Made by a program: the position numbers and the translations under genes. The notes beneath the pieces were generated by a model. That model did not search any database. It saw only the letters and a program-made list of their open reading frames with translations, and had not been told where the DNA came from. Shown piece by piece: positions 1 through 64,000 of a stretch of DNA of 64,000 bases. The stretch spans positions 16,100 to 80,099 of IMG/VR virus record IMGVR_UViG_3300015263_001568; one strand, given 5' to 3'. Source of the stretch: a virus. Within the stretch, counting starts at the first letter, position 1. The number at the start of each line of letters is the position of its first letter.

Positions 1-333
1 TACGTATGGTTTAGCGGCAGAAGCGTCAACGATGAAGTCGACAGCATCCTTTACACTGGTGAAGTCTGCGTTGGCTTTTCCTACCGTGATGGTCTCAGCA
101 ATATTTCCAACCGTTGTCGGATGCCATGCCGCCCCATCCCACTGATAGATCGTGTGCTCTACAGTGTGCCAGAAAATGTCACCAGTGTTTGGCGCTCCTG
201 GAAGTGCCGCACCACTGGGAATAATCAGTGAATCTACGACCGATAGATTTTCGGTCAGCAGGCGGTCTGGCGAGCCTATTTCTTGATAGCCACGACCAGA
301 GTCATCTATCGATGTCGCTCTACGATCTGCCAT
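1..333 (-). CDS. Putative virion structural / tail fibre-type protein (partial, runs off window start)
   Basis: ATG at 333 directly after the stop of 334..939; open to base 1 (MADRRATSIDDSGRGYQ...PNTGDIFWHTVEHTIYQWDGAAW...ITVGKANADFTSVKDAVD). The GDxW...YxWDGxxW and TVGxxxADFTSI/VxxA patterns are typical of fibre/tailspike proteins. Confidence 0.55.
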   Translation of the reverse strand, partial: MADRRATSIDDSGRGYQEIGSPDRLLTENLSVVDSLIIPSGAALPGAPNTGDIFWHTVEHTIYQWDGAAWHPTTVGNIAETITVGKANADFTSVKDAVDFIVDASAAKPYV

Positions 334-939
334 TTACGGCCCTGATACCTTGATTGGCGGAGCGGGATGCAGAATGATAGTCACCCGACCGGTAGTAGCG
401 TACAACGTCGCATTTTCAACTTCGCCGACTAGTGTGTAGTAATGGCCGGACCCACTTATTGGGCGGGTATTCCGGAATTTTCCCGGAGTAATCCAGCTAA
501 GCACTGCTGGATCTCCTGCAACTACACCCAGCCCAGCGTCAAACAATACTTCGACAATTCCGCCGACTACAATTTGACCCGCCGTTCCGGCATAGACACC
601 AGCAAACGTTGACGTCAAAAAAGACCCTGCCAAATGGTCGGCATTGGTCGGCATAAATGTGCTGTTTCCAGACACGTAAGCTGCATAGCCAGCCGTCATC
701 GCAGTCGTGTCTTTGCCGATGATGATGACCTGCTCAAGGTCATTGAACTGCGTCAAGTCGTCGAGGTTAATGACGACAATGGTACCAGACGCAATACGGC
801 TGTACACTACCTCGGTATTGATCACATCGTCGTAGGCGACGAACTGGAAGACTTTATCCTCGCGCGGCTGAAGCGTGCCGTTCACTGGACTGCCTAGCCG
901 CAAGACGTACGTCGTCAGATTTCGGATAAGTACAGCCAT
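334..939 (-). CDS. Putative virion structural protein
   Basis: 201 aa, Gly/Ala/Val/Thr-rich beta-type composition; translationally coupled to both neighbours. Confidence 0.5.
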   Translation of the reverse strand: MAVLIRNLTTYVLRLGSPVNGTLQPREDKVFQFVAYDDVINTEVVYSRIASGTIVVINLDDLTQFNDLEQVIIIGKDTTAMTAGYAAYVSGNSTFMPTNADHLAGSFLTSTFAGVYAGTAGQIVVGGIVEVLFDAGLGVVAGDPAVLSWITPGKFRNTRPISGSGHYYTLVGEVENATLYATTGRVTIILHPAPPIKVSGP

Positions 940-1376
940 TAGTATAGTGTCGAGGGCACCTGGACCACGTAGGTCGGTGGCTCGGGTGTAGTGTCACCGA
1001 CGCCAACCTCGTCGCCGCTCATAGCCTTCATCTTGGTGACGTTCAGGCGGCACAGCTCGGTGTTGGCGTCGTAGAGGTCCGGATCCTCCCCCGGATTGGC
1101 CCGGAAATAGCCCTTCGCTGCGTCGGAACCAGGGCGGACTACCTGGCATGACCCATAGCCTGACGAAGGCAGCAGAGCGGCTCCTGTGGGCCATGAGGAG
1201 AAGAACACTTCCATGGCGGCGTTTAGCGCACCTTGTAGGTCTGACGCCCACACTAGTTGGCTAAACCAAAAGGTCCGGCTGCGGGCAATCTTGCCCTCGT
1301 ACTGAGGTTGGCCGGTGAAGCCTACCTGCCAGGCAGCGAGCCCTTCCTGGGGCCATGTGCGAACCCCGTGTGTCAT
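939..1376 (-). CDS. Hypothetical protein
   Basis: 145 aa ORF with coupled start and stop in a co-oriented run. Confidence 0.6.
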   Translation of the reverse strand: MTHGVRTWPQEGLAAWQVGFTGQPQYEGKIARSRTFWFSQLVWASDLQGALNAAMEVFFSSWPTGAALLPSSGYGSCQVVRPGSDAAKGYFRANPGEDPDLYDANTELCRLNVTKMKAMSGDEVGVGDTTPEPPTYVVQVPSTLY

Positions 1377-2212
1377 CCTTCGTACTTCCGCAAAATGTCT
1401 TGTATGGACGACTTGAACTCGCTTACGCGGCCAAGTAGCAAGTCCGTCAAGTTGATTTCGTGGTTGTATTTGTTGGATTTGAACACACCGGTTAGCGTGT
1501 GGATGTCGCCAGGATTAAGCTGCCGACGTTCGGCGAGCGCATCCAAGTAAGCAGCGCTCAATCGATAGCTCTCGGTCACCGAGCCCGTACCATGATCACT
1601 AGCTGCTATAGACTTGCAGAGGTCGTCTAGCGCTTCGCCTAGACCGTCGGCTTTAGGCACAGGCACAATGGCATAACCGAAATATTCTGTGTATGGGTCT
1701 TGGCGCAGCTTGAAAAACACACCGCCATCGTTGGCTCGAAGCAGACTCTGGATCTTGCGATTCGGGCTGCTGGATGGCTTGTCGGTAGACCACCAGCATC
1801 CGACGAAGACCATGCCTTCAAACTTCAAGCCACGATGCAGCGGCTTTTCCTTGCCCTTGTACGAGTGGCGCTCCAATCGAACGTCGCCCGTGTCTTTGTC
1901 CTTTTTCCAGCGAAAGCCTGGAGGAGGATTATCCTCAATTTCACGGATCAGCTCGGTCACTACATCGCCTACCAGCATGCCAGTTGTAGCCAGCATGCGG
2001 CAGACTTGGAGCTTCAGTTCTTCAGGAATGTAGGGGTGCTCTGCTTGGCGCACCGGAACGTTGCAGCTTAAATTTTCAAGCCACTCGATGACCCTTTCCC
2101 GTGCCAAGCCTAGCTTGTATATCCACGGAAAAATCATCGTCGCCAGGACGTGCGCAATATCGCGCGTCCCGGCTTCCCGGTACACTGCTCCGGCGTATCG
2201 AATACGTAGCAT
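1373..2212 (-). CDS. Hypothetical protein with N-terminal IRYAGAVY tag (possible virion-internal protein)
   Basis: 279 aa; GGAGG RBS upstream; N-terminus carries the same motif as ORFs at 55-64 kb. Confidence 0.7.
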   Translation of the reverse strand: MLRIRYAGAVYREAGTRDIAHVLATMIFPWIYKLGLARERVIEWLENLSCNVPVRQAEHPYIPEELKLQVCRMLATTGMLVGDVVTELIREIEDNPPPGFRWKKDKDTGDVRLERHSYKGKEKPLHRGLKFEGMVFVGCWWSTDKPSSSPNRKIQSLLRANDGGVFFKLRQDPYTEYFGYAIVPVPKADGLGEALDDLCKSIAASDHGTGSVTESYRLSAAYLDALAERRQLNPGDIHTLTGVFKSNKYNHEINLTDLLLGRVSEFKSSIQDILRKYEG

Positions 2213-2233
2213 GTCCCGACCTCCGCCGGGCAG

Positions 2234-3058
2234 CTACTTTAGGCCGGTGCCCTTGAGTGTAACAAGCTTGCGTGCGAAGTCAGGGTCACCGTACATCTTG
2301 GTATAGATGTTGATGAACTCCTGCGTAGACTCCTGGGCGACGCGCGGCGACTTATCGGTGATGTCGACGACGTTACCCTTGTGCACCTGGAGCACTTCAC
2401 CATTGGCGCGCACACGCAGAGTATCGGCGCCGACGAACTCCACCTCACCGAACTGTCGGTAGCCGTCACGGATGAAGGTGATACGATCACCAACATCGTA
2501 GCTCAGCATCCCAGCCTGGTGCAGGTGTGCAAACCGCGGACGATGGTGCGCCGTTCCCTTGCGGATTTTGCGCTGCCGGTTTTCCAAAATGGCAGCGATG
2601 TCATCCCGAGCAACGCGCACCAGGAACTTGTTGCCATTTTCATCCGCCATCGCTTCCCAGATGCGATTGCTCTCATCGGCAAAGCGCTGCGTACCATTGC
2701 TCGCCGTGTGCACGGGGATCATGTGCCGCGCATGGCTGATAGGTGCCAGCTCTGGCTGCTGCACAACAATACCGCTGACAGCGTCAATTTCGCTACCAGT
2801 GGACTTTTCATGCAGCCGCACGCTCTCCAACGCCAGGCGGAGCTGACCCTCAAAGGTGCTGGTGACCCACTGGTCAACCTGACTACCCTTCGGGCGGCCA
2901 AACTGTGCGTTGAACCCGATCAGAACCTTCGCAGAGTGGTCATCCACCACGTCCCAGTCCGACAGATAAAAGTCGGGACGTCCCGACCGAGTGCTGGCCA
3001 CTCGCTCGTTGATTCGGCGGGTGAGCTTGTCCGAGATGGTCTTCAGCAAGTCCGACAT
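2234..3058 (-). CDS. Hypothetical protein with C-terminal KOW/SH3-like barrel
   Basis: Start moved to MSDLL at 3058 (AGGAG upstream); C-terminal YDVGDRITFIRDGYRQFGEVEFVG looks SH3/KOW-like. Confidence 0.65.
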   Translation of the reverse strand: MSDLLKTISDKLTRRINERVASTRSGRPDFYLSDWDVVDDHSAKVLIGFNAQFGRPKGSQVDQWVTSTFEGQLRLALESVRLHEKSTGSEIDAVSGIVVQQPELAPISHARHMIPVHTASNGTQRFADESNRIWEAMADENGNKFLVRVARDDIAAILENRQRKIRKGTAHHRPRFAHLHQAGMLSYDVGDRITFIRDGYRQFGEVEFVGADTLRVRANGEVLQVHKGNVVDITDKSPRVAQESTQEFINIYTKMYGDPDFARKLVTLKGTGLK

Positions 3059-3147
3059 TTTCTTGCGTCTCCTTATAGGTTTTACGCACTCCAGTTCCAT
3101 GCGGAGTGCCGCAGTACCCCATAAGGTTAACTACAAAAATGGTCGGA

Positions 3148-4008
3148 CTACTCGCGAAGCGGTACGGAATGTCGACTACACAGCTTCTTAAATTCGGACT
3201 GCGATACGCCTACCGCGTTGGCCATGGCAGCAACCGCCGAAAAGCGCTCGGCGCACATCGTCAGCAAGCGTTTGATGGAAAGGTGGAATTCTTCTTCAAG
3301 GCGAATGTCGATAGGAGGCTTTTTATCGCGACATTGCTTACTACAGTAAGATATCGTGTCCTTTTTCAGGTAGGGCTTTTCAAACGAGCGCTCACAGACG
3401 GCGCAGACATTGGCGCTGGGAATGCGTGTAACGAGGTCTGTGTCTACTTCCTTGAGAATTTCCTCTTGCAGCGCACCTTTTCGCAGATTTGCCAACGTAC
3501 GCGTCAGCATCGAGCGCACCGCTGTAGGTGACATACCCAGCAAAATGGACAAGTCGTGATTTGTTAGTATTGGCCCCTGGCGACCTTCGTAGCGCATATT
3601 GCGCGCCAGGTAGTGCAAGATGCAGTTGCGCGCCCAAGGATGGTCTGTGTGGAACGCACAGCTCCGCACGGCACAGGGCTGATGTATTGCAATGTTATCC
3701 AGCTCTGGGCAGTAGAACGGCGGCTCGTGGTCAATGGTGCGCGGCTCGTCGTAGAGCTGCTCCATGTTTCCCGAGAAAATGTGCTCGACGTATTCGATGA
3801 CACTGTCGGCCGTCATAGGACCGACAGTGTCCTCCAGAATTTTCAAATTAGCGGGGTATTGATGACAAGGCCAAGATGCCTTGCCCGCGCAGAGGTTGAG
3901 TCGGCTTTTCGTGATGCCGATGTCGAGCAGGAGCTGCCCCGCACGATGGCACACCTTGTACATTGGGCAGGACGGATTAAGGTCCTTTTTGGCAATCCGG
4001 CCTGTCAT
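3148..4008 (-). CDS. Cys-rich putative transcription regulator with sigma-region-4-like HTH
   Basis: LTNHDLSILLGMSPTAVRSMLTRTLANLRK resembles a sigma70 region-4 HTH; CAVC...YCSKQC zinc-finger-like motif; possible second HTH at the C-terminus. Confidence 0.6.
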   Translation of the reverse strand: MTGRIAKKDLNPSCPMYKVCHRAGQLLLDIGITKSRLNLCAGKASWPCHQYPANLKILEDTVGPMTADSVIEYVEHIFSGNMEQLYDEPRTIDHEPPFYCPELDNIAIHQPCAVRSCAFHTDHPWARNCILHYLARNMRYEGRQGPILTNHDLSILLGMSPTAVRSMLTRTLANLRKGALQEEILKEVDTDLVTRIPSANVCAVCERSFEKPYLKKDTISYCSKQCRDKKPPIDIRLEEEFHLSIKRLLTMCAERFSAVAAMANAVGVSQSEFKKLCSRHSVPLRE

Positions 4009-4022
4009 CCAACGTCACGCGA

Positions 4023-4721
4023 TCACTCGACTTCCCAAGAATCGGAACCGTCATCGGTATCGGCTGACGCAAAGTCTAGATCGTCATCGTCTTCCATTGC
4101 GTGCAGCTTTAGCTGAGAAGACTTCTTGGACTTCTTCTTGTCCTTCTTGCTCTTCTTCGCCTTCTTGTCCTTCTTCGGGCGCCCACGCTTCTTGGGAGCC
4201 TCCTCCGTTTCGGCCTCGACGTCCTTGTCCTTCTTCGGGCGCCCGCGCTTCTTAGCAGGAGGAGCCTCGTCAGCCTCGGCGTCCTTGTTCTTCTTCGGAC
4301 GCCCACGCTTCTTGGGAGCCTCGTCAGCCTCGGCGTCCTTGTTCTTCTTCGGGCGCCCGCGCTTCTTGGGAGCCTCTTCCGTGGTCTCAGACTTCCTCGG
4401 GCGCCCGCGCTTCTTGGGAGCCTCTTCGGCCGCAGCAGCAGCCTTCGGAGGACGTCCACGGCGCTTCTGTGGCGCTGGCGCTGTATCGGCACTCTCCGTC
4501 GCTGGAGCGGCAAGTGGCTCCACCTTGTCGATGCTCTGCACATCTGCGGTAGGAATGTACCGCGTGATGCGCTGATGCAGTGCTGGGCGGCCTCGCCCCT
4601 GCTTCACTACAACATCGAATTGGACCTGCACGAAGCTGCTATCCATTCCGAGAAGCAAGCCATCGACGTTTGCCTTCTTACCTTTGAGGGTTACGCTTAC
4701 CTGTTCGGCCTTCTTTGGCAT
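4023..4721 (-). CDS. Multi-AT-hook (HMGA-like) DNA-binding protein
   Basis: Six K[KR]RGRP[PRK]K AT-hooks plus one GRGRP; acidic C-terminal tail (EDDDDLDFASADTDDGSDSWEVE); GGAGG RBS. Confidence 0.85.
   Translation of the reverse strand: MPKKAEQVSVTLKGKKANVDGLLLGMDSSFVQVQFDVVVKQGRGRPALHQRITRYIPTADVQSIDKVEPLAAPATESADTAPAPQKRRGRPPKAAAAAEEAPKKRGRPRKSETTEEAPKKRGRPKKNKDAEADEAPKKRGRPKKNKDAEADEAPPAKKRGRPKKDKDVEAETEEAPKKRGRPKKDKKAKKSKKDKKKSKKSSQLKLHAMEDDDDLDFASADTDDGSDSWEVE
4140..4470. repeat. Imperfect coding tandem repeats (~50-65 bp) encoding AT-hook units
   Basis: Recurring ttcttcgggcgcccgcgcttcttgggagcctc units. Confidence 0.8.
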
Positions 4722-4751
4722 TTTGCCTCCTATCGTCTGCCGACTGTCTGT

Positions 4752-6347
4752 CTATGTGAGGTCTTCACGTAGTCGAATGAATCGGTTAAATCGTCCAATC
4801 GCAACTTCTGTCTTATCACCTTGAACGCGAAAGTCAACCTTCATCCCAACGATGTCTTTGCGTTTTTGCCAGTACGTCATACGCTGGTCGTTATCCGACG
4901 CATGAGCAAACCCCCCACCAACATGAAATTGGCGCCCTTTGTACTTCACCACAAAGTAGCCGAGGCGCTCACCATAACGGTACGAGCAATGCCCCTTCCG
5001 ATGCGTAGAAATCCGGCGGTCCGTCGCATCACTAATAGCTTCACGTAGTTCGGCGCTAAGTGCCCGCGGCCGATCTACAGAACAATGCAAGTACGAACCA
5101 TCGTCTTCGACAGATCCCCACTCCTCCATGATGGCACGTACCTTCTTGACGTCTGCCTTGGAGGCACCCGCGTGCTTGCCCTTACCCGCCACCGCATCAA
5201 CGATGGTACCGGTCACATCATCCTCTGGCTTCAACTTCAGGCACAGGTCGGTACGCTTGAACACATGTGGTGCCTTGGGGTCTTTGACCATGATGCCTTC
5301 AAACGATTGGTCGAGGCACCAATCGTAGTAGGCTTGCATCTCGTCCACGTCCAACACCATCCGATGCGCCAGAATCCACACATTGCTGGAAAATTTGGCA
5401 ACGCGCTTGGCTTTTTGCCAATTGGCTACCGTTGACAATAGCGCCCTTTTACGACGGCTCCACGCCACGTCAAACGATCCGCGCATGTAGTTTGGCAGCC
5501 AGGACCAATCGAATAGCACGCAGCGCACTTCCTTCAAAAAGTCGCGCTTGTTGAAGTTCTTTGTGCTGCGGATCAAACTTGACGTACGGTTCCAGCTTCC
5601 ATCCACTGCCAGAAATTCACCGTCCAAAAAGACGGGTTTGTCTTCGCGCGTCTTGGTGATGCGGTTAAGCGCGCGAGCGATATCACAGAGCTGCGAAGAA
5701 AATTCCGCTACCTGCTCGATGTGCTCACGGCGCTTATTTCCGCGCGTGTAAATGTGAATGCGCTGCTCAGCCGGAAAGGCAAATACCAATGCGCGCTCGC
5801 CATCCAGCTTGGGCTCCACCGCCAAGGGAAAACGTGGGCGCTTGCTGCCCTTGTAGACGTCTTCGTACTTCTTTGCCAGCAAGCAGCCGTTAAAGCTCCA
5901 TCCGCGGTCTTTTTCCTCGGTAGAACGCCAGAAGTCCTTTCCCCAAATCTTGGTGATGGTCTTTTTGCTTACACCGATACGTAAATCGTGGTTGAGGATG
6001 CGGCGAAACCACTTCGCGAGATGCTTGGGAACCGACACCAGTAGCCGGTCTGTAGCCATGGAGGCTGTCTGCCCAGTCATTTCGCGTGACGTCAAAGCCT
6101 TTGCCAAGCGCACGAACTTGTCCCACGCTTCCCGCTCATCGGGAACCGTTACCGCCGGGACAAGGTTGGCAGTAGGATGCACATGGTACATGTCGCCACC
6201 GAGTGCCATCAAGACAATGGTACGCAGCAACTGGTTGTCTTTTTCCTGCTCCAAGACAGTCTCTTTGGAGAGGCGACTAGACATGTTCTCCATGTGATCG
6301 AGAGCCTTAATAGCGGCCTCGATTTCTGCCTTCGTGACGCGCGGCAT
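4752..6347 (-). CDS. lig: ATP-dependent DNA ligase
   Basis: EPKLDGER adenylation motif, LDGEF, EGIMVK, LKLKP, C-terminal OB fold (VGGGF). Confidence 0.95.
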   Translation of the reverse strand: MPRVTKAEIEAAIKALDHMENMSSRLSKETVLEQEKDNQLLRTIVLMALGGDMYHVHPTANLVPAVTVPDEREAWDKFVRLAKALTSREMTGQTASMATDRLLVSVPKHLAKWFRRILNHDLRIGVSKKTITKIWGKDFWRSTEEKDRGWSFNGCLLAKKYEDVYKGSKRPRFPLAVEPKLDGERALVFAFPAEQRIHIYTRGNKRREHIEQVAEFSSQLCDIARALNRITKTREDKPVFLDGEFLAVDGSWNRTSSLIRSTKNFNKRDFLKEVRCVLFDWSWLPNYMRGSFDVAWSRRKRALLSTVANWQKAKRVAKFSSNVWILAHRMVLDVDEMQAYYDWCLDQSFEGIMVKDPKAPHVFKRTDLCLKLKPEDDVTGTIVDAVAGKGKHAGASKADVKKVRAIMEEWGSVEDDGSYLHCSVDRPRALSAELREAISDATDRRISTHRKGHCSYRYGERLGYFVVKYKGRQFHVGGGFAHASDNDQRMTYWQKRKDIVGMKVDFRVQGDKTEVAIGRFNRFIRLREDLT

Positions 6348-7501
6348 TATTCTGCCTTGGTGGTATGGTGGTGCACGGCCTTTTTGACGATGGCCGGCTT
6401 GTACAGCTCACGGAAGTCCTTGAGAGGATACGTCAACGTGATGCCCGCGTGCACGCCTTCGATGCAAATCAGCGAAACCTGCCCTGCGGCATTTTTCGCC
6501 ACGAAGCCCTTGCATGCCATTCCGGTAGCACGGTCCGTCCACGTCACGGTGTCGCCCAGCGCGAACTTGAACTTTTCCTTGTCCTTCGTGCTGCCACGTC
6601 GGCGCATGACGACGCTGTAGTCGCTGAAGAACCTACGCGCGAGGTCGATCTGCTCAGCGTTGGTAAAGCCATTCAGAATATCCTGAACGCTTTGCAGTGC
6701 GTCATCGATCTTCAGCGCCGGATAGGACCTCTGGCACTTTTCCTCGAACCACTTCAACACGCGCTCTTGTCCCCGCAAGTAGTTGTAATGAACTTCCGAA
6801 GCGCGCTTGAGAAGCTCAATCGTGGGCTCGTCCATCCCCATAGCCTCTGGCACCACGTCGGCCATCTCATGGCTAATGAAGAATGACTGGCAGCTCCACT
6901 TGTCCTCACGCATCGGCTCGCCGCTGACCGTGTTCTTCTCGCTGCACACCGCTCCATGAGGGCCTACATACTTCCACACTGCGCACTGTCGGCATTCCAA
7001 GGGGATGACATCGCCGACCACATAGTCCTTACCAGCATGCTGGTAGCCCTTCTGCACTGTGTAGGTAGACGGTAACTGTTTCGGCTTCGGTCCACGCTTT
7101 GCTTGCTCCTTGGAAGACGTTGCAGCCTTTGCAGGCGCAGCAGACTTTACAGGAGCTGCCTTCGCTCCCTTTTTTGGCGGAGCGGGCTCGTCATCCTCGT
7201 CTTCGTCTTCATACTCGAAATCATCATCCTCCTCGTCGCCATCCTCCTCTTCATCGAAGTCCTCGTCGTCTTCGTCCTCGTCGTCTTCGTCGTCCTCCTC
7301 TTCGTCCTCCTCCTCTCCATCCTCGCTATCTTCCCCGTCCTCGCTATCTTCCCCGTCCTCATCCTCATCGTCGAACTCTTCGTCGTCCTCGTCTTCCCCT
7401 TCCTCGTCCTCGAACTCTTCGTCGTCCTCGGTAATATCCTCGTCTTCGTCGTCCAGTGCCTCAACCGCGGCTTCTAGCTTTTTCCGGCTATCCTTAGACA
7501 T
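6347..7501 (-). CDS. Protein with ~90-aa N-terminal D/E tract, Cys cluster and C-terminal KOW-like domain
   Basis: 384 aa; GGAGG RBS; CRQC...C...C motif; FALGDTVTW at the C-terminus. Confidence 0.75.
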   Translation of the reverse strand: MSKDSRKKLEAAVEALDDEDEDITEDDEEFEDEEGEDEDDEEFDDEDEDGEDSEDGEDSEDGEEEDEEEDDEDDEDEDDEDFDEEEDGDEEDDDFEYEDEDEDDEPAPPKKGAKAAPVKSAAPAKAATSSKEQAKRGPKPKQLPSTYTVQKGYQHAGKDYVVGDVIPLECRQCAVWKYVGPHGAVCSEKNTVSGEPMREDKWSCQSFFISHEMADVVPEAMGMDEPTIELLKRASEVHYNYLRGQERVLKWFEEKCQRSYPALKIDDALQSVQDILNGFTNAEQIDLARRFFSDYSVVMRRRGSTKDKEKFKFALGDTVTWTDRATGMACKGFVAKNAAGQVSLICIEGVHAGITLTYPLKDFRELYKPAIVKKAVHHHTTKAE

Positions 7502-7509
7502 GTGGCCTC

Positions 7510-8301
7510 CTATTCGTCGTCTTCGATTTCTGCCAGGGCTCCGACAACCAATCGTATGTCATCGGCGTCGACTTTATGTTCCTGCGCAATCGCTTCGATA
7601 TTTACTTCTTCGCGGTCTTGCGCCTCAAAATAATGGTTCACAGCTTGGCCGAGATAGATCCCATCACCGTCAATGCCTTCAACCCAACGGTAAAAGCTCA
7701 CTGCGGTATTTTTTCCTACACCTACCTTGGTCAAACGCTTACACGTTTTCTTCCACAAATCCTGGCTAATGTCGTCCATCAAACGCTTCACTGTCAACCG
7801 GCGAATTCGGTCGTGGTAGCGTTCATCGACTTCTGCAAGGATTTTGTCGAACCACCATTGCAAGCGCCGCCGCGGTGCTTTAGCCTTTTTGTCTACAACG
7901 AGCGCAGCTTCTTTGACAGAGGAAGCAAGCGGGATGTCCACAGCCTCTTCCTCGATGCGTTGATTTACCACATCCGGAAGCTGCCGCAGCATCTCGACCA
8001 CTTTGCCTTCGCGTGTTACTGCGTCAATGATGGGGACACCCATACGATTAAGGTCTTCTGGATTGCCAAAAACCAGCAAGCGGTGAATGCTACTATGGTG
8101 CTCGCGCAGCGCTTGCAACTTGCTCGTATCGCGCAGTAGCACAATGTGCCGCTTGTTCGTGTCTGACAAATCCAAGTCTTCAGGCAGCTCCGGTAGTGGC
8201 GGATACACATGCATCCGCTCGCCTCGATTGTACTTGTAATGGATTACAATGACTTCTGGCGAGAGCACCGAAAAGCCTACCGCTCGCACGGTTTCGCTCA
8301 T
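7510..8301 (-). CDS. Hypothetical protein
   Basis: 263 aa; AGGA RBS; ATGA overlap with upstream gene. Confidence 0.7.
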   Translation of the reverse strand: MSETVRAVGFSVLSPEVIVIHYKYNRGERMHVYPPLPELPEDLDLSDTNKRHIVLLRDTSKLQALREHHSSIHRLLVFGNPEDLNRMGVPIIDAVTREGKVVEMLRQLPDVVNQRIEEEAVDIPLASSVKEAALVVDKKAKAPRRRLQWWFDKILAEVDERYHDRIRRLTVKRLMDDISQDLWKKTCKRLTKVGVGKNTAVSFYRWVEGIDGDGIYLGQAVNHYFEAQDREEVNIEAIAQEHKVDADDIRLVVGALAEIEDDE

Positions 8302-8864
8302 TGTTGCACTATCCTTCTTAGGCGTTCAAACAGCGGCGCTCGCGCACTGGAAAATGGGAGTACCACGGACAGGTAGCCTGTGTCAATGGCGGTGATTTCC
8401 GTGTTCAGCGGGGCCTTGGTGTTCGCATCATCGCCAATGAATTTTACCTGGATACGTTTGTTGCCCTGCACATCTTTCAGCCGAACATTAGGCTTGCTGC
8501 TGATCAAGCTTGGATGGCTGACAATTGAAAATCCGGTGTCTGTTACGATGAACGGCAGCTTTTCAGGAAGAAAGCCCGCAATCTCCTGCACTGTATTGTG
8601 CAGCAGCTTATGGGTATCATCCCAACGCTCGTCGTACTCTTGACACAAATCCCAATACAACATAGCCGCAGTCTTATCCGACTCGATGCGCGCCATGCGT
8701 TGCAGCAATGCCATGCTGGAAAGAGTAAATGAGCGGCCGTCTTTCATGAGGATGCGCAGCGCGCCATCACCGAACGATATCTGCTGCACTATGTTGGGGT
8801 TTAGGAACTCGTACAACGACGCGCTTCCTTCACGGTACATCTGTAGAAAAACGTTGACCAACAT
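8298..8864 (-). CDS. Hypothetical protein
   Basis: Likely start MLVNVF at 8864, just after the SbcC stop. Confidence 0.65.
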   Translation of the reverse strand: MLVNVFLQMYREGSASLYEFLNPNIVQQISFGDGALRILMKDGRSFTLSSMALLQRMARIESDKTAAMLYWDLCQEYDERWDDTHKLLHNTVQEIAGFLPEKLPFIVTDTGFSIVSHPSLISSKPNVRLKDVQGNKRIQVKFIGDDANTKAPLNTEITAIDTGYLSVVLPFSSARAPLFERLRRIVQQ

Positions 8865-8865
8865 A

Positions 8866-11295
8866 TTAGCTTCGATCGTAGCGTGCTGCAATTTGTTGAT
8901 AGCGCGCAGGGATGCCGCCTCTATACAGCGTTGACTCATTATTTTCGCGAACAGCCCACCACACTTGGTCCCAAACGGGATCTGCCAAAACTTCAGGCCG
9001 ATGGCTTACGACGAACACCGAGCCGAACTTTTGGCGCAGCATGCCTAGGATGCTGATCAAGCCAGCCGTCCCCTGCGGGTCGAGGCTTCCAAATGGTTCG
9101 TCTACAATGAGCACGTTTGTCGATGACTCTGTGTAGCGCTCTTTAAGGTCTCGCATACCAAACAGCATTGCCAATCCACTTTTGTGCTGCTCGCCTCCAG
9201 ATAGCAAGCTGCTACGCGTGGCAATATTACCATCTCGGCGACGGAGTTGGAATTGTATCGCATCCATGCTCTCTGACAACTCCAAGTCCACCGTGCGTCG
9301 GGGCCAGAGCACACTACTATACACCGGTACAGTAGTCTCAGTCGCGTCCTGCAAGATGGCGCGAAATCGATCTTGCTTGAGACCTTGGCTGCCGAATGCT
9401 TTCTTGAGGGCCTCCAGGCAGCGCTTGTTGCGCAGGATGCCAGTACCCTTAGCCAACCCCTTACGGACTTGAGCAAGCCGTGCCTGGAGCGTCTCCGATG
9501 CGCTGAGGCGCTCTTCCAGGATGGCTATCTGCCGACTCAGGTCTTCGGTCTGCGCAGTAGCGGAGCTGACGATCTTCTCGGCTCTGGCTAGCTGCTCCGC
9601 AGTCTGCTCGCGATTGCCTTTGGGAAGATCATCCATCTGGTCAATCCGAGTGCGCACCCGAGCAATAGCCTTCGCTCGTCGGCGCAGAGCGTTCGCCTTT
9701 TTGTGCAACCCGGCGATCTGCTCTTCTGGAACCGTACCGCGTGCATCTATTTCTTGTATCTGAATCTCAAGATCGTGCTTTTGCTGCGAAATTTCTTTTT
9801 CAGCCACCAGTTCTTTTTCCCGCTTGGTGGCTGTACGGATATCGCGCTGCACCTCTACCGGTGTGCGGGTGGTATCGATGGACTTGAGCCGTGCAGCTAA
9901 CTGCTCATACTTTTCTGAAGTTTCTAGCGCCGACTTGGCAGCGAATATTTCCTTCTTGACTTTACGCAGCTGCTGTCGGGCACCGCGCAGCTTTTCCCGC
10001 AGTGCTTCTGGATCGCTTTTTGTGTCGAGAGGGCGGTGGCACGTTGGGCAAACGCTCTTGTCTAAATGGCGTACTGTTACCTCTATCTCACGCTCTAGCG
10101 CCCCTTCTTCACGCATATACGCTTCTACTTGCTTGCGCAGCGGCTCAACATTTTCAGGCGGCTTGTCGAGTCCGGCCAGCTCTTCCGTGATTTCGTATCG
10201 CTGCTCAGCCTGTGGTAGCTCGGTATTTTGTAGGTAGCGCAGCTGTGACTTTACTTCGCTCAAGTCGGTGTCGATGTCCGCTAAGGCACGTCCAGACAGC
10301 TTGGACAGCTGGCGCTCAAGAATGTCTCTTCGTTGCGCTGCTTCACGTTGACGTTGCGCTGTATGATATGCATCCGACGCATCGGTGGCTTGTTGGTCGA
10401 TGGATTCGACTTCGGCGTCATCGATATCCGACGGTTTGTCGTACCATTTCCCGAGGTCTGCATCGTCCCAGATCACTCTGACCTGCTCAATAAGTTGCTT
10501 GCGCTGGTCGAGCTGGTTCAAGCGATCTCGTAGCTCCCGTGATTCCTGTACAGCCGCGTTGGACTCTGTGCGCAGCTCTTTTAGCTGGCGCTTGCGCTTC
10601 TTGAGTCTGGAACGCATTTTGTCGACATCACCAATATCGCCAGCGCGCGCTTCGAGGCTACCCAACTCGCGTTCCAAAGCCTCGATGTCGACCAAGCTAG
10701 TGGCCACGGATTTTTCACGGTCTCGGAAAATGGCGTACATGTTGTCGAAGACATCAAGCCCAAACATCTCTGTCAGGCGTTTGTAGCGATCGCTTCGCTT
10801 ACCATGCAGTAGCACATGGCTTAGCTTCTGCGGCAGGTACACCAAGTTGAAAAAGCTTGTGTCATCCAGACCTAGGTGAGCCTCACGGATCCATTTATGC
10901 GGCGCACGCGCAGCTCTGCTCGGAATGATGTTTTGGCCTGTGGACGTGTCCACAACACGGATCGCATCACCGTGAAGCGTGTGCTTACGATATTGTCGAA
11001 TTTCAAACGGGCGGCCATCTACGCGGTATTTTAGCACCGCCTCGAAGTCTTTTCCCGCAAGGTCGTTGACAACGTCGTTCTTGGAAAATTCCTGGCCCGA
11101 GCCTCGACCTCCGTAGCCTACCTGGATACTGGAAAATATTTCCCACAGTGAGGTTTTTCCACAAGCCAGGAAGCCACCATCGTCTACGTTCAATCCGCGC
11201 ACCAACACCAACCCTTGACCATCCAACGGTAAGTCGCAGTGGCGGTAGACGTAGCCGTTTTTGAACGTCAGGTGATCGTACTGAATGTGCGGCAT
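8866..11295 (-). CDS. sbcC: SbcC/Rad50/gp46-like SMC ATPase
   Basis: Walker A (CGKTS), long coiled coil, CPTC zinc hook, LSGGE signature, IVDEPFGSLD Walker B/D-loop, VSH H-loop. Confidence 0.93.
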   Translation of the reverse strand: MPHIQYDHLTFKNGYVYRHCDLPLDGQGLVLVRGLNVDDGGFLACGKTSLWEIFSSIQVGYGGRGSGQEFSKNDVVNDLAGKDFEAVLKYRVDGRPFEIRQYRKHTLHGDAIRVVDTSTGQNIIPSRAARAPHKWIREAHLGLDDTSFFNLVYLPQKLSHVLLHGKRSDRYKRLTEMFGLDVFDNMYAIFRDREKSVATSLVDIEALERELGSLEARAGDIGDVDKMRSRLKKRKRQLKELRTESNAAVQESRELRDRLNQLDQRKQLIEQVRVIWDDADLGKWYDKPSDIDDAEVESIDQQATDASDAYHTAQRQREAAQRRDILERQLSKLSGRALADIDTDLSEVKSQLRYLQNTELPQAEQRYEITEELAGLDKPPENVEPLRKQVEAYMREEGALEREIEVTVRHLDKSVCPTCHRPLDTKSDPEALREKLRGARQQLRKVKKEIFAAKSALETSEKYEQLAARLKSIDTTRTPVEVQRDIRTATKREKELVAEKEISQQKHDLEIQIQEIDARGTVPEEQIAGLHKKANALRRRAKAIARVRTRIDQMDDLPKGNREQTAEQLARAEKIVSSATAQTEDLSRQIAILEERLSASETLQARLAQVRKGLAKGTGILRNKRCLEALKKAFGSQGLKQDRFRAILQDATETTVPVYSSVLWPRRTVDLELSESMDAIQFQLRRRDGNIATRSSLLSGGEQHKSGLAMLFGMRDLKERYTESSTNVLIVDEPFGSLDPQGTAGLISILGMLRQKFGSVFVVSHRPEVLADPVWDQVWWAVRENNESTLYRGGIPARYQQIAARYDRS

Positions 11296-11819
11296 TATGG
11301 TGTGGGTTTCTTCGGCTTCTTCGGTTTAGTGGCGGTGCTCTTAGGCTTGCTAGTTTTCGTCTTCGTTGTCTTTGCTTTACTCGTCGGCTTTACGACAGAG
11401 GTACTTTCTGCTTTTGGTTTGCGCTTAGTGGTGCGCTTTACCGGCGGAGGCGGTTCTTCCACAGTAGGAACTTCTGGTGCAGTAGGAACTTCTGGGGCAG
11501 CTTCTATGACAACTGTAGTTTCTGGCTCGATGATGGGCGTATCGATCGGCTCGGGGATGACGTCTTCCAGCACTTCTGGTGGCAAAGGCGCCATTTTTGC
11601 TTGTGCCAGCTCCAACAAACGAATGAAGTCCCCCATCAATACAAGGCGCCGGCCACGGCCCACCAAACCAGACCGCAGATGCTGCTCCTGGTCTTCACGT
11701 AGCTGCATCACTACATAGACGTTGTTGACATCCTCTTCAATAGCAGCCGCCAGATCACGGGCGTTCCTGCTAGAGAGAAATGCAGCCAACGTCACATGTG
11801 GGTCAGATTTTTCAGACAT
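11295..11819 (-). CDS. Hypothetical protein with Pro/Glu-rich and Lys/Thr-rich C-terminal tail
   Basis: Start MSEKS at 11819; low-complexity basic tail (KTTKTKTSKPKSTATKPKKPKKPTP). Confidence 0.65.
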   Translation of the reverse strand: MSEKSDPHVTLAAFLSSRNARDLAAAIEEDVNNVYVVMQLREDQEQHLRSGLVGRGRRLVLMGDFIRLLELAQAKMAPLPPEVLEDVIPEPIDTPIIEPETTVVIEAAPEVPTAPEVPTVEEPPPPVKRTTKRKPKAESTSVVKPTSKAKTTKTKTSKPKSTATKPKKPKKPTP

Positions 11820-11820
11820 C

Positions 11821-12042
11821 TTACCCACCTGTCAGTAGCGCAATGTACGGGACCAACTCAGCTGGAACAGGGTCTAGGGTTACGTTGGTGGATGGGTAAT
11901 CAGCGCAGTTAGTATTTGTGCAGACAGCTTTAGTCACCACAAAATGGAACACTGTGTTTTCAGGCTCCACATCTGTGCGGCGCACTTCACTTCCCGTGAC
12001 CATGAAATTGGTGTGGTTGCCGCAGACATTGCAAGTTGGCAT
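11821..12042 (-). CDS. Small zinc-ribbon protein
   Basis: CNVC...CTNTNC; 73 aa; GGAG RBS. Confidence 0.65.
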   Translation of the reverse strand: MPTCNVCGNHTNFMVTGSEVRRTDVEPENTVFHFVVTKAVCTNTNCADYPSTNVTLDPVPAELVPYIALLTGG

Positions 12043-12045
12043 TTC

Positions 12046-13248
12046 CTACTCTCCTTTACGCCGACGAGGTTTCTCTGACCAGGAAGACGTCACCGCAATG
12101 GCGCGCAACGTAGCCATATCGAGTAAGCCATGCTGGCTAGCGTACGATCGAGAGCGCTCTTGCACTCCGAGGAAAATGTCCAGCAGCTTGGCAATGTCTT
12201 GTATCTTCGCTACGTCGTGGTGCCCGTTTGGTAAACTAACACCTTTAAGATACCACGAATTTTGACTTATAGGAAGACGGCTTGGCTCCACCCAAGTGTA
12301 GAGAATTTGCTGAATGGTGGTGATCACACGGTTCAGAAAGAATACTAGGTCTACGGAGTCCGCCATGGCCTTTTGTACAGCAGCGAGCGTCTGCTCATAT
12401 CGACCTTGGAACAACCCATCTACATACTGCTGCACGATGACGTAGCTGGCATAAGACTCCGACTCCTCCAGCACCTTCGGCAGCAGCGTTTCTAGGTCGA
12501 CTTTTCCATCAGCAACTTCCACAGCGTTTCTGAGCTGCGATAGCAAGGTCAGCGCATCTCTTGGATGACCGGCTGAAATTTCCGCGATCTTCTTCAGCCC
12601 TGTCTTCAGCTCTGCTTTCTTGAGCCCACTAGTGTGCAGTTCTTCTGCTTTGGCCACCCGCGCGAGCAGGCGATAGCACTCTGGCACCGTGACTGGGTTT
12701 AGATGGTAGCGTTGGCAACGGCTCAGAATGGTGCGCGGCACCAATTCCGGATTGGTGGTGCACAGAATAAAGCGCGTTCTCGGTGGTGGTTCCTCAAATA
12801 TCTTGAGCGCTGCTTGAAACGCGTCTTTGGTGATCTGGTGAGCTTCATCGAAGATGTACACCCGAAAGCGGCCAAAGCGCGGGGCGTACGCGATGTGCTG
12901 TTTCAGATCGCGAATATCACCGATGCCGCGGTTCGAGGCTGCGTTGATTTCCACAACGTCTGGGTGCTCCCCTTCACCACGGATGGCTTTCAACATGATT
13001 TTGCAGCTTGGGCATTCACCACAAGGCTCTTCCGCTGACTTTCGGCACACCAGATAGCGAGCGATCAAACGCGAGAAGCTGGTCTTGCCGGAGGAGTATG
13101 GGCCACTGAACAGAATCGTTGGAGCGATCCGCCCAGACTTGAGCATGCCACGGATATTATCCACGACATGTTCTTGGCCGATGACTTCCTCTAGCGTGGT
13201 TGGTCGATACTTGTTTGCGAGGCTTTTCGATTCCATTTGTCTAGTCAT
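12046..13248 (-). CDS. dnaX: DNA polymerase III gamma/tau-like clamp loader
   Basis: LANKYRP, GQEHV, GPYSSGKTS, CGECPSC, EINAASNRGI, IFDEAH, ILSRC motifs. Confidence 0.95.
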   Translation of the reverse strand: MTRQMESKSLANKYRPTTLEEVIGQEHVVDNIRGMLKSGRIAPTILFSGPYSSGKTSFSRLIARYLVCRKSAEEPCGECPSCKIMLKAIRGEGEHPDVVEINAASNRGIGDIRDLKQHIAYAPRFGRFRVYIFDEAHQITKDAFQAALKIFEEPPPRTRFILCTTNPELVPRTILSRCQRYHLNPVTVPECYRLLARVAKAEELHTSGLKKAELKTGLKKIAEISAGHPRDALTLLSQLRNAVEVADGKVDLETLLPKVLEESESYASYVIVQQYVDGLFQGRYEQTLAAVQKAMADSVDLVFFLNRVITTIQQILYTWVEPSRLPISQNSWYLKGVSLPNGHHDVAKIQDIAKLLDIFLGVQERSRSYASQHGLLDMATLRAIAVTSSWSEKPRRRKGE

Positions 13249-14302
13249 CCTCGTAGGGGTTGCTGAAGGAAACACCTAGTTCCTTTGCCGCCGCGTCGAC
13301 GAACTTGAACGCGTGTGGCAAATACTCCTCCGGCAGACCAGCTTGCAGCAGTGTGTTGTCCAACCCGTCGAAAATGCCATGCACTCGGCGCGCATTCTGT
13401 GGAAGCGCTCGCGCCGGCATCTCTTCTCCAGGTTCAACATTCATCGGTAAAGGCATGGTGGACGTGGGCATCGCGTGGAGCTTCACAAAAGCTTCAGCCG
13501 CGCTAGGCCACACGTCAGGAACTTCATGTAGTTCAATCAGCTTGGTAGAACGTATTGGGACGTATTTCGGATTCGTTGGATCGGCGGTATCGACGACCAA
13601 AACGCCTTTGTCGAGGTCTTCTCCAAATCTCGTTTGGTGCGGTGCGCCGCAGTACCACGCATTGGGCAAAATCGACTGCCGTTTATGGATGTCTCCAAGT
13701 GCCCAATAAGTAACGCCGTCGATCGGTTCCAAGTGCACTTGCGCATTCGACGTCACCATGAGCCCAGTATCCGTTTTGCTACCCACCACATTTTCATGCA
13801 GCACGACAATGATTGGCTCACGATGACGCTGCGCATACCGCACCATCGAGTGCACCATCAAGTAGACCTCTGCATCCTTCCACCCGTGACTGGGATCTCT
13901 AGCGGGAAACAGAAGCAGCTGACATCCATGCATCGACTTTATCAATGGCAAGCCGTCATGAATGAAATGCTTCCCCAAAATGTCGGTCATCCGGCTCAAG
14001 TAGCTAAGCGACGTATCCCCAATTTGACTTGAACGCACATCATGGTTCCCGCTGATCATCACGATGGGAACCGGCGACGACGCCAGCCAGTCCGTGAGGA
14101 CTTGTCGTTCTTGATGCAGGATGTCGCGGCGTTCCCAAATGTCACCAGCAACGATGGTAAAGTCGACGCGGTGCTTTCTAGCCGCCTTATGTATGCCCTC
14201 CAACGTCTGCACCATCCGACGCAAATACGCGGCCTGACTATGATCAGAGAACCGCCGCAGCGCATTGATGTGCAAATCGGACGTATGCAGAAACCTAGGC
14301 AT
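13241..14302 (-). CDS. sbcD: SbcD/Mre11/gp47-like metallophosphoesterase nuclease
   Basis: LHTSDLH, AGD, GNHD and LGDIH motifs; near sbcC. Confidence 0.92.
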   Translation of the reverse strand: MPRFLHTSDLHINALRRFSDHSQAAYLRRMVQTLEGIHKAARKHRVDFTIVAGDIWERRDILHQERQVLTDWLASSPVPIVMISGNHDVRSSQIGDTSLSYLSRMTDILGKHFIHDGLPLIKSMHGCQLLLFPARDPSHGWKDAEVYLMVHSMVRYAQRHREPIIVVLHENVVGSKTDTGLMVTSNAQVHLEPIDGVTYWALGDIHKRQSILPNAWYCGAPHQTRFGEDLDKGVLVVDTADPTNPKYVPIRSTKLIELHEVPDVWPSAAEAFVKLHAMPTSTMPLPMNVEPGEEMPARALPQNARRVHGIFDGLDNTLLQAGLPEEYLPHAFKFVDAAAKELGVSFSNPYEDD

Positions 14303-14676
14303 CAGAGGTCGTGCGGCCGAGCCGTCTTGCGCGCATTCTCCTGCACGCGCTTTACAGCCTTCAGCATCATGCCATAGACTTCGTGGGCAAGAGCGCTGGT
14401 AAGCTTGGGATCGATGCGCACGTCGTGGTACTTGAAGTATTCCTTGATTTTAGAAGCGGTCAGGATCTTGACGCCCATCTCCTTAACGGCCTTCTGGTGC
14501 GCCTCCAACCGAGCGCGCTTGTCATTGCTCTGAGCCGACCCATCAGCACCCTTCTTGGACTTCTTTTTCTTCTTTGCCACAGGAGCATCACCCTCGGTCT
14601 TTGCCTTCTTCTTTTTCTTCTTCGCTGTGGTGGCGTCGCCGTCGGTGATGGTCTTCTTAGTCTTCTTTTTCTTCAT
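14302..14676 (-). CDS. Bacterial-type histone with Lys-rich N-terminal tail (internal start)
   Basis: AAGGAG 8 nt upstream of the in-frame ATG at 14676; 124 aa. C-terminal ILTASKIKEYFKYHDVRIDPKLTSALAHEVYGMMLKAVKRVQENARKTARPHDL matches the histone-fold pattern (a1, RI loop, a2, RKT loop, short a3 ending DL). Confidence 0.8.
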   Translation of the reverse strand: MKKKKTKKTITDGDATTAKKKKKKAKTEGDAPVAKKKKKSKKGADGSAQSNDKRARLEAHQKAVKEMGVKILTASKIKEYFKYHDVRIDPKLTSALAHEVYGMMLKAVKRVQENARKTARPHDL

Positions 14677-15219
14677 TGAGTCGGCTCCTTGTCCATGCCG
14701 TTTATGATGACATGGTATGCAGAGTGTGCGCATGTTAGCGAGGTCACATTGTCCTCCACCTTGATGCACAGGAATGATGTGGTCGGCATCCCAATAGCCC
14801 CGAGATTTTCGTGCCCCACGCGGTGCTCCCAAGATACGCTGCCAATGCATGGCATCGATAGTGCGCTCGGCAGACACAGTGTCGAGACCGCATTCTGCGC
14901 ATATACCACGGTCGCGAGAGTAGACTTGTCTGCGTAGATATCTCGGATCGCTACGGAGTTTGAACTCTTCCACACAATGGTCTGAGCAAAACGTGCGGCG
15001 CCCTTTCGGCACCTCGATTTTGCAGTAGCGGCAGAGGCTGCGGCCGTTCGCACCTTTGGGCAATAGCTGCGGGTAGCGAACACGTCCGCGGAACGCGCCA
15101 CTACGCATAGTGCCGTCTGCCTCAAAGTACATTTTCGTGTACTGTGCACGTAGTTGCTCAACCTCTGTGTCAGACAGCGCACTTAAAGGCCGACGGCGTC
15201 TTCGATGGCGTTTTCTCAT
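14302..15219 (-). CDS. HNH endonuclease reading in frame into a histone-fold domain
   Basis: CRYC...FCSDHC, RDRGICAEC, WDADHIIPVHQGGG...NMRTLCIPCHHK HNH motif; no stop before the histone domain. Confidence 0.8.
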   Translation of the reverse strand: MRKRHRRRRRPLSALSDTEVEQLRAQYTKMYFEADGTMRSGAFRGRVRYPQLLPKGANGRSLCRYCKIEVPKGRRTFCSDHCVEEFKLRSDPRYLRRQVYSRDRGICAECGLDTVSAERTIDAMHWQRILGAPRGARKSRGYWDADHIIPVHQGGGQCDLANMRTLCIPCHHKRHGQGADSMKKKKTKKTITDGDATTAKKKKKKAKTEGDAPVAKKKKKSKKGADGSAQSNDKRARLEAHQKAVKEMGVKILTASKIKEYFKYHDVRIDPKLTSALAHEVYGMMLKAVKRVQENARKTARPHDL

Positions 15220-15630
15220 CGGCTAGTATTTGCTGCGCATAGCGACCTGGAAACGTTACAGGATTTATCTTTCGCAACATGGTCAAAATCGCTTTGGATG
15301 GCTTTACCCAACCTAACGCCAGTGCTGACAGCGCAATTGTTTGCAGGTTCTCGTCATTCAGGCATTCACGAAGAATGATCTGCTGCTGCCGCATGTCGGA
15401 AACAAGCACGCCAAGATACACTTCCAAGGCTTGTCCACGCAGCAGAAAGTCCAGATTAGTATCTCGGATGAGGGCACGTATTTGGCGTCCGGTTCCTTTG
15501 TCATCCGAAATGATGGCGTCTTCTAGCTGCGCCAGTGCGCTTTATACTCTCGTGGTCGATCCTCCAAGAGCAAGTAGCGAACTTGTTCCAATACTGATTC
15601 CGGTGGTGATGTTGCATTAACTGGTAGCAT
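15170..15630 (-). pseudogene. Hypothetical gene apparently split by a one-base frameshift near 15541
   Basis: Coupled ATG at 15630 (TAATG) gives MLPVNATS...REYK then an early TAG; a protein-like frame (SALAQLEDAIISDDKG...) begins at that point, shifted -1. Confidence 0.5.
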
Positions 15631-16598
15631 TAAGACCTATGCAAAATAGCTCCTACTGGAAGCTTGGTGCTCTTCCAGCCTCGGTGCTTTTGTAGTTCCT
15701 CAACGTAGACTACCGCGGCCCCCTGTAGGCCACCGAGCTGCTGGAGCACCGCAGCAGCACGATCACGCGATGGTCGTGCCCAGAATACCGTATTCGAGCC
15801 GTCGTAGAAACTCGTGACTTTTTCAATGGGCGAATGGTCGATTTGCATCGTGAGCAGCCGCCCATGTACATCGCCCAAGCGACTATCGATCAAGTCAAGC
15901 TGCTGGTAGAAAGCTGCTGCTTGACGCCGATCAAACGCCTCTTCTGGATGCCGAGGTTGCAGCAAGCCTGTACGTCGCCGGAGACCGGCTACAAGCTGTC
16001 GCCGTGCTTCCAGGTAGAAGGCCCATATGGTTGCCGACAAAGGCTTCCTATGGGCCTCTACAGGCGTCCAGGTAGCAAGCCAGACATCCTGCGCAGCGAC
16101 CGGCATCAGCCGACTCAGGGCAAACAAGCGCTGCCGTTCAACGCCCGTGCGCAGTGCATGAAAGAGGCCGAAGGCTAAACTATTGATATCATTGAAAACT
16201 TCAATGGACGAAGGCGGAAACCCAAGCCAAGGCGGACTGCCGTTACCGAGAAGGTCTACGCGCGTGCGAAATGCCTTCCAAAATGGCTCGACCACTTCTT
16301 CGACCGCACCTTTCGTGGTGAGCCACTTTGACACACTTTCTGCCCAACGAGTAGCCTTTGCCGCAGCGAGCACGAGGACGTTTCGCTGGGCATCCTGTAA
16401 ACGCTGTAGGAAGCTCTTGAGGTCACTCAAGGGTTTCGCTACCTGCCAGGTACCACTGGGGCCTTCCTTGGCGCCTCGTGGCGTCCAGGAGGCATCCCAA
16501 GACTGTGCTGCATGGATAGTGCAGTGTGGCCCGCCGTTGCGCTTGCCGTGGATGACGCACACAGTGTCCGCAAGGCTATTCGTCATCGTCATCGGCAT
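15630..16598 (-). CDS. Hypothetical protein
   Basis: 322 aa ORF directly downstream of recA. Confidence 0.65.
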   Translation of the reverse strand: MPMTMTNSLADTVCVIHGKRNGGPHCTIHAAQSWDASWTPRGAKEGPSGTWQVAKPLSDLKSFLQRLQDAQRNVLVLAAAKATRWAESVSKWLTTKGAVEEVVEPFWKAFRTRVDLLGNGSPPWLGFPPSSIEVFNDINSLAFGLFHALRTGVERQRLFALSRLMPVAAQDVWLATWTPVEAHRKPLSATIWAFYLEARRQLVAGLRRRTGLLQPRHPEEAFDRRQAAAFYQQLDLIDSRLGDVHGRLLTMQIDHSPIEKVTSFYDGSNTVFWARPSRDRAAAVLQQLGGLQGAAVVYVEELQKHRGWKSTKLPVGAILHRS

Positions 16599-17865
16599 AA
16601 TAGCGGGACCGCGGAGCTGCGTCTGTCTTCGATTTGGTCTTCTTGGCTTTCTTTGATTTTTTGGTAACAGCTGTCGTTTCTATGACAATTGGAGTCTTCG
16701 TACGCGGCTTCTTGGTGGTAGCCGTCGCAACCACATCCTCTCCATAGTCCTTGTCGAAGTTGTACGTACGATTACCAGAAATCTCAAAAAAGCGGTCGTA
16801 GTTTTCAGGCTGCTGCAACATCAGAAAGAACTTCTGTCGATTGCGCGGACTGTAGCTCATCTTACGAAACGATGGCAGGTCCCACTTCTTGTTATCGAGG
16901 CCCTTGAGGTTGATCGAACGCCTTCCAGCCGCCGTCTTCAAAAATCCCAAGGCTGCCAAGAATTGCTGCGTGTCGTACGCCTTATCCACGCCATGGCCTG
17001 GGATGATCTGCAAATCAACGGTGAGCCAACTAGGAAAGCACTTGTTCTTTGTGGTGCGCACCGTCGCCGGAATAATTTGGACACCCATACTATCCCGGCT
17101 CTCTTTTCCAAGTGTCTTGTCACTGCGTCGACTTACGCGCAGCTTGTAGTCCGGATAAAATCGCAGCGCTTTTCCGCCAGTTTCTTGGTCAGGGGCACCA
17201 TAGGCACCAATGTTGCTCCGCACTTGATTTGTGCCGACCAACACGCCGCCTTTTTTGCGCAGGCGTACCTTAATTTGCTTCAGGTACTGACTATGCATCC
17301 TAGGCTCCGGTGTGATGCCACCACCCGTGCCTGTTTCCTCATCCACGTTTTCACTGCTCAATGCCGCAAAACTGTCGACAAAAAATGCGATAGTTGGAGG
17401 ACCCGACGTCACATCCGGCATCCGATTAAGCGTGCGCATGATGAGGCGATATGTGTCTTCTCCCGTGTCAGGCTGTGCGTAGTAAAAAGACGCGTACTTC
17501 TGCTTACCAACGCTTAGCTTGTGCTCAATCCGTAGTCCTTGCCGCTGCATGAACACAGGATCGGCACCAGTTTCTGGATCGAGGAACACTACAGGAATGC
17601 CTTGTAGCTGTGCCGACACGGCAATTTCTTGTAGTAAGGTAGATTTACCAACGTGTTCTCCGCCAAAGATGGTGCAGAACCGACCACGCTGAAGTCCGCC
17701 ACCGAAAATCAAATCCAGCGATAGGACACCTGTAGAAAGGCAGTCGAGGACACGCTGACCTTTCATCAGATTGATTGGGTCTAATCCATCAATGGAGGCA
17801 AACGCTTCGGCAACAGCCTGAGAAGGATGTACCAGGTTGTATTCGCGCTTTTTCTTTTTCGCCAT
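16576..17865 (-). CDS. recA: RecA/UvsX-like recombinase
   Basis: STGVLSLDLIFGGGL, GGEHVGKST, VDSFAAL, NQVR, GGKALRFY motifs. Confidence 0.95.
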   Translation of the reverse strand: MAKKKKREYNLVHPSQAVAEAFASIDGLDPINLMKGQRVLDCLSTGVLSLDLIFGGGLQRGRFCTIFGGEHVGKSTLLQEIAVSAQLQGIPVVFLDPETGADPVFMQRQGLRIEHKLSVGKQKYASFYYAQPDTGEDTYRLIMRTLNRMPDVTSGPPTIAFFVDSFAALSSENVDEETGTGGGITPEPRMHSQYLKQIKVRLRKKGGVLVGTNQVRSNIGAYGAPDQETGGKALRFYPDYKLRVSRRSDKTLGKESRDSMGVQIIPATVRTTKNKCFPSWLTVDLQIIPGHGVDKAYDTQQFLAALGFLKTAAGRRSINLKGLDNKKWDLPSFRKMSYSPRNRQKFFLMLQQPENYDRFFEISGNRTYNFDKDYGEDVVATATTKKPRTKTPIVIETTAVTKKSKKAKKTKSKTDAAPRSRYYADDDDE

Positions 17866-18243
17866 TTAGTACATCAACGGAGTGAAGATGCTGGATAGCA
17901 CGGAGTAGTTAGCCAACCCGTGATGCCGGGCTGCTTCCACTCCTCCAACACGAACACGGATTTGAGGCAGCATCGCGACGCCTAGCTCGGTGGCGCCTTC
18001 AAGTGCTTGGGTGATGACGATGGGAGCGCGAAATTCGTGCCGCTCCACAAAATGGGCGATAACGCGTTTAGCCTTCTCACTTAGAAAGTCGTCTCCGAGC
18101 AGTACGATCCCCAAGTCTGGAAATACCCTTGTAAGGCTAACCACGGCTTGCCACGGTACAGGAAGCAACCGTCCAAAGTAATAACGAATATCGGCTCTAA
18201 TGTAGTCCATTACCGTGACAAGTACAGACAAGCCGGAAGCCAT
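17866..18243 (-). CDS. Hypothetical protein, possible degenerate thioredoxin fold
   Basis: C-terminal ELGVAMLPQIRVRVGGVEAARHHG resembles the thioredoxin cis-Pro/beta-hairpin end; no CxxC. Confidence 0.45.
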   Translation of the reverse strand: MASGLSVLVTVMDYIRADIRYYFGRLLPVPWQAVVSLTRVFPDLGIVLLGDDFLSEKAKRVIAHFVERHEFRAPIVITQALEGATELGVAMLPQIRVRVGGVEAARHHGLANYSVLSSIFTPLMY

Positions 18244-18298
18244 AGGCAACGTCTACATTTCACTTCAGCTAGATGCTGCCCATAGCACGCCGGTGCCG

Positions 18299-27345: not shown

Positions 27346-28281
27346 ATGGGAACAAAAGCATATCGACCACAGAGGGACGACTACGTCCCAGACGGCTCAG
27401 AGGTTCTAGACGACCACCCGCATACGATTGCGCGTGAGCTGCTTCTGCCACGCATCGCAGCGCGGAATAAAAAAGCCGTCAAGACCATCCGAACCGAACT
27501 CTATTACTTCGCTAAAATACGCGCCGGCCGCAGGTGCTCCTGCTTTGAAAGTGAGATCGCTCCGGATTCACTTTGCTCGGCGTGCTTTAGTACCGGCATC
27601 GTCGGAGGCTATTTGAAGTACGGCACCGACCTGTTCACGCTGGACGTCACCCATCCAAATATCCGCTCTGTAAACGTCATTCCCAACCACGAAATCAAGG
27701 AAAAGCCTACGCCGCTTACGCTAGTCGATGGCAGCACATTTGGCTTTGCCGAATTTACCGTGCAGCTGGGAACCAACATTGGGCTGCATGACGCTTTTCT
27801 ATCGATTACAAAGGCACCGGATGGCAGCTCCGTCGATGCTTTTTTGAAAAGTCCTGCGGACCAGACGTACGTCGCTTTCACCAAGCAGAATTTCGACCAA
27901 CGGTTGCTCAACCACACTTTGCAGGTGCGCATCGAATTGCGCCGACCTAACGCTGCTTCTAAGACGCCGCGCTTTTACTGCCTGCATGGTCGCTATCGGC
28001 GCATCAGCGACTTGAAGCTGACGGCGAACGTTCCACGCACTGAGCGCTCGCAATTTCTCGGCGACCACGGTCTGACGGACCAATGGCAGTCGCAGCACTT
28101 TTTCCTCGACAACACCATTAAAAACATCACGACGGAAGACTTCGTCGCCACGCCTGATGGGCAAACGCGATGGAAGATCCACAACGTGAACCCCTTCGAT
28201 CCTGAAAACCAGCTGTTGAGCTGGGATGTCGATACCCGACTCGTGCATCCTTACGAGTCGTACAACTACGTGCCCCTCTAG
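27346..28281 (+). CDS. Putative neck / head-closure protein
   Basis: RRCSC...LCSACFSTGIVGGY motif typical of large-phage neck proteins. Confidence 0.55.
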   Translation: MGTKAYRPQRDDYVPDGSEVLDDHPHTIARELLLPRIAARNKKAVKTIRTELYYFAKIRAGRRCSCFESEIAPDSLCSACFSTGIVGGYLKYGTDLFTLDVTHPNIRSVNVIPNHEIKEKPTPLTLVDGSTFGFAEFTVQLGTNIGLHDAFLSITKAPDGSSVDAFLKSPADQTYVAFTKQNFDQRLLNHTLQVRIELRRPNAASKTPRFYCLHGRYRRISDLKLTANVPRTERSQFLGDHGLTDQWQSQHFFLDNTIKNITTEDFVATPDGQTRWKIHNVNPFDPENQLLSWDVDTRLVHPYESYNYVPL

Positions 28282-28290
28282 GAGACTTTC

Positions 28291-28947
28291 ATGTCGCTGT
28301 ACGAGATCACAAATGTTAGCGACAAGCGCGTCGCTGTCTCTTCACGCGAATATCGGCCTCTGCATTTTAGTCTCGGCCCTGGAGAACGCATCGGTGTCTT
28401 GATCGAGGACCTCAAACGCTGGTCACAGTGGGGCAAGCAGGATCTCGCGGAATACGTACAAAAAGGCTTCTTGCAGATTGAAGCCCGCGATACGGTGCAT
28501 GTCGTTCAGGATAAAGCACACCGCTTGCCACTTTCTACCTCCGGGCGCTCGGGTGCTACAGGCTTGACTACGGCGGTCGATCGTGCGAATCTGTTCAAGG
28601 CTGTGTACAATGCCCACATCCCATCAACGTTGTTTCATAGCGTTGCTGATGGCGTGAATACAATCACGTCTCCGGATGTGGATCCCACAGACACACCAGC
28701 TACGCAGCTCACCGATATGATCACGCTGCTGACAGAAGCACAGCTAGACTACGACGCGCACCGTACACAAGCCGGCGTGCATGTCGTAGATGACACCACC
28801 AATGCTACTGCACTCGTTGCCCCAGTAGACCTAGACACCTGTATTGGCGTGCTTGACGAGCTATATGCGTTGTTCAACTCTCACCTTGCTTGGTTCTACG
28901 ACGCTGCTGCTGCGCCGCTGACGCCGGTAGACATCATCACTCTCTGA
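28291..28947 (+). CDS. Putative virion structural protein
   Basis: 218 aa; AGGAG RBS; internal repeats YNAH / YDAH / FNSH. Confidence 0.55.
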   Translation: MSLYEITNVSDKRVAVSSREYRPLHFSLGPGERIGVLIEDLKRWSQWGKQDLAEYVQKGFLQIEARDTVHVVQDKAHRLPLSTSGRSGATGLTTAVDRANLFKAVYNAHIPSTLFHSVADGVNTITSPDVDPTDTPATQLTDMITLLTEAQLDYDAHRTQAGVHVVDDTTNATALVAPVDLDTCIGVLDELYALFNSHLAWFYDAAAAPLTPVDIITL

Positions 28948-29471
28948 TGCGCGTTCTTGGGATAGACCCCGGAAAAGTCAACTTCGGTTGGGCAATTTAC
29001 GGAAATGATGGATTGGAGCGCCATGGTGTCATCGACGGCGCAGAAGCGCTCGAAGACTTAGCAGCATGGCGCATACGGTTCTCCCGCATCGTAAAGAACT
29101 ACAAGCCAGACGCGCTTTGCGTCGAGCGGTACGCACGGCGCTTTGGCAAAGGCGGTCAGAAGGAAAGCGAGATCATGAACATCATGATCGGTCATGCTTT
29201 GGAAATCTGCCTTTGCCGAAAAATCAGCTGCACGTTGGTTACGGCCAGCACGCACAAAGGCTGGACGGCAAAAAACTTCGACGTGCAGCCTTATCCCAAG
29301 GCTAAGAAAAACGGCAGCGTTGAGAAAAAGTGGGACCTTGGAACGTACGAAGAATGGAAGCACCTTGCGGCAGATTATTCGTACCATGAAGTAGATGCTG
29401 CCAACGTGGCCAAGTATGGTCACGATGTCATTTTTACCAACATAGGAGACGACGATGAAGACGATTCGTGA
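28947..29471 (+). CDS. ruvC: RuvC-like Holliday junction resolvase
   Basis: MRVLGIDPGKVNFGWA, PDALCVE, HEVDAA; TGATG coupling. Confidence 0.85.
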   Translation: MRVLGIDPGKVNFGWAIYGNDGLERHGVIDGAEALEDLAAWRIRFSRIVKNYKPDALCVERYARRFGKGGQKESEIMNIMIGHALEICLCRKISCTLVTASTHKGWTAKNFDVQPYPKAKKNGSVEKKWDLGTYEEWKHLAADYSYHEVDAANVAKYGHDVIFTNIGDDDEDDS

Positions 29472-30132
29472 ACGCGACCTCGCAGAGCACGGGATTCCGA
29501 AAATCATGGTGAAGGGCCGTGTGGTCCCTAGCCAGCTGCCGACGCCAATGAACGTACCCGCCACCACAGAAACGTTGACCGCTGCATTGCAACAGTCTGG
29601 ACAAGCGCGGAACGCTGCGGAGGAGCGTGCAGCCAAGCTGGAAAAAGAGCTGCTCGACGTCAAGTACGAACTCGACAAGCTTGGTGCGGCTGGCATCTCA
29701 AAAGACGTACTGGAAGGCGTAGAGACAGAGCTGCAAGAAGCGCTCGAAGAAGCACGACGGCAGCGAGAGCGCGCCGACCAGCAAGCAGGCGAACTAGATA
29801 ATCTGCACAATAGCGTGCGCGAGCTGAAGTCTAGCCACCGTACCCTGCAAGGAAAGATCACCGATGCCGAGGCAGCGCTTGAAGAGCGAACGCTGCTTAT
29901 GGAAGAGAATGACCAGCTCAAAGCAGAACTCGCGGCGCTGAAGTCTGCGGGCATCGGTCTCATGTCGCCTACCGACGTCAATGAGATCGATGAAGTCAAG
30001 CGCCTCACCCGCACCGACGACAGCCTCATTATCGAAGGCCTGTCAAACGGTGAGGACTTCAAGATCAGCATGAAATACGATTCTTATCGCGCGTTCCGTC
30101 GCATGAAGCCCATCAACGACGAGGCCGCATAA
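29455..30132 (+). CDS. Coiled-coil protein
   Basis: AGGAG RBS; long heptad-rich segment. Confidence 0.7.
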   Translation: MKTIRERDLAEHGIPKIMVKGRVVPSQLPTPMNVPATTETLTAALQQSGQARNAAEERAAKLEKELLDVKYELDKLGAAGISKDVLEGVETELQEALEEARRQRERADQQAGELDNLHNSVRELKSSHRTLQGKITDAEAALEERTLLMEENDQLKAELAALKSAGIGLMSPTDVNEIDEVKRLTRTDDSLIIEGLSNGEDFKISMKYDSYRAFRRMKPINDEAA

Positions 30133-30143
30133 AGGAACGACTG

Positions 30144-30323
30144 ATGGACACACCACAACCACAGCAACCGCAACCTCAATCCCCCACCACGCCGACGCAT
30201 TCTTCCGAGGCGTGCCCGAAGTGTGGCGGCCCCCGCAAGCGACAGCTCTTCCGCACCGGCTCTGTGCAGCATCCTGGGCGCGATGTTGACGTCTGTACCG
30301 CCTGTGGCAAAGTCGTAGAATAG
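30144..30323 (+). CDS. Small zinc-ribbon protein (59 aa, not in ORF track)
   Basis: AAGGA RBS; MDTPQPQQ...CPKCGG...CTACGKVVE. Confidence 0.65.
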   Translation: MDTPQPQQPQPQSPTTPTHSSEACPKCGGPRKRQLFRTGSVQHPGRDVDVCTACGKVVE

Positions 30324-30439
30324 CCACTAGTTAGCGATACTCCTTGACCGGTTCCACAGGCCAGATAAGATAGCTAGTCCAGCACGTCTTGGGCGGCTGT
30401 CCTTCCGGACCTGGCAGGAACCACAAGGAGAGGCCAGAG

Positions 30440-30943
30440 TTGAGCCCGCGTATCGCCATCTCGACTACTGGCTACCCCGTCAAGACGGGTGTGGCAACGG
30501 AGATACAGGTTGGTAGCCTCCGTCACCTTCTACAAGCCGCGGAGAGCCTCGCTGAGCAGCCCTACCGGCTTGTGGCTATCTACCCCTTTGGCCAACCTCG
30601 AAAAGCCGTATACGACGTCCTAGACAGCCTGGAGAAGTCCCTTTGCTCTGCCAAGGTGCTGGTGGTCTGCCGGCACGGCGCGCAGGCCATAGTGCCCGAC
30701 TTCCTTCAGCCGCACCAACGGCTCCGGCGGCCAAACGGGCACATCGATGTCATGGTCCACGTTGACCGTGACTTGGCGTGGGAGCCGCCCACGAATCTTT
30801 CGCTCGACATCCATCCGACGACAGGGCGATTCAGCCGCTGGGCTATTCAACAAGGCTTGGTGCCGATCGTTCTGCGCCGGATAACGTCTGTTCAAAAGTG
30901 CAAGGACCTCTACAACCTTCTAACCGCTGAGGCAGCTCTATGA
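30440..30943 (+). CDS. Hypothetical protein
   Basis: AAGGAG 9 nt before the TTG at 30440; ATGA overlap with nrdJ. Confidence 0.6.
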   Translation: MSPRIAISTTGYPVKTGVATEIQVGSLRHLLQAAESLAEQPYRLVAIYPFGQPRKAVYDVLDSLEKSLCSAKVLVVCRHGAQAIVPDFLQPHQRLRRPNGHIDVMVHVDRDLAWEPPTNLSLDIHPTTGRFSRWAIQQGLVPIVLRRITSVQKCKDLYNLLTAEAAL

Positions 30944-33900
30944 TCCAAGCGACCTATCAACAGCGAATCATGCTCGACCGCTACGCGCAGAAGGACCCGC
31001 ACGCAAAGCCAAAGGAAGGCGACTTGGTCATCGTCAAGATGACGCGCTCTTTTTCTTTGGATGGCGAGGAGATCACATCGCGTGAGCTTGGGCAAATTAC
31101 CGAGGTCACCAATGGCGGCGGACCGGCACGCTACACTGTCGAGCTGGAAAATGAGATCGTAGCCGATCTCGATCGTAGCCGTGTAGAAGTCATCGTTGAA
31201 AAGACACCCGAGGACATCTGGCAGCGCTTGGCCAACGGCATCTGCAAAGCTGAATTTCTATATCTCAGCAATCCTCCGGACAGCCTTGCCTGGCAGCACA
31301 TTCAGTACCAGCTTGATCAAGCCGTGCTCCCGGACCAATGGAAGCCCATCCGGGAATTCCGCGACAAAGTCTATTCGGCGTTGTCACGCAATGAGTTCAT
31401 TCCAGCCGGTAGAATCCAAGTTGGCCTCGGTCGAGAAGACCTCACGCTGACCCTGTTCAACTGCTACGTGCTGCCGCGACCTGAAGATTCTAGGCACGGC
31501 ATCACACGCCGCTGGGGTGAGATGTTCGAGATTTTCGCGCGTGGCGGCGGTATTGGATTTGACGTTAGCAGCATGCGCCCCGCCGGTGCGCCAGTTGCCA
31601 AAGTCAGTGGGCGATCCAGCGGCGCCATCAGTTGGATGGAGCAATGGAGCCAAGTCACCGGAGAAGTGGAGCAGGGCGGCTGCTTTTCTGGCAATACACG
31701 CATTGCCACCACCAAAGGTTTAATCCGCGCAGAGGATCTAGCGAACCGTATTGACGCCGGCGCGCCGCACTGTGTGTATACGCATTCTCGTCCTCCAAGA
31801 CACGTCACGCACGTTTTCCGAAATGGCCAGAAACGATTCTTTCGCGTGACCACCAAACGTGGCTATGAAATCGAAGTCACGGGTGACCACAAGATGGGTG
31901 TGCTCAAAGAAGGGCGCATTGAAACGGTGCCGCTAAAGCACCTTTCTGTTGGCGACAATGTGCTTCTATTGCTTCCAAAATGCCAATTCCCCGAGAAGTC
32001 CGCTGTGGAGTTGTCGGCAATCGACTACGAAAAGCCAAAGATGAGCACCACGCTCAACGAAGACGTGCGCTTTCCAATCACACTAAATGGGAAGCTCGCG
32101 TATGTACTCGGCTACATGTACGGCAACGGTAGCGTCATCATGGGCAAGAAAGTCACATGGTCGTCGCCCAAAGGCATTTCGATGTCCGTGCCAACCAGTC
32201 GAGAAGACATTGCATGCAAACTGCAAGATTATATCCTCGACTGTTTTGGAGTGGTCGCCGAAATGGAGCCAGGCGACGGAGCCTGCGTGAATGTGAAACT
32301 GTACTCGCGCATCGTGGTGGAGTGGCTGAATACGAATGGCCTACTGAAGAAAAAAGCTGCGGATATCCGTGTACCCGAGCAGATATTTCATGCACCGGAA
32401 ACGGTAGTCAGCTCATTCGTTTCCGGCTACTTCGACGCAGATGGATCCGACCGCGGCATCAAAGGAGGCTACGGATTCGACTCTATCAGCAAAGGTATGC
32501 TGCAAGACGTGCAGAAGATTCTAGCCAGCTTTGGCATCGCTGCCAAGCTACGTCCAGAAGACCGGTCTTCTACAGGGTGGAGCACCCTCTACAGACTATC
32601 TGTAACGGGACCCGTATTTAAGGAACGCTTCATGGACTTCGCACGCTGGTCGATGAAGGCACAGCGACATACATCCAGGCGTGACACGAACATGTACCCG
32701 ATGGAAGCCTTCAAATCGTGCCAGGTGGATCCCAAGCTCTATAAAGGCTTGGTAGCAATTTCCTATGACGTGGTCTCGTATGCTGCGGTTAGCCGCGTTT
32801 TGGATCGCGCCGGTGATGAAGGACTGGGTGGGTCTGAACAGGCTGCCAAGATGGACGCACTGCTAAACGTTCTACCGGATGCCATTGATAGCATCGAAGA
32901 CGTCGGCATGATGGACGCTTTTGACTTTGAAGTCGATGAAGTCCACATGCTCAGCGGCGATGGATTCTACACCTCGAATTCCCGAAGAGGCGCTACGCTC
33001 TTTGGTATCGCGCCTTGGCATCCTGATGTCGAGCGCTTCATCGAGGTCAAGTCGGAGCGCAGCGCTTTCCGCATGTCGGGTGACGAGCTGCTTCAAAGCC
33101 TCAACCCCGAGATCATGGAGCAGTTCGGCGCACAGCTTCGTAAAATCTTCGTTGGGAAGGAAGATGCTGCCTCGATCAGCCGCAGCAAAGACCTCATCAA
33201 GAACGCCAATATCAGCGTGCTGTTCACCGAGGCGTTCATGGATGCCGTCGAGCGCGATGACTACTGGGACTTCGTTTTCCCTGACACCTCAGATCCGGAG
33301 TACGACGCCATCTGGCATGGTGACATCGAGGCTTGGCGCGCGTTGGGCAAGCCCGTCATCCACTACGGCACCAAGAAGGCACGTGATCTTTGGTACCGCC
33401 TCATCGACCGTGCGTGGGCGTCGGGAGAGCCAGGTGTCCTTTTTGTCGATAGAATGAACGAAATGAGCAATAGCTGGTACTATGCGCCCATAGAGTGCAC
33501 AAACCCGTGCGTTACCGGTGATTCGCTCATCTACACCAGCCGCGGTCTGATCACGGTGGACGATCTGATGGCGGAGCGCACGCAGCCCCAATATCTTGTC
33601 GACAGCCGCTTCGGCTACGAGCCTACATTTTCTGAAGGCACCAAATTCTGGTGCTCGGGTGAGAAGCCCATCTATCGTCTAGAGACTAAAGAAGGCTACA
33701 CCATCCGCGCCACAGCCGACCACAAGATCATGACGTCGCGCGGGTGGGTGCAACTTGCGAAGTTAAAGGAAGGCGACAAAGTGCACATCGCCAATCGCGG
33801 TGGCGCTTTCGGAAAAGAAGGCACGCTAGAGTTCGGCCGCGTCTTGGGCTGGTTCATTGGCGATGGATATTTCACTGGTGAAAAAGCCATATTGGATTTC

Positions 33901-36900
33901 TACGGAGATAAGCATCAGCTAGCCGACACATTCGTAGGCTACGTGCAAGACTTGGTCGGGCACGACAAGGACTATAATCCACAGTACAACATCACAGGGT
34001 ACACGGTTGAGGCGCGCGATCTGGTAACCATTCAATCCGAACGCCTCTACCAAATGCTGCACGAGTTTGGAATCACGGAAGACACCAAGCTGCGCGTGCC
34101 GAAGATCGTGCAGCGTGGCACCGCTGACATGCAGCGCGGGTTCCTTCAGGCGCTGTTTGATGCGGATGGCTCAGTTCAGGGGTCAAACAAGAATCCTACG
34201 ACAGTCATTCGGCTGACCTCTATCTCGGATGACTTGTTAATCGGTGTACAGCAGCTTTTGTTGAACTTCGGCATCGCTTGCCGCATCTACTGGGAACGCC
34301 GACCTGCCGGCTACCGTAAACTGCCGGATGGCAAGGGGGGCTTGAAGCGCTACTGGTGCCAGGCGTATCACGAGCTAGAAATCTCAAAAGCAAATCTGCA
34401 AGTGTTTGCGGACGAAATCGGGTTCCTCCGTGATGTCCACCAAGGTAAGCTACGAACGCGCCTTGCCGCCTACATCCGACCACCACAGGCCGAAAAGTTC
34501 ACTGCACGCGTGTTCAGAATCGAAAGCGATGGTGTAGAGAAGGTCTACGACGTCACCGTTCACAACACCCACAGCTTCGTAAGTAGTGGAATTTGCTTAG
34601 CAAATTGCGGTGAGCAGAGTTTACCAGCCAACTCGGTTTGTAACTTGGGTCACATCAATTTAGCACAGTTTGTTCGTGCCTCCAGTGAAAATTTCCCAAC
34701 CAGCTCCCGCACCAGCGAAGACGCGCAGCGAGCCTTCAATCTGCCGCACTTTAGGGACGTCGTAGCAACGTGCGTTCGTTTCCTCGACAACGTGATTGAT
34801 GTCGAGAATTTCTTTATCCCTGCCGTCGAAGAACGCCAACGTGCTGAACGCCGTGTTGGCCTTGGCATTCTTGGCTACGGAGAGCTGCTAGTACGTCTTG
34901 GGCTTCGCTATGGATCTGACGAGGCGGTCGACTTCACGCACTGGCTTTTCCAGCAGCTCGCTGAAGCCAGCTATAGAGCGTCTGTTGACTTGGCAAAGGA
35001 CCGTGGTGAATTTCCGCTATTTGATGCTGAGAAGTTCCTCCAGTCTGGCTTCATGAAGGGCATGCCGTCAGAAGTACGCGACGCAATACGCGAGCACGGT
35101 ATTCGCAACGTCACATTGAATACGATCGCGCCAACGGGTTCCGTGGGCACCGCGGTTGGCACCACTACAGGCATCGAACCCTATATTGCCTTGAATTGGC
35201 TAGCCCGTAGTCGCGTTGGTGAAGCAGCGGAAAAAGCCAACGTGATGGAAAAGCTGGAAGAGAAATTCGGTGAGCGTAGCAATTGGCCCGACTACTTCGT
35301 AACCATCGCCAACATCACGCCATCGGAGCACGTCAGAACGCAAGCAGCAGCGCAGCGTTGGATTGATTCCTCCATCTCCAAGTGCGTTACCGGAGATACC
35401 CTGATAGCGACAACGGACGGACTTATCCGTATTGCATCGCTGCACCAAGGGGAAGCGGCCGACAGTTTCAGAGATGCAGAGCTAGAAGTGGCTTCGGTAG
35501 GACCGAATCAGAAAACGTCTGCCTTCTATTACGGCGGACCTAGGACGGTGAAGAAGGTAGTCCTTCATTCTGGTCATACCGTGAAAGGCACGGAAAATCA
35601 TCGACTGCTTGTCGGCACAGTAGACGGTCTGCGTTGGGTAAGGATGGATCAAATACAAGAAGGCGATCTAGTAGCCGCCCGTTATGGCGCGGATATTTGG
35701 TCATCGCAGCCGTCAAAATTTGCTGACTTCTCCCCAAGCCAAAAATATGGAAATCAGAAGTCCGTTAAGCACCCGATTGAGATGACTGAGGACTTGGCCT
35801 GGCTTCTGGGTGCCTACGCGGCCGAGGGCCATACTACACAATCCACTTGGACAATCACCATCACAAACTCAGTAGAGGCGGTGCTACAAAAGGCCGTAGC
35901 TGTCTGGGAATCAGAATTTGGCGTTGCTGCACGCATAACTCGACAGAGCGGGAAATGCCCTGGTGTAGAAGTCGCCTCAAAAGAAATCGTAGAATTCTTT
36001 GACTACCTTGGGTGTGGCCATAGATCGAACGAAAAGCGGATTCCGGAGGTGGTACTACGCTCTCCAAAACCGATGGTTCTAGCATTTCTACAAGGTCTGT
36101 TTTTGGATGCCTACACTACTGATGGCACGCTAACAAAATGGGCCATCTGCCTAAATTCCAATGGCATGTTGGATGACCTACAAGCGATCCTTACCAACTT
36201 GGGTGTTATTCACAGCCGAATCTCCAAGTACAACCCTGACTACGACAAGCATTATGACGAAGTGTACGCCTGTGGATTAGACGCGCAGAAGCTCATGTCC
36301 ATGGTGCCGTTCATGGAACCGGACAAGAAGGCACGCGCGGACGCCATTCTAGCAAAAGACCTTAGTAGCTGTATCAACAAAGCAGACATCGTGCCTGTTG
36401 ACCGCCGTGCTTTGCATGAACTGATTCCACATGGGAAACGGAAAGCCTTCGGCGCTGCGCTACGAAATGTGAATACTACGTTCCCAAGCCGGCATACGAT
36501 TGAACGGTTTGCCGCAGCGTACCCAAACGCGCTACCAGATTACGTGAGAACCATCTTGGACAGCGACCTGCATTTCAGCCCCGTGATGTCGATTGCGGAC
36601 GACGGTGTGCAGGAAGTTTTTGACCTATCCGTTCCTGACAACCATGCTTTTGTAGGAAATGGGATCGTAAACCACAACACGGTCAACCTACCGCAGAGCG
36701 CTACCATAGAGGACGTGAGCGAAGCCTACCTGGAAATGTACCGCCAAGGTTGCAAAGGCGGAACGGTATATCGTGACCGCTCACGCGATCGGCAGGTGCT
36801 CTACACTCTCGATGAACAGCCGGCAATCGTCGAAGAGCTTACCACTGCGGAATTTGAAGAAGCAGCGCCTGAAGGGTGCCTGCGCCCGCGGCTGTCTGTC

Positions 36901-37545
36901 GGCATCGCGCCATTGTTCACGCAAGACACGCCGGTCGGGCATATCCATGTTGCCATTCGGCATCATCCTGACAATCATCAACCGTACGACATTTTCGTCG
37001 TGAGTGGCAAAGGCAACGTCGGCGCTGATGTGCAGGCATTGGCACGATTGATGTCGATGATCATGCGGTGGCCCAACAACGCACGCATCAATCAGACCAC
37101 GCGACTGGAAATGATTCATCATCAGCTGCAAGGGATTGTCGGCCACGGCCAAGTGGGCTTTGGCCCCAATGCTGTCGTCAGCTTGCCCGATGGTATCGCT
37201 CGGTCCATCCGGCGATACCTCGAAGGTGAGTACCCGCAAACTGTACCGGCCGATACACTTGACCCCGCCCTGAAGACTGTTTTGGCTAAGCTGATACAGC
37301 ATCAAGGCAAAGACACCACGCTAGAAGCCATCCTGAGCCTTCTGGAGGCGTCGGCGAGCAACAACAATGGGATGGCCCCAATAGAGCTGACGTCCGCTGA
37401 CGGCGCCTCTGAGGCGCTGCATTGGGACGTGCCGAACGACTTCAGCTTCCCCTACGACATGTGCCCTAGCTGTGGGCGGACGACGCTGCTACGGATACCT
37501 GGTAAGTGCGCAGATTGTAAGGAATGTGGATATTCTGCGTGCTAA
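30940..37545 (+). CDS. nrdJ: Class II (B12-dependent) ribonucleotide reductase with three inteins (~970 aa after splicing)
   Basis: TLFNCYV, QGG|SRRGA, TNP|CGEQ, TIAPTG, SISK|TVN; C-terminal TSCPD-like domain (SLPDGIA) and zinc ribbon; no nrdB seen in the window. Confidence 0.93.
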   Translation: MIQATYQQRIMLDRYAQKDPHAKPKEGDLVIVKMTRSFSLDGEEITSRELGQITEVTNGGGPARYTVELENEIVADLDRSRVEVIVEKTPEDIWQRLANGICKAEFLYLSNPPDSLAWQHIQYQLDQAVLPDQWKPIREFRDKVYSALSRNEFIPAGRIQVGLGREDLTLTLFNCYVLPRPEDSRHGITRRWGEMFEIFARGGGIGFDVSSMRPAGAPVAKVSGRSSGAISWMEQWSQVTGEVEQGGCFSGNTRIATTKGLIRAEDLANRIDAGAPHCVYTHSRPPRHVTHVFRNGQKRFFRVTTKRGYEIEVTGDHKMGVLKEGRIETVPLKHLSVGDNVLLLLPKCQFPEKSAVELSAIDYEKPKMSTTLNEDVRFPITLNGKLAYVLGYMYGNGSVIMGKKVTWSSPKGISMSVPTSREDIACKLQDYILDCFGVVAEMEPGDGACVNVKLYSRIVVEWLNTNGLLKKKAADIRVPEQIFHAPETVVSSFVSGYFDADGSDRGIKGGYGFDSISKGMLQDVQKILASFGIAAKLRPEDRSSTGWSTLYRLSVTGPVFKERFMDFARWSMKAQRHTSRRDTNMYPMEAFKSCQVDPKLYKGLVAISYDVVSYAAVSRVLDRAGDEGLGGSEQAAKMDALLNVLPDAIDSIEDVGMMDAFDFEVDEVHMLSGDGFYTSNSRRGATLFGIAPWHPDVERFIEVKSERSAFRMSGDELLQSLNPEIMEQFGAQLRKIFVGKEDAASISRSKDLIKNANISVLFTEAFMDAVERDDYWDFVFPDTSDPEYDAIWHGDIEAWRALGKPVIHYGTKKARDLWYRLIDRAWASGEPGVLFVDRMNEMSNSWYYAPIECTNPCVTGDSLIYTSRGLITVDDLMAERTQPQYLVDSRFGYEPTFSEGTKFWCSGEKPIYRLETKEGYTIRATADHKIMTSRGWVQLAKLKEGDKVHIANRGGAFGKEGTLEFGRVLGWFIGDGYFTGEKAILDFYGDKHQLADTFVGYVQDLVGHDKDYNPQYNITGYTVEARDLVTIQSERLYQMLHEFGITEDTKLRVPKIVQRGTADMQRGFLQALFDADGSVQGSNKNPTTVIRLTSISDDLLIGVQQLLLNFGIACRIYWERRPAGYRKLPDGKGGLKRYWCQAYHELEISKANLQVFADEIGFLRDVHQGKLRTRLAAYIRPPQAEKFTARVFRIESDGVEKVYDVTVHNTHSFVSSGICLANCGEQSLPANSVCNLGHINLAQFVRASSENFPTSSRTSEDAQRAFNLPHFRDVVATCVRFLDNVIDVENFFIPAVEERQRAERRVGLGILGYGELLVRLGLRYGSDEAVDFTHWLFQQLAEASYRASVDLAKDRGEFPLFDAEKFLQSGFMKGMPSEVRDAIREHGIRNVTLNTIAPTGSVGTAVGTTTGIEPYIALNWLARSRVGEAAEKANVMEKLEEKFGERSNWPDYFVTIANITPSEHVRTQAAAQRWIDSSISKCVTGDTLIATTDGLIRIASLHQGEAADSFRDAELEVASVGPNQKTSAFYYGGPRTVKKVVLHSGHTVKGTENHRLLVGTVDGLRWVRMDQIQEGDLVAARYGADIWSSQPSKFADFSPSQKYGNQKSVKHPIEMTEDLAWLLGAYAAEGHTTQSTWTITITNSVEAVLQKAVAVWESEFGVAARITRQSGKCPGVEVASKEIVEFFDYLGCGHRSNEKRIPEVVLRSPKPMVLAFLQGLFLDAYTTDGTLTKWAICLNSNGMLDDLQAILTNLGVIHSRISKYNPDYDKHYDEVYACGLDAQKLMSMVPFMEPDKKARADAILAKDLSSCINKADIVPVDRRALHELIPHGKRKAFGAALRNVNTTFPSRHTIERFAAAYPNALPDYVRTILDSDLHFSPVMSIADDGVQEVFDLSVPDNHAFVGNGIVNHNTVNLPQSATIEDVSEAYLEMYRQGCKGGTVYRDRSRDRQVLYTLDEQPAIVEELTTAEFEEAAPEGCLRPRLSVGIAPLFTQDTPVGHIHVAIRHHPDNHQPYDIFVVSGKGNVGADVQALARLMSMIMRWPNNARINQTTRLEMIHHQLQGIVGHGQVGFGPNAVVSLPDGIARSIRRYLEGEYPQTVPADTLDPALKTVLAKLIQHQGKDTTLEAILSLLEASASNNNGMAPIELTSADGASEALHWDVPNDFSFPYDMCPSCGRTTLLRIPGKCADCKECGYSAC
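31681..32979 (+). mobile_element. Intein 1 (433 aa, LAGLIDADG-type) at QGG|SRRGA
   Basis: Starts CFSGNTRI, ends FYTSN before Ser; LGYMYGNG and GYFDADG motifs. Confidence 0.92.
33508..34605 (+). mobile_element. Intein 2 (366 aa, LAGLIDADG-type) at TNP|CGE
   Basis: Starts CVTGDSLI, ends ICLAN before the catalytic Cys; LGWFIGDG and ALFDADG motifs. Confidence 0.93.
35383..36678 (+). mobile_element. Intein 3 (432 aa, LAGLIDADG-type) at SISK|TVN
   Basis: Starts CVTGDTLI, ends IVNHN before Thr; LGAYAAEG motif. Confidence 0.93.
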
Positions 37546-37579
37546 GCTAGTCCATTGACTAAGATCATCCACCAAGATC

Positions 37580-38533
37580 ATGACCATGCCCCACGAATCA
37601 CAGCACGTCAAAAAACGGACACCAACGGATGAATTTGAGGCCATCGAGCGGCTAGACCGCCTGTTTGAGGTACGCCTCGACAGCACGGATGCACCGTTAG
37701 AGCCGGGCGACTTCATCACGTTCGAGGAATGGGACCAGCAGCAGCGCCAGTACACCGGCCGCCGCATGTCCTACCGAGTTAGCTACGCCATCCACACCAA
37801 GGAGCTGGCTTCACGTTATGGGTGGTCGGAAGACGACATCGCTAAGCGTGGAATGAATCTGTATGGATTGGTTCCACCAGACTATCGACGGATGCGCAGC
37901 GTTTTTGCGCACGCGTTCGTCATCGCCCTTGTCGTCCAAAAGTTCGATTCTGATCGCCAATGGGAGCTGGTAGAAGGCCCCACATTTTTACCTTTTTTGC
38001 TGTGCCCTACCATCGACATCAGCTCACTGATATCTTTTTCCAACATCGACCGGTGGCCTGCGGGGATTTACTCCGTCCACTGGATGATTGACTTAGACAA
38101 CCCGGAGCATGTTGGGATAGCAGAAATCAAGATTGTCGACATGCTGGTGTGGACGTGGACGTCCTATCTCGAAAACGAAATTGAAGAGGAGCGCACGCAG
38201 CTCTTCTTGCAAGAGCTAGACCCGCAAGCATTGCGAAATGGTGATACGATCAACATTGACGGCAAGAAGCTTATCCCTGCGCATCCGGACGAAATTGGCG
38301 CTTTGTACGGGGCTGACGAAGAGGATGACGATGGGAATGTGGATATTGAAGATGAAGGTACAGATGACGATTTAGCTGAAGACGATGACCCTTGGAGTAC
38401 GGCGCGCTACGAAGCTGCCGCTGGCAGTGATGAGCGGCGCTCGCAAGAATTCATTCACAGGCTCCTCCATGGGAAAATATCAGACGATGAACTAGAACAG
38501 GCCATGTTCGACAAGGACGCAGGAGACGTATAA
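37580..38533 (+). CDS. ASCH/DUF3850-like domain protein
   Basis: FEAI...FEVR...GDFITFEEWD...YTGR N-terminal pattern; acidic C-terminus. Confidence 0.65.
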   Translation: MTMPHESQHVKKRTPTDEFEAIERLDRLFEVRLDSTDAPLEPGDFITFEEWDQQQRQYTGRRMSYRVSYAIHTKELASRYGWSEDDIAKRGMNLYGLVPPDYRRMRSVFAHAFVIALVVQKFDSDRQWELVEGPTFLPFLLCPTIDISSLISFSNIDRWPAGIYSVHWMIDLDNPEHVGIAEIKIVDMLVWTWTSYLENEIEEERTQLFLQELDPQALRNGDTINIDGKKLIPAHPDEIGALYGADEEDDDGNVDIEDEGTDDDLAEDDDPWSTARYEAAAGSDERRSQEFIHRLLHGKISDDELEQAMFDKDAGDV

Positions 38534-38895
38534 TGACCGAACATCCATGGGAAGAGCGGCCAGCTTGGGTAGTGTTGATGCTACTATCCTCCAAAGCTGA
38601 TGTAGATCGCGCTGCGGCGGCGTACTTCGGCCCAGACAAAGCAGCTAGCGAAACATTCATAGCGGAATTTGGGATCGACCTAACGCAGTTCATCGGGCAC
38701 TACTTGGAGGTCGATGTGGCCGAAGCCCCCATGGGACCGTTCGTCAAGGGACGTGTGCGCCCCATCGTCAGCATTAGCAAAGATGGGGAAAAGTACCGTC
38801 CTCGGGTATTCAGCCATCAAGAAGGCTTGTTCAACACAAACACAGGATTGGCGTGGGTGTCGGTTGAGGATTGGGAAAGCCTAATCGGCGCATGA
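38533..38895 (+). CDS. Hypothetical protein
   Basis: AGGAG RBS; TAATG coupling. Confidence 0.65.
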   Translation: MTEHPWEERPAWVVLMLLSSKADVDRAAAAYFGPDKAASETFIAEFGIDLTQFIGHYLEVDVAEAPMGPFVKGRVRPIVSISKDGEKYRPRVFSHQEGLFNTNTGLAWVSVEDWESLIGA

Positions 38896-39284
38896 ACAAG
38901 AAATCCCAAACCGAATTATTCGCGCCGCGCTTTAAGGGCAAGGCCGCTGAGATAATCGACCTCAGCGAAAAAGAGCACGAGGCCATCGCTTTACGTATTA
39001 GCGATGAGCAGGCGCTCCTTGTCATGTGGGACGTAGACGAGTCTGGAGCGCGCCGATTCCGTATCCGTATGCTGGGCTTTGACAGTAATGGCCGTCCCAT
39101 TTTCAAACAGTTCCGCCAGAACGAAAAGGCCACTGCCTTCATGGGCGAGATTGCCATCATGGGTCCTGGAAGCTCCGAACTATGGTCGTCGATGGGCTAC
39201 GAAGATCCAGATGACATCGACGCCGAAGGCAACATCACCAACAAACCGCGGGAGATCGTAATCATCCCGGTACAGGATTATTGA
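38892..39284 (+). CDS. Hypothetical protein
   Basis: ATGA overlap; start MNKKS. Confidence 0.65.
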   Translation: MNKKSQTELFAPRFKGKAAEIIDLSEKEHEAIALRISDEQALLVMWDVDESGARRFRIRMLGFDSNGRPIFKQFRQNEKATAFMGEIAIMGPGSSELWSSMGYEDPDDIDAEGNITNKPREIVIIPVQDY

Positions 39285-39862
39285 TGTCAGACCAAGAGGA
39301 CTTTGAACGTGTAAAGCCCTTGTTGTCAGTCCGTGACGAGCCAGCAGGCACCATTTACACACCGCCTGATGGGCAGCCCGTCGACAATGAAGGCATCTAT
39401 CTTCCTGACGATCCCAGCGTGATGACCGACAGGCTCGTCAACTGGGAACGGCGCTTTCTCCTGCCGTTGGCGCAAATCGTTTCCCGTGTTTTTCGCGTCC
39501 TTCCAATCACGGATGATGTGTACCGCACCTTGCCACAGGATACGCGGAACTCGGTACTGTGCGTTGTGCTCAGCCGCTCCGAAATTCAGCAAGTCGCCGG
39601 AGCGGACGCCATTCGCTGGCCGGCTATCCGTGTCGTTGTGAAGCAGTATGAAGTCGTTAGGATCAACGTAGTCTGCGATTTCAGCCGCAAAGTCTGCGAC
39701 GTCGAATTCATGGACTTGTGGCGCAACGCAAAGCCCGGCTACGAGCGCATTATCGATCCCAATGGTCGTGCCATTGGCCCTCAGACCATCTATCAAATTC
39801 TCACACGCTACGCGGCCATTGAAGGCATTTTGCCCAGCGTGATGATCCCTTCGGTGCGCTGA
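39284..39862 (+). CDS. Hypothetical protein
   Basis: TGATG coupling on both sides. Confidence 0.65.
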   Translation: MSDQEDFERVKPLLSVRDEPAGTIYTPPDGQPVDNEGIYLPDDPSVMTDRLVNWERRFLLPLAQIVSRVFRVLPITDDVYRTLPQDTRNSVLCVVLSRSEIQQVAGADAIRWPAIRVVVKQYEVVRINVVCDFSRKVCDVEFMDLWRNAKPGYERIIDPNGRAIGPQTIYQILTRYAAIEGILPSVMIPSVR

Positions 39863-40119
39863 TGGCCAATCCACGTACCAGTGAAAGTTTAGAAGCGCTG
39901 CTTGCCGACCTTGCCGAAGCAAAAAAGCGCTGTGCTAGGGACGAAGAGCAGCTACAAACACTGTGGCAATTGGTGCACCACCTGATCTTGTTGGAAGACC
40001 CACGCATCGATGCTGTTCTGCAAAAGTTGAACATCACATTCACCGTCGACGGCAAGCAGATTTTCCCCCGCCACAAGCCGCTGTCTCCTACCGTTATCTA
40101 CGACACCAAAACCAATTAA
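39862..40119 (+). CDS. Hypothetical protein
   Basis: 85 aa; coupled start. Confidence 0.6.
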   Translation: MANPRTSESLEALLADLAEAKKRCARDEEQLQTLWQLVHHLILLEDPRIDAVLQKLNITFTVDGKQIFPRHKPLSPTVIYDTKTN

Positions 40120-40120
40120 A

Positions 40121-41611
40121 ATGCCGAAAATCGTCCTCGCTAACCAGTGTTTTGTGCCCGAATCCATGATAACGCGAGATGATTTACAACGATGGTATTA
40201 CGAATGGGAAGAAGACGTTGTCGAGGACAAGCTGGACGAAAATGGTGTGGTGATTTTTGACGGTGATGGTAAACCCATGACGGTGCGCACCAAGGTGCAA
40301 AAATCACTGAAAACGTATGAATGGGTAGTGGATGACAGCGGCCGGCGTTGGGTTGGTCTGCCACGCGGAAATTTCAACAAAGTGCGCCCGCTGTTGCGCG
40401 CCAACCGAAAAGACGTCGTAGACCTACGCTGTCACGCGCCGCTCGATCTCGGAATGGCTATCAACAAGAGCACGCGTTCTGATCCGCGTTGGAAATCACA
40501 GAAGGATGCAGTCAAAGAGTGGCTGCAATATGGCTGGGGAATCATCCGTGGGGAGCCTGGTAGCGGAAAAACCACAATGGGCATCGCTGCCATTGCCGCC
40601 GTCAAGCAGCGCACGCTCATCTTGTCTGCACGGCGCGACGGCAACACGCACTGGATTAACCAGTTGCGCAAGCACACCAACTTGCAAGAGATAGAGGAGC
40701 TAGAAGGGCGCGAACTAGTAGGCGTCTACAAAGCGAAGAGAAACCGCATCTGGCCAATCACTGTGGTGACGGTGCAATCATTCCTGCATGACAAGGGGCA
40801 CGGGCGCCTCGCTGAGCTGCAACAGAAATTCGGTATGGTGCTCATCGACGAAGTGCACGAGTTCGGCTCGCCAAAATTCTCGTATATCCTGAGCTGCACC
40901 AATCCTCGCTACATCCTAGGTGTAACCGCCACGCCAAAACGTAGTGACAGAAAACACCACCTGGTGTATGACCTCGTGGGTCCGGTTGTAGCCCAAGCAA
41001 AATCAAAGCAGATGAAGCCAAAAGTCACGTTCATTCTTACAGGCGTCATGGCGCCGGAATGGATTTACAAACAGCCATTTCCTCCGCACTACCGCTGGCA
41101 AAAGTGCTTGGAAACGCTTGTCGCATCCGAAAAGCGCTACGACATCATCATACGGGAGCTGTTGCGGGACATCGAGCGCGGGCGCATCATCGCCTGCGTC
41201 TCTGAGCGACGAGAAGTCGTGCAGCGCTTGTTTAGCACGCTGTGCGACCGCGGCGTGGATAATGTCGCGTACGTAGACGGCGGCACAAAAAACCGCGAAG
41301 CGATATACGAGTCCGTGCGTGATGGCCAAGTGCAAGTGCTGTGCGCCGGGAAGGTGCTGAACGCTCTGGTTGACATCGCGGTGCTCGACTGCATTCACCT
41401 GGTGACGCCGGTGAACAACGAAAAGAGCGTGAAGCAGATTTACGGACGCGGAAACCGCTGGTTTGAAAATAAGGTGACGCCGGAAGTCAAAGACTACGTA
41501 GACCAAGGCGGCCAGCTGACGGGAGCGTTCAAAAATCGCAACCGTATATGTCTGGAGAATGACTGGCAGACCGAAGTAATAGACGGCGCGCGCAGTTCTT
41601 TCTGGAAGTAA
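40121..41611 (+). CDS. Superfamily 2 helicase (UvsW-like)
   Basis: GEPGSGKT, DEVH, TATP, QIYGRGNR motifs. Confidence 0.9.
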   Translation: MPKIVLANQCFVPESMITRDDLQRWYYEWEEDVVEDKLDENGVVIFDGDGKPMTVRTKVQKSLKTYEWVVDDSGRRWVGLPRGNFNKVRPLLRANRKDVVDLRCHAPLDLGMAINKSTRSDPRWKSQKDAVKEWLQYGWGIIRGEPGSGKTTMGIAAIAAVKQRTLILSARRDGNTHWINQLRKHTNLQEIEELEGRELVGVYKAKRNRIWPITVVTVQSFLHDKGHGRLAELQQKFGMVLIDEVHEFGSPKFSYILSCTNPRYILGVTATPKRSDRKHHLVYDLVGPVVAQAKSKQMKPKVTFILTGVMAPEWIYKQPFPPHYRWQKCLETLVASEKRYDIIIRELLRDIERGRIIACVSERREVVQRLFSTLCDRGVDNVAYVDGGTKNREAIYESVRDGQVQVLCAGKVLNALVDIAVLDCIHLVTPVNNEKSVKQIYGRGNRWFENKVTPEVKDYVDQGGQLTGAFKNRNRICLENDWQTEVIDGARSSFWK

Positions 41612-41637
41612 GGTGGGTACTTGAGTAGAATGGCGCG

Positions 41638-42222
41638 ATGACACAAAACGTCAACAAGACCAACAGCTCAGAGGTTATGCATAACCTGCGCTTGGCCGGT
41701 AACGATACTGAACGGGTATTGGCCAAAGCAGGCATACCGCGCCGATTCTGGCACTTGTCCATTTCGCAAATCAACTTCATCCCTACGCCATTTTACGGTG
41801 CTTCGCTGTCTACTATTGCACAACGGCACTGGGTGAACTACCTGGTAAAGTCCACGAAATGGAACCGCCATCGAGTGGTCGTCATTGGCTCATCGCCAAC
41901 CGATGAAGGTGCAATAGCGCTTGCGTCGTACATTCTTGAGCGCGCGGCGCGCAGAAACTGCCCTGTGATGTTTGACGACGTGGCCCACAATGAGCGCACA
42001 TGGTACGACCCATACCCGTACTTCTTCGCGCTTCAGAACGTCACGAAGAACATCACAAGAGAGCGCAGCATTTTAGTTCGAGATGCGATGCGCAGGTTTT
42101 ACAGCGCCACGACGATCATTTGCGTGGCAGGAATCACCGATCCGTACAAGTTCGCCTGCAACCATCTAAATGTGTACCCAGATGCAGCGCTGCGCGTCAT
42201 GGACATCGTGACCCCGCCATGA
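41638..42222 (+). CDS. Putative degenerate DnaC/IstB-like helicase loader
   Basis: AGIPRRF N-terminal motif; P-loop position (IGSSPTDEG) lacks GKT; coupled to dnaB. Confidence 0.5.
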   Translation: MTQNVNKTNSSEVMHNLRLAGNDTERVLAKAGIPRRFWHLSISQINFIPTPFYGASLSTIAQRHWVNYLVKSTKWNRHRVVVIGSSPTDEGAIALASYILERAARRNCPVMFDDVAHNERTWYDPYPYFFALQNVTKNITRERSILVRDAMRRFYSATTIICVAGITDPYKFACNHLNVYPDAALRVMDIVTPP

Positions 42223-43589
42223 AGCAAAAAGCACCGCACATTGAAAACTCTGTACTTCTTGCGCTGCTGGAATCCAAAGACGTTGACGTAAGGGCGCTGA
42301 TTCTCAAGCAGCTAACCGTCGACGACTTTGGAACGGACTGGGGTCGAGAAGTCTTCGAGCGTATCCTACTTTTACGCAGTCTCAATAAGCCTATTGGAGG
42401 CGTGTTAGACGTTGCCGAAGACCCTGCTATTTCCGAAGAAGCCCGTACTTGGCTGCGCAGTACGCCAAAGAACCGGCGCGTGGCGCGCACTATCAGCTTA
42501 GACAAAATAGAATACCGCGTTGAAGTGCTGCACCAGCACAGTAAAATACGCGTTCTGTCAAAAGGAGTGGACGACATCATCAAGGTCGCCGAAGGCAAGC
42601 AGCTGACGCCAGACATGGAACGATCCATTATCAAAAGTCTGGAAACCATGCACAACGCTATGCATCGTACCAGTGAGGCACAGCCCTTCTTGCACCTTGG
42701 TAAGCGGGCAAGCATACCGGAAGTAAAGTCGCTAACTGAGGAACTCCTAGACCCTGAACAGGTGCACTTTATTCCAACCGGATTTTCTGCTATCGACGAG
42801 CACATGCATGGCTTTGAACCGGGAACGTTGGTCGTACTATCCGGTCCGCCAGCCGGTGGGAAAAGCCTGGTAGCCAATACAATGGCGATAAACCAGTACA
42901 AGATATCAAAGTGTGACGTGTGCGTCGTTTCGTTGGAAATGAACAAAAAACAGCAACTACGCCGCATGATCGCAAACTTGACGCAGTTCAACCACAACTT
43001 GGTACGAGACCCCTCCAAATTACGAGAAACACAAATAGCGCACATCAAGCAAGAGATGCGAAGATTCGTTCAGTGGGGTAAAAAACGCGACTGTGAATTC
43101 ACGATTCGCGATGTCGCTAACACGGACTATACTCCCACCAAGTTGGAAAATGAGCTGGCGCAGTTTCATTACGACGTCATTTACGTCGACTACATCACCC
43201 TACTCAGCACCAAAGAGCACAAGACACTTTGGGAAATGCAGATGGAGTTCAGCCGGCAACTGCGTGTCATTGCGCAAAAACTCAACTGCGTAATGGTGGT
43301 GTTGACACAGCTGAGCGACGATGAGAAAGTCAAGTATGGAAGGGCTATCGAAGAAAACGCAGACTACTGGTTCTGGTGGAACTGGGATGCGCAGAGCCGG
43401 GAGTATGGTGAGACCGACATCCTGCTACAGAAAGCTCGGCATGCGGAAGGCTTCACAAAATTCCGGACCCATTTTAAGTTCGCCGAGATGCGCGTCACCG
43501 TGTATGGCAAGAACGAAGCCGGCTTCGTTCCCGACAATCTGAGAATGAAAAAGGGAATGGCCAGCGGACCAACCGCAGGAGGCTTCTAA
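42219..43589 (+). CDS. dnaB: DnaB-like replicative helicase
   Basis: IPTGFSAID, GPPAGGKS, SLEM, VDYITL, LTQL, KAR motifs; ATGA start at 42219. Confidence 0.93.
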   Translation: MKQKAPHIENSVLLALLESKDVDVRALILKQLTVDDFGTDWGREVFERILLLRSLNKPIGGVLDVAEDPAISEEARTWLRSTPKNRRVARTISLDKIEYRVEVLHQHSKIRVLSKGVDDIIKVAEGKQLTPDMERSIIKSLETMHNAMHRTSEAQPFLHLGKRASIPEVKSLTEELLDPEQVHFIPTGFSAIDEHMHGFEPGTLVVLSGPPAGGKSLVANTMAINQYKISKCDVCVVSLEMNKKQQLRRMIANLTQFNHNLVRDPSKLRETQIAHIKQEMRRFVQWGKKRDCEFTIRDVANTDYTPTKLENELAQFHYDVIYVDYITLLSTKEHKTLWEMQMEFSRQLRVIAQKLNCVMVVLTQLSDDEKVKYGRAIEENADYWFWWNWDAQSREYGETDILLQKARHAEGFTKFRTHFKFAEMRVTVYGKNEAGFVPDNLRMKKGMASGPTAGGF

Positions 43590-43814
43590 GCAGATGGCTA
43601 CGCCGCGCGAACGATACGCACGCGGTCCCGCTCGACGACAACGATGGACGTGTCGGCGATCCGAACGCCTAGCTGCTGCCAGACTTCGGGCGACCGCGGA
43701 GCACGACGGAGGCGCTCCAACTGCTCTGGACTTACCGAGAGGTACTTGCCAGAAGTATTTGAGCTGTAGTCTTCCATACAATGCTAGAATGACACCGTAA
43801 TACCAAATGTCAAG

Positions 43815-44654
43815 ATGAAAGCGCTATTCACCATACCACGTCGTCCGCGGGTGCTCTTGTTCGATTGGTCGAATGTCGTAGCCCGCGCGTACAGCATCGT
43901 CGATGGGAACGGTTTGCTCCTGCTGTGCAAGATGCTCCGCAGCTACCGCCGCAAGTTCCCGTACTGGCAATTTGCCTTCTTCCTTGAAGGCTCCGGTGTT
44001 GCGCAACGTCGCAAAATCTTTGCGAATTATAAGCAACAACGCGAAGGAGATGGGCCTACAAAAAGGCATCCCGAGTCGATCGACTTATTGGAATGTTTGA
44101 CCGGAACCGTGGTGCAAGCAGCCAAGGGAGAATCCGACGACGCCATCGCCAGCTACATTGCGCAGCACTGCCAAGACGCCGCAAAAGTCGTCATCGTGTC
44201 CGAAGACCGTGACCTCTGGCAGCTCATCAACCGCCAAGTTCATGTGCTCACTCGCAAGGGGGAGATCGCTCCCGAAGACTGCCAACAGTTGCTAGGTGTC
44301 CCGCCGGCCAATGTCCGAATGCTGAAGGCCCTTAGCGGAGACACCTCAGACAACATCCCAGGTGTGCCGCGCGCCAAGCGCAGTACCCTCCAACGTCTTG
44401 CCAAGCGCTGCGAGACCTTGAAGGAACTGGGTGCCCTCCTGGATGCAGATGAGCTACAAGCTAAGGAAGCAGCTAGAATCATTAGCTTTCGTAGCCAAAT
44501 CATTTGCAACTGGAAGGTCATCGGGCTACGGTCTGACTTGAAGCTGACCATCACAAAACACAAGGAGCCTGCGAGCGTCCTGGTCGACTACCTCGCATCC
44601 CAAGGCCACCGACTAGACCCACGAGACGCGAAGCTCATAGCCGAGGAGATGTAG
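43815..44654 (+). CDS. 5'-3' exonuclease / flap endonuclease (PolA N-terminal / T4 RNase H type)
   Basis: YKQQR, ESDDAIAS, SEDRDLWQL, GDTSDNIPGV motifs. Confidence 0.92.
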   Translation: MKALFTIPRRPRVLLFDWSNVVARAYSIVDGNGLLLLCKMLRSYRRKFPYWQFAFFLEGSGVAQRRKIFANYKQQREGDGPTKRHPESIDLLECLTGTVVQAAKGESDDAIASYIAQHCQDAAKVVIVSEDRDLWQLINRQVHVLTRKGEIAPEDCQQLLGVPPANVRMLKALSGDTSDNIPGVPRAKRSTLQRLAKRCETLKELGALLDADELQAKEAARIISFRSQIICNWKVIGLRSDLKLTITKHKEPASVLVDYLASQGHRLDPRDAKLIAEEM

Positions 44655-45842
44655 ATGAAAGCCACAGTAGACACCAAAATCCTGCGGTCAGCGCTCAAGA
44701 GCATGACGGTGCTCCATGGATTCGGCAAGCAGAGCGCCGGAGAGGGCTCTCAGGGCTGCTTGTTGACTGTCACGGATAAGGACACCCTCGTCCTGGAAAC
44801 GACCAATGGCGGGGCTTACATCAAGCGAGTCATTCCTGCCCAGACCCTGCGTGCTGGCCAGGTGGCGGTCGACGGCGCCCAAATCCTAAAGCAGAATCTG
44901 TCGGGAACCGTCACTCTGGAAAGCTCGGGTAGCCAGCTCCGCTTGAGCTTCCGGCAGAGCGCCAAGGCCGAGATGGAGGTCGAAGCCTCCTTGGCCGAGA
45001 TGATCATCGACAGCCGGCCTCGCGGAAAGAAAAAGATGGCCGAGATGCCGTTTGCGCTATTCAAGGCCGCTGTGACCGCCGTCACCTACCCTTCCGTAAT
45101 GAAGGAGCAAGAGCTGCACGTGCAAATCCGTCTGCGTCGAGGCAAACGCCGTAGTCGTCTCGAAGTGAGCGGCATCGACAATATCTCGTACGCTTTTTAC
45201 CGGGCGATTGCCACCGACATTAAGGTCGAGTCCGACGACTTTCGGTTCATTCTTGGCTCCGACTTGCTCAAGAAGGCGCTCGCCGAAATCGATGCCGAAG
45301 GCGCGATGTTCATCGGTTTGGGGCGCGATGACACGGCAATTTTCATCGCCGAAAATTTTGAGCTGCACCATCCGAAGCTCGACGAAGACTGGATCGACAT
45401 CGAGCATCTAATCGAAGGCGAACCGGATGGCTGGTTCGAGATCACGCACAAGCAGCTGCTGGGGGCTGTCGATACCGTGCGGCGCATTGACGCACCACCG
45501 GATGCACCGTTGCGTCTTACCGTCGAGTATCTTCCCACCAACGGCGCAAAGTCGAAGAAAAAGAAGAAGGCCAATGAGGAGAAAAAGGTGCGCATCTCGA
45601 CGGCGTCAAATCGAGCACAGCTTCAGGAAGACCTCATTGTGCTGGACGCCGCGGTTCCAGAGGGTGACCTGTCCTATCAGACAAGCGAAACAACCTTGTC
45701 CAACTTTTTGAAGCTCCTCCCAAGCGAGCTTCCACTTAGGCTGGAGTCATGGGAAAAGCACTGCATCCGCGTAATGCCAAACGGAATGAAAAGCGGAACA
45801 AAGGTAGAGTACATGCTACCGATGTTCTCAGCCGAGGACTAG
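44655..45842 (+). CDS. dnaN: DNA polymerase III beta-like sliding clamp
   Basis: 395 aa with three repeated beta-alpha-beta units; GCLLTV..DTLVLETTN...I...IPA...AGQVAV resembles clamp domain I; dnaX present in window. Confidence 0.7.
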   Translation: MKATVDTKILRSALKSMTVLHGFGKQSAGEGSQGCLLTVTDKDTLVLETTNGGAYIKRVIPAQTLRAGQVAVDGAQILKQNLSGTVTLESSGSQLRLSFRQSAKAEMEVEASLAEMIIDSRPRGKKKMAEMPFALFKAAVTAVTYPSVMKEQELHVQIRLRRGKRRSRLEVSGIDNISYAFYRAIATDIKVESDDFRFILGSDLLKKALAEIDAEGAMFIGLGRDDTAIFIAENFELHHPKLDEDWIDIEHLIEGEPDGWFEITHKQLLGAVDTVRRIDAPPDAPLRLTVEYLPTNGAKSKKKKKANEEKKVRISTASNRAQLQEDLIVLDAAVPEGDLSYQTSETTLSNFLKLLPSELPLRLESWEKHCIRVMPNGMKSGTKVEYMLPMFSAED

Positions 45843-46321
45843 CAAACCTCGACAACATCTTGGGCTGCTGGGAGCAGTTCGATGAAGAGTTCTTCGTCGA
45901 AGTCGACCAAGCATTCGTGCTGCGCCTAAAATCGGTTCTGTACGGAGAAGAGGTCTACGTAAAGAATCTGGCACAACATGGAAATGTCCGACTGCTTGGC
46001 GTATTTGGCCGCCGGGTGCGGCGTGAGCGCATGCTTGGCTACATCGTCGAATTCGTGGGTTCGCCTATCATCCACGGCTATACATGGTTCCTCGCCCTCA
46101 GCTACACTGCGGCGACGGATGTACGGCGGAAGCCATTGCGCTACCTGTTCACCGACGAGAATATTCGGCTGGCGCGCGCTGGAATTGGCGTAGAGGAAGG
46201 TGGGATGCAGAAGTTTGACTATTGGGTTGGCTACCGCGATAAGGACCGGCAGCACGACGAAGAAGGCGCCGCTGGCTCGGTCGCCATCCACACCTCTGGT
46301 GGATGGAGAGCGGGGCTATGA
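45749..46321 (+). CDS. Hypothetical protein (start uncertain, possibly TTG 45860)
   Basis: Fills the gap between clamp and uvrD. Confidence 0.55.
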   Translation: MGKALHPRNAKRNEKRNKGRVHATDVLSRGLANLDNILGCWEQFDEEFFVEVDQAFVLRLKSVLYGEEVYVKNLAQHGNVRLLGVFGRRVRRERMLGYIVEFVGSPIIHGYTWFLALSYTAATDVRRKPLRYLFTDENIRLARAGIGVEEGGMQKFDYWVGYRDKDRQHDEEGAAGSVAIHTSGGWRAGL

Positions 46322-46356
46322 GCGAGTCGAGCTGCCCACTGATGGAAACCTAAGAC

Positions 46357-48429
46357 ATGGCCATCAGCCTAAAAGGTATGACGCCGCAGCAAAAAGCCGC
46401 CGTTCGTCACCGCGAAGGGGCTGCCATCGTTATCGCCATTCCGGGAAGCGGTAAAACAAGAATAATTACACACCGGATCGCGGACCTCATCGATGATGGC
46501 GTGCGTCCGGGTGAAATCCTTGCCGTCACCTTTACCAACAAAGCCGCCGACGAGATGAAGACGCGTGTCCGTGGCATGATCGGGAAGGTAGCTAACTCGG
46601 TTTGGATATCCACCTTCCACAGCATGTGCGTGCGGATGCTGCGTGTAAACCCCGTTGAGTTCAACGTACCGAGGAAGTTCACTATCGCAGACAGCGACAC
46701 GTCGGTACAAATAGCAGCACAAGCGATTGCGTACGTCACTGGTGAGACCATTGAAGAAGTAAAGCAAACGGACAGCGCGTCCATGATGGCAAAAGTCATC
46801 GAGGGCTTGAAACGTAATGCACGTCGTCCTGCCGATGTGCGGAAGACAAACAAAAAACTCTACAATGTGTACAAAAAGTACGAGGGGCTTCTGTACGACA
46901 ACCAGATGCTGGATTTCAGCGACTTGATACTGCGCGTCGTGCTTGGATTCCGCGAAAGACCTGACTTGAGAAAATCCTGGTCCGAACGCTTCGTTCACAT
47001 GCTAGTGGATGAATATCAGGACACGAACGCCTCACAATACGAGCTGGTGAAACAGCTATCTTCCGTCCACGGTAATCCGTTCGTGGTGGGGGATGATGAC
47101 CAGAGCATTTACGGTTTCCGAGACGCCGACATTCGGAATATCCGCCGGTTCGAGCGCGAGCTAAAAGCAAAGATTTACCTGTTGGATCGAAATTTCCGTT
47201 CGACAGGCAACATCACCGCGGTGGCCAATGCAGTAATTCAGCACAACGACCGGTTCATCGACAAGGTGATCACTCCGGTAAAGGATGCAGGACGGCCGGT
47301 GCGACTGATCCGGGCCCACGACGAAAATCATCAGGCTATGTTCATCGTGGACGAAATTTCCGCACTGGCCAAGCGCGACCCAAATGTCTACGGGAAAACA
47401 GCGGTACTGTACCGTACAAATGTGCAATCCAGACGTATTTCAGACAGGATGACCGGGCGTGGTATGCCACACCGTGTGCTTGGCGCGCTGACTTTTTACC
47501 AGCGTGCCATCGTCAAAGACGTGCTGGCATACTTATCCGTACTACACAATCCGCGAGACAACGTCTCCTTTACGCGTCTGTACAACAAACCCATACGAAA
47601 AATCGGCAAAGTGGGCTTTGCTGAGTACACACAAGCAGTAGAAGCCTACAACGAAGACAACGGCAAAAAGCTGTCGCTGTACCAAGGTTTGGGTAAGCGC
47701 TGCTACAGCGAAACGGTTCGAGGCGCCGCTGCCGCTGGATTCCAGCAACTGCGCGCAGTATTTTCGCAGCTGCGCAAACTGCCTCATGACCATGTGTGCC
47801 TCTTGATAGATCACATCATCAAGCATACGCGAATTCGTGAAATCGCTGTAGAGGCAATGCAGAAGACAAAGTCCGACGCGCAGCAGCGGAAGTACATGGA
47901 CCAGGTGGATAATCTGGACGAGCTGCTGATGGTGGCATCGGAATTCGACGACGATCCGGGCGGTGGACTTTCAGCGTTCCTGGAGTACGTAGCGCTCATG
48001 CAGAACGACTCCGCACGTAGCAAAGAGGACGACGAAAATCGCGTGACGCTGATGACGTGTCATCGCGCTAAGGGAACCGAGTTCAAGCACGTGTATTTGA
48101 TTGGCTCGGTAGAAGGCTTATTCCCGATGCCCTATCGTGATCCGGAAGAGACCATCGGGAGCTTTGAGGACGCGAATGATCCAAGCAACGAAGGCGTAGG
48201 TAACGAAGTACAACAGCACTACGAAGAAGAGCGCCGTGTTTTCTTTGTTGGGATGACGCGCGCCGAAGACCACCTTACGCTGATAGCGCCTGCATGCCGG
48301 CAAGTACGGTCTGGAAATCAAGACACTATGCTGTCGCGATTTGTCATTGAAGCCAGAGAATCCGACGTAATAGATGAGATCGATCTTACAGCGCAAGGAG
48401 ATGGCTACAGAAATGCCAGATACCGTTAA
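46357..48429 (+). CDS. uvrD: UvrD/PcrA/Rep-family SF1 helicase
   Basis: PGSGKT, TFTNKAA, VDEYQDTN, VGDDDQSIYGFR, HRAKGTEF, EERRVFFVGMTRA motifs. Confidence 0.96.
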   Translation: MAISLKGMTPQQKAAVRHREGAAIVIAIPGSGKTRIITHRIADLIDDGVRPGEILAVTFTNKAADEMKTRVRGMIGKVANSVWISTFHSMCVRMLRVNPVEFNVPRKFTIADSDTSVQIAAQAIAYVTGETIEEVKQTDSASMMAKVIEGLKRNARRPADVRKTNKKLYNVYKKYEGLLYDNQMLDFSDLILRVVLGFRERPDLRKSWSERFVHMLVDEYQDTNASQYELVKQLSSVHGNPFVVGDDDQSIYGFRDADIRNIRRFERELKAKIYLLDRNFRSTGNITAVANAVIQHNDRFIDKVITPVKDAGRPVRLIRAHDENHQAMFIVDEISALAKRDPNVYGKTAVLYRTNVQSRRISDRMTGRGMPHRVLGALTFYQRAIVKDVLAYLSVLHNPRDNVSFTRLYNKPIRKIGKVGFAEYTQAVEAYNEDNGKKLSLYQGLGKRCYSETVRGAAAAGFQQLRAVFSQLRKLPHDHVCLLIDHIIKHTRIREIAVEAMQKTKSDAQQRKYMDQVDNLDELLMVASEFDDDPGGGLSAFLEYVALMQNDSARSKEDDENRVTLMTCHRAKGTEFKHVYLIGSVEGLFPMPYRDPEETIGSFEDANDPSNEGVGNEVQQHYEEERRVFFVGMTRAEDHLTLIAPACRQVRSGNQDTMLSRFVIEARESDVIDEIDLTAQGDGYRNARYR

Positions 48430-48685
48430 GCTGCTCACGTTCGATGTCGCAACTGGAGCAACTCGTATGGCGCGTGAGGGAGACGATGCGCTGCTGTACG
48501 GATTGGACGACATGCAGTTCATGCGCATTATTCGGAAGTCCGCAGAATATCCTACGCCGCCAGAAGTTGTCGTCGATCCTGACACCAATCTTCCGCTGCG
48601 CCCATTGTACTTGAACGGAGCGACAGGAAAGGCCGTTCGCGCCGTACCAATTTCCTGGACTGAAGGCCGTCCATATCAGGTGTAG
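48413..48685 (+). CDS. Hypothetical protein
   Basis: AAGGAG upstream; about 90 aa. Confidence 0.55.
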   Translation: MPDTVKLLTFDVATGATRMAREGDDALLYGLDDMQFMRIIRKSAEYPTPPEVVVDPDTNLPLRPLYLNGATGKAVRAVPISWTEGRPYQV

Positions 48686-48689
48686 AACG

Positions 48690-48965
48690 ATGCCAAAGCT
48701 AAAAGCATACAACACACCAAGCGGCACCGTGTATCAGTTCCGCTGTCCAGGTTGCGACGCTGCACGGCATTCCGTGAACGCTACTTGGAAATTCAATGGC
48801 AACATGGAAGCGCCAACGTTTTCGCCGTCTATTTTGGTAACAGGTGGCGGAGATTCGAGCTATCGCTGCCATAGCTTTGTGGAAGACGGAAAAATCCGCT
48901 TCCTACAGGATTGCTCGCACACGTTGGCGGGAAAGACGGTGGACTTACCAGAATGGACTGATTGA
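48690..48965 (+). CDS. Small Cys/His metal-binding protein (DUF6527-like)
   Basis: CPGC...H...WKFNGNMEAPTFSPSI...CHSFVEDGKIRFLQDCSH pattern. Confidence 0.75.
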   Translation: MPKLKAYNTPSGTVYQFRCPGCDAARHSVNATWKFNGNMEAPTFSPSILVTGGGDSSYRCHSFVEDGKIRFLQDCSHTLAGKTVDLPEWTD

Positions 48966-48977
48966 CAGATGCCAGAT

Positions 48978-49019
48978 AAAAAAGTGCCCCTGGTAGTGGA
49001 AAGGAACACTACCAGGGGC
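48978..49019 (-). terminator. Strong hairpin, intrinsic terminator-like on the minus strand
   Basis: Perfect 13-bp stem gcccctggtagtg (48986-48998) / cactaccaggggc (49007-49019), preceded by an A6 run on the + strand. Confidence 0.6.
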
Positions 49020-49065
49020 GGGGCCACAAGGACCTTGGAGAAAAGCAAGACCTAGCCTACCACGC

Positions 49066-50514
49066 GTGCTAGGACTGTTCAAGCACAAAATGTTTTCCCT
49101 CAGCTTGGGTCCAACATCGCGGCACCAGAACGGTGCGCCGCTGACGAGCCACCTCCCAGAACGCCAAACACGCGGTCTAGACGAGGCTGTAGGCTTGCAA
49201 GGACCCCGGAAGGCCCGATACTCGCGCTGGTTCAACACCGGCCGCTGGTGGCGCCGCTGCCCCGAGCAGATAGCCGTGTGGCTGGAAACCGTACCCGCTG
49301 CGGGCGCCACCATTCTCGGAATCGCCACACTCAATCGAGAGCCAGTAGGCCGCACCACACTTCTCAACCGCTGGAAACCACACCAGTATCTACAGTCCAC
49401 CCGCGCTTTCTACTGGGATCTGAATGACGCGGAGCACGTCCGTGCACTGTTCCAGACGATGCGTCACCTTGGCGCCATGCAGGCCGGCATCGAAGCACGG
49501 CTGCCACGGCATGGACTACAGGGTCACGAACGCCGTGAGCTGTGCCGCAGTCCCATGCCCCACTTGTGGACTCGCCTGGGCGATATAGTCAATGGGCATG
49601 AAATCGTTGAACTAATTGAGAAAACCCACGAAGGGCGAACACCCGAGCGGCTGTACCGCGTGTACCGCGAGCAGCATACGAACGGTGGGCTGAAGACTTT
49701 CTTCAACGAAGCCACCGAGATATCCATCGCTCCCAAGGCAATAGAGCCCCTGCTAGGCGCCATCAGAAGCTTGCTGTGGGGCTTGCGCCATCGGCTGAAG
49801 GGACGACCACAGGATGAGGAAGCTCAAACCAGAGGGCGCTCTCCGCGCACCTGGATTGCCCGACCACATGCGCTGCTAGATCGCCTGGCCAGCCACTACC
49901 ATTGGCTGGACTTCATCCAGGAACCCTACCTGTGGGATATCAACGTACACAAAGCGTGCCGGCGGCTGCGACCGAACGCGCCAACACGAGCACGGTGGTG
50001 GGACCCCAAAGAGCCTGTCAGCTTGGCAGGCTACAGTGCCCGCTACCTGAACCGCGCACTCGCTTGTCACGCAGGTCAGTTGCGGTGGGATCCCTATTGG
50101 GGAAGTCAGTACCGGGCCGAAGAGGACGCGGCACGAGCAGTGATGGAAGGTTGGCAGCAAACCATTGTGTTGCTGATGAACCTCGCACTCGTGCTGGTGC
50201 TGCTGCGCCGTACGCGGCAACCGAAGAAACCAGCTGAAAGCTTTCTACGACCGCGCCGGTTAACGCATGTTGGCCAGTGCATTCGCATCAATTCGCGTGC
50301 GCGAGGACCGCCTAGAATTGCGCATGCCCATATGCCGTGCAAGAGCCGCGTTTGCGGCATGGATAGGTCTGTCCTTCGCTATATTTTTACCCGATCAGCG
50401 GCTTCACCTGCCATCAGAAGTACAATTTACGCCGATGCGGATCACGCCGGTAGGCCGGATGATGTCGCACTTTTTTGCCGGCAGCGTCTTGACCTTCGTT
50501 TTTTGTTTCGATAA
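49066..50514 (+). CDS. Hypothetical protein (Arg/Trp/His-rich; start uncertain)
   Basis: Only long ORF in the interval; no recognisable motifs. Confidence 0.5.
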   Translation: MLGLFKHKMFSLSLGPTSRHQNGAPLTSHLPERQTRGLDEAVGLQGPRKARYSRWFNTGRWWRRCPEQIAVWLETVPAAGATILGIATLNREPVGRTTLLNRWKPHQYLQSTRAFYWDLNDAEHVRALFQTMRHLGAMQAGIEARLPRHGLQGHERRELCRSPMPHLWTRLGDIVNGHEIVELIEKTHEGRTPERLYRVYREQHTNGGLKTFFNEATEISIAPKAIEPLLGAIRSLLWGLRHRLKGRPQDEEAQTRGRSPRTWIARPHALLDRLASHYHWLDFIQEPYLWDINVHKACRRLRPNAPTRARWWDPKEPVSLAGYSARYLNRALACHAGQLRWDPYWGSQYRAEEDAARAVMEGWQQTIVLLMNLALVLVLLRRTRQPKKPAESFLRPRRLTHVGQCIRINSRARGPPRIAHAHMPCKSRVCGMDRSVLRYIFTRSAASPAIRSTIYADADHAGRPDDVALFCRQRLDLRFLFR

Positions 50515-50564
50515 AATATGAGACGTCTGTATTAGCCAAACGCAGCCTTCTTGTTGGAGCTACT

Positions 50565-51089
50565 ATGCCGAAGAAAGACTTAGCAGCAAAAAATGCTGAC
50601 GCCAAATTGGCGGCTATACGTGAGACACTTACTTCGGTTGGAGAGACGCTCATCGTGCCGAGCAACCTTCTAAAGGTATTGAAGTCACTTCTCAACACCA
50701 AGGACTTGATACCAAAGGTGCTTAACGCTGATGACAAAGCGTCGGTACGCCGAGCGCAAGCATCGCTACAGCAACTTCAGGAAGCGCAAGACAAGGCGGT
50801 GTCGATTCACTTCTCCATCCGCCGTCGTCTTGAGCTGCTGCTACAGATTGAATTGGAAGCCAAACACATTTTGCTTAGTGAACGCGTTATGCCAGACAGT
50901 GCATCTGGCCCACGGCAGCAAAACTGCCTTTTAGCGCAATTTCCTCAACTGGCACTTCATCACGCACGATGGAACGAACTCGATAAACTCTGTACATTGG
51001 TGCAGGTTCATCTAGGTCGAGCAATGCGAACCATTGAGCTACAAATGAAGCTTGATGACAACGTACGGTGGGCACAATACCGTAGTTGA
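50565..51089 (+). CDS. Hypothetical helical protein
   Basis: GGAG RBS; 174 aa, coiled-coil-like. Confidence 0.65.
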   Translation: MPKKDLAAKNADAKLAAIRETLTSVGETLIVPSNLLKVLKSLLNTKDLIPKVLNADDKASVRRAQASLQQLQEAQDKAVSIHFSIRRRLELLLQIELEAKHILLSERVMPDSASGPRQQNCLLAQFPQLALHHARWNELDKLCTLVQVHLGRAMRTIELQMKLDDNVRWAQYRS

Positions 51090-51283
51090 TGAGAAAAAGA
51101 AGTGTCAGTGTCCGAAAAGCCCTGGGACAGGTGTGCACAGGCACTGGGACGATTCAAAATCTTTCTTTCTGAAGGGGAAACCCCAAGGAGCCGAGCGGTA
51201 AAAGAAAGGAGCAGTGACTCCAATGAAAGACCCCTCGCCGCCGCCCCCGGCCGCGCCCGGCCACGACAGAAGGGTTATGGTTG

Positions 51284-51745
51284 ATGGAAAACTTGCGAAA
51301 GACGCTACCGTCCACACTACCCAGACTGAGCAAGCCTCAGTTGAAAGCGCTTGAGGCGGTAAAGACCGCCAAATGTCTTCGGTTAGACAACACTAGTACA
51401 GTGAAATGGTCGACGGCTGCTTCGCTAGATAAGCTTGGTCTGTGCGTCATCGTCTGGGATAACGGAAATCACTGGGGACCTGCCGCGCTTGAAATGCGCT
51501 ATTCTCCTTGGGCGCGCTGTTTTTCGCGGGGGCACTGGAAAGACGATACATTTGTCCAACCGGCTTGGGATGCGAAAGTAGCGGGCATAACGGAGATTCT
51601 CGATGGGCAGGAAAAGGTGGACGAGATGCGGTTAGCCTACGTTGAACACTTGTCTGATATGGCACGTCTGCTGGTGGAGGCAACCAGTGCAGTCAAGGAT
51701 GAGTACAACCGCGCCACTGGATTGGCGTACATGTACCAAAGATGA
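51284..51745 (+). CDS. Hypothetical protein
   Basis: About 153 aa; coupled to next gene. Confidence 0.6.
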   Translation: MENLRKTLPSTLPRLSKPQLKALEAVKTAKCLRLDNTSTVKWSTAASLDKLGLCVIVWDNGNHWGPAALEMRYSPWARCFSRGHWKDDTFVQPAWDAKVAGITEILDGQEKVDEMRLAYVEHLSDMARLLVEATSAVKDEYNRATGLAYMYQR

Positions 51746-52557
51746 CATCATCCGATAAAGCAACGACCGTTGACGACCTTAGTGCTGCACTTCGCCAACG
51801 CTATCCCTCCGACGCCTACTTTTTGCTATTTGAGGTGCGCAACGCTACCGGATTTGGTGGCCGAACGCGCTTTGCAGACGCGCTAGCCTTGGGGCTGTGG
51901 CCTTCCCGTGGGCTGGAGCTGGAGGGCTTCGAGATGAAGGTCTCACGTAGTGATTGGCTACGTGAGCTGCGCAAACCCAACAAGGCCGAAGAGATATATC
52001 GCTACTGCGACCGCTGGTGGGTGGTGGCGCCGTCTGGCATTGTGCAAAAAGAAGAGCTACCACCGCATTGGGGGTTGCTCACACTAGGAAAAACGTTGCG
52101 CTGTGCTTTTCAAGCGCCTCGATTGAAGCCACAACCGCTAGATCGTTCCTTCTTGGCTTCTGTGCTGCGTGAAGTTCACCGACAGTTGTCTATGGAATCT
52201 ATTATCGAAAAAGAGGTGGCGAAGCGGGTTGACGCGCGCTTGAAAGCTCTCAGCGATCTAAATAAGAAGCGTACCAACACCTCACGTGCGGAAACCAACT
52301 CCATATACGAAAAGCTTGCTGCCTTTACGCGCATGTCAGGTGTGCAGCTTAACGCTTGGTCGGATGAGGGTGAATTTGCGAAGGTCGGTGCGGTGCTGCG
52401 CGCTATTCGTACGCCTGACGTCAAAGCTTATTTGCTGAACGAGCTGACCAGAACGGCAACCAACATAGATCACCACGCACGCGGCGTAGCTAGGCAACAA
52501 GAATTGCTGCGTGATGCTTTGAAAGCTCTTTCAGACGTACAGGAGCACGACGATTGA
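51742..52557 (+). CDS. MmcB-like PD-(D/E)xK nuclease-family protein
   Basis: FEV...RFADAL...WPSRG...GFEMKVSRSDWLREL..P.KA....YCDRWWVVAP. Confidence 0.8.
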   Translation: MTSSDKATTVDDLSAALRQRYPSDAYFLLFEVRNATGFGGRTRFADALALGLWPSRGLELEGFEMKVSRSDWLRELRKPNKAEEIYRYCDRWWVVAPSGIVQKEELPPHWGLLTLGKTLRCAFQAPRLKPQPLDRSFLASVLREVHRQLSMESIIEKEVAKRVDARLKALSDLNKKRTNTSRAETNSIYEKLAAFTRMSGVQLNAWSDEGEFAKVGAVLRAIRTPDVKAYLLNELTRTATNIDHHARGVARQQELLRDALKALSDVQEHDD

Positions 52558-52693
52558 GCGCGTTCTAGAGCAGGCTGTTGACCTTCTCTAGCTCGGCATG
52601 GATTCGTCGTAGCGCCATGATAGAACTCTTCCAGACAGTCCAGAAGCAGACGCAGGCTACGTCAATTCGTTTGAGCAGTCCTGCGATACCAAC

Positions 52694-52723
52694 AAAAGCC
52701 CGCTAAACCATAGCGGGCTTTTT
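52694..52723. terminator. Bidirectional intrinsic terminator
   Basis: aaaagcccgcta-aacca-tagcgggcttttt. Confidence 0.85.
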
Positions 52724-52792
52724 CTCTATCTGCCTCTTCTCCGTTTCAACTTGTCGGCGAAAACCAAAAACCTAGTCTACTCTATTTTAATC

Positions 52793-53002
52793 CTACCACA
52801 ACATCACCAAAAGCCGGGCTTGCCCGACGACAACATCACCACCGGGTAGAGCCCGGCTGCGGCGGAACAAAAATCTCCGCCACTACCCACAACATCATCA
52901 AAGGCCAATCGGCCAACCACATCACCCAAACAACCGAAGTATGCCGCAGTTTCGATTGCGGCGAAATAAATACGCTGCCGATGGCAGCAATAGGAGAACA
53001 AC
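52793..53002 (+). promoter_or_regulatory. Structured 5' leader or ncRNA of the capsid operon with repeated CAACATCA motifs
   Basis: Five predicted hairpins plus four C[AC]ACATCA[CT]C copies; AGGAG RBS at 52992. Confidence 0.6.
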
Positions 53003-53779
53003 ATGGCTCTTAATCCTGGAGTCACTGCCCCCGGCGCAGCGGTATTCGCCAAGTACGACATGGCGCGTAGCCGCTTCGAGCACCGATGGGCATACGACAT
53101 CGAGGCCGGGGTCAACATCCTCGAAGAGGGTTCGCTGCTGGTACGCAAGGCCGGCGCGGGCACGACCGAGGTTGTGGCCCCATCTGCTGACGCTGCTGGT
53201 GAAGTGCCCCTGGGCATCGCACTACACGGCGCCATCAATGCGGTCACCTTCACCAAGGTGATCAATGCAACCGTTCCGGCGGTTGCTCCGCTGACCATCA
53301 ACACGGGTCTGACCAACATCACGACCTACGGTGCGGCTCCGCAGGTGCTGGCATACGACAACACCAGCGCCGCGTATCGTGTGACGGTGGTTGGTGCACC
53401 TGGTGCCAACCAGGTCGGCGTGACGCTCGCCAGCGGTCTGCTGACGGCAGATGCCGGTCTGGCCGGCCACAGCATGACCTTCACCATCCAGTGGACCCTG
53501 ACGGCCCTGGAGTCGCAGCTTCTGCTGCGCGAGTCTCACATCAACCGCGGTGCTGAGGCCCTTTTCGGCCAGATCATCGTGGGCTGGGGACAGTGCGAGG
53601 TGTTCACCACGATGTACGACGCCGGTGCGACGTATGCCGTGGGCGATGTTCTCGACCTCGGTGCGGGTGGCATCTTCACCAGCACTGCCCGTGCTGTGAA
53701 CAACGTTGCATTTGGCCGCGTGACCAGCGTTCCCACAACCGACGACCCCTACCTGGGCGTCTACTTCATCACGCCGTAA
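53003..53779 (+). CDS. Putative capsid decoration / cement protein
   Basis: Directly upstream of the MCP; Ala/Gly/Thr/Val-rich; strongly biased codons; ends GRVTSVPTTDDPYLGV. Confidence 0.65.
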   Translation: MALNPGVTAPGAAVFAKYDMARSRFEHRWAYDIEAGVNILEEGSLLVRKAGAGTTEVVAPSADAAGEVPLGIALHGAINAVTFTKVINATVPAVAPLTINTGLTNITTYGAAPQVLAYDNTSAAYRVTVVGAPGANQVGVTLASGLLTADAGLAGHSMTFTIQWTLTALESQLLLRESHINRGAEALFGQIIVGWGQCEVFTTMYDAGATYAVGDVLDLGAGGIFTSTARAVNNVAFGRVTSVPTTDDPYLGVYFITP

Positions 53780-53792
53780 GGAGAAGCTGAGC

Positions 53793-55019
53793 ATGTCCGT
53801 ATTCGCTAAGAAGAAGACGGCCACCGCTGCTCCCCGGCTGGTGGACCGACAGGGTAATGATGTGGCGGATGGATTTTCCTTCCGCCGTAATCCCCGCAGC
53901 GGCTCGATCATGCGCGCCGGTACGGCTGGCAGCCTCGCCCCGCAGGGCGGCTCCCGCCTCGTTGGCGCCAATGGCGAGTACAATGCGTACAGCAAGCAGC
54001 AGCTCGTCGAAATCATCGATGGTCTGCTGTCGCAGGCAGCGAGCGGCGACGTTCGCCTCGACACGGGCGTTAGCCAGATCATGCAGCAGCGCATGGCGGC
54101 TCCCCGTGGCGTGACGATGGCGCCGAGTAACACCTGGAACCAGGAAGGTCACCTGGTTCACGCCGCGCTCGCGGATCGTTTCCCCGAGCACGGTGGTCCG
54201 TTCCACGTCCTGGGTGAAGTCTTCACGGACCAGATTTCGGAGACGATGGGCCGGCTGGGCTTCACCAACAAGATTTTCGCGCAGCAGGACATTCCTGAGC
54301 AGGGCACGGCGCGCGTTCGTGTTCGCCAGAAGGATGTCGTGGCGTGGGTGATGATGGCCGACGGTCACACCGCCGAGTCCAAGGTTCGCCAGCGCTACGT
54401 CTACCCGAAGGCGTTCGACATCAATGCCCTCATCATGATCTACGAGGCCGACATCCACGAAGCCGGCAGCGCGATCATCGAGGACAAGTACAACGACGCG
54501 CTCGAACAGACGATGGTCCGTGAGGACAACATCTCCAAGTTCCTGCTCGACCAGGCGGCGCCCTCGACCAACGACGTGATCGCGTTCAACGCCTTCACTC
54601 CGTCGGTCTTCGCCGAGCTGCGCGACCAGGTGTGGCGTTGGAGCCTCCCGGTTCCGCACGCCCTGATGAGCCGCGATCTGTGGACTGACCTCTTTGCCGA
54701 TGCTGACTGGCAGCGTTGGTACTCGCCGATCGAGAAGCACGAGTACGCCGTCGAAGGCAAGCTCGGCAAGCTCGCCGACGTCGAGATCATCACCGACGGG
54801 TTCATCTACGACACCTTGCGGGTGCTTCAGCCCGGCGAGGTGTACTTCCTTTCCGCTCCGGCCACACTGGGCATGAAGTCCAACTTCACGGCTCTCCAGA
54901 GCGAGATGATCAACCAGCACATGCTGGGTCGCAATGCGCGCGGCTGGTTCCTCGCGCAGCGTGAGGCACTCACCCTGATCAACTCCCGCGGTGTGTCCAA
55001 GGGCCAGAAGGTGGTCTAA
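53793..55019 (+). CDS. Major capsid protein (HK97-type fold, large-phage family)
   Basis: 408 aa; AAGGAG RBS; very strong codon bias; followed by a terminator; helix-E-loop-spine-helix pattern (ISETMGRLGFTNKIF...YVYPKAFDINA...LEQTMVREDN). Confidence 0.8.
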   Translation: MSVFAKKKTATAAPRLVDRQGNDVADGFSFRRNPRSGSIMRAGTAGSLAPQGGSRLVGANGEYNAYSKQQLVEIIDGLLSQAASGDVRLDTGVSQIMQQRMAAPRGVTMAPSNTWNQEGHLVHAALADRFPEHGGPFHVLGEVFTDQISETMGRLGFTNKIFAQQDIPEQGTARVRVRQKDVVAWVMMADGHTAESKVRQRYVYPKAFDINALIMIYEADIHEAGSAIIEDKYNDALEQTMVREDNISKFLLDQAAPSTNDVIAFNAFTPSVFAELRDQVWRWSLPVPHALMSRDLWTDLFADADWQRWYSPIEKHEYAVEGKLGKLADVEIITDGFIYDTLRVLQPGEVYFLSAPATLGMKSNFTALQSEMINQHMLGRNARGWFLAQREALTLINSRGVSKGQKVV

Positions 55020-55061
55020 CGACCTCCTGACGGCGTAAACCCATCCACTGAGCATGTCTTA

Positions 55062-55103
55062 AAGCCCGCGAGCGCATCGTCCTTTGCTCGCGGGCTTCTT
55101 TAT
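55062..55103 (+). terminator. Intrinsic terminator after MCP
   Basis: aagcccgcgagc / gctcgcgggctt stem followed by ctttat. Confidence 0.8.
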
Positions 55104-55153
55104 ATGCCCAGCTGAGTGTGCTAATTTAGCGGTCACCATCCAGGAAGGAAAAA

Positions 55154-55498
55154 ATGAAATACCCCAACAGCATCATGGTCAAAGGCCACCGTTACGAAAA
55201 GGTTACGGCAGCCGAACCTGGAACTGCGTTGTCAAATGCTGCGCTTGGTGCCGCCGAGGATTTGTCAGCCATTGCTGTGTTGGCAGCTGCGCTGGAGAAG
55301 CAGATGCAAAACCTAGGTGACATGCCACATCATACACCGCAGATAAAAGCGCTCTCAACGCTAACATTGAGAGCCGCTACGCATACCGTTAAATCGCTAG
55401 AATCCGAAATCTCCGGTATTTTGAAGCAGCTTTCAGACATGAAGAAACGCGCTATGGATGTAGCGGACACGCTTCGCCACCAGATGCCGCAGCGCTGA
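55154..55498 (+). CDS. Putative virion-internal protein (IMVKGHRY tag)
   Basis: AAGGA RBS; shared N-terminal motif. Confidence 0.65.
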   Translation: MKYPNSIMVKGHRYEKVTAAEPGTALSNAALGAAEDLSAIAVLAAALEKQMQNLGDMPHHTPQIKALSTLTLRAATHTVKSLESEISGILKQLSDMKKRAMDVADTLRHQMPQR

Positions 55499-55514
55499 TT
55501 AAAGGGATAATTGG

Positions 55515-57866
55515 ATGGCAAACGTACCCCGACGTGGCGGAATTCAGACGCAGCTCATGGTCCAGAAAAATCTTGAAAAAGATATTGACTGGGCACGTAA
55601 GCTACAAGAGCAGGAAGAAGCTCAGCGTCTGAAGGATGAAGAAAAGGCCAAAAAGAAAGAAGAGAAGGAACGCCAAAAGGCGGAGAAAGGACCCGGGATG
55701 CTATCCAAGTTGTGGAAGAAGCTGAAGGGCTCTGCCGACCTAACACTCGACAACCTACGCCGCGCCTTCCCTAAGCTTTCCGCCGTCGATGCGGAGCGCC
55801 TCTTCGATGACATCCAAGACGCCCAGGACTCCGCAGAAGTGTTGGCCACGCTACAGTTCGCCAACCGGATGCTGGCAGGTCATGGCGTAGAAGGCATGCG
55901 GGCTGAAGGGGTCACGTTGGGCCAGCCCTACAACGACCAAGTAGCCCTCTACGTCAACATGGGCGACGACAGCGCGCAGACGCTCCTCTTTGGAACCGAG
56001 GACGGTCGCTGGTACCTGATGTCCTATGCGGACTTCGAGGGGCAACAGGGGTCTCAGGAGAGCCAGGAGAGGCACGCTGCGCGAGAAGCCTTCATCCACC
56101 AAAATCCAGACGGCATCTCGGTCGAGATGTTTGAAGACGATACACTCTGCTTGGTGCACCAAGCGGCTGACTTGGAAGACGCCGAGCTGATGGCTCAGGA
56201 ATGGGAAGCCTCTGGGATCCCCGAAGCGGACACACCACCATCATTGGAGTTCGAGGAATTCGAGGAAAACAACATGATACCTGCCAGCATTCGTTACCAC
56301 GGCGCGCGCTACGAGTTGGTCGAAGCCAAAGTCCAAGGATGGTTCGGCTTCCAGCAAGATCCCAAGACGCTCACCGAAATGTGGATTAACGCTCACAAGG
56401 ATGCTGACGTTGTAGGCGCTGTAGATGAAGCGTTCGGCTTATCCGGCATGAAGTCTACAGAAGCGAATCCACTGCGTGAGAAAATCATGCAGGTGGCAGC
56501 CATTCCCACCGAGATGGCCATGACGGCCATTTCCAAAGCGTTCGCCAAAGCGTCTCGGTTGCCCAATCCGTCGATGGCCAGCCAGCTCGACAAATATGGC
56601 GTGTCGATCAACCTGATTGACGATTCCATCGGCGTGGTCGGCGCCGCTGCTCTGTTGCAAGCGCTGGGCAAGGACGCTAGCCAATATGTGGCGGCTGCCA
56701 AGGATGCCATGGAAGAGTGGGTCGCCAGCTACGGTGAATTGTCGGCAAAGTCCGACAAGGTGAAGACGATCGACCCAATCAAGCTGACGCAGCAGTTCAA
56801 TGACGCCATCGACAGCGCGCTGCAAAAGTCCACCAAGGATGTGGAGAAGCGCCTGCAAGCGTTGAAGCCGGCTGGAGAAGCCAAGGCCGCTTCGTCGGAG
56901 CGCATCATGTACCGTGGTGCCGTGTACGTGCGCACGGCCGTCAGCTATTGGTTCGGCATGGACGACGAGATGGAACAGCACATGGGGATCGACGAAATCG
57001 AACTCCCCGATGGCGTTCCCGAGTTGTCCGCGGCAGACCAAGAAAAGTTGCGAGAATCCTACCGCGACAAGCTGCGCAGCTATGCACCGGATCCGGAGTT
57101 TTTCCTTGACGTGGTAAAAAGTGCCGTAGACCGCGCCCTCACGGCGATGTATGAAGAAGCAGGCGCAACCCCTTCGAAGCATTACCTGATTAAGAACATC
57201 GGCGATGACTATGCCCATGAGGAATGGTTCGGCTTCATCGGCGGTGTACCCGAGTACAACTTCAAGGACGAGTACGGCCCAGAATTGGAAGCGGACCTTG
57301 GGATGTCGGAGGAAGACATCTGGAGCGTGCTAGACAATGCTGCTGATGAAGGCGCCACTGCCGAAGCAGATGCGCTTGAAGAAGCTGTCTACGATGCGTT
57401 CAAGCAGGCAAAGGCTGATATTCTTGAAGAGGCCAAAGAAATGGCTTCGATGTCCGATGAAGATGAGGACGACGTCTATGAAGACCCGCGGCAGACCAAG
57501 CTGAAGTTCGAGGGTCGCGCAAAGTCCCGGCGAGTACGGCACGCTGCACCGGCTGGGTATGTGGTGGAAATGTTCGAGGAACGCCGTGATCCGGAAGAGC
57601 CGGAAGACTACGAACAGCTACAGTATGCTGAACCCCAGCATTACGACACGATCGCAGACATCGCGCGCGACTGGACTAAGGGAAACTGGGAGGGCCTGTG
57701 GCGTGAAGACATCGCAGAAATGACCGATGGAGTTGCCATCTATAGCTATTTGGACGAGGACTACCACTTGCCATACGATCGACATTACCAGTTGTTCATC
57801 ACGCGAGAAGATGGACAGCCGCTTTCAGAAGACGAGTACGACCAGATTGACAAAGCGTTCTCCTGA
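55515..57866 (+). CDS. Modular acidic polyprotein-like putative virion-internal protein
   Basis: 783 aa; two tag copies (IRYHGARY, IMYRGAVY); RHAA linkers; C-terminal domain duplicated in the next gene. Confidence 0.7.
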   Translation: MANVPRRGGIQTQLMVQKNLEKDIDWARKLQEQEEAQRLKDEEKAKKKEEKERQKAEKGPGMLSKLWKKLKGSADLTLDNLRRAFPKLSAVDAERLFDDIQDAQDSAEVLATLQFANRMLAGHGVEGMRAEGVTLGQPYNDQVALYVNMGDDSAQTLLFGTEDGRWYLMSYADFEGQQGSQESQERHAAREAFIHQNPDGISVEMFEDDTLCLVHQAADLEDAELMAQEWEASGIPEADTPPSLEFEEFEENNMIPASIRYHGARYELVEAKVQGWFGFQQDPKTLTEMWINAHKDADVVGAVDEAFGLSGMKSTEANPLREKIMQVAAIPTEMAMTAISKAFAKASRLPNPSMASQLDKYGVSINLIDDSIGVVGAAALLQALGKDASQYVAAAKDAMEEWVASYGELSAKSDKVKTIDPIKLTQQFNDAIDSALQKSTKDVEKRLQALKPAGEAKAASSERIMYRGAVYVRTAVSYWFGMDDEMEQHMGIDEIELPDGVPELSAADQEKLRESYRDKLRSYAPDPEFFLDVVKSAVDRALTAMYEEAGATPSKHYLIKNIGDDYAHEEWFGFIGGVPEYNFKDEYGPELEADLGMSEEDIWSVLDNAADEGATAEADALEEAVYDAFKQAKADILEEAKEMASMSDEDEDDVYEDPRQTKLKFEGRAKSRRVRHAAPAGYVVEMFEERRDPEEPEDYEQLQYAEPQHYDTIADIARDWTKGNWEGLWREDIAEMTDGVAIYSYLDEDYHLPYDRHYQLFITREDGQPLSEDEYDQIDKAFS

Positions 57867-57876
57867 GAGGCTCAAG

Positions 57877-58440
57877 ATGTACAAGCACATTCGCTACCAC
57901 GGCCGTCTGTACCAAGCTGTATCGAGCGGCTGGCTCTACGCCTTGATGCACAAGTACCCCGGCGCCTTTGACCTGTTGGAGCCCTACCTCGACAATCCAC
58001 CCACCGATGAAGTCGAGATCCAGCAGTTGACACAAGAAGCGCGCGACTGGCAGGAAGCGTGGGATGCTGGGCGTAAAAATGTGATCTGGCAGCCGCGCAC
58101 TTCACAAAAGTCTCGCCACGCTGCTTCTGGCTATTTGGTGGAGGTTGTCGAAGAGCGGCGCGATCTGGAAAATCCAGAAGACTACGAGCAAATTCAATAC
58201 ACCGATCCGGAACACTTCGACACCATCGAAGACATCATCGAAGTCTGGACTCGTGGAAACTGGGTTGGAATGTGGGGGCAAGACATCTTCGAGCAGAACG
58301 GCAATTTGGCTATCGTGAGCTACGATGCTGAAGACTATGGCCAGCCATACGTTAGTCACTTCATGATGTTCGTTGAGCGCGAAGACGGAAAGCCAATGTC
58401 TGACTCCGAGATGGTCCAGTTTGAAAAAGCCTTCTCCTGA
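57877..58440 (+). CDS. Two-module putative virion-internal protein (IRYHGRLY tag)
   Basis: GAGG RBS before ATG 57877; C-terminal module paralogous to the end of 55515..57866. Confidence 0.7.
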   Translation: MYKHIRYHGRLYQAVSSGWLYALMHKYPGAFDLLEPYLDNPPTDEVEIQQLTQEARDWQEAWDAGRKNVIWQPRTSQKSRHAASGYLVEVVEERRDLENPEDYEQIQYTDPEHFDTIEDIIEVWTRGNWVGMWGQDIFEQNGNLAIVSYDAEDYGQPYVSHFMMFVEREDGKPMSDSEMVQFEKAFS

Positions 58441-58451
58441 AAGGAAGCACG

Positions 58452-58769
58452 ATGAAAACTAAAAAGAAAGAACAGAAAGAGCGGCTTTACTCTGTGCGCT
58501 GCTCATACACTGTTGATGTGGTCGTAAGCGCCGCCAGTAGCGATGCCGCGCGAAAGGTTGCGGAGAAGCACGCCGCCGGATCTGAATATGACGCAGACAG
58601 AGAGCAAAAGAGCGGAAAATGGGTAGCGGAAACCGCAGTACAAATAGAGTCTCTACAGGAATTGCCAGCATCGTGGTACCCAGAGGATCAACCATACACA
58701 AAGTACGGAAATCCGTATGACCCTGAGTATCCATACAGTGAGCCTACAATCGAAGAATACCTAAAGTGA
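58452..58769 (+). CDS. Hypothetical protein (paralog of the N-terminal module of 58782..59471)
   Basis: AAGGA RBS; LYSVRC...DQPY...TIEEYL. Confidence 0.65.
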   Translation: MKTKKKEQKERLYSVRCSYTVDVVVSAASSDAARKVAEKHAAGSEYDADREQKSGKWVAETAVQIESLQELPASWYPEDQPYTKYGNPYDPEYPYSEPTIEEYLK

Positions 58770-58781
58770 TAGATACCTGCT

Positions 58782-59471
58782 ATGCCACTCTACGACGTTG
58801 AATGCACAGTTTCGATTCATCTTGTGGTGGAGTCTGCCAATATTGGCGCTGCTAAGGAAATTGCGGTGCAATCTGCCGAGACTGAATATGATGATCTACG
58901 TGTCGTAGACTGGTACGTCAGTGGTGCGCATCGTATTCGTGGCGCTAGCGATATTGGGCCTACCTGGAACATGGGTGACCAGCCCTATGATCGCCCTGGT
59001 GGGTACAAGTCTGAAAATACCATTGGCGAGATTTTGGGAAGAAGGTCTGCACACTATCGTCGCGCCGCGGATGACCCCTACGGTCAAGGTCTCGACCTGA
59101 AAAATCTGGAAGGTGAAAAGGGCGGACCCGCCACCACACCAGGATTTTATGGCCGCTATCCAGCCATCATGGATGCACTGTCCAATGCGTGGGTGGAGCT
59201 TGAAGCTGTACAGCATCCGGCCATGGATTGGTCGGAATTCGAGAAGCGCTACATGCTGAAAATCCGGCAGCTGGATGACGTCATCGAAGCCGGATCTGCG
59301 GATGCTCTCAAAGGTCGCCTCGTACCGTACTTGGTGGCGATGGGATATGATAAAGACGCAGCTGCACGTGTTGAACCGGAAGTCATCGACTTTGTAGAGA
59401 CGCTGAAGACGGAGGAAGCCACCGAACGCGAGCGTGACGAATACGAATATCTCAAGGACATGGGGAGATGA
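58782..59471 (+). CDS. Two-module hypothetical protein
   Basis: LYDVEC...DQPY...TIGEIL, then an RRAA linker and an acidic module. Confidence 0.65.
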   Translation: MPLYDVECTVSIHLVVESANIGAAKEIAVQSAETEYDDLRVVDWYVSGAHRIRGASDIGPTWNMGDQPYDRPGGYKSENTIGEILGRRSAHYRRAADDPYGQGLDLKNLEGEKGGPATTPGFYGRYPAIMDALSNAWVELEAVQHPAMDWSEFEKRYMLKIRQLDDVIEAGSADALKGRLVPYLVAMGYDKDAAARVEPEVIDFVETLKTEEATERERDEYEYLKDMGR

Positions 59472-60223
59472 CACTCACCCTCAGCATGGCGCTTTTGATG
59501 GTCCTCTGCATCTACGCCATCAAGTGGCTCGGCGCACGACAGCAAGCATCGCACCTACCACATTTGCTGGTGCTGGGTAGCTTTGGTAGCATTCTATTGT
59601 TAGGCGTGCTGGCGTTGACGTTCATCTACGACCGTTACGAGCAGACGGATAAAGAGCGCATCGGTGCCGTGAAAAAAGCAGTGGTCAAGTCACCGTGTCC
59701 GCAATATGGGCAGGTGGCTATCAAGTACCGTGGACAGACATGGTGCACGGATGAGATGCAAGTCACGCATCTCAAAAATGGCCAAGTTAGTCTGCTGCTC
59801 ACACCCTCAGGTAGCCCACCTGACGCCACCTTGTTCAAGCTGAACATTGCACGCAACAAGCCGCCACACCTTCAGGGTATAGCGGCTGCTGAACCAGAGC
59901 GCAAAGACCGCTCGGGCTTGCTGAATCGCTACGCTGAGATTGTGTACTTCTTGGCGTTGGTGCTGGGCGTGCTTAGTAGCTTCTACATGAGCTGGTACGA
60001 AGAGCGCAAGAAAAATCCCGAACTGAAATTTGACCACAACCAAGTTGTTGTGTCGTTCATTCTAGCCGTGTTGGTGTACGTCAGCGTCTACAGTACCATC
60101 GAGAAGGACAAGGGCATTGCCACAACCGGATTGTTGGCTTGCTTTCAGAACGGGTTTTTCTGGCAATCCATCATGAAAAACCGTATGGGCGGCGAGTCTA
60201 AAGAAGAAGGAAAGGCAGCGTGA
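59468..60223 (+). CDS. Multi-pass membrane protein
   Basis: At least four long hydrophobic segments. Confidence 0.7.
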   Translation: MTLTLSMALLMVLCIYAIKWLGARQQASHLPHLLVLGSFGSILLLGVLALTFIYDRYEQTDKERIGAVKKAVVKSPCPQYGQVAIKYRGQTWCTDEMQVTHLKNGQVSLLLTPSGSPPDATLFKLNIARNKPPHLQGIAAAEPERKDRSGLLNRYAEIVYFLALVLGVLSSFYMSWYEERKKNPELKFDHNQVVVSFILAVLVYVSVYSTIEKDKGIATTGLLACFQNGFFWQSIMKNRMGGESKEEGKAA

Positions 60224-60543
60224 TGAAAAAGCACACTATCATGGTCAACGGACATCGCTACGTTAGTTCTGCGTATGATTCCCTCGGTGACGTAGTAATG
60301 GACATTTTTGTTTACCTCACAGAAGAGGAATTAGAAAAAGTCGCACGCAAATGGGCGGCTAGCATAGCAGACATTGAAATTGTGATGTTTGAATGGATGG
60401 ACCAGCACCGCAGTGGGGCAAACGACCTGTTCGACATCCTCCGCGAAGTGCTTACTAGCAGACGCCGTAAAGAAATCTTGGAGCGCTCCAATATTTCTGA
60501 GTACAGCGCCGACCTACCGCAGCAATTTTTGCACAAACCGTAG
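60223..60543 (+). CDS. Putative virion-internal protein (IMVNGHRY tag)
   Basis: Coupled start; shared motif. Confidence 0.65.
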   Translation: MKKHTIMVNGHRYVSSAYDSLGDVVMDIFVYLTEEELEKVARKWAASIADIEIVMFEWMDQHRSGANDLFDILREVLTSRRRKEILERSNISEYSADLPQQFLHKP

Positions 60544-60549
60544 GTAGTT

Positions 60550-60972
60550 ATGGCTGATCCAGTTAGCATTGGCACGTTGTTGGCCGCTCTAGCCGCCGGT
60601 GGAAGTGCTGGCGTCGCCGCGCTGCGAAAACCAGAAGCGGCATTACCCCAAGCACCTCTTGAGCAAATCGCGCTCGTCAACGATACCGTCCTGCACTTCA
60701 AGAGCATTTTCCAAAGCCTGACCAACGAGGAAGTGGCGGCTACGGTGAAGGCTGTGGAGCGCATTGCGGAAATCGTAAACCGTGAGGACCCCGACAATCC
60801 TGGACAGAAATTGGTCTGGAAGTCAACGTCCATGCAGAAAATTCTGCGGCAAATGGCGGAAAACGACGAGCAGCAAACGCGCATCTTGAAGTCGCTTGCT
60901 GATTCCGTATCCGCCATTAATGAACGCCTACAATACCTAGAGATTTTCGTCAAAATGCAGCAGGGCAAGTAG
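60550..60972 (+). CDS. N-terminally anchored coiled-coil protein (possible lysis/holin-like)
   Basis: Hydrophobic N-terminus (IGTLLAALAAGGSAGVAAL) followed by coiled coil. Confidence 0.5.
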   Translation: MADPVSIGTLLAALAAGGSAGVAALRKPEAALPQAPLEQIALVNDTVLHFKSIFQSLTNEEVAATVKAVERIAEIVNREDPDNPGQKLVWKSTSMQKILRQMAENDEQQTRILKSLADSVSAINERLQYLEIFVKMQQGK

Positions 60973-60973
60973 A

Positions 60974-61399
60974 ATGGCGAAAGCACCTCCTGGACCGCTG
61001 AGTGAAACCGCAGCCCAGCCCGTTGGCATGATGGAAATGATCGACTCGGAAATTGCAGAACGGCGTGCCATCAAATATGCCGAATGCAACAACGATGAGA
61101 TGCTGCACGCTGTCAACGGTCGCGGACGTCTGCTGAACGCGTTACTTCAGCAGACCACCAATTTGAGAAAAATCACGACTGCCAGCATGCCGAAAATATC
61201 AGCGGACATGGCAGTGCGCTTAAAGAGTGCCTTCGAGGCCGCAGACGCGAAGAAGGCGGAAGACGTCACACTGGACACGTTGGAAGCTAGCGTGACGCAC
61301 ATTCATGAAACGGTAACTCAAACATCATCCGACGACGATTTTCAAGAGCAGCTGTCCGCCCTGAAGCGTGATGCTGCATTGGCAGAAGAAAGCGAATGA
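60974..61399 (+). CDS. Hypothetical protein
   Basis: 141 aa; coupled to next gene. Confidence 0.6.
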   Translation: MAKAPPGPLSETAAQPVGMMEMIDSEIAERRAIKYAECNNDEMLHAVNGRGRLLNALLQQTTNLRKITTASMPKISADMAVRLKSAFEAADAKKAEDVTLDTLEASVTHIHETVTQTSSDDDFQEQLSALKRDAALAEESE

Positions 61400-61974
61400 A
61401 ACGCATTGCTCGCATACGCCATTGTCGCGACGAAGACCTAGACCCGCATCATGAGCTGCCGGTGGAAGATCAGCGGTGGTGTCTCTACAGTGATGATGGA
61501 AAGACATTGCGCGGGCGGCATAAAAATCGCCGTGATGCTAAAGACCAGGATCGCAACCTGCGAGGAAGATGGGGCATGAAAAAGACCAGCGTTACCGATC
61601 CACGCAAAGCCATTGCTGACAATGTAAAAGCCATTTCAGCTGATATTTTCAAGAGCACAAAGCGCATCGATGCCGACATCGGAGGCATGGTCACACTGGT
61701 GAAGCAATTTCCCAAGGCCATTACCGATGCGGAAAAGAAGCAGCTGGTAGAGGCACACAATGTCCTTCAGGATGCCATGGACAAGCTGGAACAGAGTGCG
61801 CAGCAGCATGAAGAAATATCCGTTACGTTAAGCAATACTCCAGCTCCAGCTGTGCAGGATGATGGTAATGGTACTGTGGAACAGAAGGCTGCCAGCTGGA
61901 AGCGTCGTCCAGTGCGCCGACCTGCACCTGAAATGATCCGCGTCAACGGCGCAATCTACCGTCGTCTGCGCTAG
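61396..61974 (+). CDS. Modular protein (WCLYxxDGK module, helical module, C-terminal IRVNGAIY tag)
   Basis: N-terminal module recurs inside the 62389 ORF. Confidence 0.65.
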   Translation: MKRIARIRHCRDEDLDPHHELPVEDQRWCLYSDDGKTLRGRHKNRRDAKDQDRNLRGRWGMKKTSVTDPRKAIADNVKAISADIFKSTKRIDADIGGMVTLVKQFPKAITDAEKKQLVEAHNVLQDAMDKLEQSAQQHEEISVTLSNTPAPAVQDDGNGTVEQKAASWKRRPVRRPAPEMIRVNGAIYRRLR

Positions 61975-61983
61975 GAGTACGAT

Positions 61984-62382
61984 ATGCACCCTCGAACAAT
62001 CAAGCACCAGGGCAAGGTTTACGTTCTCGATCGCAAGGCAACGGCGAAGCTTCGTCGCAAAGCCGCTACATCGGAGGAAGTTCTTGATGAGCTTCTAGCT
62101 GAAGTACGCGATGCCAGCGATAAACTTCACGGACGCAAGGACAAGGACAGCCTTGTGGATGGCATCGAGTTCCTGAAAAACGCAGTGGATAATACCACTA
62201 GCAGTATTCAGGAGATTATTGACGAGGCTGAGCGATATATCTCTGACCTAGAAGACGCGTCGGATGCTCTGGACAATCTGTTGTTCGATCTTAGTTCCGA
62301 CGACGTGTTCGACTTCAATGACCCTGACGACGTAATTGACGTGCAGGATCAAGCTTACGATGCGGTAGAGAAGTTTGGGTAG
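61984..62382 (+). CDS. Acidic helical protein with IKHQGKVY tag
   Basis: AGGAG RBS; tag then RRKAA linker. Confidence 0.65.
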   Translation: MHPRTIKHQGKVYVLDRKATAKLRRKAATSEEVLDELLAEVRDASDKLHGRKDKDSLVDGIEFLKNAVDNTTSSIQEIIDEAERYISDLEDASDALDNLLFDLSSDDVFDFNDPDDVIDVQDQAYDAVEKFG

Positions 62383-62388
62383 GTTGAC

Positions 62389-64000
62389 ATGCTATTCAAC
62401 CTGTCTGATATTGGCGTTCCGGAAGCTGAGCAGCTCAGCTGGCTCACCGATATCTTTGCGTCATATCGAGAGCTGACCTACCAGTCGTCGATTCCAAGTG
62501 CGTTTGACATGCTGTACGAAAATGCGCTGGACAAGAATTTTGACCGGCGTGTTGATGTTCCAGCTTCAGACCTACACACGTTGGAGGCCGCGATACGAGA
62601 TGCGCTTTCCAACCGTGAACTTAGTCTGGATGAAGCATGGGATGTGGTGCAGACCGCTGAAAATTCCGATTATCCCGTGTACGATCCGCAAACGCTACGC
62701 GATGCTGAAGAGCTGTTGCAGGCAGGTGACGACCCCTCCTATTTTGGAGAATTTCAAGGCCCCCTAGACAAGCTCACCAAGCTTCTACGGCAGCACAGCG
62801 GATCCACCATCCGCACCGCGGTTATCAAGAAGTGTCGGAAGCAAGACATGGATGACCGTCCTGCCAGTGAGCAAAAATGGTGCCTCTATACCCATGACGG
62901 CAAAAAGCTACTTGGACGGCATCCAACAGAAGAAGCCGCTAAAAAGCAAGAGCGCGCCATTCACGTGCACAAAGGGTTTTTGAACGAAGGAGAAAAAATG
63001 CGGACAAAACATGCCGGCTACGATACCGATGAGTCGGTCGCCGACGAGCTGAAGCTGTACATGGATAACGAATCGGACCTGTATGACAACAAGTTGCGTT
63101 CCATCTATCCTGGTCTGGTGCGCAAGCTCGCCGCAGGACGTTACAACTCGGAGATGGCTGTGGCTGCCTTTGCCTATTTGGTAGAGCGCGGAGCTAAGAA
63201 GTACGCGCGCGAGTTCGGCACTTCTGAGCGTGAGTGGAGCCAAATGTTCCCCAAGAACATTCGCCAGATGGTAGCTACTGAGTACCGCGACGAATTTGAA
63301 TCAGAGGTCCGGAATCACGAGTACGATTTCGAGCAGTGGGTGCCGAAAAAGTACCAAGGTGTTGACTTGGCCGACATGTTGAAAAAGCGGTCTGATCTTA
63401 CAAAAGGTGCAACAATGCGAGAGCGAACGGCAAAGAAGTGGAAGTCTCTTCCTCGTGGGTGGAACAAGGAATCCATGAAGGATTATTGGGACAGCGTTGG
63501 TGGTAGCGTGAGCAAGTGTGTCAAGGGGCTGGAAGGTACCGACATCGATGACCCAGGTGCTTTTTGCGCCAGTCTCAAGGACCGCCTAGAAGGTTCAGGC
63601 TGGCGGCACGAGAAGCGCTCCAGTGCCGCACCGAAGTACATTAAGGTGGCTGGTCGCATCTACGTAGCGGAAGGCGGTCCCATTGATGCATCCGACCACT
63701 TCGATCAGCGCAAAATGGACGAAGAAGTCGTACAGTGGGCCTGTGACGACGACGTGCTGGATTACGACGGCAACATGGCGCTCAATCTGTCGACCGAGCT
63801 GAGTAGCTACGGCTATTCCGGTCGCGACGTGTACAACTTGTTGGAAGGCGTTGGTCATGATCTTCCGGAATTCGGCAGTGACGAATGGGAAGATATGGCT
63901 AACGACTTCCTCGGTTACCCGGAGCAGTACCTCTCGGCGGATAAGCTCACCCAGAATTCCGCACTTCCATCTGGTAGCTATGCTTTCGGATGGGACCACA
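62389..64000 (+). CDS. Modular polyprotein-like ORF (partial, runs off window end; absent from ORF track)
   Basis: Manual translation from ATG 62389 (MLFNLSDIG...) has no stop to base 64000; modules separated by IRTA, RTKHA, RERTA, EKRSSAA; contains the IKVAGRIY tag. Confidence 0.75.
   Translation, partial: MLFNLSDIGVPEAEQLSWLTDIFASYRELTYQSSIPSAFDMLYENALDKNFDRRVDVPASDLHTLEAAIRDALSNRELSLDEAWDVVQTAENSDYPVYDPQTLRDAEELLQAGDDPSYFGEFQGPLDKLTKLLRQHSGSTIRTAVIKKCRKQDMDDRPASEQKWCLYTHDGKKLLGRHPTEEAAKKQERAIHVHKGFLNEGEKMRTKHAGYDTDESVADELKLYMDNESDLYDNKLRSIYPGLVRKLAAGRYNSEMAVAAFAYLVERGAKKYAREFGTSEREWSQMFPKNIRQMVATEYRDEFESEVRNHEYDFEQWVPKKYQGVDLADMLKKRSDLTKGATMRERTAKKWKSLPRGWNKESMKDYWDSVGGSVSKCVKGLEGTDIDDPGAFCASLKDRLEGSGWRHEKRSSAAPKYIKVAGRIYVAEGGPIDASDHFDQRKMDEEVVQWACDDDVLDYDGNMALNLSTELSSYGYSGRDVYNLLEGVGHDLPEFGSDEWEDMANDFLGYPEQYLSADKLTQNSALPSGSYAFGWDH

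Follow-up and report, generated by a model that had tools for sequence, protein, structure and literature searches.

A phage protein family that joins a predicted Sm/SH3-like barrel to AT-hook or other polycationic repeats and an acidic-aromatic tip

We describe a family of small proteins in which modules known from Hfq, SSB, HMGA and CarD are united in a single polypeptide. The genes come from an uncultured clade of phages, and throughout this clade they keep a single place in the replication/recombination block. The member studied here carries a predicted small β-barrel, six canonical AT-hooks and a tail that is acidic and contains aromatic residues. We propose, with moderate confidence, that it is an architectural nucleic-acid-binding or hub protein of the jumbo-phage DNA replication/recombination programme, and that its probable role is to coat or organise DNA while the genome is being copied. 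A jumbo phage has a genome of hundreds of kilobases to keep in order, replicate and protect, and to our knowledge few phage-encoded architectural DNA proteins beyond HU-like factors have been described.

Results

A six-hook protein encoded beside a phage DNA ligase

The gene lies on an IMG/VR virus contig (IMGVR_UViG_3300015263_001568; linear, 80,099 bp) that originates from an uncultured phage in a marine-sediment metagenome. CheckV puts the completeness of this record at 23%, which implies a genome of roughly 350 kb; relatives of the phage's ligase were found on contigs of 260–364 kb. Our analysis covered a stretch of 64,000 nucleotides (positions 16,100 to 80,099 of the record), referred to here as the window, and all coordinates are those of the window. 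The gene occupies positions 4023–4721 on the minus strand, with its stop codon at 4023–4025, and encodes a 232-aa protein from an ATG start. The sequence AGGAGG, read as a Shine-Dalgarno element (4726–4731, minus strand), lies 4 nt 5′ of the ATG and constitutes a strong ribosome-binding site. The reading frame is backed by positional orthologues in 18 loci. Two further ORFs, at 4109–4543 (minus strand) and 4126–4575 (plus strand), were rejected as genes: they are by-products of the repeats, and the frame that is conserved is that of 4023–4721.

The upstream neighbour, separated by a gap of 30 nt, encodes an ATP-dependent DNA ligase (4752–6347, minus strand; DNA_ligase_A_M, E 2.3e-14; phrog_114, E 4.7e-63), which we used as the anchor for synteny. 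Downstream, 14 nt beyond the stop codon, lies the gene for a conserved 286-aa protein, Zn286 (3148–4008, minus strand). The matches of this protein to a Zn-ribbon and to a sigma-region-4-like HTH are weak, all of them below family thresholds. Other genes on the same strand as the ligase encode SbcC-like and SbcD-like nuclease subunits, a clamp loader, a UvsX-like recombinase, an HNH endonuclease and a sigma factor, and these DNA-metabolism genes place the AT-hook gene in a phage DNA replication/recombination block. Elsewhere in the window, a histone identity for 14302–14676 found no profile support, the sole Pfam match being a sub-threshold one to CCDC53 (E 0.46), and a gp32-like SSB identity for 18299–20047 found no match in Pfam or PHROGs.

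The protein can be divided into five segments, all encoded on the minus strand. Residues 1–66 (4524–4721), of mixed composition with much Val, Gln and Leu, form the predicted barrel, and a motif scan located a GRGRP sequence at residues 43–47 (4581–4595), the tip of the β3–β4 hairpin; this amounts to a seventh hook core, within the N-terminal domain. An Ala/Pro/acidic linker follows at residues 67–85 (4467–4523), assigned from composition and predicted by AF2 with pLDDT < 55. The six hooks occupy residues 86–190 (4152–4466), a region of net charge +22 encoded by tandem repeats of ~60 nt, and are followed by a stretch that is Lys/Ser-rich in composition (residues 191–205; 4107–4151). The C-terminal tail (residues 206–232; 4026–4106), with the sequence ...DDDDLDF...DDGSDSWEVE, contains 12 D/E and no K/R, and includes both Phe and Trp.

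Scanning with the regular expression K(K/R)RGRP(K/P/R)K placed the hooks at residues 87–93, 104–110, 120–126, 138–144, 158–164 and 178–184. The Pfam AT_hook family matched the 232-aa protein with E 1.4e-11 and a score of 43.3 bits, where the cut-off is 17.4, and was the only Pfam family above its cut-off. Across six frames of the 80-kb record, a single further ORF has even one hook motif. Tandem Repeats Finder reported a period of 60 nt over the hook array, with 3.7–4.9 copies and 80–83% matches. Repeat units 3 and 4 are identical at 58 of 60 nt and the remaining units share 25–46 of 60 positions, from which it follows that duplications, of which at least one is recent, built up the array. The preliminary description of this DNA had proposed six canonical AT-hooks, an origin of these by tandem DNA duplication and an HMGA-like acidic C-terminal tail after them; the scans, the repeat analysis and the residue counts bear out all of these.

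The N-terminal domain is predicted to be a small β-barrel

From the single sequence, AF2 predicted five strands (residues 6–12, 18–26, 30–39, 48–57 and 61–66; pLDDT 72–91) and disorder throughout after residue 70. Supplying an alignment of 19 family sequences left the topology unchanged, with a mean pLDDT of 80.3. In the predicted barrel, five antiparallel strands, all strongly bent, follow one another in SH3-like order, and a 3-10 turn at residues 58–60 precedes β5 in the models; at the level of prediction, this is the arrangement that marks Sm, LSm and Hfq proteins. Neither AF2 model contains an N-terminal α-helix before β1. The first strand begins at residue 6, and structural alignments of the barrel begin at Hfq residue ~13–16.

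With either AF2 model as the query, Foldseek comparison with the PDB returned Hfq first, in a list made up almost entirely of Hfq, followed by Sm and LSm proteins; the best match was 6xyj, an E. coli Hfq into which a long L4 loop has been inserted (TM 0.73–0.74, E 1e-3). VIA-align, run against 48,161 representatives, aligned 50–52 residues with Hfq at an rmsd of 1.7–2.0 Å and Z scores of 6.5–7.3, and many Sm/LSm chains at Z 5–6. Other barrels, namely YaeO, the RimP C-terminal domain, the BirA C-terminal SH3 domain and designed SH3 barrels, scored 5–6.6, and one cytochrome domain 7.7–8.0, so that no match stands clearly apart; Z scores of up to about 8 are middling by the tool's own grading. 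In the ESM Atlas, a structure search matched the RimP C-terminal SH3 domain (TM 0.80), and a feature search gave no usable named match. BFVD yielded weak matches only (E ≥ 7e-3), to uncharacterised phage proteins.

These models support well the assignment of residues 1–66 as a small β-barrel of the Sm/SH3 class whose strands are long and bent, as is typical of Sm and Hfq. The two concordant AF2 models, each of a single chain, give the N-terminal domain the Sm-like five-stranded barrel that had been suggested. The Sm1/Sm2-like pattern claimed for the N-terminus fared less evenly: the predicted fold is Sm/Hfq-like, and none of 19 family members matched the Pfam LSM or Hfq profiles at E ≤ 10. As both the sequence signature and the N-terminal helix are absent, and the scores of other barrels of SH3 type come close, kinship of the barrel with Sm proteins is unproven.

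A conserved family in the slot between ligase and Zn286

Searches with the protein itself retrieved almost nothing else. Residues 1–77, run with phmmer against 1.84 billion representatives, brought back nothing beyond the protein itself except a single junk translation of a repeat (P0004); residues 1–80, in a word-indexed search of 5.8 billion clusters, matched only the protein itself; and tblastn against phages gave no match for the whole protein or for residues 1–74. The N-terminal part has no family in Pfam, PHROGs or NCBIfam, all NCBIfam matches being sub-threshold. When positions 3000–9000 were compared with phage genomes by blastn, PaBG, Lu11, BcepSaruman and Dickeya and Erwinia phages matched. 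These matches are of low complexity and were discarded as homologues; the jumbo-phage genes concerned encode poly-D/E proteins in the opposite reading direction. In IMG/VR, neither the ligase nor the barrel found any relatives when used as a single sequence; a ligase alignment alone reached them.

Relatives were therefore collected through the adjacent ligase, for which 65 homologues were found and an alignment was built, and related loci were drawn from IMG/VR and metagenomes. By tblastn of the neighbouring genes, the order acidic protein–ligase–[slot]–Zn286–p288–p279 is found in 18 loci, whose ligases share 36–59% identity. The slot is filled in 18 of 18 loci by a protein of ~150–250 aa with a barrel, polycationic repeats and an acidic-aromatic tip. 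A profile of the N-terminal domain, searched against 5.8 billion clusters, recovered only eight other cluster representatives of the slot family, and no homologues of the family were found outside the ligase-linked clade; against PDB sequences, the family profile matched bL21/uS9 only (E 0.27–0.5). One relative of the ligase (L100), in a MAG contig labelled Patescibacteria, is without the slot gene. On the evidence of these sequences, the slot proteins are a new clade-restricted family built from known modules. The literature searched held no description of a phage protein combining an Sm-like domain with AT-hooks, and two jumbo-phage surveys made no mention of AT-hook proteins.

The N-terminal barrel comes in two subtypes. 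That of the window protein has the form MPRK..VTLVGVRGAKLPV...VVQA..K.GRGRG...TY.IPK..V.YY, and the second opens with a helix-like ..SA.DLG.LLKKGKIV. Aligned with hhalign (probability 87%, E 3.7e-6, 59 columns), the two are related at the level of sequence profiles. A basic RGR(G/P) loop is kept in most family members.

The middle tract is more varied. In most members it consists of AT-hooks, 2–6 per protein. Two orthologues have RKPGPKPK repeats instead (L013 and L034), four have Lys/Ala/Pro- or Lys/Arg/Thr-rich tracts (L014, L020, L022 and P0077), and L015 has KGKRGRKRK in this region. The closest relative by ligase identity (L020, 59%) is without any AT-hook. As orthologues carry PGPKP or Lys/Ala/Pro-rich (H1-like) repeats, it is the basic tract and not AT-hook chemistry that is the conserved feature. 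Hook counts also differ between near-identical relatives (2 vs 4, 2 vs 5 and 3 vs 5), as may arise either from fast repeat turnover or from collapsed assemblies.

An acidic C-terminal segment with one or two aromatic residues is present in 20 of 21 members, the tips of the relatives reading ...ASLFDESF, ...DALFGDNF, ...ALFEDDF, ...(I/L)PW..DDDDFE(M/L/V) and ...DDDFDA. Most members have a net charge of +12 to +45. Two orthologues with very long acidic tails are net acidic (L015, −42; L023, −11), and these two fit poorly with a simple DNA-coating role.

Discussion

A conserved barrel with an RGR loop, a polycationic tract and an acidic-aromatic tip together suggest a protein that binds nucleic acid multivalently and with little regard to sequence. 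In the mechanism that we favour, the Sm/SH3-like barrel with its basic loop would serve for self-association, for binding nucleic acid or a partner, or for both, and the disordered polycationic tract, comprising the six AT-hooks and the Lys/Ser stretch, would bind DNA multivalently. The hooks may enter the minor groove at short A/T runs, with electrostatic binding to the backbone elsewhere. The acidic-aromatic tip would fold back onto the basic parts as a mimic of nucleic acid, by analogy with SSB, T7 gp2.5, Hfq and HMGB1, and once displaced by DNA could dock replication and recombination partners encoded nearby.

For the tip, there are parallels in E. coli SSB and T7 gp2.5, where barrel binding is contested between DNA and the acidic C-peptide, and the freed tip recruits partner enzymes (PMC3936761). 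The window protein resembles SSB, T7 gp2.5 and proteins of the T4 gp32 type in having a small barrel, a disordered linker and an acidic tip with aromatic residues, and in its replication/recombination gene setting. By inference from these analogues, the tip may autoinhibit the protein or recruit partners. The barrel, in contrast, has a predicted Sm/SH3 topology rather than an OB fold, which does not occur among the best fold matches, and the linker is polycationic where that of SSB is Gly/Pro/Gln-rich. PF00436 and PF08804 have no match in the record, and the sole SSB-profile match, PRK13732, reached 20.5 bits against a cut-off of 265.

The resemblance to Hfq raises the question of RNA. RNA, too, can be a ligand of AT-hooks and of Sm-like domains, and the slot protein might be an Hfq-like RNA chaperone or RNA-binding protein whose Sm-like core, possibly as a ring, binds phage or host RNAs, with the hooks contacting RNA as well. 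Hfq is the best structural match of the barrel (TM 0.73, Z 6.5–7.3 for the predicted model), and the disordered C-terminal extension of the window protein ends in an acidic tip as does that of Hfq. Hfq consists of an Sm core and a disordered CTD, the acidic tip of which is a nucleic-acid mimic that autoregulates this core; HMGB1 is given as another example (PMC5606850). Proteins annotated 'Sm-like' or 'Hfq-like' also occur in other phages, with a weakly similar fold in BFVD. Against this, the window protein has no Sm1/Sm2, LSM or Hfq sequence signature and no N-terminal α-helix in its models, and its tail of ~165 aa is strongly cationic and bears AT-hooks; the conserved neighbours are a DNA ligase and recombination/replication genes, and KRGRPKK hooks classically bind the minor groove of DNA. 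We regard an RNA chaperone as unlikely.

The hooks invite comparison with HMGA proteins, which are small and wholly disordered, with no folded domain. Like HMGA1/2, the window protein has several RGRP hooks flanked by K/R, a disordered hook region and an acidic C-terminal tail. It differs in its predicted folded 66-aa β-barrel and in its number of hooks, six to seven as against three in HMGA, and its orthologues swap hooks for other basic repeats. Because the hooks arose by local tandem duplication, the likeness to eukaryotic HMGA is probably convergent; local duplication and the hook-free orthologues together argue for an origin of the hooks independent of eukaryotic HMGA. With a predicted folded domain and hooks of local origin, the window protein is not an HMGA member.

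Canonical AT-hooks share a target, the AT-rich minor groove, with xenogeneic silencers. A host-directed nucleoid effector could on this basis be envisaged, in which the hooks occupy AT-rich host DNA and displace silencers of the H-NS/Lsr2/MvaT type, or stop host transcription. The phage DNA itself would suit such a division of targets: A/T tracts of W ≥ 5 occur about once per 100 bp, few long ones are present, and the 80-kb record has no AT-rich islands, so that no specific AT-rich target is visible there. The hook-less orthologues, however, keep the slot and the build with PGPKP or K-rich repeats, so that AT-specific reading is not conserved, and the gene lies within a DNA-metabolism block rather than among recognisable host-takeover genes. 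We consider a nucleoid effector quite unlikely, and the proposal in the preliminary description that the protein counters host silencers gained no support; the conserved slot is in a replication/recombination block, and the conserved tip resembles those of SSB, gp2.5 and Hfq.

An architectural transcription cofactor of the CarD/HMGA type, its barrel contacting RNA polymerase or the Zn/HTH neighbour and its basic tract anchored on promoter DNA, is likewise distinctly doubtful. The model for it is CarD of Myxococcus xanthus, in which a Tudor-like barrel of five strands is combined with an acidic segment and four RGRP hooks, and which acts together with the zinc protein CarG (PMC4374960). The window protein shares with CarD the linkage of a five-stranded small barrel to RGRP hooks and an acidic stretch, in a protein of the prokaryotic world; Zn286 is always encoded downstream of the AT-hook gene, and the phage encodes a sigma factor of its own. 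For the CarD lineage, a Lys-rich domain of H1-like type is reported to be equivalent in function to the hooks (Garcia-Heras et al., as cited in PMC4374960), and this HMGA/H1-like interchange parallels the exchange of AT-hooks, PGPKP and K/A/P repeats among the orthologues here. The window protein nonetheless has no match to CarD_CdnL_TRCF (PF02559) and no ~110-aa CarG-binding module between barrel and tail, and CarD, CdnL and TRCF-RID are not among the best 50 fold matches, a result still compatible with a Tudor-like relation. Its acidic part is C-terminal, whereas that of CarD precedes the hooks; it is encoded in a phage replication block, whereas CarD is a bacterial regulator; and the matches of the neighbour to HTH and Zn families are below threshold.

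A packaged DNA-condensing protein, acting as a polycationic counter-ion in the capsid or as an ejected protector of incoming DNA, would be in keeping with the strong positive charge of most members and the size of the implied genome, and is very improbable, as the gene lies inside a replication/recombination module far from the structural genes of the window and the conserved acidic-aromatic tip would be left unexplained.

On the tests run, the window protein cannot be assigned to Sm/Hfq, to CarD_CdnL_TRCF or to SSB. By way of working, and by analogy, it may be pictured as HMGA/H1-like tails and an SSB/Hfq-like tip attached to an Sm/SH3-like barrel, consistent with the architectural or hub role that we prefer. 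A bolder version of that role, which we think unlikely, is that the barrel forms a hexa- or heptameric ring of the Sm type. Each particle would then display ~36–49 AT-hooks and 6–7 acidic docking tips, and could act as a phage chromatin organiser that condenses and bridges the replicating genome and concentrates the ligase and recombination enzymes, possibly together with the neighbouring hyperacidic chaperone-like protein. If true, phages of this clade, with genomes of ~350 kb, would have a chromatin-like system not described before, and a ring-forming barrel would give a DNA-bridging particle of a new, compact type, with possible use as a tool for condensing DNA. If the barrel forms no ring, the family is still a tidy, probably convergent HMGA-like design in a virus of prokaryotes. 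The variation of the tract between AT-hooks, PGPKP and H1-like repeats, together with that in hook copy number, offers a natural experiment on the evolution of multivalent disordered DNA binders.

Variation of the hook array and acidic tail

The number of AT-hook repeat units differs between relatives of the AT-hook protein that are otherwise near-identical: two versus four (P0070 and L012), two versus five (P0071 and L028/L029), three versus five (P0076 and L016) and four versus five (L030 and L006). These differences reflect either rapid expansion and contraction of the repeats or repeat collapse in short-read assemblies. The orthologue from a further related locus (L015:6522-7238) has only two KGKRGRKRK units, and carries an Asp/Leu-rich acidic tail of ~140 residues, resulting in a net charge of −42. 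Going by the sequence of this orthologue, the acidic part of the family is apparently greatly expandable, and the expanded tail may be a DNA mimic.

Apparent blastn homology of the hook array (window 4150-4476) to jumbo phages, including PaBG, Lu11 and BcepSaruman (L001-L004), was rejected as spurious: the CTT/CTC-rich array pairs with GAA/GAG-rich genes for poly-D/E proteins, among them PaBG_00125 and Lu11_0161, in the opposite sense.

Genes neighbouring the AT-hook gene

In relatives, the AT-hook gene is always followed by a gene for a 286-aa protein, whose counterpart here lies at window 3148-4008 (minus strand). This conserved neighbour is described as Zn-ribbon/HTH-like from sub-threshold profile matches. 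It has a CxxC...CxxxC Zn-ribbon with a weak match to DUF2256 (E = 0.027) and a weak sigma-region-4-like HTH (SigE family, E = 0.082, residues 149-179; HTH_AsnC, E = 0.032). The protein may be a transcription factor, which would make it a candidate partner of the AT-hook protein.

Upstream of the DNA ligase gene, window 6347-7501 (minus strand) encodes a 384-aa protein in which a D/E tract of ~100 residues and a short stretch of Lys/Ala/Pro accompany a C-terminal domain (residues ~145-375). The protein matched no family in Pfam, PHROGs or NCBIfam; its C-terminal domain is kept directly upstream of the ligase at 15 related loci (tblastn).

A ligase relative with 43% identity is found on a contig that bears a Patescibacteria MAG label (L100:5050-7975). 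This contig has no barrel/AT-hook gene; downstream of the ligase it instead encodes an ORF of 640 aa in which Cys and His residues form an HNH-like cluster. It may be phage DNA that was mis-binned and that carries a mobile-element insertion.

Other ORFs and properties of the record

Sequence profiles were also applied to two other minus-strand ORFs. For window 14302-14676, a previously proposed histone, Pfam gave only a sub-threshold CCDC53 match (E = 0.46), and window 18299-20047, a previously proposed gp32-like SSB, had no match in Pfam or PHROGs. Neither PF08804 nor PF00436 matched anywhere in the whole record.

CheckV estimated the 80 kb record, of which the window covers positions 16100-80099, to be 23% complete, implying a phage genome of ~350 kb. 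Long A/T tracts are scarce in the record, with 25 of at least 8 nt and one of at least 10 nt. Their count is below expectation under first- and third-order Markov models and close to that of a second-order model. AT content peaks at 65% in any 80-bp window.

Follow-up and report, generated by a model that had tools for sequence, protein, structure and literature searches.

The locus described here lies in a 64,000-nucleotide window, the whole stretch of DNA that we analyzed, which is part of an 80-kb IMG/VR record (completeness ~23%) whose source is an uncultured marine-sediment jumbo phage. In this window a histone-fold gene sits among genes for recombination and replication proteins and is preceded, in the same open frame, by an HNH endonuclease sequence. 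The relevant features, listed in the direction of transcription, are as follows:

16576-17865, minus strand: UvsX/RecA-like recombinase (PHROG 97, 6.9e-47; Pfam RecA, 3.6e-30)
15630-16598, minus strand: 322-aa protein with no assigned family, matching a 346-aa protein of the related phage locus L005 (E 1e-15)
15220-15629, minus strand: 410 nt separating the 322-aa gene from the HNH ATG and containing no confidently called gene (an 85-aa ORF within it belongs to no family)
14302-15219, minus strand: continuous 305-aa open frame (P0001) running from HNH through a Lys-rich tract into a histone fold
14677-15219, minus strand: HNH endonuclease part, residues 1-181 of that frame, with a Zn-ribbon and a ZRANB3-like HNH core at residues ~48-181
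14685-14690, minus strand: Shine-Dalgarno-like AAGGAG
14302-14676, minus strand: 124-aa histone gene (P0002), presumed to be the ancestral unit, with free-standing orthologs at the equivalent position in the related loci L005, L002, L006 and L009
14539-14676, minus strand: Lys-rich disordered N-terminal tail, histone residues 1-46
14467-14538, minus strand: extra basic N-terminal helix (alpha0), histone residues 47-70
14305-14466, minus strand: alpha3-type (face-to-face, FtF) histone fold, histone residues 71-124, placed by profile matches, AlphaFold2 (AF2) and Foldseek
13241-14302, minus strand: SbcD/Mre11-like nuclease (PHROG 100, 2.2e-22; Pfam Metallophos, 5.5e-12)
12046-13275, minus strand: clamp loader
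8866-11295, minus strand: SbcC/Rad50-like protein

The clamp loader and SbcC belong to a downstream module (8866-13275) in which two small unassigned genes lie between them, and the order from clamp loader to SbcC is kept in L005, L002 and L006. An earlier note on this DNA had called the histone phage-encoded and part of a phage replication module. Both statements are borne out: syntenic relatives of the 80-kb record include a complete 349,793-bp phage genome with terminal repeats (G001), and UvsX/RecA, SbcD, the clamp loader and SbcC flank the histone. The viral IMG/VR record, the complete relative with its terminal repeats and the phage-type UvsX, SbcCD and clamp-loader families place the source within the Caudoviricetes.

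The 124-aa frame opens at ATG 14676 and closes at a TGA (14304-14302) that overlaps the SbcD ATG by one base. As the earlier note had stated, AAGGAG stands 8 nt (CCGACTCA) before this in-frame ATG on the minus strand. The arrangement alone is not rare in the window, where AAGGAG followed by ATG after 5-10 nt occurs five times where 2.5 would be expected, and where 13 of 100 shuffled sequences have at least five. Its weight comes from its conservation in free-standing orthologs, in which AAGGAG precedes the ATG by 7 nt (L005) and 6 nt (L002) and AGGAGG precedes the L006 histone start; all three keep the Shine-Dalgarno sequence, the ATG and a K-rich start. The 124-aa form is also the one chosen by the IMG gene caller. 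Because the frame of ATG 14676 has no upstream stop and remains open back to ATG 15219, the 124-aa protein would be an internal-start product of the longer 305-aa frame, in which the AAGGAG hexamer falls within codons for G-Q-G-A. Promoter and terminator scans and RNA folding around the internal start gave nothing exceeding background, and Rfam had no match in 14000-16000. The open frame upstream to 15219, with its in-frame HNH sequence, had gone unseen in the earlier reading.

Pfam histone models did not match the 124-aa protein itself, even at E 10, and Pfam, NCBIfam and PHROGs returned no histone family for it. Searched against the PDB with phmmer, the protein matched HTkC (9f2c, 2.9e-4) and HLp (9qt0, 7e-3), and a profile of 25 family sequences matched HLp (2.3e-18), HTkC (1.4e-12) and HBb (8.7e-9). 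Among those 25 relatives, DUF1931 (PF09123) matched seven and CBFD_NFYB_HMF (PF00808) six, at sub-threshold to weak scores.

We mapped residues by HMMER alignment to HLp, using the HLp numbering of PMC12701072. The HLp tetramer residues R49, N53 and R55 correspond to R110, N114 and R116, the first invariant and the other two nearly so; the RD clamp R55-D62 is conserved as R116-D123; and the five residues that contribute most to the DNA-binding energy of HLp (S14, K15, K17, K21 and R59) are all conserved as S75, K76, K78, K82 and R120. Conservation of the tetramer residues, the RD clamp and the DNA-binding residues therefore argues for the FtF type and not for the dimer type of Bd0055. Judged from its sequence, the 3'-terminal 375 nt of this frame encode a phage FtF (alpha3-type) prokaryotic histone, or viral FtF histone-fold protein (VFFHFP); its fold family and conserved residues are established here.

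An AF2 model built with a 27-row alignment agrees with this assignment. It leaves residues 1-46 without secondary structure (pLDDT 55-64), forms alpha0 at residues 47-70 (pLDDT 84-89) and folds the remainder at pLDDT >90 into alpha1 (74-83), alpha2 (92-113), loop 2 and a one-turn alpha3 (121-123). The segment from loop 2 to alpha3 reads R116-K-T118-A-R-P-H-D123, an RxTxxxxD motif in which the family alignments show no variation at R, T or D. Foldseek ranked HLp first, with an rmsd of 0.7 A and a target TM of 0.90, followed by HTkC and then by HBb; rmsd values for HLp and HTkC were 0.7-1.0 A, and the short domain limits the E-values to 5e-3. Every sequence element singled out earlier (KKKKTKK, AKKKKKKAK, AKKKKKSKK, the DKRARLEAHQKAVKEM segment, ASKIKEYFK, DVRID and ARKTARPHDL) is present. 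The claimed Lys-rich tail and extra helix also hold up, as a disordered tract and the helix at 47-70, although the tail has 46 residues where ~50 had been given, and a helix described as ~24 aa is the 22-residue alpha2.

The tail contains three K runs with a period of ~16 residues, for which TRF found no underlying tandem repeat at the DNA level, and the 73 aa preceding alpha1 carry a net charge of +18. It had been described as eukaryote-like; it is instead an A/K-rich, H1-like low-complexity tract, not one resembling the tails of core histones, and at 46 aa it is at the long end of the range for the viral FtF class. The accompanying statement that bacterial histones are mostly tailless does not stand, since most bacterial FtF histones carry positively charged tails (PMC11390915) and Lys-tailed viral ones have been published (PMC13681535). 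Tails of relatives contain AT-hook cores such as RGRPKG. The earlier idea that the tail could be modified is purely speculative. In alpha0, H60 and E66 (H6 and E12 of a 70-aa fragment) are invariant among the closest relatives.

An oligomer model, also suggested in the earlier note, predicts a tetramer. The four-copy model gave an ipSAE of 0.92, against 0.00 for the best of three controls, with 100% of contacts common to the runs and partner pLDDT of at least 94. Of proteins solved as one-chain pairs, 20 of 30 attain the mark used for calibration, as does 1 of 23 solved as single chains, counts that apply only roughly here because the model used its own alignment and four copies. The second interface in the model (K106, K109, R110, E113, N114, R116, R120, H122 and D123) is the HLp tetramer interface, and alpha0 packs on the dimer partner. 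Since tetramers of HLp and HTkC have already been solved, the score shows likeness to them and may stem from memorization of these structures by the predictor. We infer the oligomeric state and DNA binding: a homotetramer formed through the alpha2 C-terminus, loop 2 and alpha3 is predicted, in a family with solved tetramers.

Comparison with characterized histones places the protein closest to HLp (PDB 9QT0-9QT2), an FtF histone of the bacterium Leptospira perolatii that forms tetramers and wraps ~60 bp (PMC12701072). HLp is both the best profile match and the best structural match, and the two share their tetramer, RD-clamp and DNA-contacting residues. They are only 32% identical, however: the tail of HLp is short and alpha0 is missing, its L1 residues T27 and G29, together with K54, are not conserved in the window protein, and it is a cellular chromatin protein whereas the window histone is encoded by a phage. 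HTkC of Thermococcus kodakarensis (PDB 9F2C; PMC11390915) is the best single-sequence PDB match and shares the fold and the N-x-R-x-T-x4-D pattern but, unlike the window histone, is archaeal and tailless. The alpha0 helix, absent from both, could alter the oligomer or the path of the DNA.

The earlier note had compared the protein with HBb (Bd0055) of Bdellovibrio bacteriovorus (PDB 8CMP, 8FVX). The short-alpha3 prokaryotic fold and the RxTxxxxD motif survive from that comparison, and HBb does share the short alpha2, the RKT loop and the truncated alpha3. Its nearest-neighbor part does not survive, as the tetrameric FtF histones HLp and HTkC are closer. HBb is strictly dimeric and has S and D where the window protein has R110 and N114 (the equivalents of R49 and N53, two of the three tetramer residues kept here); the family profile matches it more weakly than HLp, by 10 orders of magnitude in E-value, and the window protein, unlike HBb, models a second interface. 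The so-called phage histones (Schwab et al. 2024, PMC11390915) are likewise alpha3-type folds from tailed-phage metagenomes, but they combine an N-terminal fold with a long C-terminal tetramerization helix and lack RxTxxxD, whereas the window histone has a C-terminal fold that ends at alpha3 and retains the motif.

The genomic address of the histone is reproducible. We found 34 histone relatives and read the gene context in L005/L002-L004, L006 and L009; in each of these, as in the window, UvsX precedes the histone and SbcD follows it immediately, with one histone gene per genome. The gene is free-standing (82-109 aa) in four divergent phage lineages, the complete 349,793-bp genome among them. 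Across the loci compared, the window included, histone identity is 35-48%, SbcD identity 41-48% and GC content 0.37-0.54; the window SbcD is 46% identical to its L005 ortholog. An address beside SbcD in four divergent lineages makes recombination-dependent replication, rather than virion packaging, the process to explore first. The adjacency could also be an inherited order within one phage clade, with no functional coupling.

The same address invites the reading that the fold serves mainly as a protein-protein adaptor or cofactor of SbcCD (Mre11-Rad50) or UvsX, as histone folds do in NF-Y, TAFs and CENP-T/W. Such a role would fit the invariant place before SbcD and the stop/start overlap of the two genes in the window. 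We consider it unlikely, however, given that all five main DNA-binding-energy residues of HLp and the homotetramer interface are conserved, that the AT-hook cores in relatives' tails are DNA-binding motifs and that SbcD adjacency may simply be inherited. A DNA-binding histone remains our preferred reading.

Related-locus searches with a single histone fragment, P0075, P0068, the HNH part and alignment A8 gave no match. A scan of genome contigs found no histone relative; it was limited by its pattern and says nothing on absence from cells. In a tblastn search of 50,697 deposited phage genomes the histone was unmatched and SbcD had only distant matches (26-28% identity) in Brochothrix and Listeria phages, and a word-index protein search with the fold region found only the protein itself among near matches.

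The upstream part of the frame has a clear family of its own. It matches Pfam HNH (PF01844; 7.5e-8, 32.8 bits against a cutoff of 21.4), PHROG 11604 (7.7e-20) and the HNH domain of ZRANB3 (PDB 5mkw, 1.5e-11). The catalytic and Zn positions D146, H147, N162, H171 and C107/C110/C167/C170, invariant in alignment A1, are all kept, and residues 48-181 share the Zn-ribbon and the invariant HNH residues with ZRANB3-type and ~170-aa 'McrA-like' HNH proteins (PHROG 11604). This region is thus identified as a ZRANB3-like HNH endonuclease with putative catalytic activity. Its homologs are free-standing proteins of ~170 aa that start near residue 35-38 of the present frame and extend 20-30 aa beyond CxxCH; the window HNH lacks that stretch and its stop, and an in-frame histone fusion occurs in no other family member found.

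No HNH homolog is present in the complete relative G001 or in the fragments L002-L004. Because the HNH is missing there while the flanking genes are orthologous, the comparison indicates that a ZRANB3-like HNH gene was inserted just upstream of the histone, in this phage alone among the relatives compared; synteny and insertion are, at the level of sequence, established. The 410-nt stretch before the HNH ATG, whose GC content (0.495) is below that of the window (0.542), probably belongs to the insertion.

How the run-on frame is expressed is a matter of weighing alternatives. One is that only the 124-aa histone matters, the HNH being a recent selfish or decaying gene with no effective start whose fusion is made rarely or never. 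The HNH part has no clear Shine-Dalgarno sequence: ATG 15219 and the later ATGs at residues 30 and 38 all lack such a motif upstream, apart from a weak GAGG that stands 12 nt ahead of the third. This is weak evidence because about two thirds of the window genes also lack an obvious Shine-Dalgarno sequence at their longest-ORF start. The gene is in addition missing from every relative compared, lacks the family's C-terminal helix and stop, follows a geneless 410 nt of lower GC and was passed over by the IMG gene caller in favor of the 124-aa start. Against long decay, all 181 codons are open and the invariant catalytic and Zn-ligand positions are kept, and we regard this alternative as possible but on balance doubtful.

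A second alternative makes the 305-aa fusion the functional product, an HNH nuclease for which the Lys-rich linker and histone fold would provide DNA binding and oligomerization, with the internal ATG as a relic. The frame is unbroken in the gene calls of two assemblies, the basic tail would stand in for the HNH family's own basic C-terminal helix, and nucleases joined to non-specific DNA binders are common. However, the orthologs are all free-standing and have the same Shine-Dalgarno sequence and ATG, and the module would be left without the free histone kept in every relative. Nor did we find other fused forms: an exhaustive HMMER search returned short proteins and three spurious long matches (P0079, P0082 and P0100, incoherent mixtures of Pfam fragments), and a word-index search for longer forms, which is weak evidence, returned none. 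An AF2 model of the 305-aa form, built with merged HNH and histone alignments, fell below pLDDT 50 at residues 133-183; we attribute this to the mixed alignment and take it to bear neither on the HNH core nor on contacts between the domains. A purely fused product is, in our estimation, quite improbable.

A third alternative is that the run-on is an assembly or sequencing artefact, arising through loss of a stop or an indel of 1 nt close to the junction. The frame is known from assemblies of a single metagenome sample, and the +1 frame ends in CAA TGA, a stop that overlaps the histone ATG in a classic ATGA arrangement. Yet IMG and a Logan assembly (112,193-bp contig) list an identical 305-aa product, the junction is not a homopolymer and the +1 frame has no similarity to the HNH family C-terminus; the family's C-terminal helix, sought at the junction in all three frames, is encoded by none. 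The two assemblies probably share source reads, so that the run-on frame represents one sample, and a search of sequencing runs found one run that carries the sequence, a marine sediment metagenome that probably is its source, with no RNA run listed. We judge an artefact very unlikely.

We instead favor an account, which we hold to be likely as a whole, in which a phage FtF histone acts as a tetrameric DNA binder encoded in the replication module and an HNH gene inserted upstream gives the locus two products. Two chains would form a handshake dimer, and two such dimers would join into a closed tetramer like those of HLp and HTkC, making contact where alpha2 ends, in loop 2 and in the one-turn alpha3 (R110, N114, R116, H122 and D123). 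The rim of the tetramer would bind DNA with no sequence preference through S75, K76, K78 and K82 of alpha1 and R120 of loop 2, and the 46-residue tail and alpha0 may add non-specific affinity for phosphates or neighboring duplexes. The gene would belong to a recombination-dependent replication module and be read together with SbcD through the stop/start overlap.

We infer the biological role and the products made. The most likely role is to coat, bend or compact replicating phage DNA, or to organize DNA for UvsX and SbcCD. The ancestral state would be a free-standing gene with its own Shine-Dalgarno sequence and a start at ATG 14676. The inserted HNH, having lost its C-terminal helix and stop, would continue across the former 5' leader into the histone, so that initiation at the HNH would yield a 305-aa (or ~268-aa) fusion and initiation at the retained Shine-Dalgarno sequence and ATG the 124-aa histone. 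A more elaborate version, which we offer as a long shot, has fusion and free 124-aa chains assembling into mixed FtF tetramers that tether the nuclease to histone-coated DNA, with the histone an architectural cofactor of Mre11-Rad50 or UvsX and not a bulk packaging protein. If true, this cofactor role would explain why divergent jumbo phages keep the gene just before SbcD.

Whether large phages organize their own DNA, or remodel that of their host, with chromatin-like proteins is a question that phage histones pose. The locus is a well-supported candidate with which to approach it, a 124-aa protein with a 70-aa core whose tail is unusually long, whose extra helix is conserved and whose address is reproducible, and the HNH run-on provides a natural example of a mobile nuclease gene becoming fused to a DNA-binding module. 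The locus opens no new category, as VFFHFPs of tailed phages with Lys-rich tails of 5-40 aa were described computationally and catalogued in 2025 (PMC13681535). The window protein shares with them its phage origin, FtF alpha3 fold, AlphaFold-predicted tetramer and Lys-rich N-terminal tail, and differs in that its 46-residue tail and 24-residue helix go beyond the published 5-40 aa. That description does not include gene context, a link to SbcD or UvsX or an HNH fusion; the fixed place before SbcD, the stop-less HNH run-on and a tail at the long end of the range are newly described here. The window itself is an IMG/VR record, and its protein may already figure in the published catalogue.

The candidate phage histone is a 124-aa protein (14302-14676, minus strand) whose gene was read correctly in the earlier note: AAGGAG (14690-14685) lies 8 nt before the ATG at 14676, from which 124 codons lead to a TGA at 14304-14302. 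The protein also matches its earlier description, with three lysine runs within residues 1-42, the segment DKRARLEAHQKAVKEM, then ASKIKEYFKYHDVRID, a long hydrophobic-periodic stretch and the C-terminal ARKTARPHDL.

The C-terminal 55-70 residues form a histone fold of the face-to-face (FtF) type. The protein alone reached no Pfam histone model; phmmer against all PDB chains matched two histones with solved FtF tetramers, the Thermococcus kodakarensis protein HTkC (9f2c, 2.9e-4) and the Leptospira perolatii protein HLp (9qt0, 7e-3). When 1.84 billion representatives were searched exhaustively with HMMER, residues 55-124 gave 34 matches at E ≤ 1e-3, nearly all of 65-128 aa with the C-terminus N-x-R-K-T-V-R-P-x-D-L and many with Lys-rich N-termini. 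A profile built from 25 of these relatives matched HLp (2.3e-18), HTkC (1.4e-12) and the Bdellovibrio dimer histone HBb/Bd0055 (about 1e-8), which bears out the proposed histone-family membership. AlphaFold2 (27-row alignment) predicts a disordered tail (residues 1-46), helix alpha0 (47-70) and a fold comprising alpha1 (74-83), alpha2 (92-113), loop 2 and a one-turn alpha3 (121-123) with pLDDT above 90. Foldseek ranked HLp first (rmsd 0.7 Å, target TM 0.90), then HTkC and HBb; the shortness of the domain keeps the E-values modest (5e-3). Two proteins from the exhaustive search (P0076 and P0077, 148-150 aa) are tandem double histone folds with a hydrophobic, signal-peptide-like start, which is absent from the doublets P0073, P0074, P0087 and P0099; it would be unusual for a histone-fold doublet to be secreted or anchored in a membrane.

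The conserved tetramer residues and main DNA-binding residues of HLp are all kept in the phage protein. Its conserved tetramer residues R49, N53 and R55 and its RD clamp R55-D62 (PMC12701072) align by HMMER with R110, N114, R116 and R116-D123, and the main contributors to its DNA-binding energy, R59, K21, K15, S14 and K17 (PMC12701072), with R120, K82, K76, S75 and K78. HBb, in contrast, has S and D at the positions of R49 and N53. The short-alpha3 prokaryotic histone fold described earlier thus stands, and its likening to Bd0055 does not, since the FtF residues are conserved and HLp and HTkC are closer than HBb in both profile and Foldseek comparisons.

A four-copy model of residues 55-124 passed the ipSAE calibration mark (0.92, with the best of three controls at 0.00), a mark reached by 20 of 30 proteins solved as one-chain pairs versus 1 of 23 solved as single chains and only rough here, with an own alignment and four copies. 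All contacts (100%) were common to three runs, with a partner pLDDT of 94 or more. The scored chain makes extensive handshake-dimer contacts and meets a third chain via K106, K109, R110, E113, N114, R116, R120, H122 and D123, the HLp tetramer interface. The model thus predicts both the handshake dimer raised in the earlier note and a second interface of HLp type; because the HLp and HTkC tetramers are already solved, it shows likeness to FtF tetramers and may simply reproduce those known structures. We infer that handshake dimers would pair into a closed FtF tetramer, with alpha1 and loop-2 residues binding DNA without sequence preference as in HLp, in which about 60 bp of DNA wrap the tetramer. 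The Lys-rich tail and basic alpha0 may add electrostatic affinity or bridge duplexes.

FtF histones were defined by Schwab et al. 2024, and most bacterial ones carry positively charged tails (PMC11390915). Relatives P0072, P0081, P0085, P0094 and P0096 have pre-alpha1 regions of 57-77 residues whose net charge is +16 to +27, and the statement that such histones are mostly tailless was mistaken. The tail (14539-14676, minus strand) reads as three ~16-residue units, in each of which acidic spacers of T/E-G-D-A type come after a run of K. No DNA-level repeat was detected in it by TRF, so its copies have diverged, if duplication was their origin. Modification of the tail, shielding of phage DNA from host nucleases and a chaperone role for the acidic proteins encoded nearby are speculative. 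AT-hook cores (RGRPKG / GRPKG) occur in the Lys-rich tails of P0085 (L009 2705-3034) and P0072, and these motifs suggest minor-groove binding by tails in part of the family.

The "phage histone" class of Schwab et al. 2024 is separate from FtF histones and differs in architecture: the fold is N-terminal, a tetramerisation helix occupies the C-terminus, and the RxTxxxD motif is missing (PMC11390915). Viral FtF histone-fold proteins (VFFHFPs) have been described as AlphaFold tetramers with Lys-rich N-terminal tails of 5-40 aa, with no gene context or experiments given (PMC13681535). The 124-aa protein belongs to this published VFFHFP/FtF class, and the novelty implied earlier does not stand. Three modest details are new: the position ahead of SbcD, the run-on of the HNH frame, and the long tail with alpha0.

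The window's source is an 80,099-bp IMG/VR viral record (23% complete by CheckV), and the sole sequencing run containing the sequence is a marine-sediment metagenome. Neighbouring genes match PHROG families that confirm a phage replication/recombination setting:

8866-11295, minus strand, SbcC/Rad50-like (PHROG 77, 1e-58)
12046-13275, minus strand, clamp loader (PHROG 5846, 1e-69)
13241-14302, minus strand, SbcD/Mre11-like (PHROG 100, 2e-22)
16576-17865, minus strand, UvsX/RecA-like (PHROG 97, 7e-47)
20119-21495, sigma factor (PHROG 351, 2.7e-27; Pfam Sigma70_r2, 3.6e-10)

Scans of viral and metagenome collections yielded related loci on IMG/VR contigs (L005, 349,793 bp; L002-L004, 22-36 kb; L009, 221,679 bp) and a 10-kb metagenome contig (L006). 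In every relative found (L002-L006, L009) the histone gene stands alone and encodes 82-109 aa, with a UvsX-like gene upstream and an SbcD-like gene immediately downstream, 13-75 nt away; in the window, the histone stop codon and the ATG of the following gene (13241-14302) overlap by one base. Four lineages diverge to 35-48% histone identity, 41-48% SbcD identity and GC of 0.37-0.54. The 349,793-bp genome, which is rated complete and carries terminal repeats, shares with the window the order sigma factor, SSB-like protein (acidic tail), small protein, UvsX, ~330-aa protein, histone, SbcD, clamp loader, SbcC. There is a single histone-fold gene per genome, and tblastn against 50,697 deposited phage genomes did not find the histone. 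This address puts the gene in a recombination-dependent replication module rather than among structural genes, and the histone may work alongside UvsX and SbcCD on phage DNA undergoing replication or recombination; the conserved order, perhaps confined to one large clade, does not prove that the genes are functionally coupled.

Upstream of ATG 14676 the frame meets no stop and remains open for 181 more codons, as far as an ATG at 15219, so that the whole ORF (14302-15219) encodes 305 aa; the 124-aa frame holds as read, and this extension had gone unmentioned. Residues 48-181 of the ORF are a Zn-ribbon and HNH nuclease domain (Pfam HNH 7.5e-8; PHROG 11604 7.7e-20; ZRANB3 HNH domain, PDB 5mkw, 1.5e-11) that retains all catalytic and Zn-ligand positions of the alignment. 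Length-matched homologs (65 of 65, mostly about 170 aa) cover the HNH part only and continue 20-30 residues beyond the CxxCH motif, whereas in the window the histone Met follows after 10 residues. No HNH homolog was found in the complete 349,793-bp relative or three fragments, and the genes flanking the HNH-histone region are orthologous to those of the relatives, which shows that roughly 950 bp (about 14691-15629), HNH plus a 410-nt stretch, entered between a 322-aa gene and the histone. The 410-nt stretch (15220-15629, minus strand) probably belongs to the inserted element; its GC is 0.495 versus 0.542 for the window. It holds no confident gene, and its ORFs (35, 48 and 85 aa) lie in different frames and matched no family.

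AAGGAG also precedes the ATG of free-standing orthologs, at 7 nt in L005 and 6 nt in L002, whose proteins begin M-A-(A/E)-K-K-K/R. This SD and ATG are retained within the window's long frame, which marks ATG 14676 as the ancestral histone start. Having neither a 3' end nor a stop of its own, the HNH gene would now read through the old histone leader. Both frames are public gene calls (IMG, 80-kb contig; IMG/Logan, 112,193-bp contig), and we tentatively favour production of both the 124-aa and 305-aa products. Synthesis of the short product alone is somewhat less probable; synthesis of the fusion alone is unlikely. That the run-on is an artefact is very improbable, given its presence among both sets of calls.

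Other genes of these loci include, in L009, a weak macro-domain-like protein between UvsX and histone (2172-2675, plus strand; E 2e-4, just under Pfam's cutoff) and a DHH/DHHA1 (RecJ-like) phosphoesterase after SbcD (4144-5064, plus strand). The window encodes a 2201-aa ORF (30940-37545, plus strand) and, within the minus-strand block that holds the histone, a 232-aa protein (4023-4721) with several AT-hook motifs (Pfam AT_hook, 1.4e-11) and no PHROG family. Beside the UvsX block lies a 582-aa protein (18299-20047, minus strand), without Pfam or PHROG family, in which K-rich blocks precede ~200 residues of almost pure D/E. Its counterpart in the complete genome (L010 8787-10079, plus strand) has the same N-terminal Cys motif and an acidic Ser/Asp/Gly-Trp repeat tail, and L009 has a poly-Asp tract at this position (1-327, plus strand). 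It is conceivable that this acidic protein is a partner of the basic histone tail.

Follow-up and report, generated by a model that had tools for sequence, protein, structure and literature searches.

In the CsrA/RsmA system, one short motif, (A)GGA, recurs in hairpin loops and in the linkers between hairpins, and sites at the SD sequences of target messages are accompanied by a sponge RNA with a larger array, such as CsrB or RsmZ. In phage T4, the RNA-binding protein RegA recognizes short A/U-rich sites over the ribosome-binding sites (RBSs) of many phage mRNAs, and we know of no multi-site array in a capsid leader for RegA; to our knowledge, hardly anything has been explored of how jumbo phages regulate their genes after transcription. 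Base-pairing regulators offer a further precedent, as the published consensus target of the R1 region of the small RNA (sRNA) GcvB is CACAACA and AgvB is a phage-borne mimic (PMC4104026), and the C/A-rich target sites of GcvB double as translation enhancers (PMC4474525). Finally, the unstructured omega leader of the plant RNA virus TMV contains CAACAUUAC and ACAAUUAC repeats (PMC9502800), and E. coli ribosomes translate it via ribosomal protein S1 without an SD (PMC13577412).

Here we describe a capsid-operon leader in a 64,000-nt stretch of DNA (the window), which is part of an 80-kb fragment (G000) of a ~350-kb jumbo phage from marine sediment; a search of sequencing runs listed no RNA data set with the stretch and found it in one sample, a marine sediment metagenome, which is its probable source. 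As in the CsrA/RsmA system, one short motif is repeated on a scaffold of hairpins, in loops and in linkers, and, as with Csr targets and their sponge, pairs of the motif core bracket several SDs in a complete related genome (G001) where one RNA carries the larger array. A preliminary description of the locus had compared it with CsrB and RsmZ, which is apt for the architecture but not for the element itself: the motif is (G/A)CAACAU(U/C)AYY and not (A)GGA, and the array is part of an mRNA leader, continuous with the SD and AUG, and not a stand-alone sRNA. The Rfam comparison proposed at that stage placed the leader in no described family, CsrB/RsmY/RsmZ included, since the Rfam 15 covariance models gave only chance-level matches, none of them on the leader, for the window sequence (E up to 10) and for seven relatives. 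The core pairs of G001 resemble T4 RegA operators, although no RegA homologue was identified and none of the 41 RBSs scored in G000 showed the bracketing pattern. With the GcvB R1 targets and AgvB the leader shares G-free, single-stranded C/A-rich elements with CACAACA, but it differs from them in having 4-7 copies in the structural-gene leader of an uncultured jumbo phage instead of one small-RNA site, and in that the AUUA variant of the relatives pairs by wobble only and the central motif position is degenerate. Like TMV omega, it is a G-poor, CA-rich viral leader with repeated units before the main ORF; unlike omega, it alternates hairpins with single-stranded tracts, has a canonical SD and carries a specifically conserved motif. 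The leader array, together with the covarying multi-helix version found in relatives, would add an undescribed family to the phage cis-regulatory RNAs.

Genomic context of the leader

The leader (52793-53005) is followed by the gene for a 258-aa virion protein and then by the major capsid protein (MCP) gene (Table 1), and it would form the 5' leader of a head-operon mRNA encoding both proteins. The MCP is 26-30% identical to jumbo-phage MCPs, 58-61% identical to those of relatives L002, L007 and L012 and 46% identical to that of L061. The nearest protein relatives are P0002 (71%), P0003 (58%) and P0004 (57%). The locus had no blastn match among GenBank phages, single-protein scans of IMG/VR for the 258-aa protein and for the MCP were likewise negative, and an IMG/VR pattern scan for two ACATCAC copies returned 118 unspecific loci, 0 of them with a capsid homologue. 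For the AlphaFold model of the 258-aa protein (pLDDT 70.6), Foldseek yielded only weak hits, among small decoration proteins of capsids (E ~0.03), and the protein is possibly a capsid decoration or cement protein. A coding role for the leader itself was rejected, as no conserved ORF was found and the ORFs that overlap it merely shadow the gene that follows.

A terminator had been placed upstream of the leader, and a hairpin followed by U-rich sequence was indeed found there, although it was not in the output of a simple terminator scan. No terminator separates the leader from the SD and ATG, into both of which it runs directly. Between the terminator-like hairpin and the leader lies a conserved element, TAGTCTACTCTATTTTAAT, at which the leader transcript would start; an aligned element (CTACTTAnnCTATA / TAGTTACTnTAT) precedes motif copy 1 in every relative. 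A sigma-70 promoter scan gave no match at this element, and a strict regular expression for it revealed no genome-wide promoter class; TAGTTAC-type copies also precede other genes of G001, but these are loose, unproven matches.

Table 1. Features of the capsid-operon leader and related loci in the window
Feature	Position	Strand	Details
Terminator-like hairpin and U-run	52698..52724	+	Closes upstream gene block; 12-bp stem, -18.7 kcal/mol, then UUUUUCUCU
Promoter-like element TAGTCTACTCTATTTTAAT	52773..52792	+	Conserved, aligned across relatives; putative function
Motif copy 1, CAACATCACC (flanked form CACAACATCACC)	52799..52808	+	Unpaired probability 0.98
Hairpin 1	52812..52858	+	GC-rich 15-bp stem, one bulge; 16-nt loop holds motif copy 2
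Motif copy 2, CAACATCACC	52831-52840	+	Loop of hairpin 1; unpaired probability 0.99
Hairpin 2	52859..52883 (core 52861-52881)	+	A-rich loop ACAAAAAUC; RNA fold
Motif copy 3, CAACATCATC	52890..52899	+	G-free linker; unpaired probability 0.99
Hairpin 3, GGCC-AAUC-GGCC	52903..52914	+	RNA fold
Motif copy 4, CCACATCACC	52917..52926	+	G-free linker; unpaired probability 0.90
Hairpin 4	52943..52962	+	8 bp, UUCG loop; RNA fold
Hairpin 5	52974..52988	+	6 bp; position matches last pre-SD hairpin of relatives
Ribosome-binding site	52992..53005	+	SD AGGAG 52992-52996; ATG 53003-53005
258-aa virion protein gene, first of operon	53003..53779	+	phrog_16710; possibly capsid decoration/cement
Major capsid protein gene	53793..55019	+	phrog_2522, E 2e-46
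KhpA-type KH-domain protein gene, candidate ligand	22165..22464	-	99 aa; PF13083, 55.5 bits vs cut-off 32.1
Isolated fifth copy, 15-mer CAACATCACCACCGG	15600..15614	-	Identical to leader copy 2 and flank

Structure of the leader and display of the motif

Reading of the sequence and RNA folding reproduced all five hairpins of the preliminary description, as well as its four motif copies and the partial copy ACAACAT at 52998-53004 that overlaps the ATG. The motif has a form of about 11 nt in the window, (C)ACAACAUCACC, with ACAUCAC as the window variant, and can be written with its pyrimidine choice as CAACAUCA(C/U)C. Four copies of one 10-mer with at most one mismatch occurred in 0 of 1000 leader shuffles, whose maximum was 3 copies (in 22 shuffles), and the whole window holds 17 motif matches against 4.3 expected, of which the four leader copies, all on the + strand, are the sole cluster. 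The leader is also more stable than its composition predicts, with an MFE of -84.2 kcal/mol against -61.3 +/- 4.3 in dinucleotide shuffles (z = -5.3; 0 of 200 as good). As had been claimed, the copies are unpaired, with a mean unpaired probability of 0.97 for motif nucleotides against 0.59 for the whole leader, a comparison that is biased toward the motif because a G-free motif pairs poorly in any case.

The leader has ~125 unpaired nucleotides, fenced by the hairpins and consisting of 50% A, 30% C (A+C 80%) and 6% G, whereas its paired bases are 41% G and 39% C. The G-free C/A-rich linkers might be generic enhancers or standby sites that act via ribosomal protein S1 and boost the abundant virion proteins without a dedicated regulator, which we consider unlikely. 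The composition, the stable hairpins that fence the single-stranded tracts and the service of the leader to capsid genes all agree with such a role, as does the unstructured, G-poor tract found 5' of the RBS beside structure, the structural hallmark of an S1 standby site, and AUUAC abuts SDs and start codons in G001. However, S1 has low sequence specificity, and an 11-nt consensus preserved across such divergence, a lineage-wide concerted U/C change and display in loops of a complex fold would be superfluous for standby binding; moreover, 84-270 nt separate the copies from the AUG, and a strong SD already serves the gene.

The same composition, with C at 30% and G at 6% over the unpaired nucleotides, resembles that of rut sites, and the A-N-A-U-U core of the motif fits the RN|WUU preference of RNase E. 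The repeats might be processing or termination signals, namely a Rho rut-site attenuator or RNase E cleavage sites that mature or destabilise the message, but this is very improbable. Neither Rho nor RNase E needs the conserved GCAAC...AYY flanks, the AUCA variant of the window lacks the +2 U, and an attenuator before the most needed late genes would demand an anti-terminator that was not seen. Pairing of the motif with 16S rRNA (530 loop GGUAAU, helix 35 GAUGUUG) and its resemblance to the 3' tail AUCACC were set aside, as the matches are short or in the wrong sense and the regions are buried; the repeat does not fit the Hfq A-R-N motif or the Crc/Hfq motif AAnAAnAA either.

Conservation in related phages

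All 16 distinct relatives (16/16) carry sense copies of the motif in the leader of the homologous two-gene head operon, with 2-7 copies each and at least 4 in 13 of them, at a downstream virion protein identity of 41-50%. The consensus across these leaders is aGCAACAUUAYY, its central position is fully degenerate (C45/A14/U9/G8), and in 15 of the 16 the motif is less often paired than its leader as a whole (unpaired probability 0.69 vs 0.48). The AUUA variant occupies one 12-member clade, and the AUCA variant is found in the window and a basal clade; since the U/C variant tracks phylogeny, the copies within a leader evolve in concert, and this concerted change points to a co-evolving partner. 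The element is also rare elsewhere in the genome, as the exact 8-mer is present just 6 times in G001 (349,793 bp) and no second array of the long motif was found in G001 or G000.

The covariation check that had been suggested gave a positive answer in one subgroup of relatives. Eight leaders share a multi-helix RNA in which 92.6% of cells are paired, against 35-48% with slid partners, and which contains 10 compensatory pairs against 1-3 in controls. The motifs lie in the loops of this RNA and thus selection acts on the RNA. This covariation concerns the fold of the relatives, which has no obvious homology to that of the window beyond the motifs and the last hairpin, and the window's own five hairpins lie outside it and are without covariation support because the closest comparable leaders come from phages with 47-50% protein identity. 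The leader is a real, evolutionarily conserved, selected and strand-specific element.

These data also bear on the possibility that the repeats are functional as double-stranded DNA, providing operator or activator sites beside a late promoter of the head operon, with the hairpins being incidental. The copies are direct repeats near a conserved promoter-like element, and the leader transcript is a predicted one. Yet every copy lies downstream of that element, the spacing is irregular, and, whereas operator or iteron sites work in either orientation or as palindromes, the orientation here is strongly biased, with 78 sense and 5 antisense copies across the leaders of the relatives. In addition, the copies sit in loops of covarying RNA helices and in unpaired RNA, and the core motif is found between SD and start codon in G001. 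We therefore regard action at the DNA level as very improbable.

AUUAC sites at other ribosome-binding sites

The intergenic DNA of G001 has a 3-fold sense-strand excess of the short core AUUAC (37-39 occurrences vs 13). At 8 or more genes, two AUUAC copies spaced by 12-15 nt flank the SD and adjoin the start codon, and the G001 genes with AUUAC at their RBS share no functional class. The bracketing pattern was seen in G001 and G003, and its geometry is that expected of a dimeric translational repressor. We speculate that the clade may run its own Csr-like circuit, in which a phage dimeric ssRNA binder, with the KhpA-type KH protein as candidate, would clamp AUUAC/AUCAC pairs around the SDs of early and middle genes and so repress them, and the 4-7-site array of the late capsid leader would titrate this repressor or use it as activator. 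Such a circuit appears rather improbable at present, but, if true, it would link the making of capsid protein to the silencing or release of the phage's other genes.

Candidate binders of the array

We consider it probable that the array is an RNA-level binding platform of some kind. The narrower reading, that the leader is a multivalent ssRNA docking platform for a sequence-specific binder that sets translation of the capsid mRNA, is put forward tentatively, at slightly less than an even chance. Under this docking reading, GC-rich hairpins would fix the shape of the leader, four nearly G-free linkers or loops would each show one motif copy, and a fifth, partial copy would lie over the start codon, so that the array could serve as docking sites through which an ssRNA binder tunes the translation, and possibly the stability, of the capsid message. 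The ligand would most likely be an RNA-binding protein of the phage, probably dimeric and evolving together with the motif. That the upstream element drives transcription, that the array works at the RNA level through a protein and which way it regulates are all inferred, and the preliminary interpretation of a regulatory RNA for capsid synthesis has fared accordingly: its unpaired repeats on a hairpin scaffold are under selection and recur in 16 divergent phages, and its choice of operator, enhancer or sponge and the ligand that it proposed are conjectural.

If the array is an RNA-level platform, a phage protein is a plausible though somewhat doubtful binder, and a ribosome/S1 enhancer and a host G/U-rich sRNA are both unlikely ones. 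The phage KH protein that had been named as one candidate ligand does exist, and its KhpA-type KH domain is bona fide. KhpA homodimerises, and one KH domain reads ~4 nt (bioRxiv 10.1101/435529). A syntenic homologue is present in G001, and no KH gene was found in 5 more distant relatives that lack the array, 2 of them complete genomes. This co-distribution weakly favours the KH protein as ligand, as the positive genomes are two (G000 and G001), both from one clade, and shared descent confounds the co-occurrence. This KH protein, encoded by the phage itself, is the sole concrete candidate, and KH homologues whose specificity matched the CAACAUCACC and CAACAUUACC forms of the motif would mean co-evolution.

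Alternatively, the repeats might be target or decoy sites for an Hfq-dependent host sRNA whose G/U-rich seed is like R1 of GcvB (carrying GUGAUGUUG). This sRNA could repress the capsid operon, with one site over the AUG, or the abundant late leader could soak up the sRNA and so free amino-acid and peptide uptake from repression, in the manner of AgvB, an anti-sRNA from a prophage. The complementarity to E. coli GcvB is striking: copy 1 (CACAACAUCAC) matches nt 66-76 without a mismatch over 11 nt, copies 2 and 3 have 10 nt each complementary to R1, and there are six sites of at least 7 nt, one of them the ACAACAU over the start codon, where shuffles average 1.2 (0 of 300 shuffles reach 6; P = 0.007 for the longest run). 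The leader holds two exact CACAACA copies in C/A-rich single-stranded RNA, as R1 targets do, and the variable motif positions 4, 6 and 7 are C/U, either of which pairs with G. With wobble, GCAACAUUAC copies pair with R1 over 10 nt in 12 of 15 relatives, a comparison of low power given shuffle means of 3-5; with Watson-Crick pairs only, however, the complementarity is weak or absent in most relatives. Moreover, the GcvB idea was tested post hoc and on one sRNA, and a search of G000 and G001 for a G/U-rich RNA gene complementary to the motif gave only matches in coding regions or to the leaders' own antisense. The degenerate central position would break an sRNA duplex and is more in keeping with recognition by a protein than with uninterrupted base pairing, and one sRNA cannot pair across the AUUAC pairs around SDs in G001, whose spacers are unconserved. 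A host sRNA as the reader of the array thus seems unlikely to us.

What has been kept across this clade of uncultured ~350-kb phages is one easily mutated cis element in front of the most highly expressed genes. Its 11-nt motif, present 4-7 times, offers a sequence-defined handle with which the identity of the reader (KH protein, S1 or an sRNA such as GcvB) is testable, and the array likewise makes it testable whether late mRNAs are phage sponges and whether the SD-bracketing sites of G001 form a translational regulon. As a minor observation, the isolated 15-mer copy outside the leader lies 15 nt past the stop of the ORF at 15630-16598, in the same orientation as the genes on either side.

Results

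The parent IMG/VR record of the window comprises 80,099 bp, of which the window covers 16100-80099, with a completeness of 23% (CheckV), and a marine sediment metagenome is the only sample containing the window. Its capsid protein shows distant kinship (26-30% identity) to those of jumbo phages such as PaBG and Lu11, and the related record G001 is a complete genome of 349,793 bp with terminal repeats, so the source of the window is a jumbo phage with a genome near 350 kb. No non-coding gap in the record is longer than the one that holds the leader. The first gene of the two-gene head operon behind it encodes a predicted mainly beta-fold protein (pLDDT 70.6), the model of which gave weak structural matches limited to small capsid decoration/cement proteins (HFTV1, T1, FCWL1, phiCD508). 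The replication module is syntenic with that of G001, but the capsid operon and leader directly follow it in the window's phage and lie about 110-150 kb from it in G001, indicating that the leader travels with the two head genes. Within the window, Pfam domains also identify a 2201-aa ORF as a ribonucleotide reductase large subunit into which intein and LAGLIDADG domains are inserted.

Positions of the features discussed (window coordinates unless another genome is named)
Feature	Position	Strand	Remark
Longest non-coding gap	52558-53002
Hairpin (12 bp) and U-run	~52698-52724		upstream of leader
Leader	52793-53005
Leader hairpins	52812-52858; 52861-52881; 52903-52914; 52943-52962; 52974-52988		fourth with UUCG loop
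Motif copies	52799; 52831; 52890; 52917		second within first hairpin's loop
ACAACAT			overlaps ATG of 258-aa gene
258-aa virion protein gene	53003-53779		phrog_16710
Major capsid protein gene	53793-55019		phrog_2522
Capsid locus, G001	283788
Replication module	~2234-48429; G001 ~133180-174484
KH protein gene	22165-22464	-
15-mer CAACATCACCACCGG	15600-15614	-	15 nt past stop of ORF 15630-16598
Stretch without long ORF	15220-15629		410 nt
Ribonucleotide reductase ORF	30940-37545	+
Multi-helix RNA, relative L007	2705-2991
Short leaders, G001	172569-172664; 276302-276374		four and three (N)ATTACC copies
Paired RBS sites, G001	24323-24342; 317819-317840; 148366-148345; 52728	-
Paired RBS sites, G001	227212-227233; 230705-230724; 170278-170297; 184777	+
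Paired RBS site, G003 (related record)	60457	-	single such site there

The five hairpins, the four copies of the C/A-rich motif and the start-codon ACAACAT were each found where the preliminary description had placed them. The fold is more stable than dinucleotide shuffles by 5.3 standard deviations, four copies of one 10-mer were reached in 0 of 1000 shuffles, and the motif cluster occurs once within the 80-kb record. Ensemble folding bore out the claim that the copies lie in unpaired RNA, with 97% of motif bases unpaired versus 59% across the leader; G is nearly restricted to stems, with 6% of unpaired bases being G and 80% A or C. There is no conserved ORF within the leader, and the Rfam search proposed earlier, run on this leader and those of seven relatives, matched no family. 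Elsewhere in the window, a 15-mer, CAACATCACCACCGG, which reproduces leader copy 2 and its flank without a mismatch, begins a stretch without a long ORF ahead of an HNH/histone-like gene.

Three candidate readers of the motif survive. One, the ribosome itself, might use it as a translation enhancer, since C/A-rich GcvB sites double as enhancers (PMC4474525), and the G-poor TMV omega leader, which holds CAACAUUAC and ACAAUUAC repeats (PMC9502800), is translated by E. coli ribosomes via protein S1 (PMC13577412). Against it speak the high sequence specificity of the motif, the distance of 84-270 nt between its copies and the AUG, and the strong Shine-Dalgarno (SD) sequence already in place at the 258-aa gene; we consider it rather unlikely.

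Relatives were gathered from IMG/VR and JGI metagenomes by a profile of the 258-aa protein, and 15 distinct ones (41-50% identity to the window's protein) keep the head-gene pair where the locus is long enough, the capsid gene having been checked in five. The genes 5' of the pair vary. Each relative has a leader of 200-330 nt, and sense-strand motif copies are present in all 16 leaders including the window's (2-7 each; at least four in 13), with 78 sense versus 5 antisense copies overall. A matrix built from 76 copies yields the consensus a-G-C-A-A-C-A-U-(U/C)-A-Y-Y, in which the sixth position is fully degenerate. The long leader and motif copies are absent from five more distant relatives (local matches, 24-44% identity). 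In the maximum-likelihood tree of the 258-aa protein, AUUA marks one 12-member clade and AUCA the window and the basal clade L061/L062/L065; since the variants follow the protein tree, all copies within a leader changed together, a behaviour more suggestive of a partner that co-evolves with the motif than of host machinery that stays invariant.

RNAalifold predicted a closed multi-helix domain in the whole-length leader alignment of eight relatives, with standard pairs in 92.6% of cells (35-48% when the 3' partners were slid by 1-3 columns) and compensatory changes at 10 pairs (1-3 in the slid controls), which with n=8 sequences is moderate, not strong, support for RNA structure. The covariation proposed as a check in the preliminary description was thus seen in the relatives' RNA, whereas the window's five independent hairpins, folded from its own sequence, are simpler and stand outside that alignment; apart from the motifs, the two have in common only the promoter-like element upstream and the placement of the last hairpin. 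In the relatives' domain, two helices carry copies in their terminal loops, and further copies lie in the 5' single-stranded part. Across all leaders, 15 of 16 leave their motif bases unpaired more often than the mean of the whole leader (0.69 vs 0.48), although G-free composition alone disfavours pairing. This covarying RNA of about 230 nt (L007 with aligned L004, L006, L011, L012, L015, L057 and L068; no Rfam match) has a possible alternative pairing, GCAGCG ... ACGCTGC ... CAGCGG, the middle segment of which fits either neighbour.

G001 does not use the long motif as a genome-wide word: exact CAACATTA occurs 6 times there, and no other arrays of it were found. By contrast, unidirectional intergenic DNA shows a three-fold sense-strand enrichment of the 5-nt core ATTAC (37-39 sense vs 13 antisense; about 12 expected). 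Two short leaders hold four and three (N)ATTACC copies, one of which occupies a hairpin loop (stem GCCGAC/GTCGGC); the genes behind them are a homologue of window ORF 3148-4008 and one of 567 aa. At no fewer than eight genes, drawn from loci L120-L137, core pairs 12-15 nt apart flank the SD in the order AT(T/C)AC - SD - AT(T/C)AC - 0-2 nt - start codon, as in ATTAC-GAGGAG-CAAC-ATTAC-T-ATG (29 pairs vs about 14 expected). These genes, which include DNA ligase, a phosphoesterase, a radical-SAM-like protein and unknowns, have no common function, and the pattern is absent from the 41 RBSs scored in the window's record, which, however, covers a quarter of a genome and has hardly any intergenic DNA. 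Among upstream words in G001, CTTGTAAAAT(A) is the most enriched (15-22 regions vs about 2 expected) and probably marks a promoter class, and sigma-70-like promoters, TTGACA-N17-GATATT, lie near the genome ends.

Discussion

As judged from its sequence, the leader belongs to no described family; it most resembles Csr-type motif arrays and C/A-rich elements that act as enhancers or sRNA targets. Were it a dsDNA operator, one would not readily expect the strand bias, copies placed in loops and downstream of a conserved promoter-like element, or copies next to the SD and AUG in G001, and Rho-loading or RNase E signals leave the conserved motif flanks unexplained.

The motif could instead be a target or sponge for a host sRNA with a G/U-rich seed of the GcvB R1 type, the published consensus target of which is CACAACA, and prophage sRNA AgvB counters GcvB by mimicry (PMC4104026). 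Against E. coli gcvB, which may not be the host's sRNA, copy 1 can pair with nt 66-76 over 11 nt without a mismatch, copies 2 and 3 are 10-nt complements, and the leader holds 6 complementary sites of at least 7 nt, the start-codon site among them, versus 1.2 in shuffles. Nevertheless, R1 pairing in most relatives requires wobble, and once wobble counts the test lacks power, a single sRNA is unable to span the variable spacers of the G001 paired sites, and neither G001 nor the window's own record encodes a complementary RNA gene; we regard this explanation as rather unlikely, about on a par with the enhancer.

Our preferred, still tentative reading is that the leader may act at the RNA level as a platform on which a sequence-specific binder docks, the binder most likely being a phage protein. 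Favouring a phage RNA-binding protein as the reader are a central motif position free to vary, changes made in concert within a lineage, the loop display and the SD-paired sites with unconserved spacers. CsrA and other dimeric translational repressors are known to use this last geometry, and the G001 architecture resembles a paired operator on which a dimeric RNA binder would sit. The scaffolded, multivalent single-stranded array of the preliminary description is upheld by its conservation, its restriction to one strand and its structural context, whereas the function (capsid operator, enhancer or sponge) and the candidate KH ligand that it proposed are matters we only infer. The phage encodes a 99-aa KhpA-type KH protein (PF13083, 55.5 bits) with a syntenic homologue in G001, and no member of the family occurs in the five relatives that lack the array, two of which are complete genomes. 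KhpA forms homodimers, and each KH domain recognises about 4 nucleotides (10.1101/435529). This protein is a consistent, though phyletically thin, candidate for the motif reader.

Follow-up and report, generated by a model that had tools for sequence, protein, structure and literature searches.

The window analysed here comprises 64,000 nucleotides, bases 16100-80099 of an 80,099-bp contig (IMG/VR record IMGVR_UViG_3300015263_001568) that is a fragment of an uncultivated huge phage. Its major capsid protein (MCP) is at most 30% identical to that of the closest isolated phages. The capsid gene is preceded by the gene of a conserved virion structural protein (44-47% identity in relatives) and followed by a cluster of closely spaced genes, starting with that of a 114-aa protein, in which no terminator-like site was found on the plus strand (Table 1). 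Many proteins of this cluster carry a short peptide of the form I-x-[YVH]-x-G-x-x-Y, hereafter the tag. Modules within the cluster have demonstrably been shuffled: the C-terminal module of the 187-aa protein is a paralogue of the C-terminus of the 783-aa protein (47% identity, 148 aa), and the modules flanking the copy at 63640, in an ORF that continues past the contig end, recur in tagged proteins of relatives. The copy at 61936 ends four residues short of the stop codon. A Met preceded by GAGGA lies five residues upstream of the copy at 56289.

Table 1. Head genes, post-capsid cluster and tag copies in the window, with profile scores
Feature	Position	Strand	Context	Score (bits)
Tag IRYAGAVY	2180..2203	-	residues 4-11 of 279-aa ORF 1373-2212	
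Conserved virion structural protein gene	53003..53779	+	phrog_16710; untagged; directly 5' of capsid gene	
Major capsid protein gene	53793..55019	+	phrog_2522, E 2e-46; untagged	
Post-capsid cluster, 12 ORFs	55154..64000	+	co-directional, tight spacing; eight tag copies in 7/12 ORFs	
Tag IMVKGHRY	55172..55195	+	residues 7-14 of 114-aa ORF 55154-55498; Pro at -3	23.5
Tag IRYHGARY	56289..56312	+	internal, residues 259-266 of 783-aa ORF 55515-57866	20.5
Tag IMYRGAVY	56904..56927	+	internal, residues 464-471 of 783-aa ORF 55515-57866	13.6
Tag IRYHGRLY	57889..57912	+	residues 5-12 of 187-aa ORF 57877-58440	
Tag IMVNGHRY	60238..60261	+	N-terminal, 107-aa ORF 60220-60543	
Tag IRVNGAIY	61936..61959	+	C-terminal, residues 181-188 of 192-aa ORF 61396-61974	14.8
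Tag IKHQGKVY	61999..62022	+	residues 6-13 of 132-aa ORF 61984-62382	17.9
Tag IKVAGRIY	63640..63663	+	internal, residues 418-425 of ORF 62389-64000	18.9

The motif in the contig and its relatives

The original prediction had counted nine copies of the motif in eight ORFs, and all nine were confirmed at their positions. Two further copies lie beyond the window on the minus strand (contig positions 402 and 9793), giving a contig total of 11, all of which fall in long coding ORFs and none in any other frame. In 5000 shuffled proteomes the mean was 0.34 copies and the maximum 4, the analytic expectation for the contig being 0.32, and the scan against background that had been proposed, run with the regular expression on the 80-kb contig, put the motif above background (11 observed versus 0.3 expected). 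When patterns of four fixed residues were all scanned without bias, I.Y.G..Y came directly after the AT-hook repeats of a single protein; its Bonferroni-corrected p value for the contig alone was 0.13, and the contig by itself is therefore suggestive and short of conclusive.

We accept the motif as real because it is replicated in relatives. With the MCP as anchor, relatives were found at 78-32% identity; in 25 capsid-anchored IMG/VR loci the regular expression gave about 100 copies in coding ORFs, and a profile applied at a threshold of at least 6 bits gave 158 copies in the relatives versus 0 in reversed sequences. Metagenomic phages whose capsid protein is related, at an identity of at least about 42%, bear the tag about 150 times in the vicinity of their capsid genes. 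Since codons vary from copy to copy and the carrier proteins are diverse, the proposal of a portable peptide on unrelated proteins, attributable neither to chance nor to a DNA repeat, was upheld; to judge from its sequence, the motif is real and under selection at the protein level.

In the relatives the tag is about 16 residues long and has the consensus P-x-x-I-[KR]-[VY]-x-G-x-x-Y-x-[LR]-[AV], in which the Pro at -3 (82% of copies) and the Ala or Val at +10 are conserved though absent from the regular expression. Apart from Gly and Pro, the invariant positions hold hydrophobic or aromatic residues, and Lys or Arg is frequent at positions 1, 3, 8 and 9. The suggestion that Ala or Ser often follows the tag stands in part, the actual consensus right after the Tyr being x-[LRK]-[AV]-[AED]. 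No precedent for the motif was found in Pfam, PHROG, PDB or the literature, and a comparison of the profile with solved structures found no related one; the tag looks like an undescribed docking peptide.

Carriers, placement and predicted fold

With the tag masked, 79 non-redundant tagged proteins fell into 25 unrelated groups, and library-wide the 68 tagged proteins of phage type represent 38 unrelated bodies. Among these bodies are an AAA_33 kinase, pentapeptide repeats (the carrier being like a DNA-mimic protein), cREC_REC with DUF5661 and many orphans, and many of the tagged proteins are strongly acidic overall. The N-terminal bias of the tag is strong: 54% of library matches begin within 12 residues of the protein start, against a rough estimate of about 5% for random placement in proteins of such length, and the usual position is 3-10 residues past the start Met. 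Six of the 11 contig copies are N-terminal (starting at residues 4-7), one is C-terminal and four are internal. Across the clade 43 of 91 copies are N-terminal, and about half lie within 25 residues of the start; because the other half are internal, tandem or C-terminal, a free N-terminus seems not to be needed. Tags also sit between protein modules. Some proteins carry multiple or tandem tags with long charged linkers, and tandem copies are 16-22 residues apart, with no space for a domain between them. Glu or Asp occupies +11, the position at which a T4-type protease would be expected to cut, in 33% of copies versus 14% in the background.

The beta-hairpin that had been proposed for the tag was borne out, with a two-residue turn, in two AlphaFold2 models that give it low pLDDT values, of about 36-41 and 66-72. 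In one tagged family the modelled hairpin spans residues 27-36 and is separated by a disordered stretch (37-75) from a folded domain (79-204), and the model of the 114-aa post-capsid protein has strands at 6-9 and 12-15 followed by two long helices. In these models the tag looks like a peptide tethered by a disordered linker. The family of the 279-aa protein is of a different kind, as here the motif aligns as part of a conserved protein in three genomes (with Gly replaced by Asp in one) and is kept in degenerate form in a relative genome otherwise without tags; in this family it behaves, by alignment, as an integral part of the protein.

A similar hairpin, P-x-x-I-T-Y-x-G-x-x-Y-x-L-V, occurs in repeats of Gram-positive LPXTG surface proteins, which we take to be MucBP-like and which match the tag profile with scores of up to 19 bits. 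These repeats of about 80 residues run on into a VTYVY strand, whereas the phage tags share only the 14-residue hairpin. No MucBP was found by Pfam in the proteins of the window, and we rejected a MucBP-like repeat as the identity of the phage tag, as the full repeat with its second VTYVY hairpin is absent. The likeness is probably convergence on a stable hairpin.

Distribution of tagged genes

Clustering of the tag around the capsid gene, as originally predicted, was confirmed both in the contig, where eight copies lie downstream of that gene, and in the relatives. In the latter, the stretch from the head maturation protease gene (phrog_18299) to the capsid gene is filled with tagged genes, which also take up the 6-10 gene positions downstream of the capsid gene. 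The protease, for which no PDB match was found, was present in all five relatives searched, and in the relatives G001-G003 its gene lies upstream of the capsid gene at a distance of about 6-7 kb; no head protease gene was found in the 80-kb contig, itself a fragment. One tag copy belongs to the gene immediately downstream of the portal gene. Tag density peaks near the capsid and protease genes, and the 53 kb of the contig devoted to replication and nucleotide metabolism contain no copies.

Of the confident copies in a complete relative of 350 kb, about one third are no more than 10 kb away from the capsid gene. The other two thirds either occur in clusters of small ORFs, encoded on both strands beside a DNA ligase gene, or are situated close to the ends of the genome. 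Another relative, represented by a partial sequence, has tagged genes adjoining DprA-like and tRNA nucleotidyltransferase genes. A sister lineage, with an MCP 49% identical, has no hairpin tag in 221 kb. At its capsid locus 5 of 19 scored ORFs, all just past the capsid gene, start with Arg-rich peptides, against 0-1 such genes at other loci. At the level of sequence, this lineage has a different tag in the equivalent post-capsid slot.

A putative docking tag and its alternatives

We tentatively favour the reading that the peptide is a portable docking tag through which cargo is brought to the prohead. In function, though not in sequence or placement, it would resemble the capsid-targeting sequence (CTS) of phage T4. 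The tag of about 16 residues, several of them basic, would fold into a hairpin with a two-residue turn, probably only upon binding, and a flexible, often charged linker would join it to the protein body. One common partner would recognise it as an address or docking signal; the likeliest candidate belongs to the assembling prohead and would be either its scaffold (or core) or the inner face of the capsid. The cargo would vary and include the kinase, the DNA-mimic-like pentapeptide protein and many orphans; taken up into the head, it would be delivered together with the DNA. Proteins with several tags may act as hubs. The single common partner, its location in the prohead and any cleavage or injection are what we infer here.

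The T4 CTS, carried by the internal proteins IPI-III and Alt (Mullaney and Black 1996, reviewed in PMC3012670 and PMC5694885), directs a diverse group of internal proteins to the scaffolding core and can do the same for foreign proteins (PMC3012670, PMC5694885). Like the CTS, the tag is a short peptide, enriched at N-termini with about half of its copies there, that a large phage of myovirus type places on diverse proteins; its putative cargo includes likely counter-defence proteins, and the tag-bearing lineage has, in the relatives, a head maturation protease and a capsid gene within the head module. However, the T4 sequence is acidic and hydrophobic, whereas the tag is a basic beta-hairpin without sequence resemblance to it; half of the tag copies are internal, tandem or C-terminal, no consistent cleavage motif follows them, and there are dozens of carriers per genome compared with the handful in T4. 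The internal copies, the few acidic cut residues, the copies outside the head module and the integral motif of the 279-aa family speak against a strict T4-type signal.

Ejection and inner-body proteins of SPN3US and phiKZ have N-terminal propeptides of 80-130 residues that are specific to paralogue families and are cut at A/S/G-x-E. These phages pack many different proteins into the head, and the propeptide regions are believed to direct them there (PMC5694885, PMC10052503). Both cases concern huge phages with a prohead protease in the same module, head packing by the hairpin tag being putative, but the tag differs from such propeptides in being a 16-residue module common to unrelated proteins. 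Encapsulin cargo-loading peptides dock inside an HK97-fold shell and may be repeated. They share with the tag a short conserved peptide, a flexible linker (for the tag, in the AlphaFold2 model) and unrelated cargo, although their consensus is different, they are usually C-terminal and they serve a cellular nanocompartment instead of a virion. Docking of the tag on the interior of an HK97-fold shell would, by analogy, be a mechanism like that of encapsulins.

A partner other than the head is possible because two thirds of the copies in the 350-kb relative lie outside the head module. The tag might then serve as a 'sticker' that docks its carriers on some structure built by the phage inside the infected cell (a hub for replication or takeover, for example, or a compartment), or tags might bind one another; proteins bearing several tags and disordered spacers would form the scaffold, with those bearing a single tag as its clients. 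The tagged genes beside the DprA-like and tRNA nucleotidyltransferase genes, the multiple copies on long charged linkers and the dispensability of a free end all suit such a partner. We nevertheless consider it somewhat unlikely, as tags are densest near the genes of the capsid protein and the protease and the replication half of this contig has none; moreover, the genes of T4 internal proteins are likewise scattered away from the head genes, and dispersed tagged genes are therefore compatible with packaging. It is also conceivable, if doubtful, that the tag forms a sticker-and-spacer code, in which a single sticker on clients and repeats on long acidic hubs would build an injected internal head body of enzymes and DNA mimics. 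On this view an Arg-rich sticker would have taken its place in sister lineages, which would point to a co-evolving pair of address and receptor that might be put to use for loading foreign proteins.

Given the Lys and Arg residues at positions 1, 3, 8 and 9, the hairpin might instead be a small nucleic-acid-binding beta-ribbon that tethers proteins to phage DNA through basic residues and aromatics, so that they could enter the head with the DNA and a protein receptor would be unneeded. Multivalency and the Arg-rich N-termini in equivalent gene slots of the sister lineage are in line with this idea, which we hold to be improbable: the invariant residues (hydrophobic or aromatic ones, Gly and Pro) rather point to a specific groove in a protein, many of the carriers are strongly acidic overall, and the profile has no relative among solved structures.

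It is distinctly improbable that a common partner is lacking and that the hairpin is a stable structural starter, the opening hairpin of numerous small domains, which duplication and the shuffling of modules have spread within a fast-evolving gene family. The 279-aa family, with its integral motif that degenerates in an otherwise tag-free genome, the near-identical KPxEITYNGHxYRLV hairpin integral to the LPXTG repeats and the module shuffling in the cluster would all be expected of such an element. Yet about 40 disordered residues separate the tag from the folded body in the AlphaFold2 model of one family, the tag sits on unrelated Pfam domains, a domain would not fit between tandem tags 16-22 residues apart, the N-terminal bias is strong, and the sister lineage substitutes another shared N-terminal peptide. 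Chance recurrence of a loose regular expression has next to no probability and was rejected, for although the expression was fitted after the fact and falls short within this genome alone (corrected p 0.13), there are 11 copies versus 0.3 expected, all in frame, 158 versus 0 in reversed controls among relatives, and further conserved flanking positions.

If the tag is indeed a prohead address, the capsids of these huge phages would take in dozens of proteins, compared with the handful of T4, and the tag would flag those orphan genes that encode injected first-strike proteins, so that a large block of phage 'dark matter' would become interpretable. It would also provide a handle of about 16 residues for the packaging of foreign proteins. 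The tag swap in the sister lineage represents a natural experiment for locating the receptor by co-variation. Even if the partner differs, a peptide common to about 5-10% of the genes of a huge phage still points to a central hub.

Conservation of the motif in the contig and its relatives

All nine copies of the tag core I-x-[YVH]-x-G-x-x-Y listed in the original prediction were recovered exactly at their positions, together with two further copies in the part of the 80,099-bp contig outside the window, and all 11 lie within long coding ORFs, with none in the other reading frames. Six of them begin 4-7 residues past the initiation codon, four are internal and one is C-terminal, with 4 residues between it and the stop. 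The codons vary from copy to copy, so that the tag is conserved at the protein level, and a DNA-level repeat as its origin was ruled out by the same variation. When all patterns of four fixed residues were scanned without bias, I.Y.G..Y came second, behind the AT-hook repeats of one protein, and in the contig genome alone it did not survive a strict multiple-test correction.

The capsid protein as a single-sequence query had no match in IMG/VR, and an alignment of its metagenomic relatives was required to fetch 25 loci with 10 kb on either side. In these loci the regular expression gave about 100 matches, nearly all within long ORFs that have the orientation of the capsid gene. The 79 non-redundant copies share positions beyond the regular expression, namely Pro at -3 (82%), Lys/Arg at +1, [RVK][LRK] at +8/+9 and Ala/Val at +10, and a profile was built from them, which detected no further degenerate copies in the contig. 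Chance recurrence was rejected, given 11 copies in the contig proteome against a mean of 0.34 and a maximum of at most 4 in shuffled proteomes, hence above background, and 158 profile copies at ≥6 bits in the relatives' loci against 0 in reversed sequences. In the relatives, roughly one gene in three within 10 kb of the capsid gene bears the tag; the number of tags per locus drops with capsid divergence, to 2-3 at 42-46% identity and 0 at 37-39%, and a lineage at 49% capsid identity has no hairpin tag across 221 kb. It is nearly certain that the motif is genuine, conserved and mobile.

Predicted shape and carriers of the tag

In the AlphaFold2 model of the 114-aa protein encoded first after the capsid gene, the tag forms a hairpin (residues 6-9/12-15, pLDDT ~70) whose two-residue turn is the x-G pair. 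Two long helices come next and, as modelled, may resemble a small scaffolding protein. For a family of nine orthologues, AlphaFold2 placed a hairpin of low confidence at 27-30/33-36, then about 40 disordered charged residues and a well-modelled alpha/beta domain, for which Foldseek found no significant match. The low confidence of the isolated hairpin would fit a peptide that takes up its fold when bound to a partner.

With the tag masked, 25 unrelated groups can be distinguished among the 79 tagged proteins; the biggest is a web of mosaic proteins that have shuffled modules in common. Pfam assignments among the carriers include an AAA_33 kinase with tags at residues 4 and 204, a pentapeptide-repeat protein in which the tag precedes the repeats, and a cREC_REC+DUF5661 protein. 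Where tags occur in tandem, the copies are separated by 16-22 residues, so no domain fits between them. A tandem-tag profile run against 1.84 billion representative proteins gave 95 matches, 68 of which are phage-type proteins of 58-796 residues with 38 unrelated bodies, the first tag lying ≤12 residues from the start in 54% of these. Another 12 are surface proteins of Gram-positive bacteria, several of which bear an LPXTG-type anchor; their repeats, which we take to be MucBP-like, carry a hairpin that is nearly the same as the phage tag (KPxEITYNGHxYRLV, in library proteins P0088, P0097, P0118, P0120 and P0161). This look-alike is probably a convergence on a stable NG-turn hairpin; one LPXTG surface protein searched against the PDB had no match.

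Mosaicism is also seen within the window, where the 783-aa and 187-aa proteins have acidic C-terminal modules that are paralogous, with 47% identity across 148 residues, and the 105-aa and 229-aa ORFs are paralogues (31%). A 'WCLY' module (...KWCLY..DGK.LG.H....A..QE.A...) is found in both the 192-aa and the 537-aa protein; it is 73% identical to a module in a relative's 103-aa tagged protein and weakly matches phrog_3684. No homologue of the 783-aa protein turned up among 5.8 billion proteins of comparable length, and ESM Atlas look-alikes of the 187-aa protein were uninformative.

Two side observations concern the same cluster. A module ...G..IGI.WD...F.P..L..G..VELEHG... recurs after the capsid gene in all sub-lineages, sometimes fused into proteins of >1200 aa; in one locus it is the DUF5661 match, and no mention of DUF5661 was found in the literature. 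The untagged 251-aa ORF within the tagged cluster of the window has several hydrophobic stretches resembling transmembrane helices.

Genomic setting of the tagged cluster

The contig, of which the window is bases 16100-80099, lacks a terminal repeat and both its ends cut through ORFs; the two end ORFs are both tagged and run off, converging on each other. At the contig start, the minus strand carries the genes of the terminase large subunit and the portal, followed by a tagged ORF that is truncated, and the 53-kb middle holds replication, recombination and nucleotide-metabolism genes (helicases, primase, clamp, exonucleases and a sigma-like factor). As one relative, with direct terminal repeats, is complete at 349,793 bp, the contig is probably a fragment that covers about one quarter of the genome of a huge phage. 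Its capsid protein shares 78-32% identity with many metagenomic proteins and only 28-30% with isolated phages, mostly jumbo phages.

Three further ORFs of the contig deserve mention. The 2201-aa ORF encodes a ribonucleotide reductase large subunit broken up by endonuclease and terminase-intein-like segments, and it probably carries several inteins, as judged from its matches to endonuclease and intein-bearing families. The PHROG family match of the terminase gene is split into two stretches. The longest ORF at 49066-50514 (482 aa, starting with GTG) overlaps alternative ORFs, and its translation is unusually rich in Arg, Trp and His; it may not be a real gene.

The order of genes around the capsid gene in the relatives is included in the table. 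The head maturation protease, present in five of five whole records of relatives searched and without a match in the PDB, was not found on the 80-kb contig, presumably because the contig is a fragment. The conserved 450-aa and 504-aa genes past the tagged cluster had no match in the isolated-phage collection. From the capsid gene onwards to the end of the contig, the plus strand showed no terminator-like site.

Features of the window, of the contig and of related loci. L-numbers are IMG/VR loci around capsid genes, L002 being contig coordinates; other coordinates are those of the window; order 1-8 is the gene order in relatives, on one strand
Feature	Coordinates	Strand	Remark
Tagged 279-aa protein	1373-2212	-	
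Ribonucleotide reductase ORF, 2201 aa	30940-37545		
Conserved virion structural protein	53003-53779	+	near contig end, before capsid gene
Major capsid protein	53793-55019	+	directly precedes tagged cluster
Acidic module, 783-aa protein	57420-57863		C-terminus
Acidic module, 187-aa protein	58027-58437		C-terminus
105-aa and 229-aa ORFs	58452-59471		
Untagged 251-aa ORF	59468-60223		
'WCLY' module, 192-aa protein	61402-61629		
'WCLY' module, 537-aa protein	62812-63054		
Tagged 103-aa protein of relative	L005:15497-15808		contains 'WCLY' module
End ORFs of contig	62389-64000; L002:1-411		
Terminase gene	L002:3068-5221		
ORFs with arginine-run starts	L016:11259-16920		just after capsid gene
G..IGI.WD module	L016:11510-12841		
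G..IGI.WD module	L018:12768-13142		
G..IGI.WD module	L020:13666-14562		
G..IGI.WD module	L019:11172-14921		
G..IGI.WD module	L006:12186-13448		DUF5661 match, residues 156-225 of 421-aa protein
Order 1			portal and a few small genes
Order 2			565-780-aa protein
Order 3			head maturation protease (phrog_18299, E 5e-51)
Order 4			tagged ~290-aa protein and untagged ~240-aa protein
Order 5			tagged ~160-210-aa protein and ~350-390-aa protein, the latter sometimes tagged
Order 6			256-aa structural protein and capsid protein
Order 7			six to ten genes, mostly tagged
Order 8			conserved ~450-aa and ~500-aa genes, the second with a Leu-variant of the tag in tandem at its start

Docking and packaging of the tagged proteins

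No Pfam or PHROG family matched the motif in the window's proteins, a PDB search with the tag profile yielded nothing beyond a match at chance level, and no precedent for the motif was found in the literature searched. Several observations weaken the proposal that the tag loads proteins into the capsid. The expected enrichment in late genes holds only in part: copies do cluster near the capsid gene, but in the complete 350-kb relative this accounts for only about 8 of 24 confident copies, with 8 more at 174-181 kb, next to a DNA ligase gene, 4 at 218-219 kb and 4 scattered (two near the left end, one near the right end and one at 261 kb). In a second, partial relative, a tagged cluster adjoins tRNA nucleotidyltransferase and DprA-like genes. 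Such dispersal does not refute packaging, since the internal-protein genes of T4 are also dispersed. In the 279-aa family, which is conserved in two relatives, the motif aligns as a component of the protein itself; one relative has Asp in place of Gly, and the motif is degenerate in the genome otherwise without tags.

Half of all tag copies are not N-terminal. A Met lies ≤15 residues upstream of 22 of the 45 internal copies (49%), where about 29% per copy would be expected by chance, and in the 783-aa ORF an in-frame ATG (window 56274) stands five codons before the first internal tag, with GAGGA upstream at a Shine-Dalgarno-like distance. Translation could start internally at this ATG and yield a product with the tag at its N-terminus; alternatively, the arrangement could be a by-product of Glu codons. 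Together, the Met excess and the GAGGA hint at fused genes or at internal starts.

The idea that a T4-like cleavage motif belongs invariably to the tag was rejected, since only 33% of copies have one, and readings as a Tat, Sec or clamp-binding motif were set aside by reasoning, as the tag does not match those consensus patterns.

In the sister lineage without hairpin tags (49% capsid identity), 5 of the 19 ORFs scored in the capsid locus, all five just after the capsid gene, start with arginine runs (MRHRRRR, MVRRRRR, MRRRRRF and similar) in place of the tag, compared with 0-1 in each of the other 25 loci. Judging by sequence, these starts seem to be another peptide shared by N-termini, in the slot that the hairpin tag takes up elsewhere, and two different shared basic N-terminal peptides in one slot argue that the proteins encoded there need some address. 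Summed over all partners, the motif is likely to be a docking tag that one shared partner recognises. Given the gene position, the precedent of the T4 capsid-targeting sequence (PMC3012670, PMC5694885) and the tag swap, our best single guess, a tentative one, is that this partner might reside in the prohead, so that the tagged proteins would be packaged.
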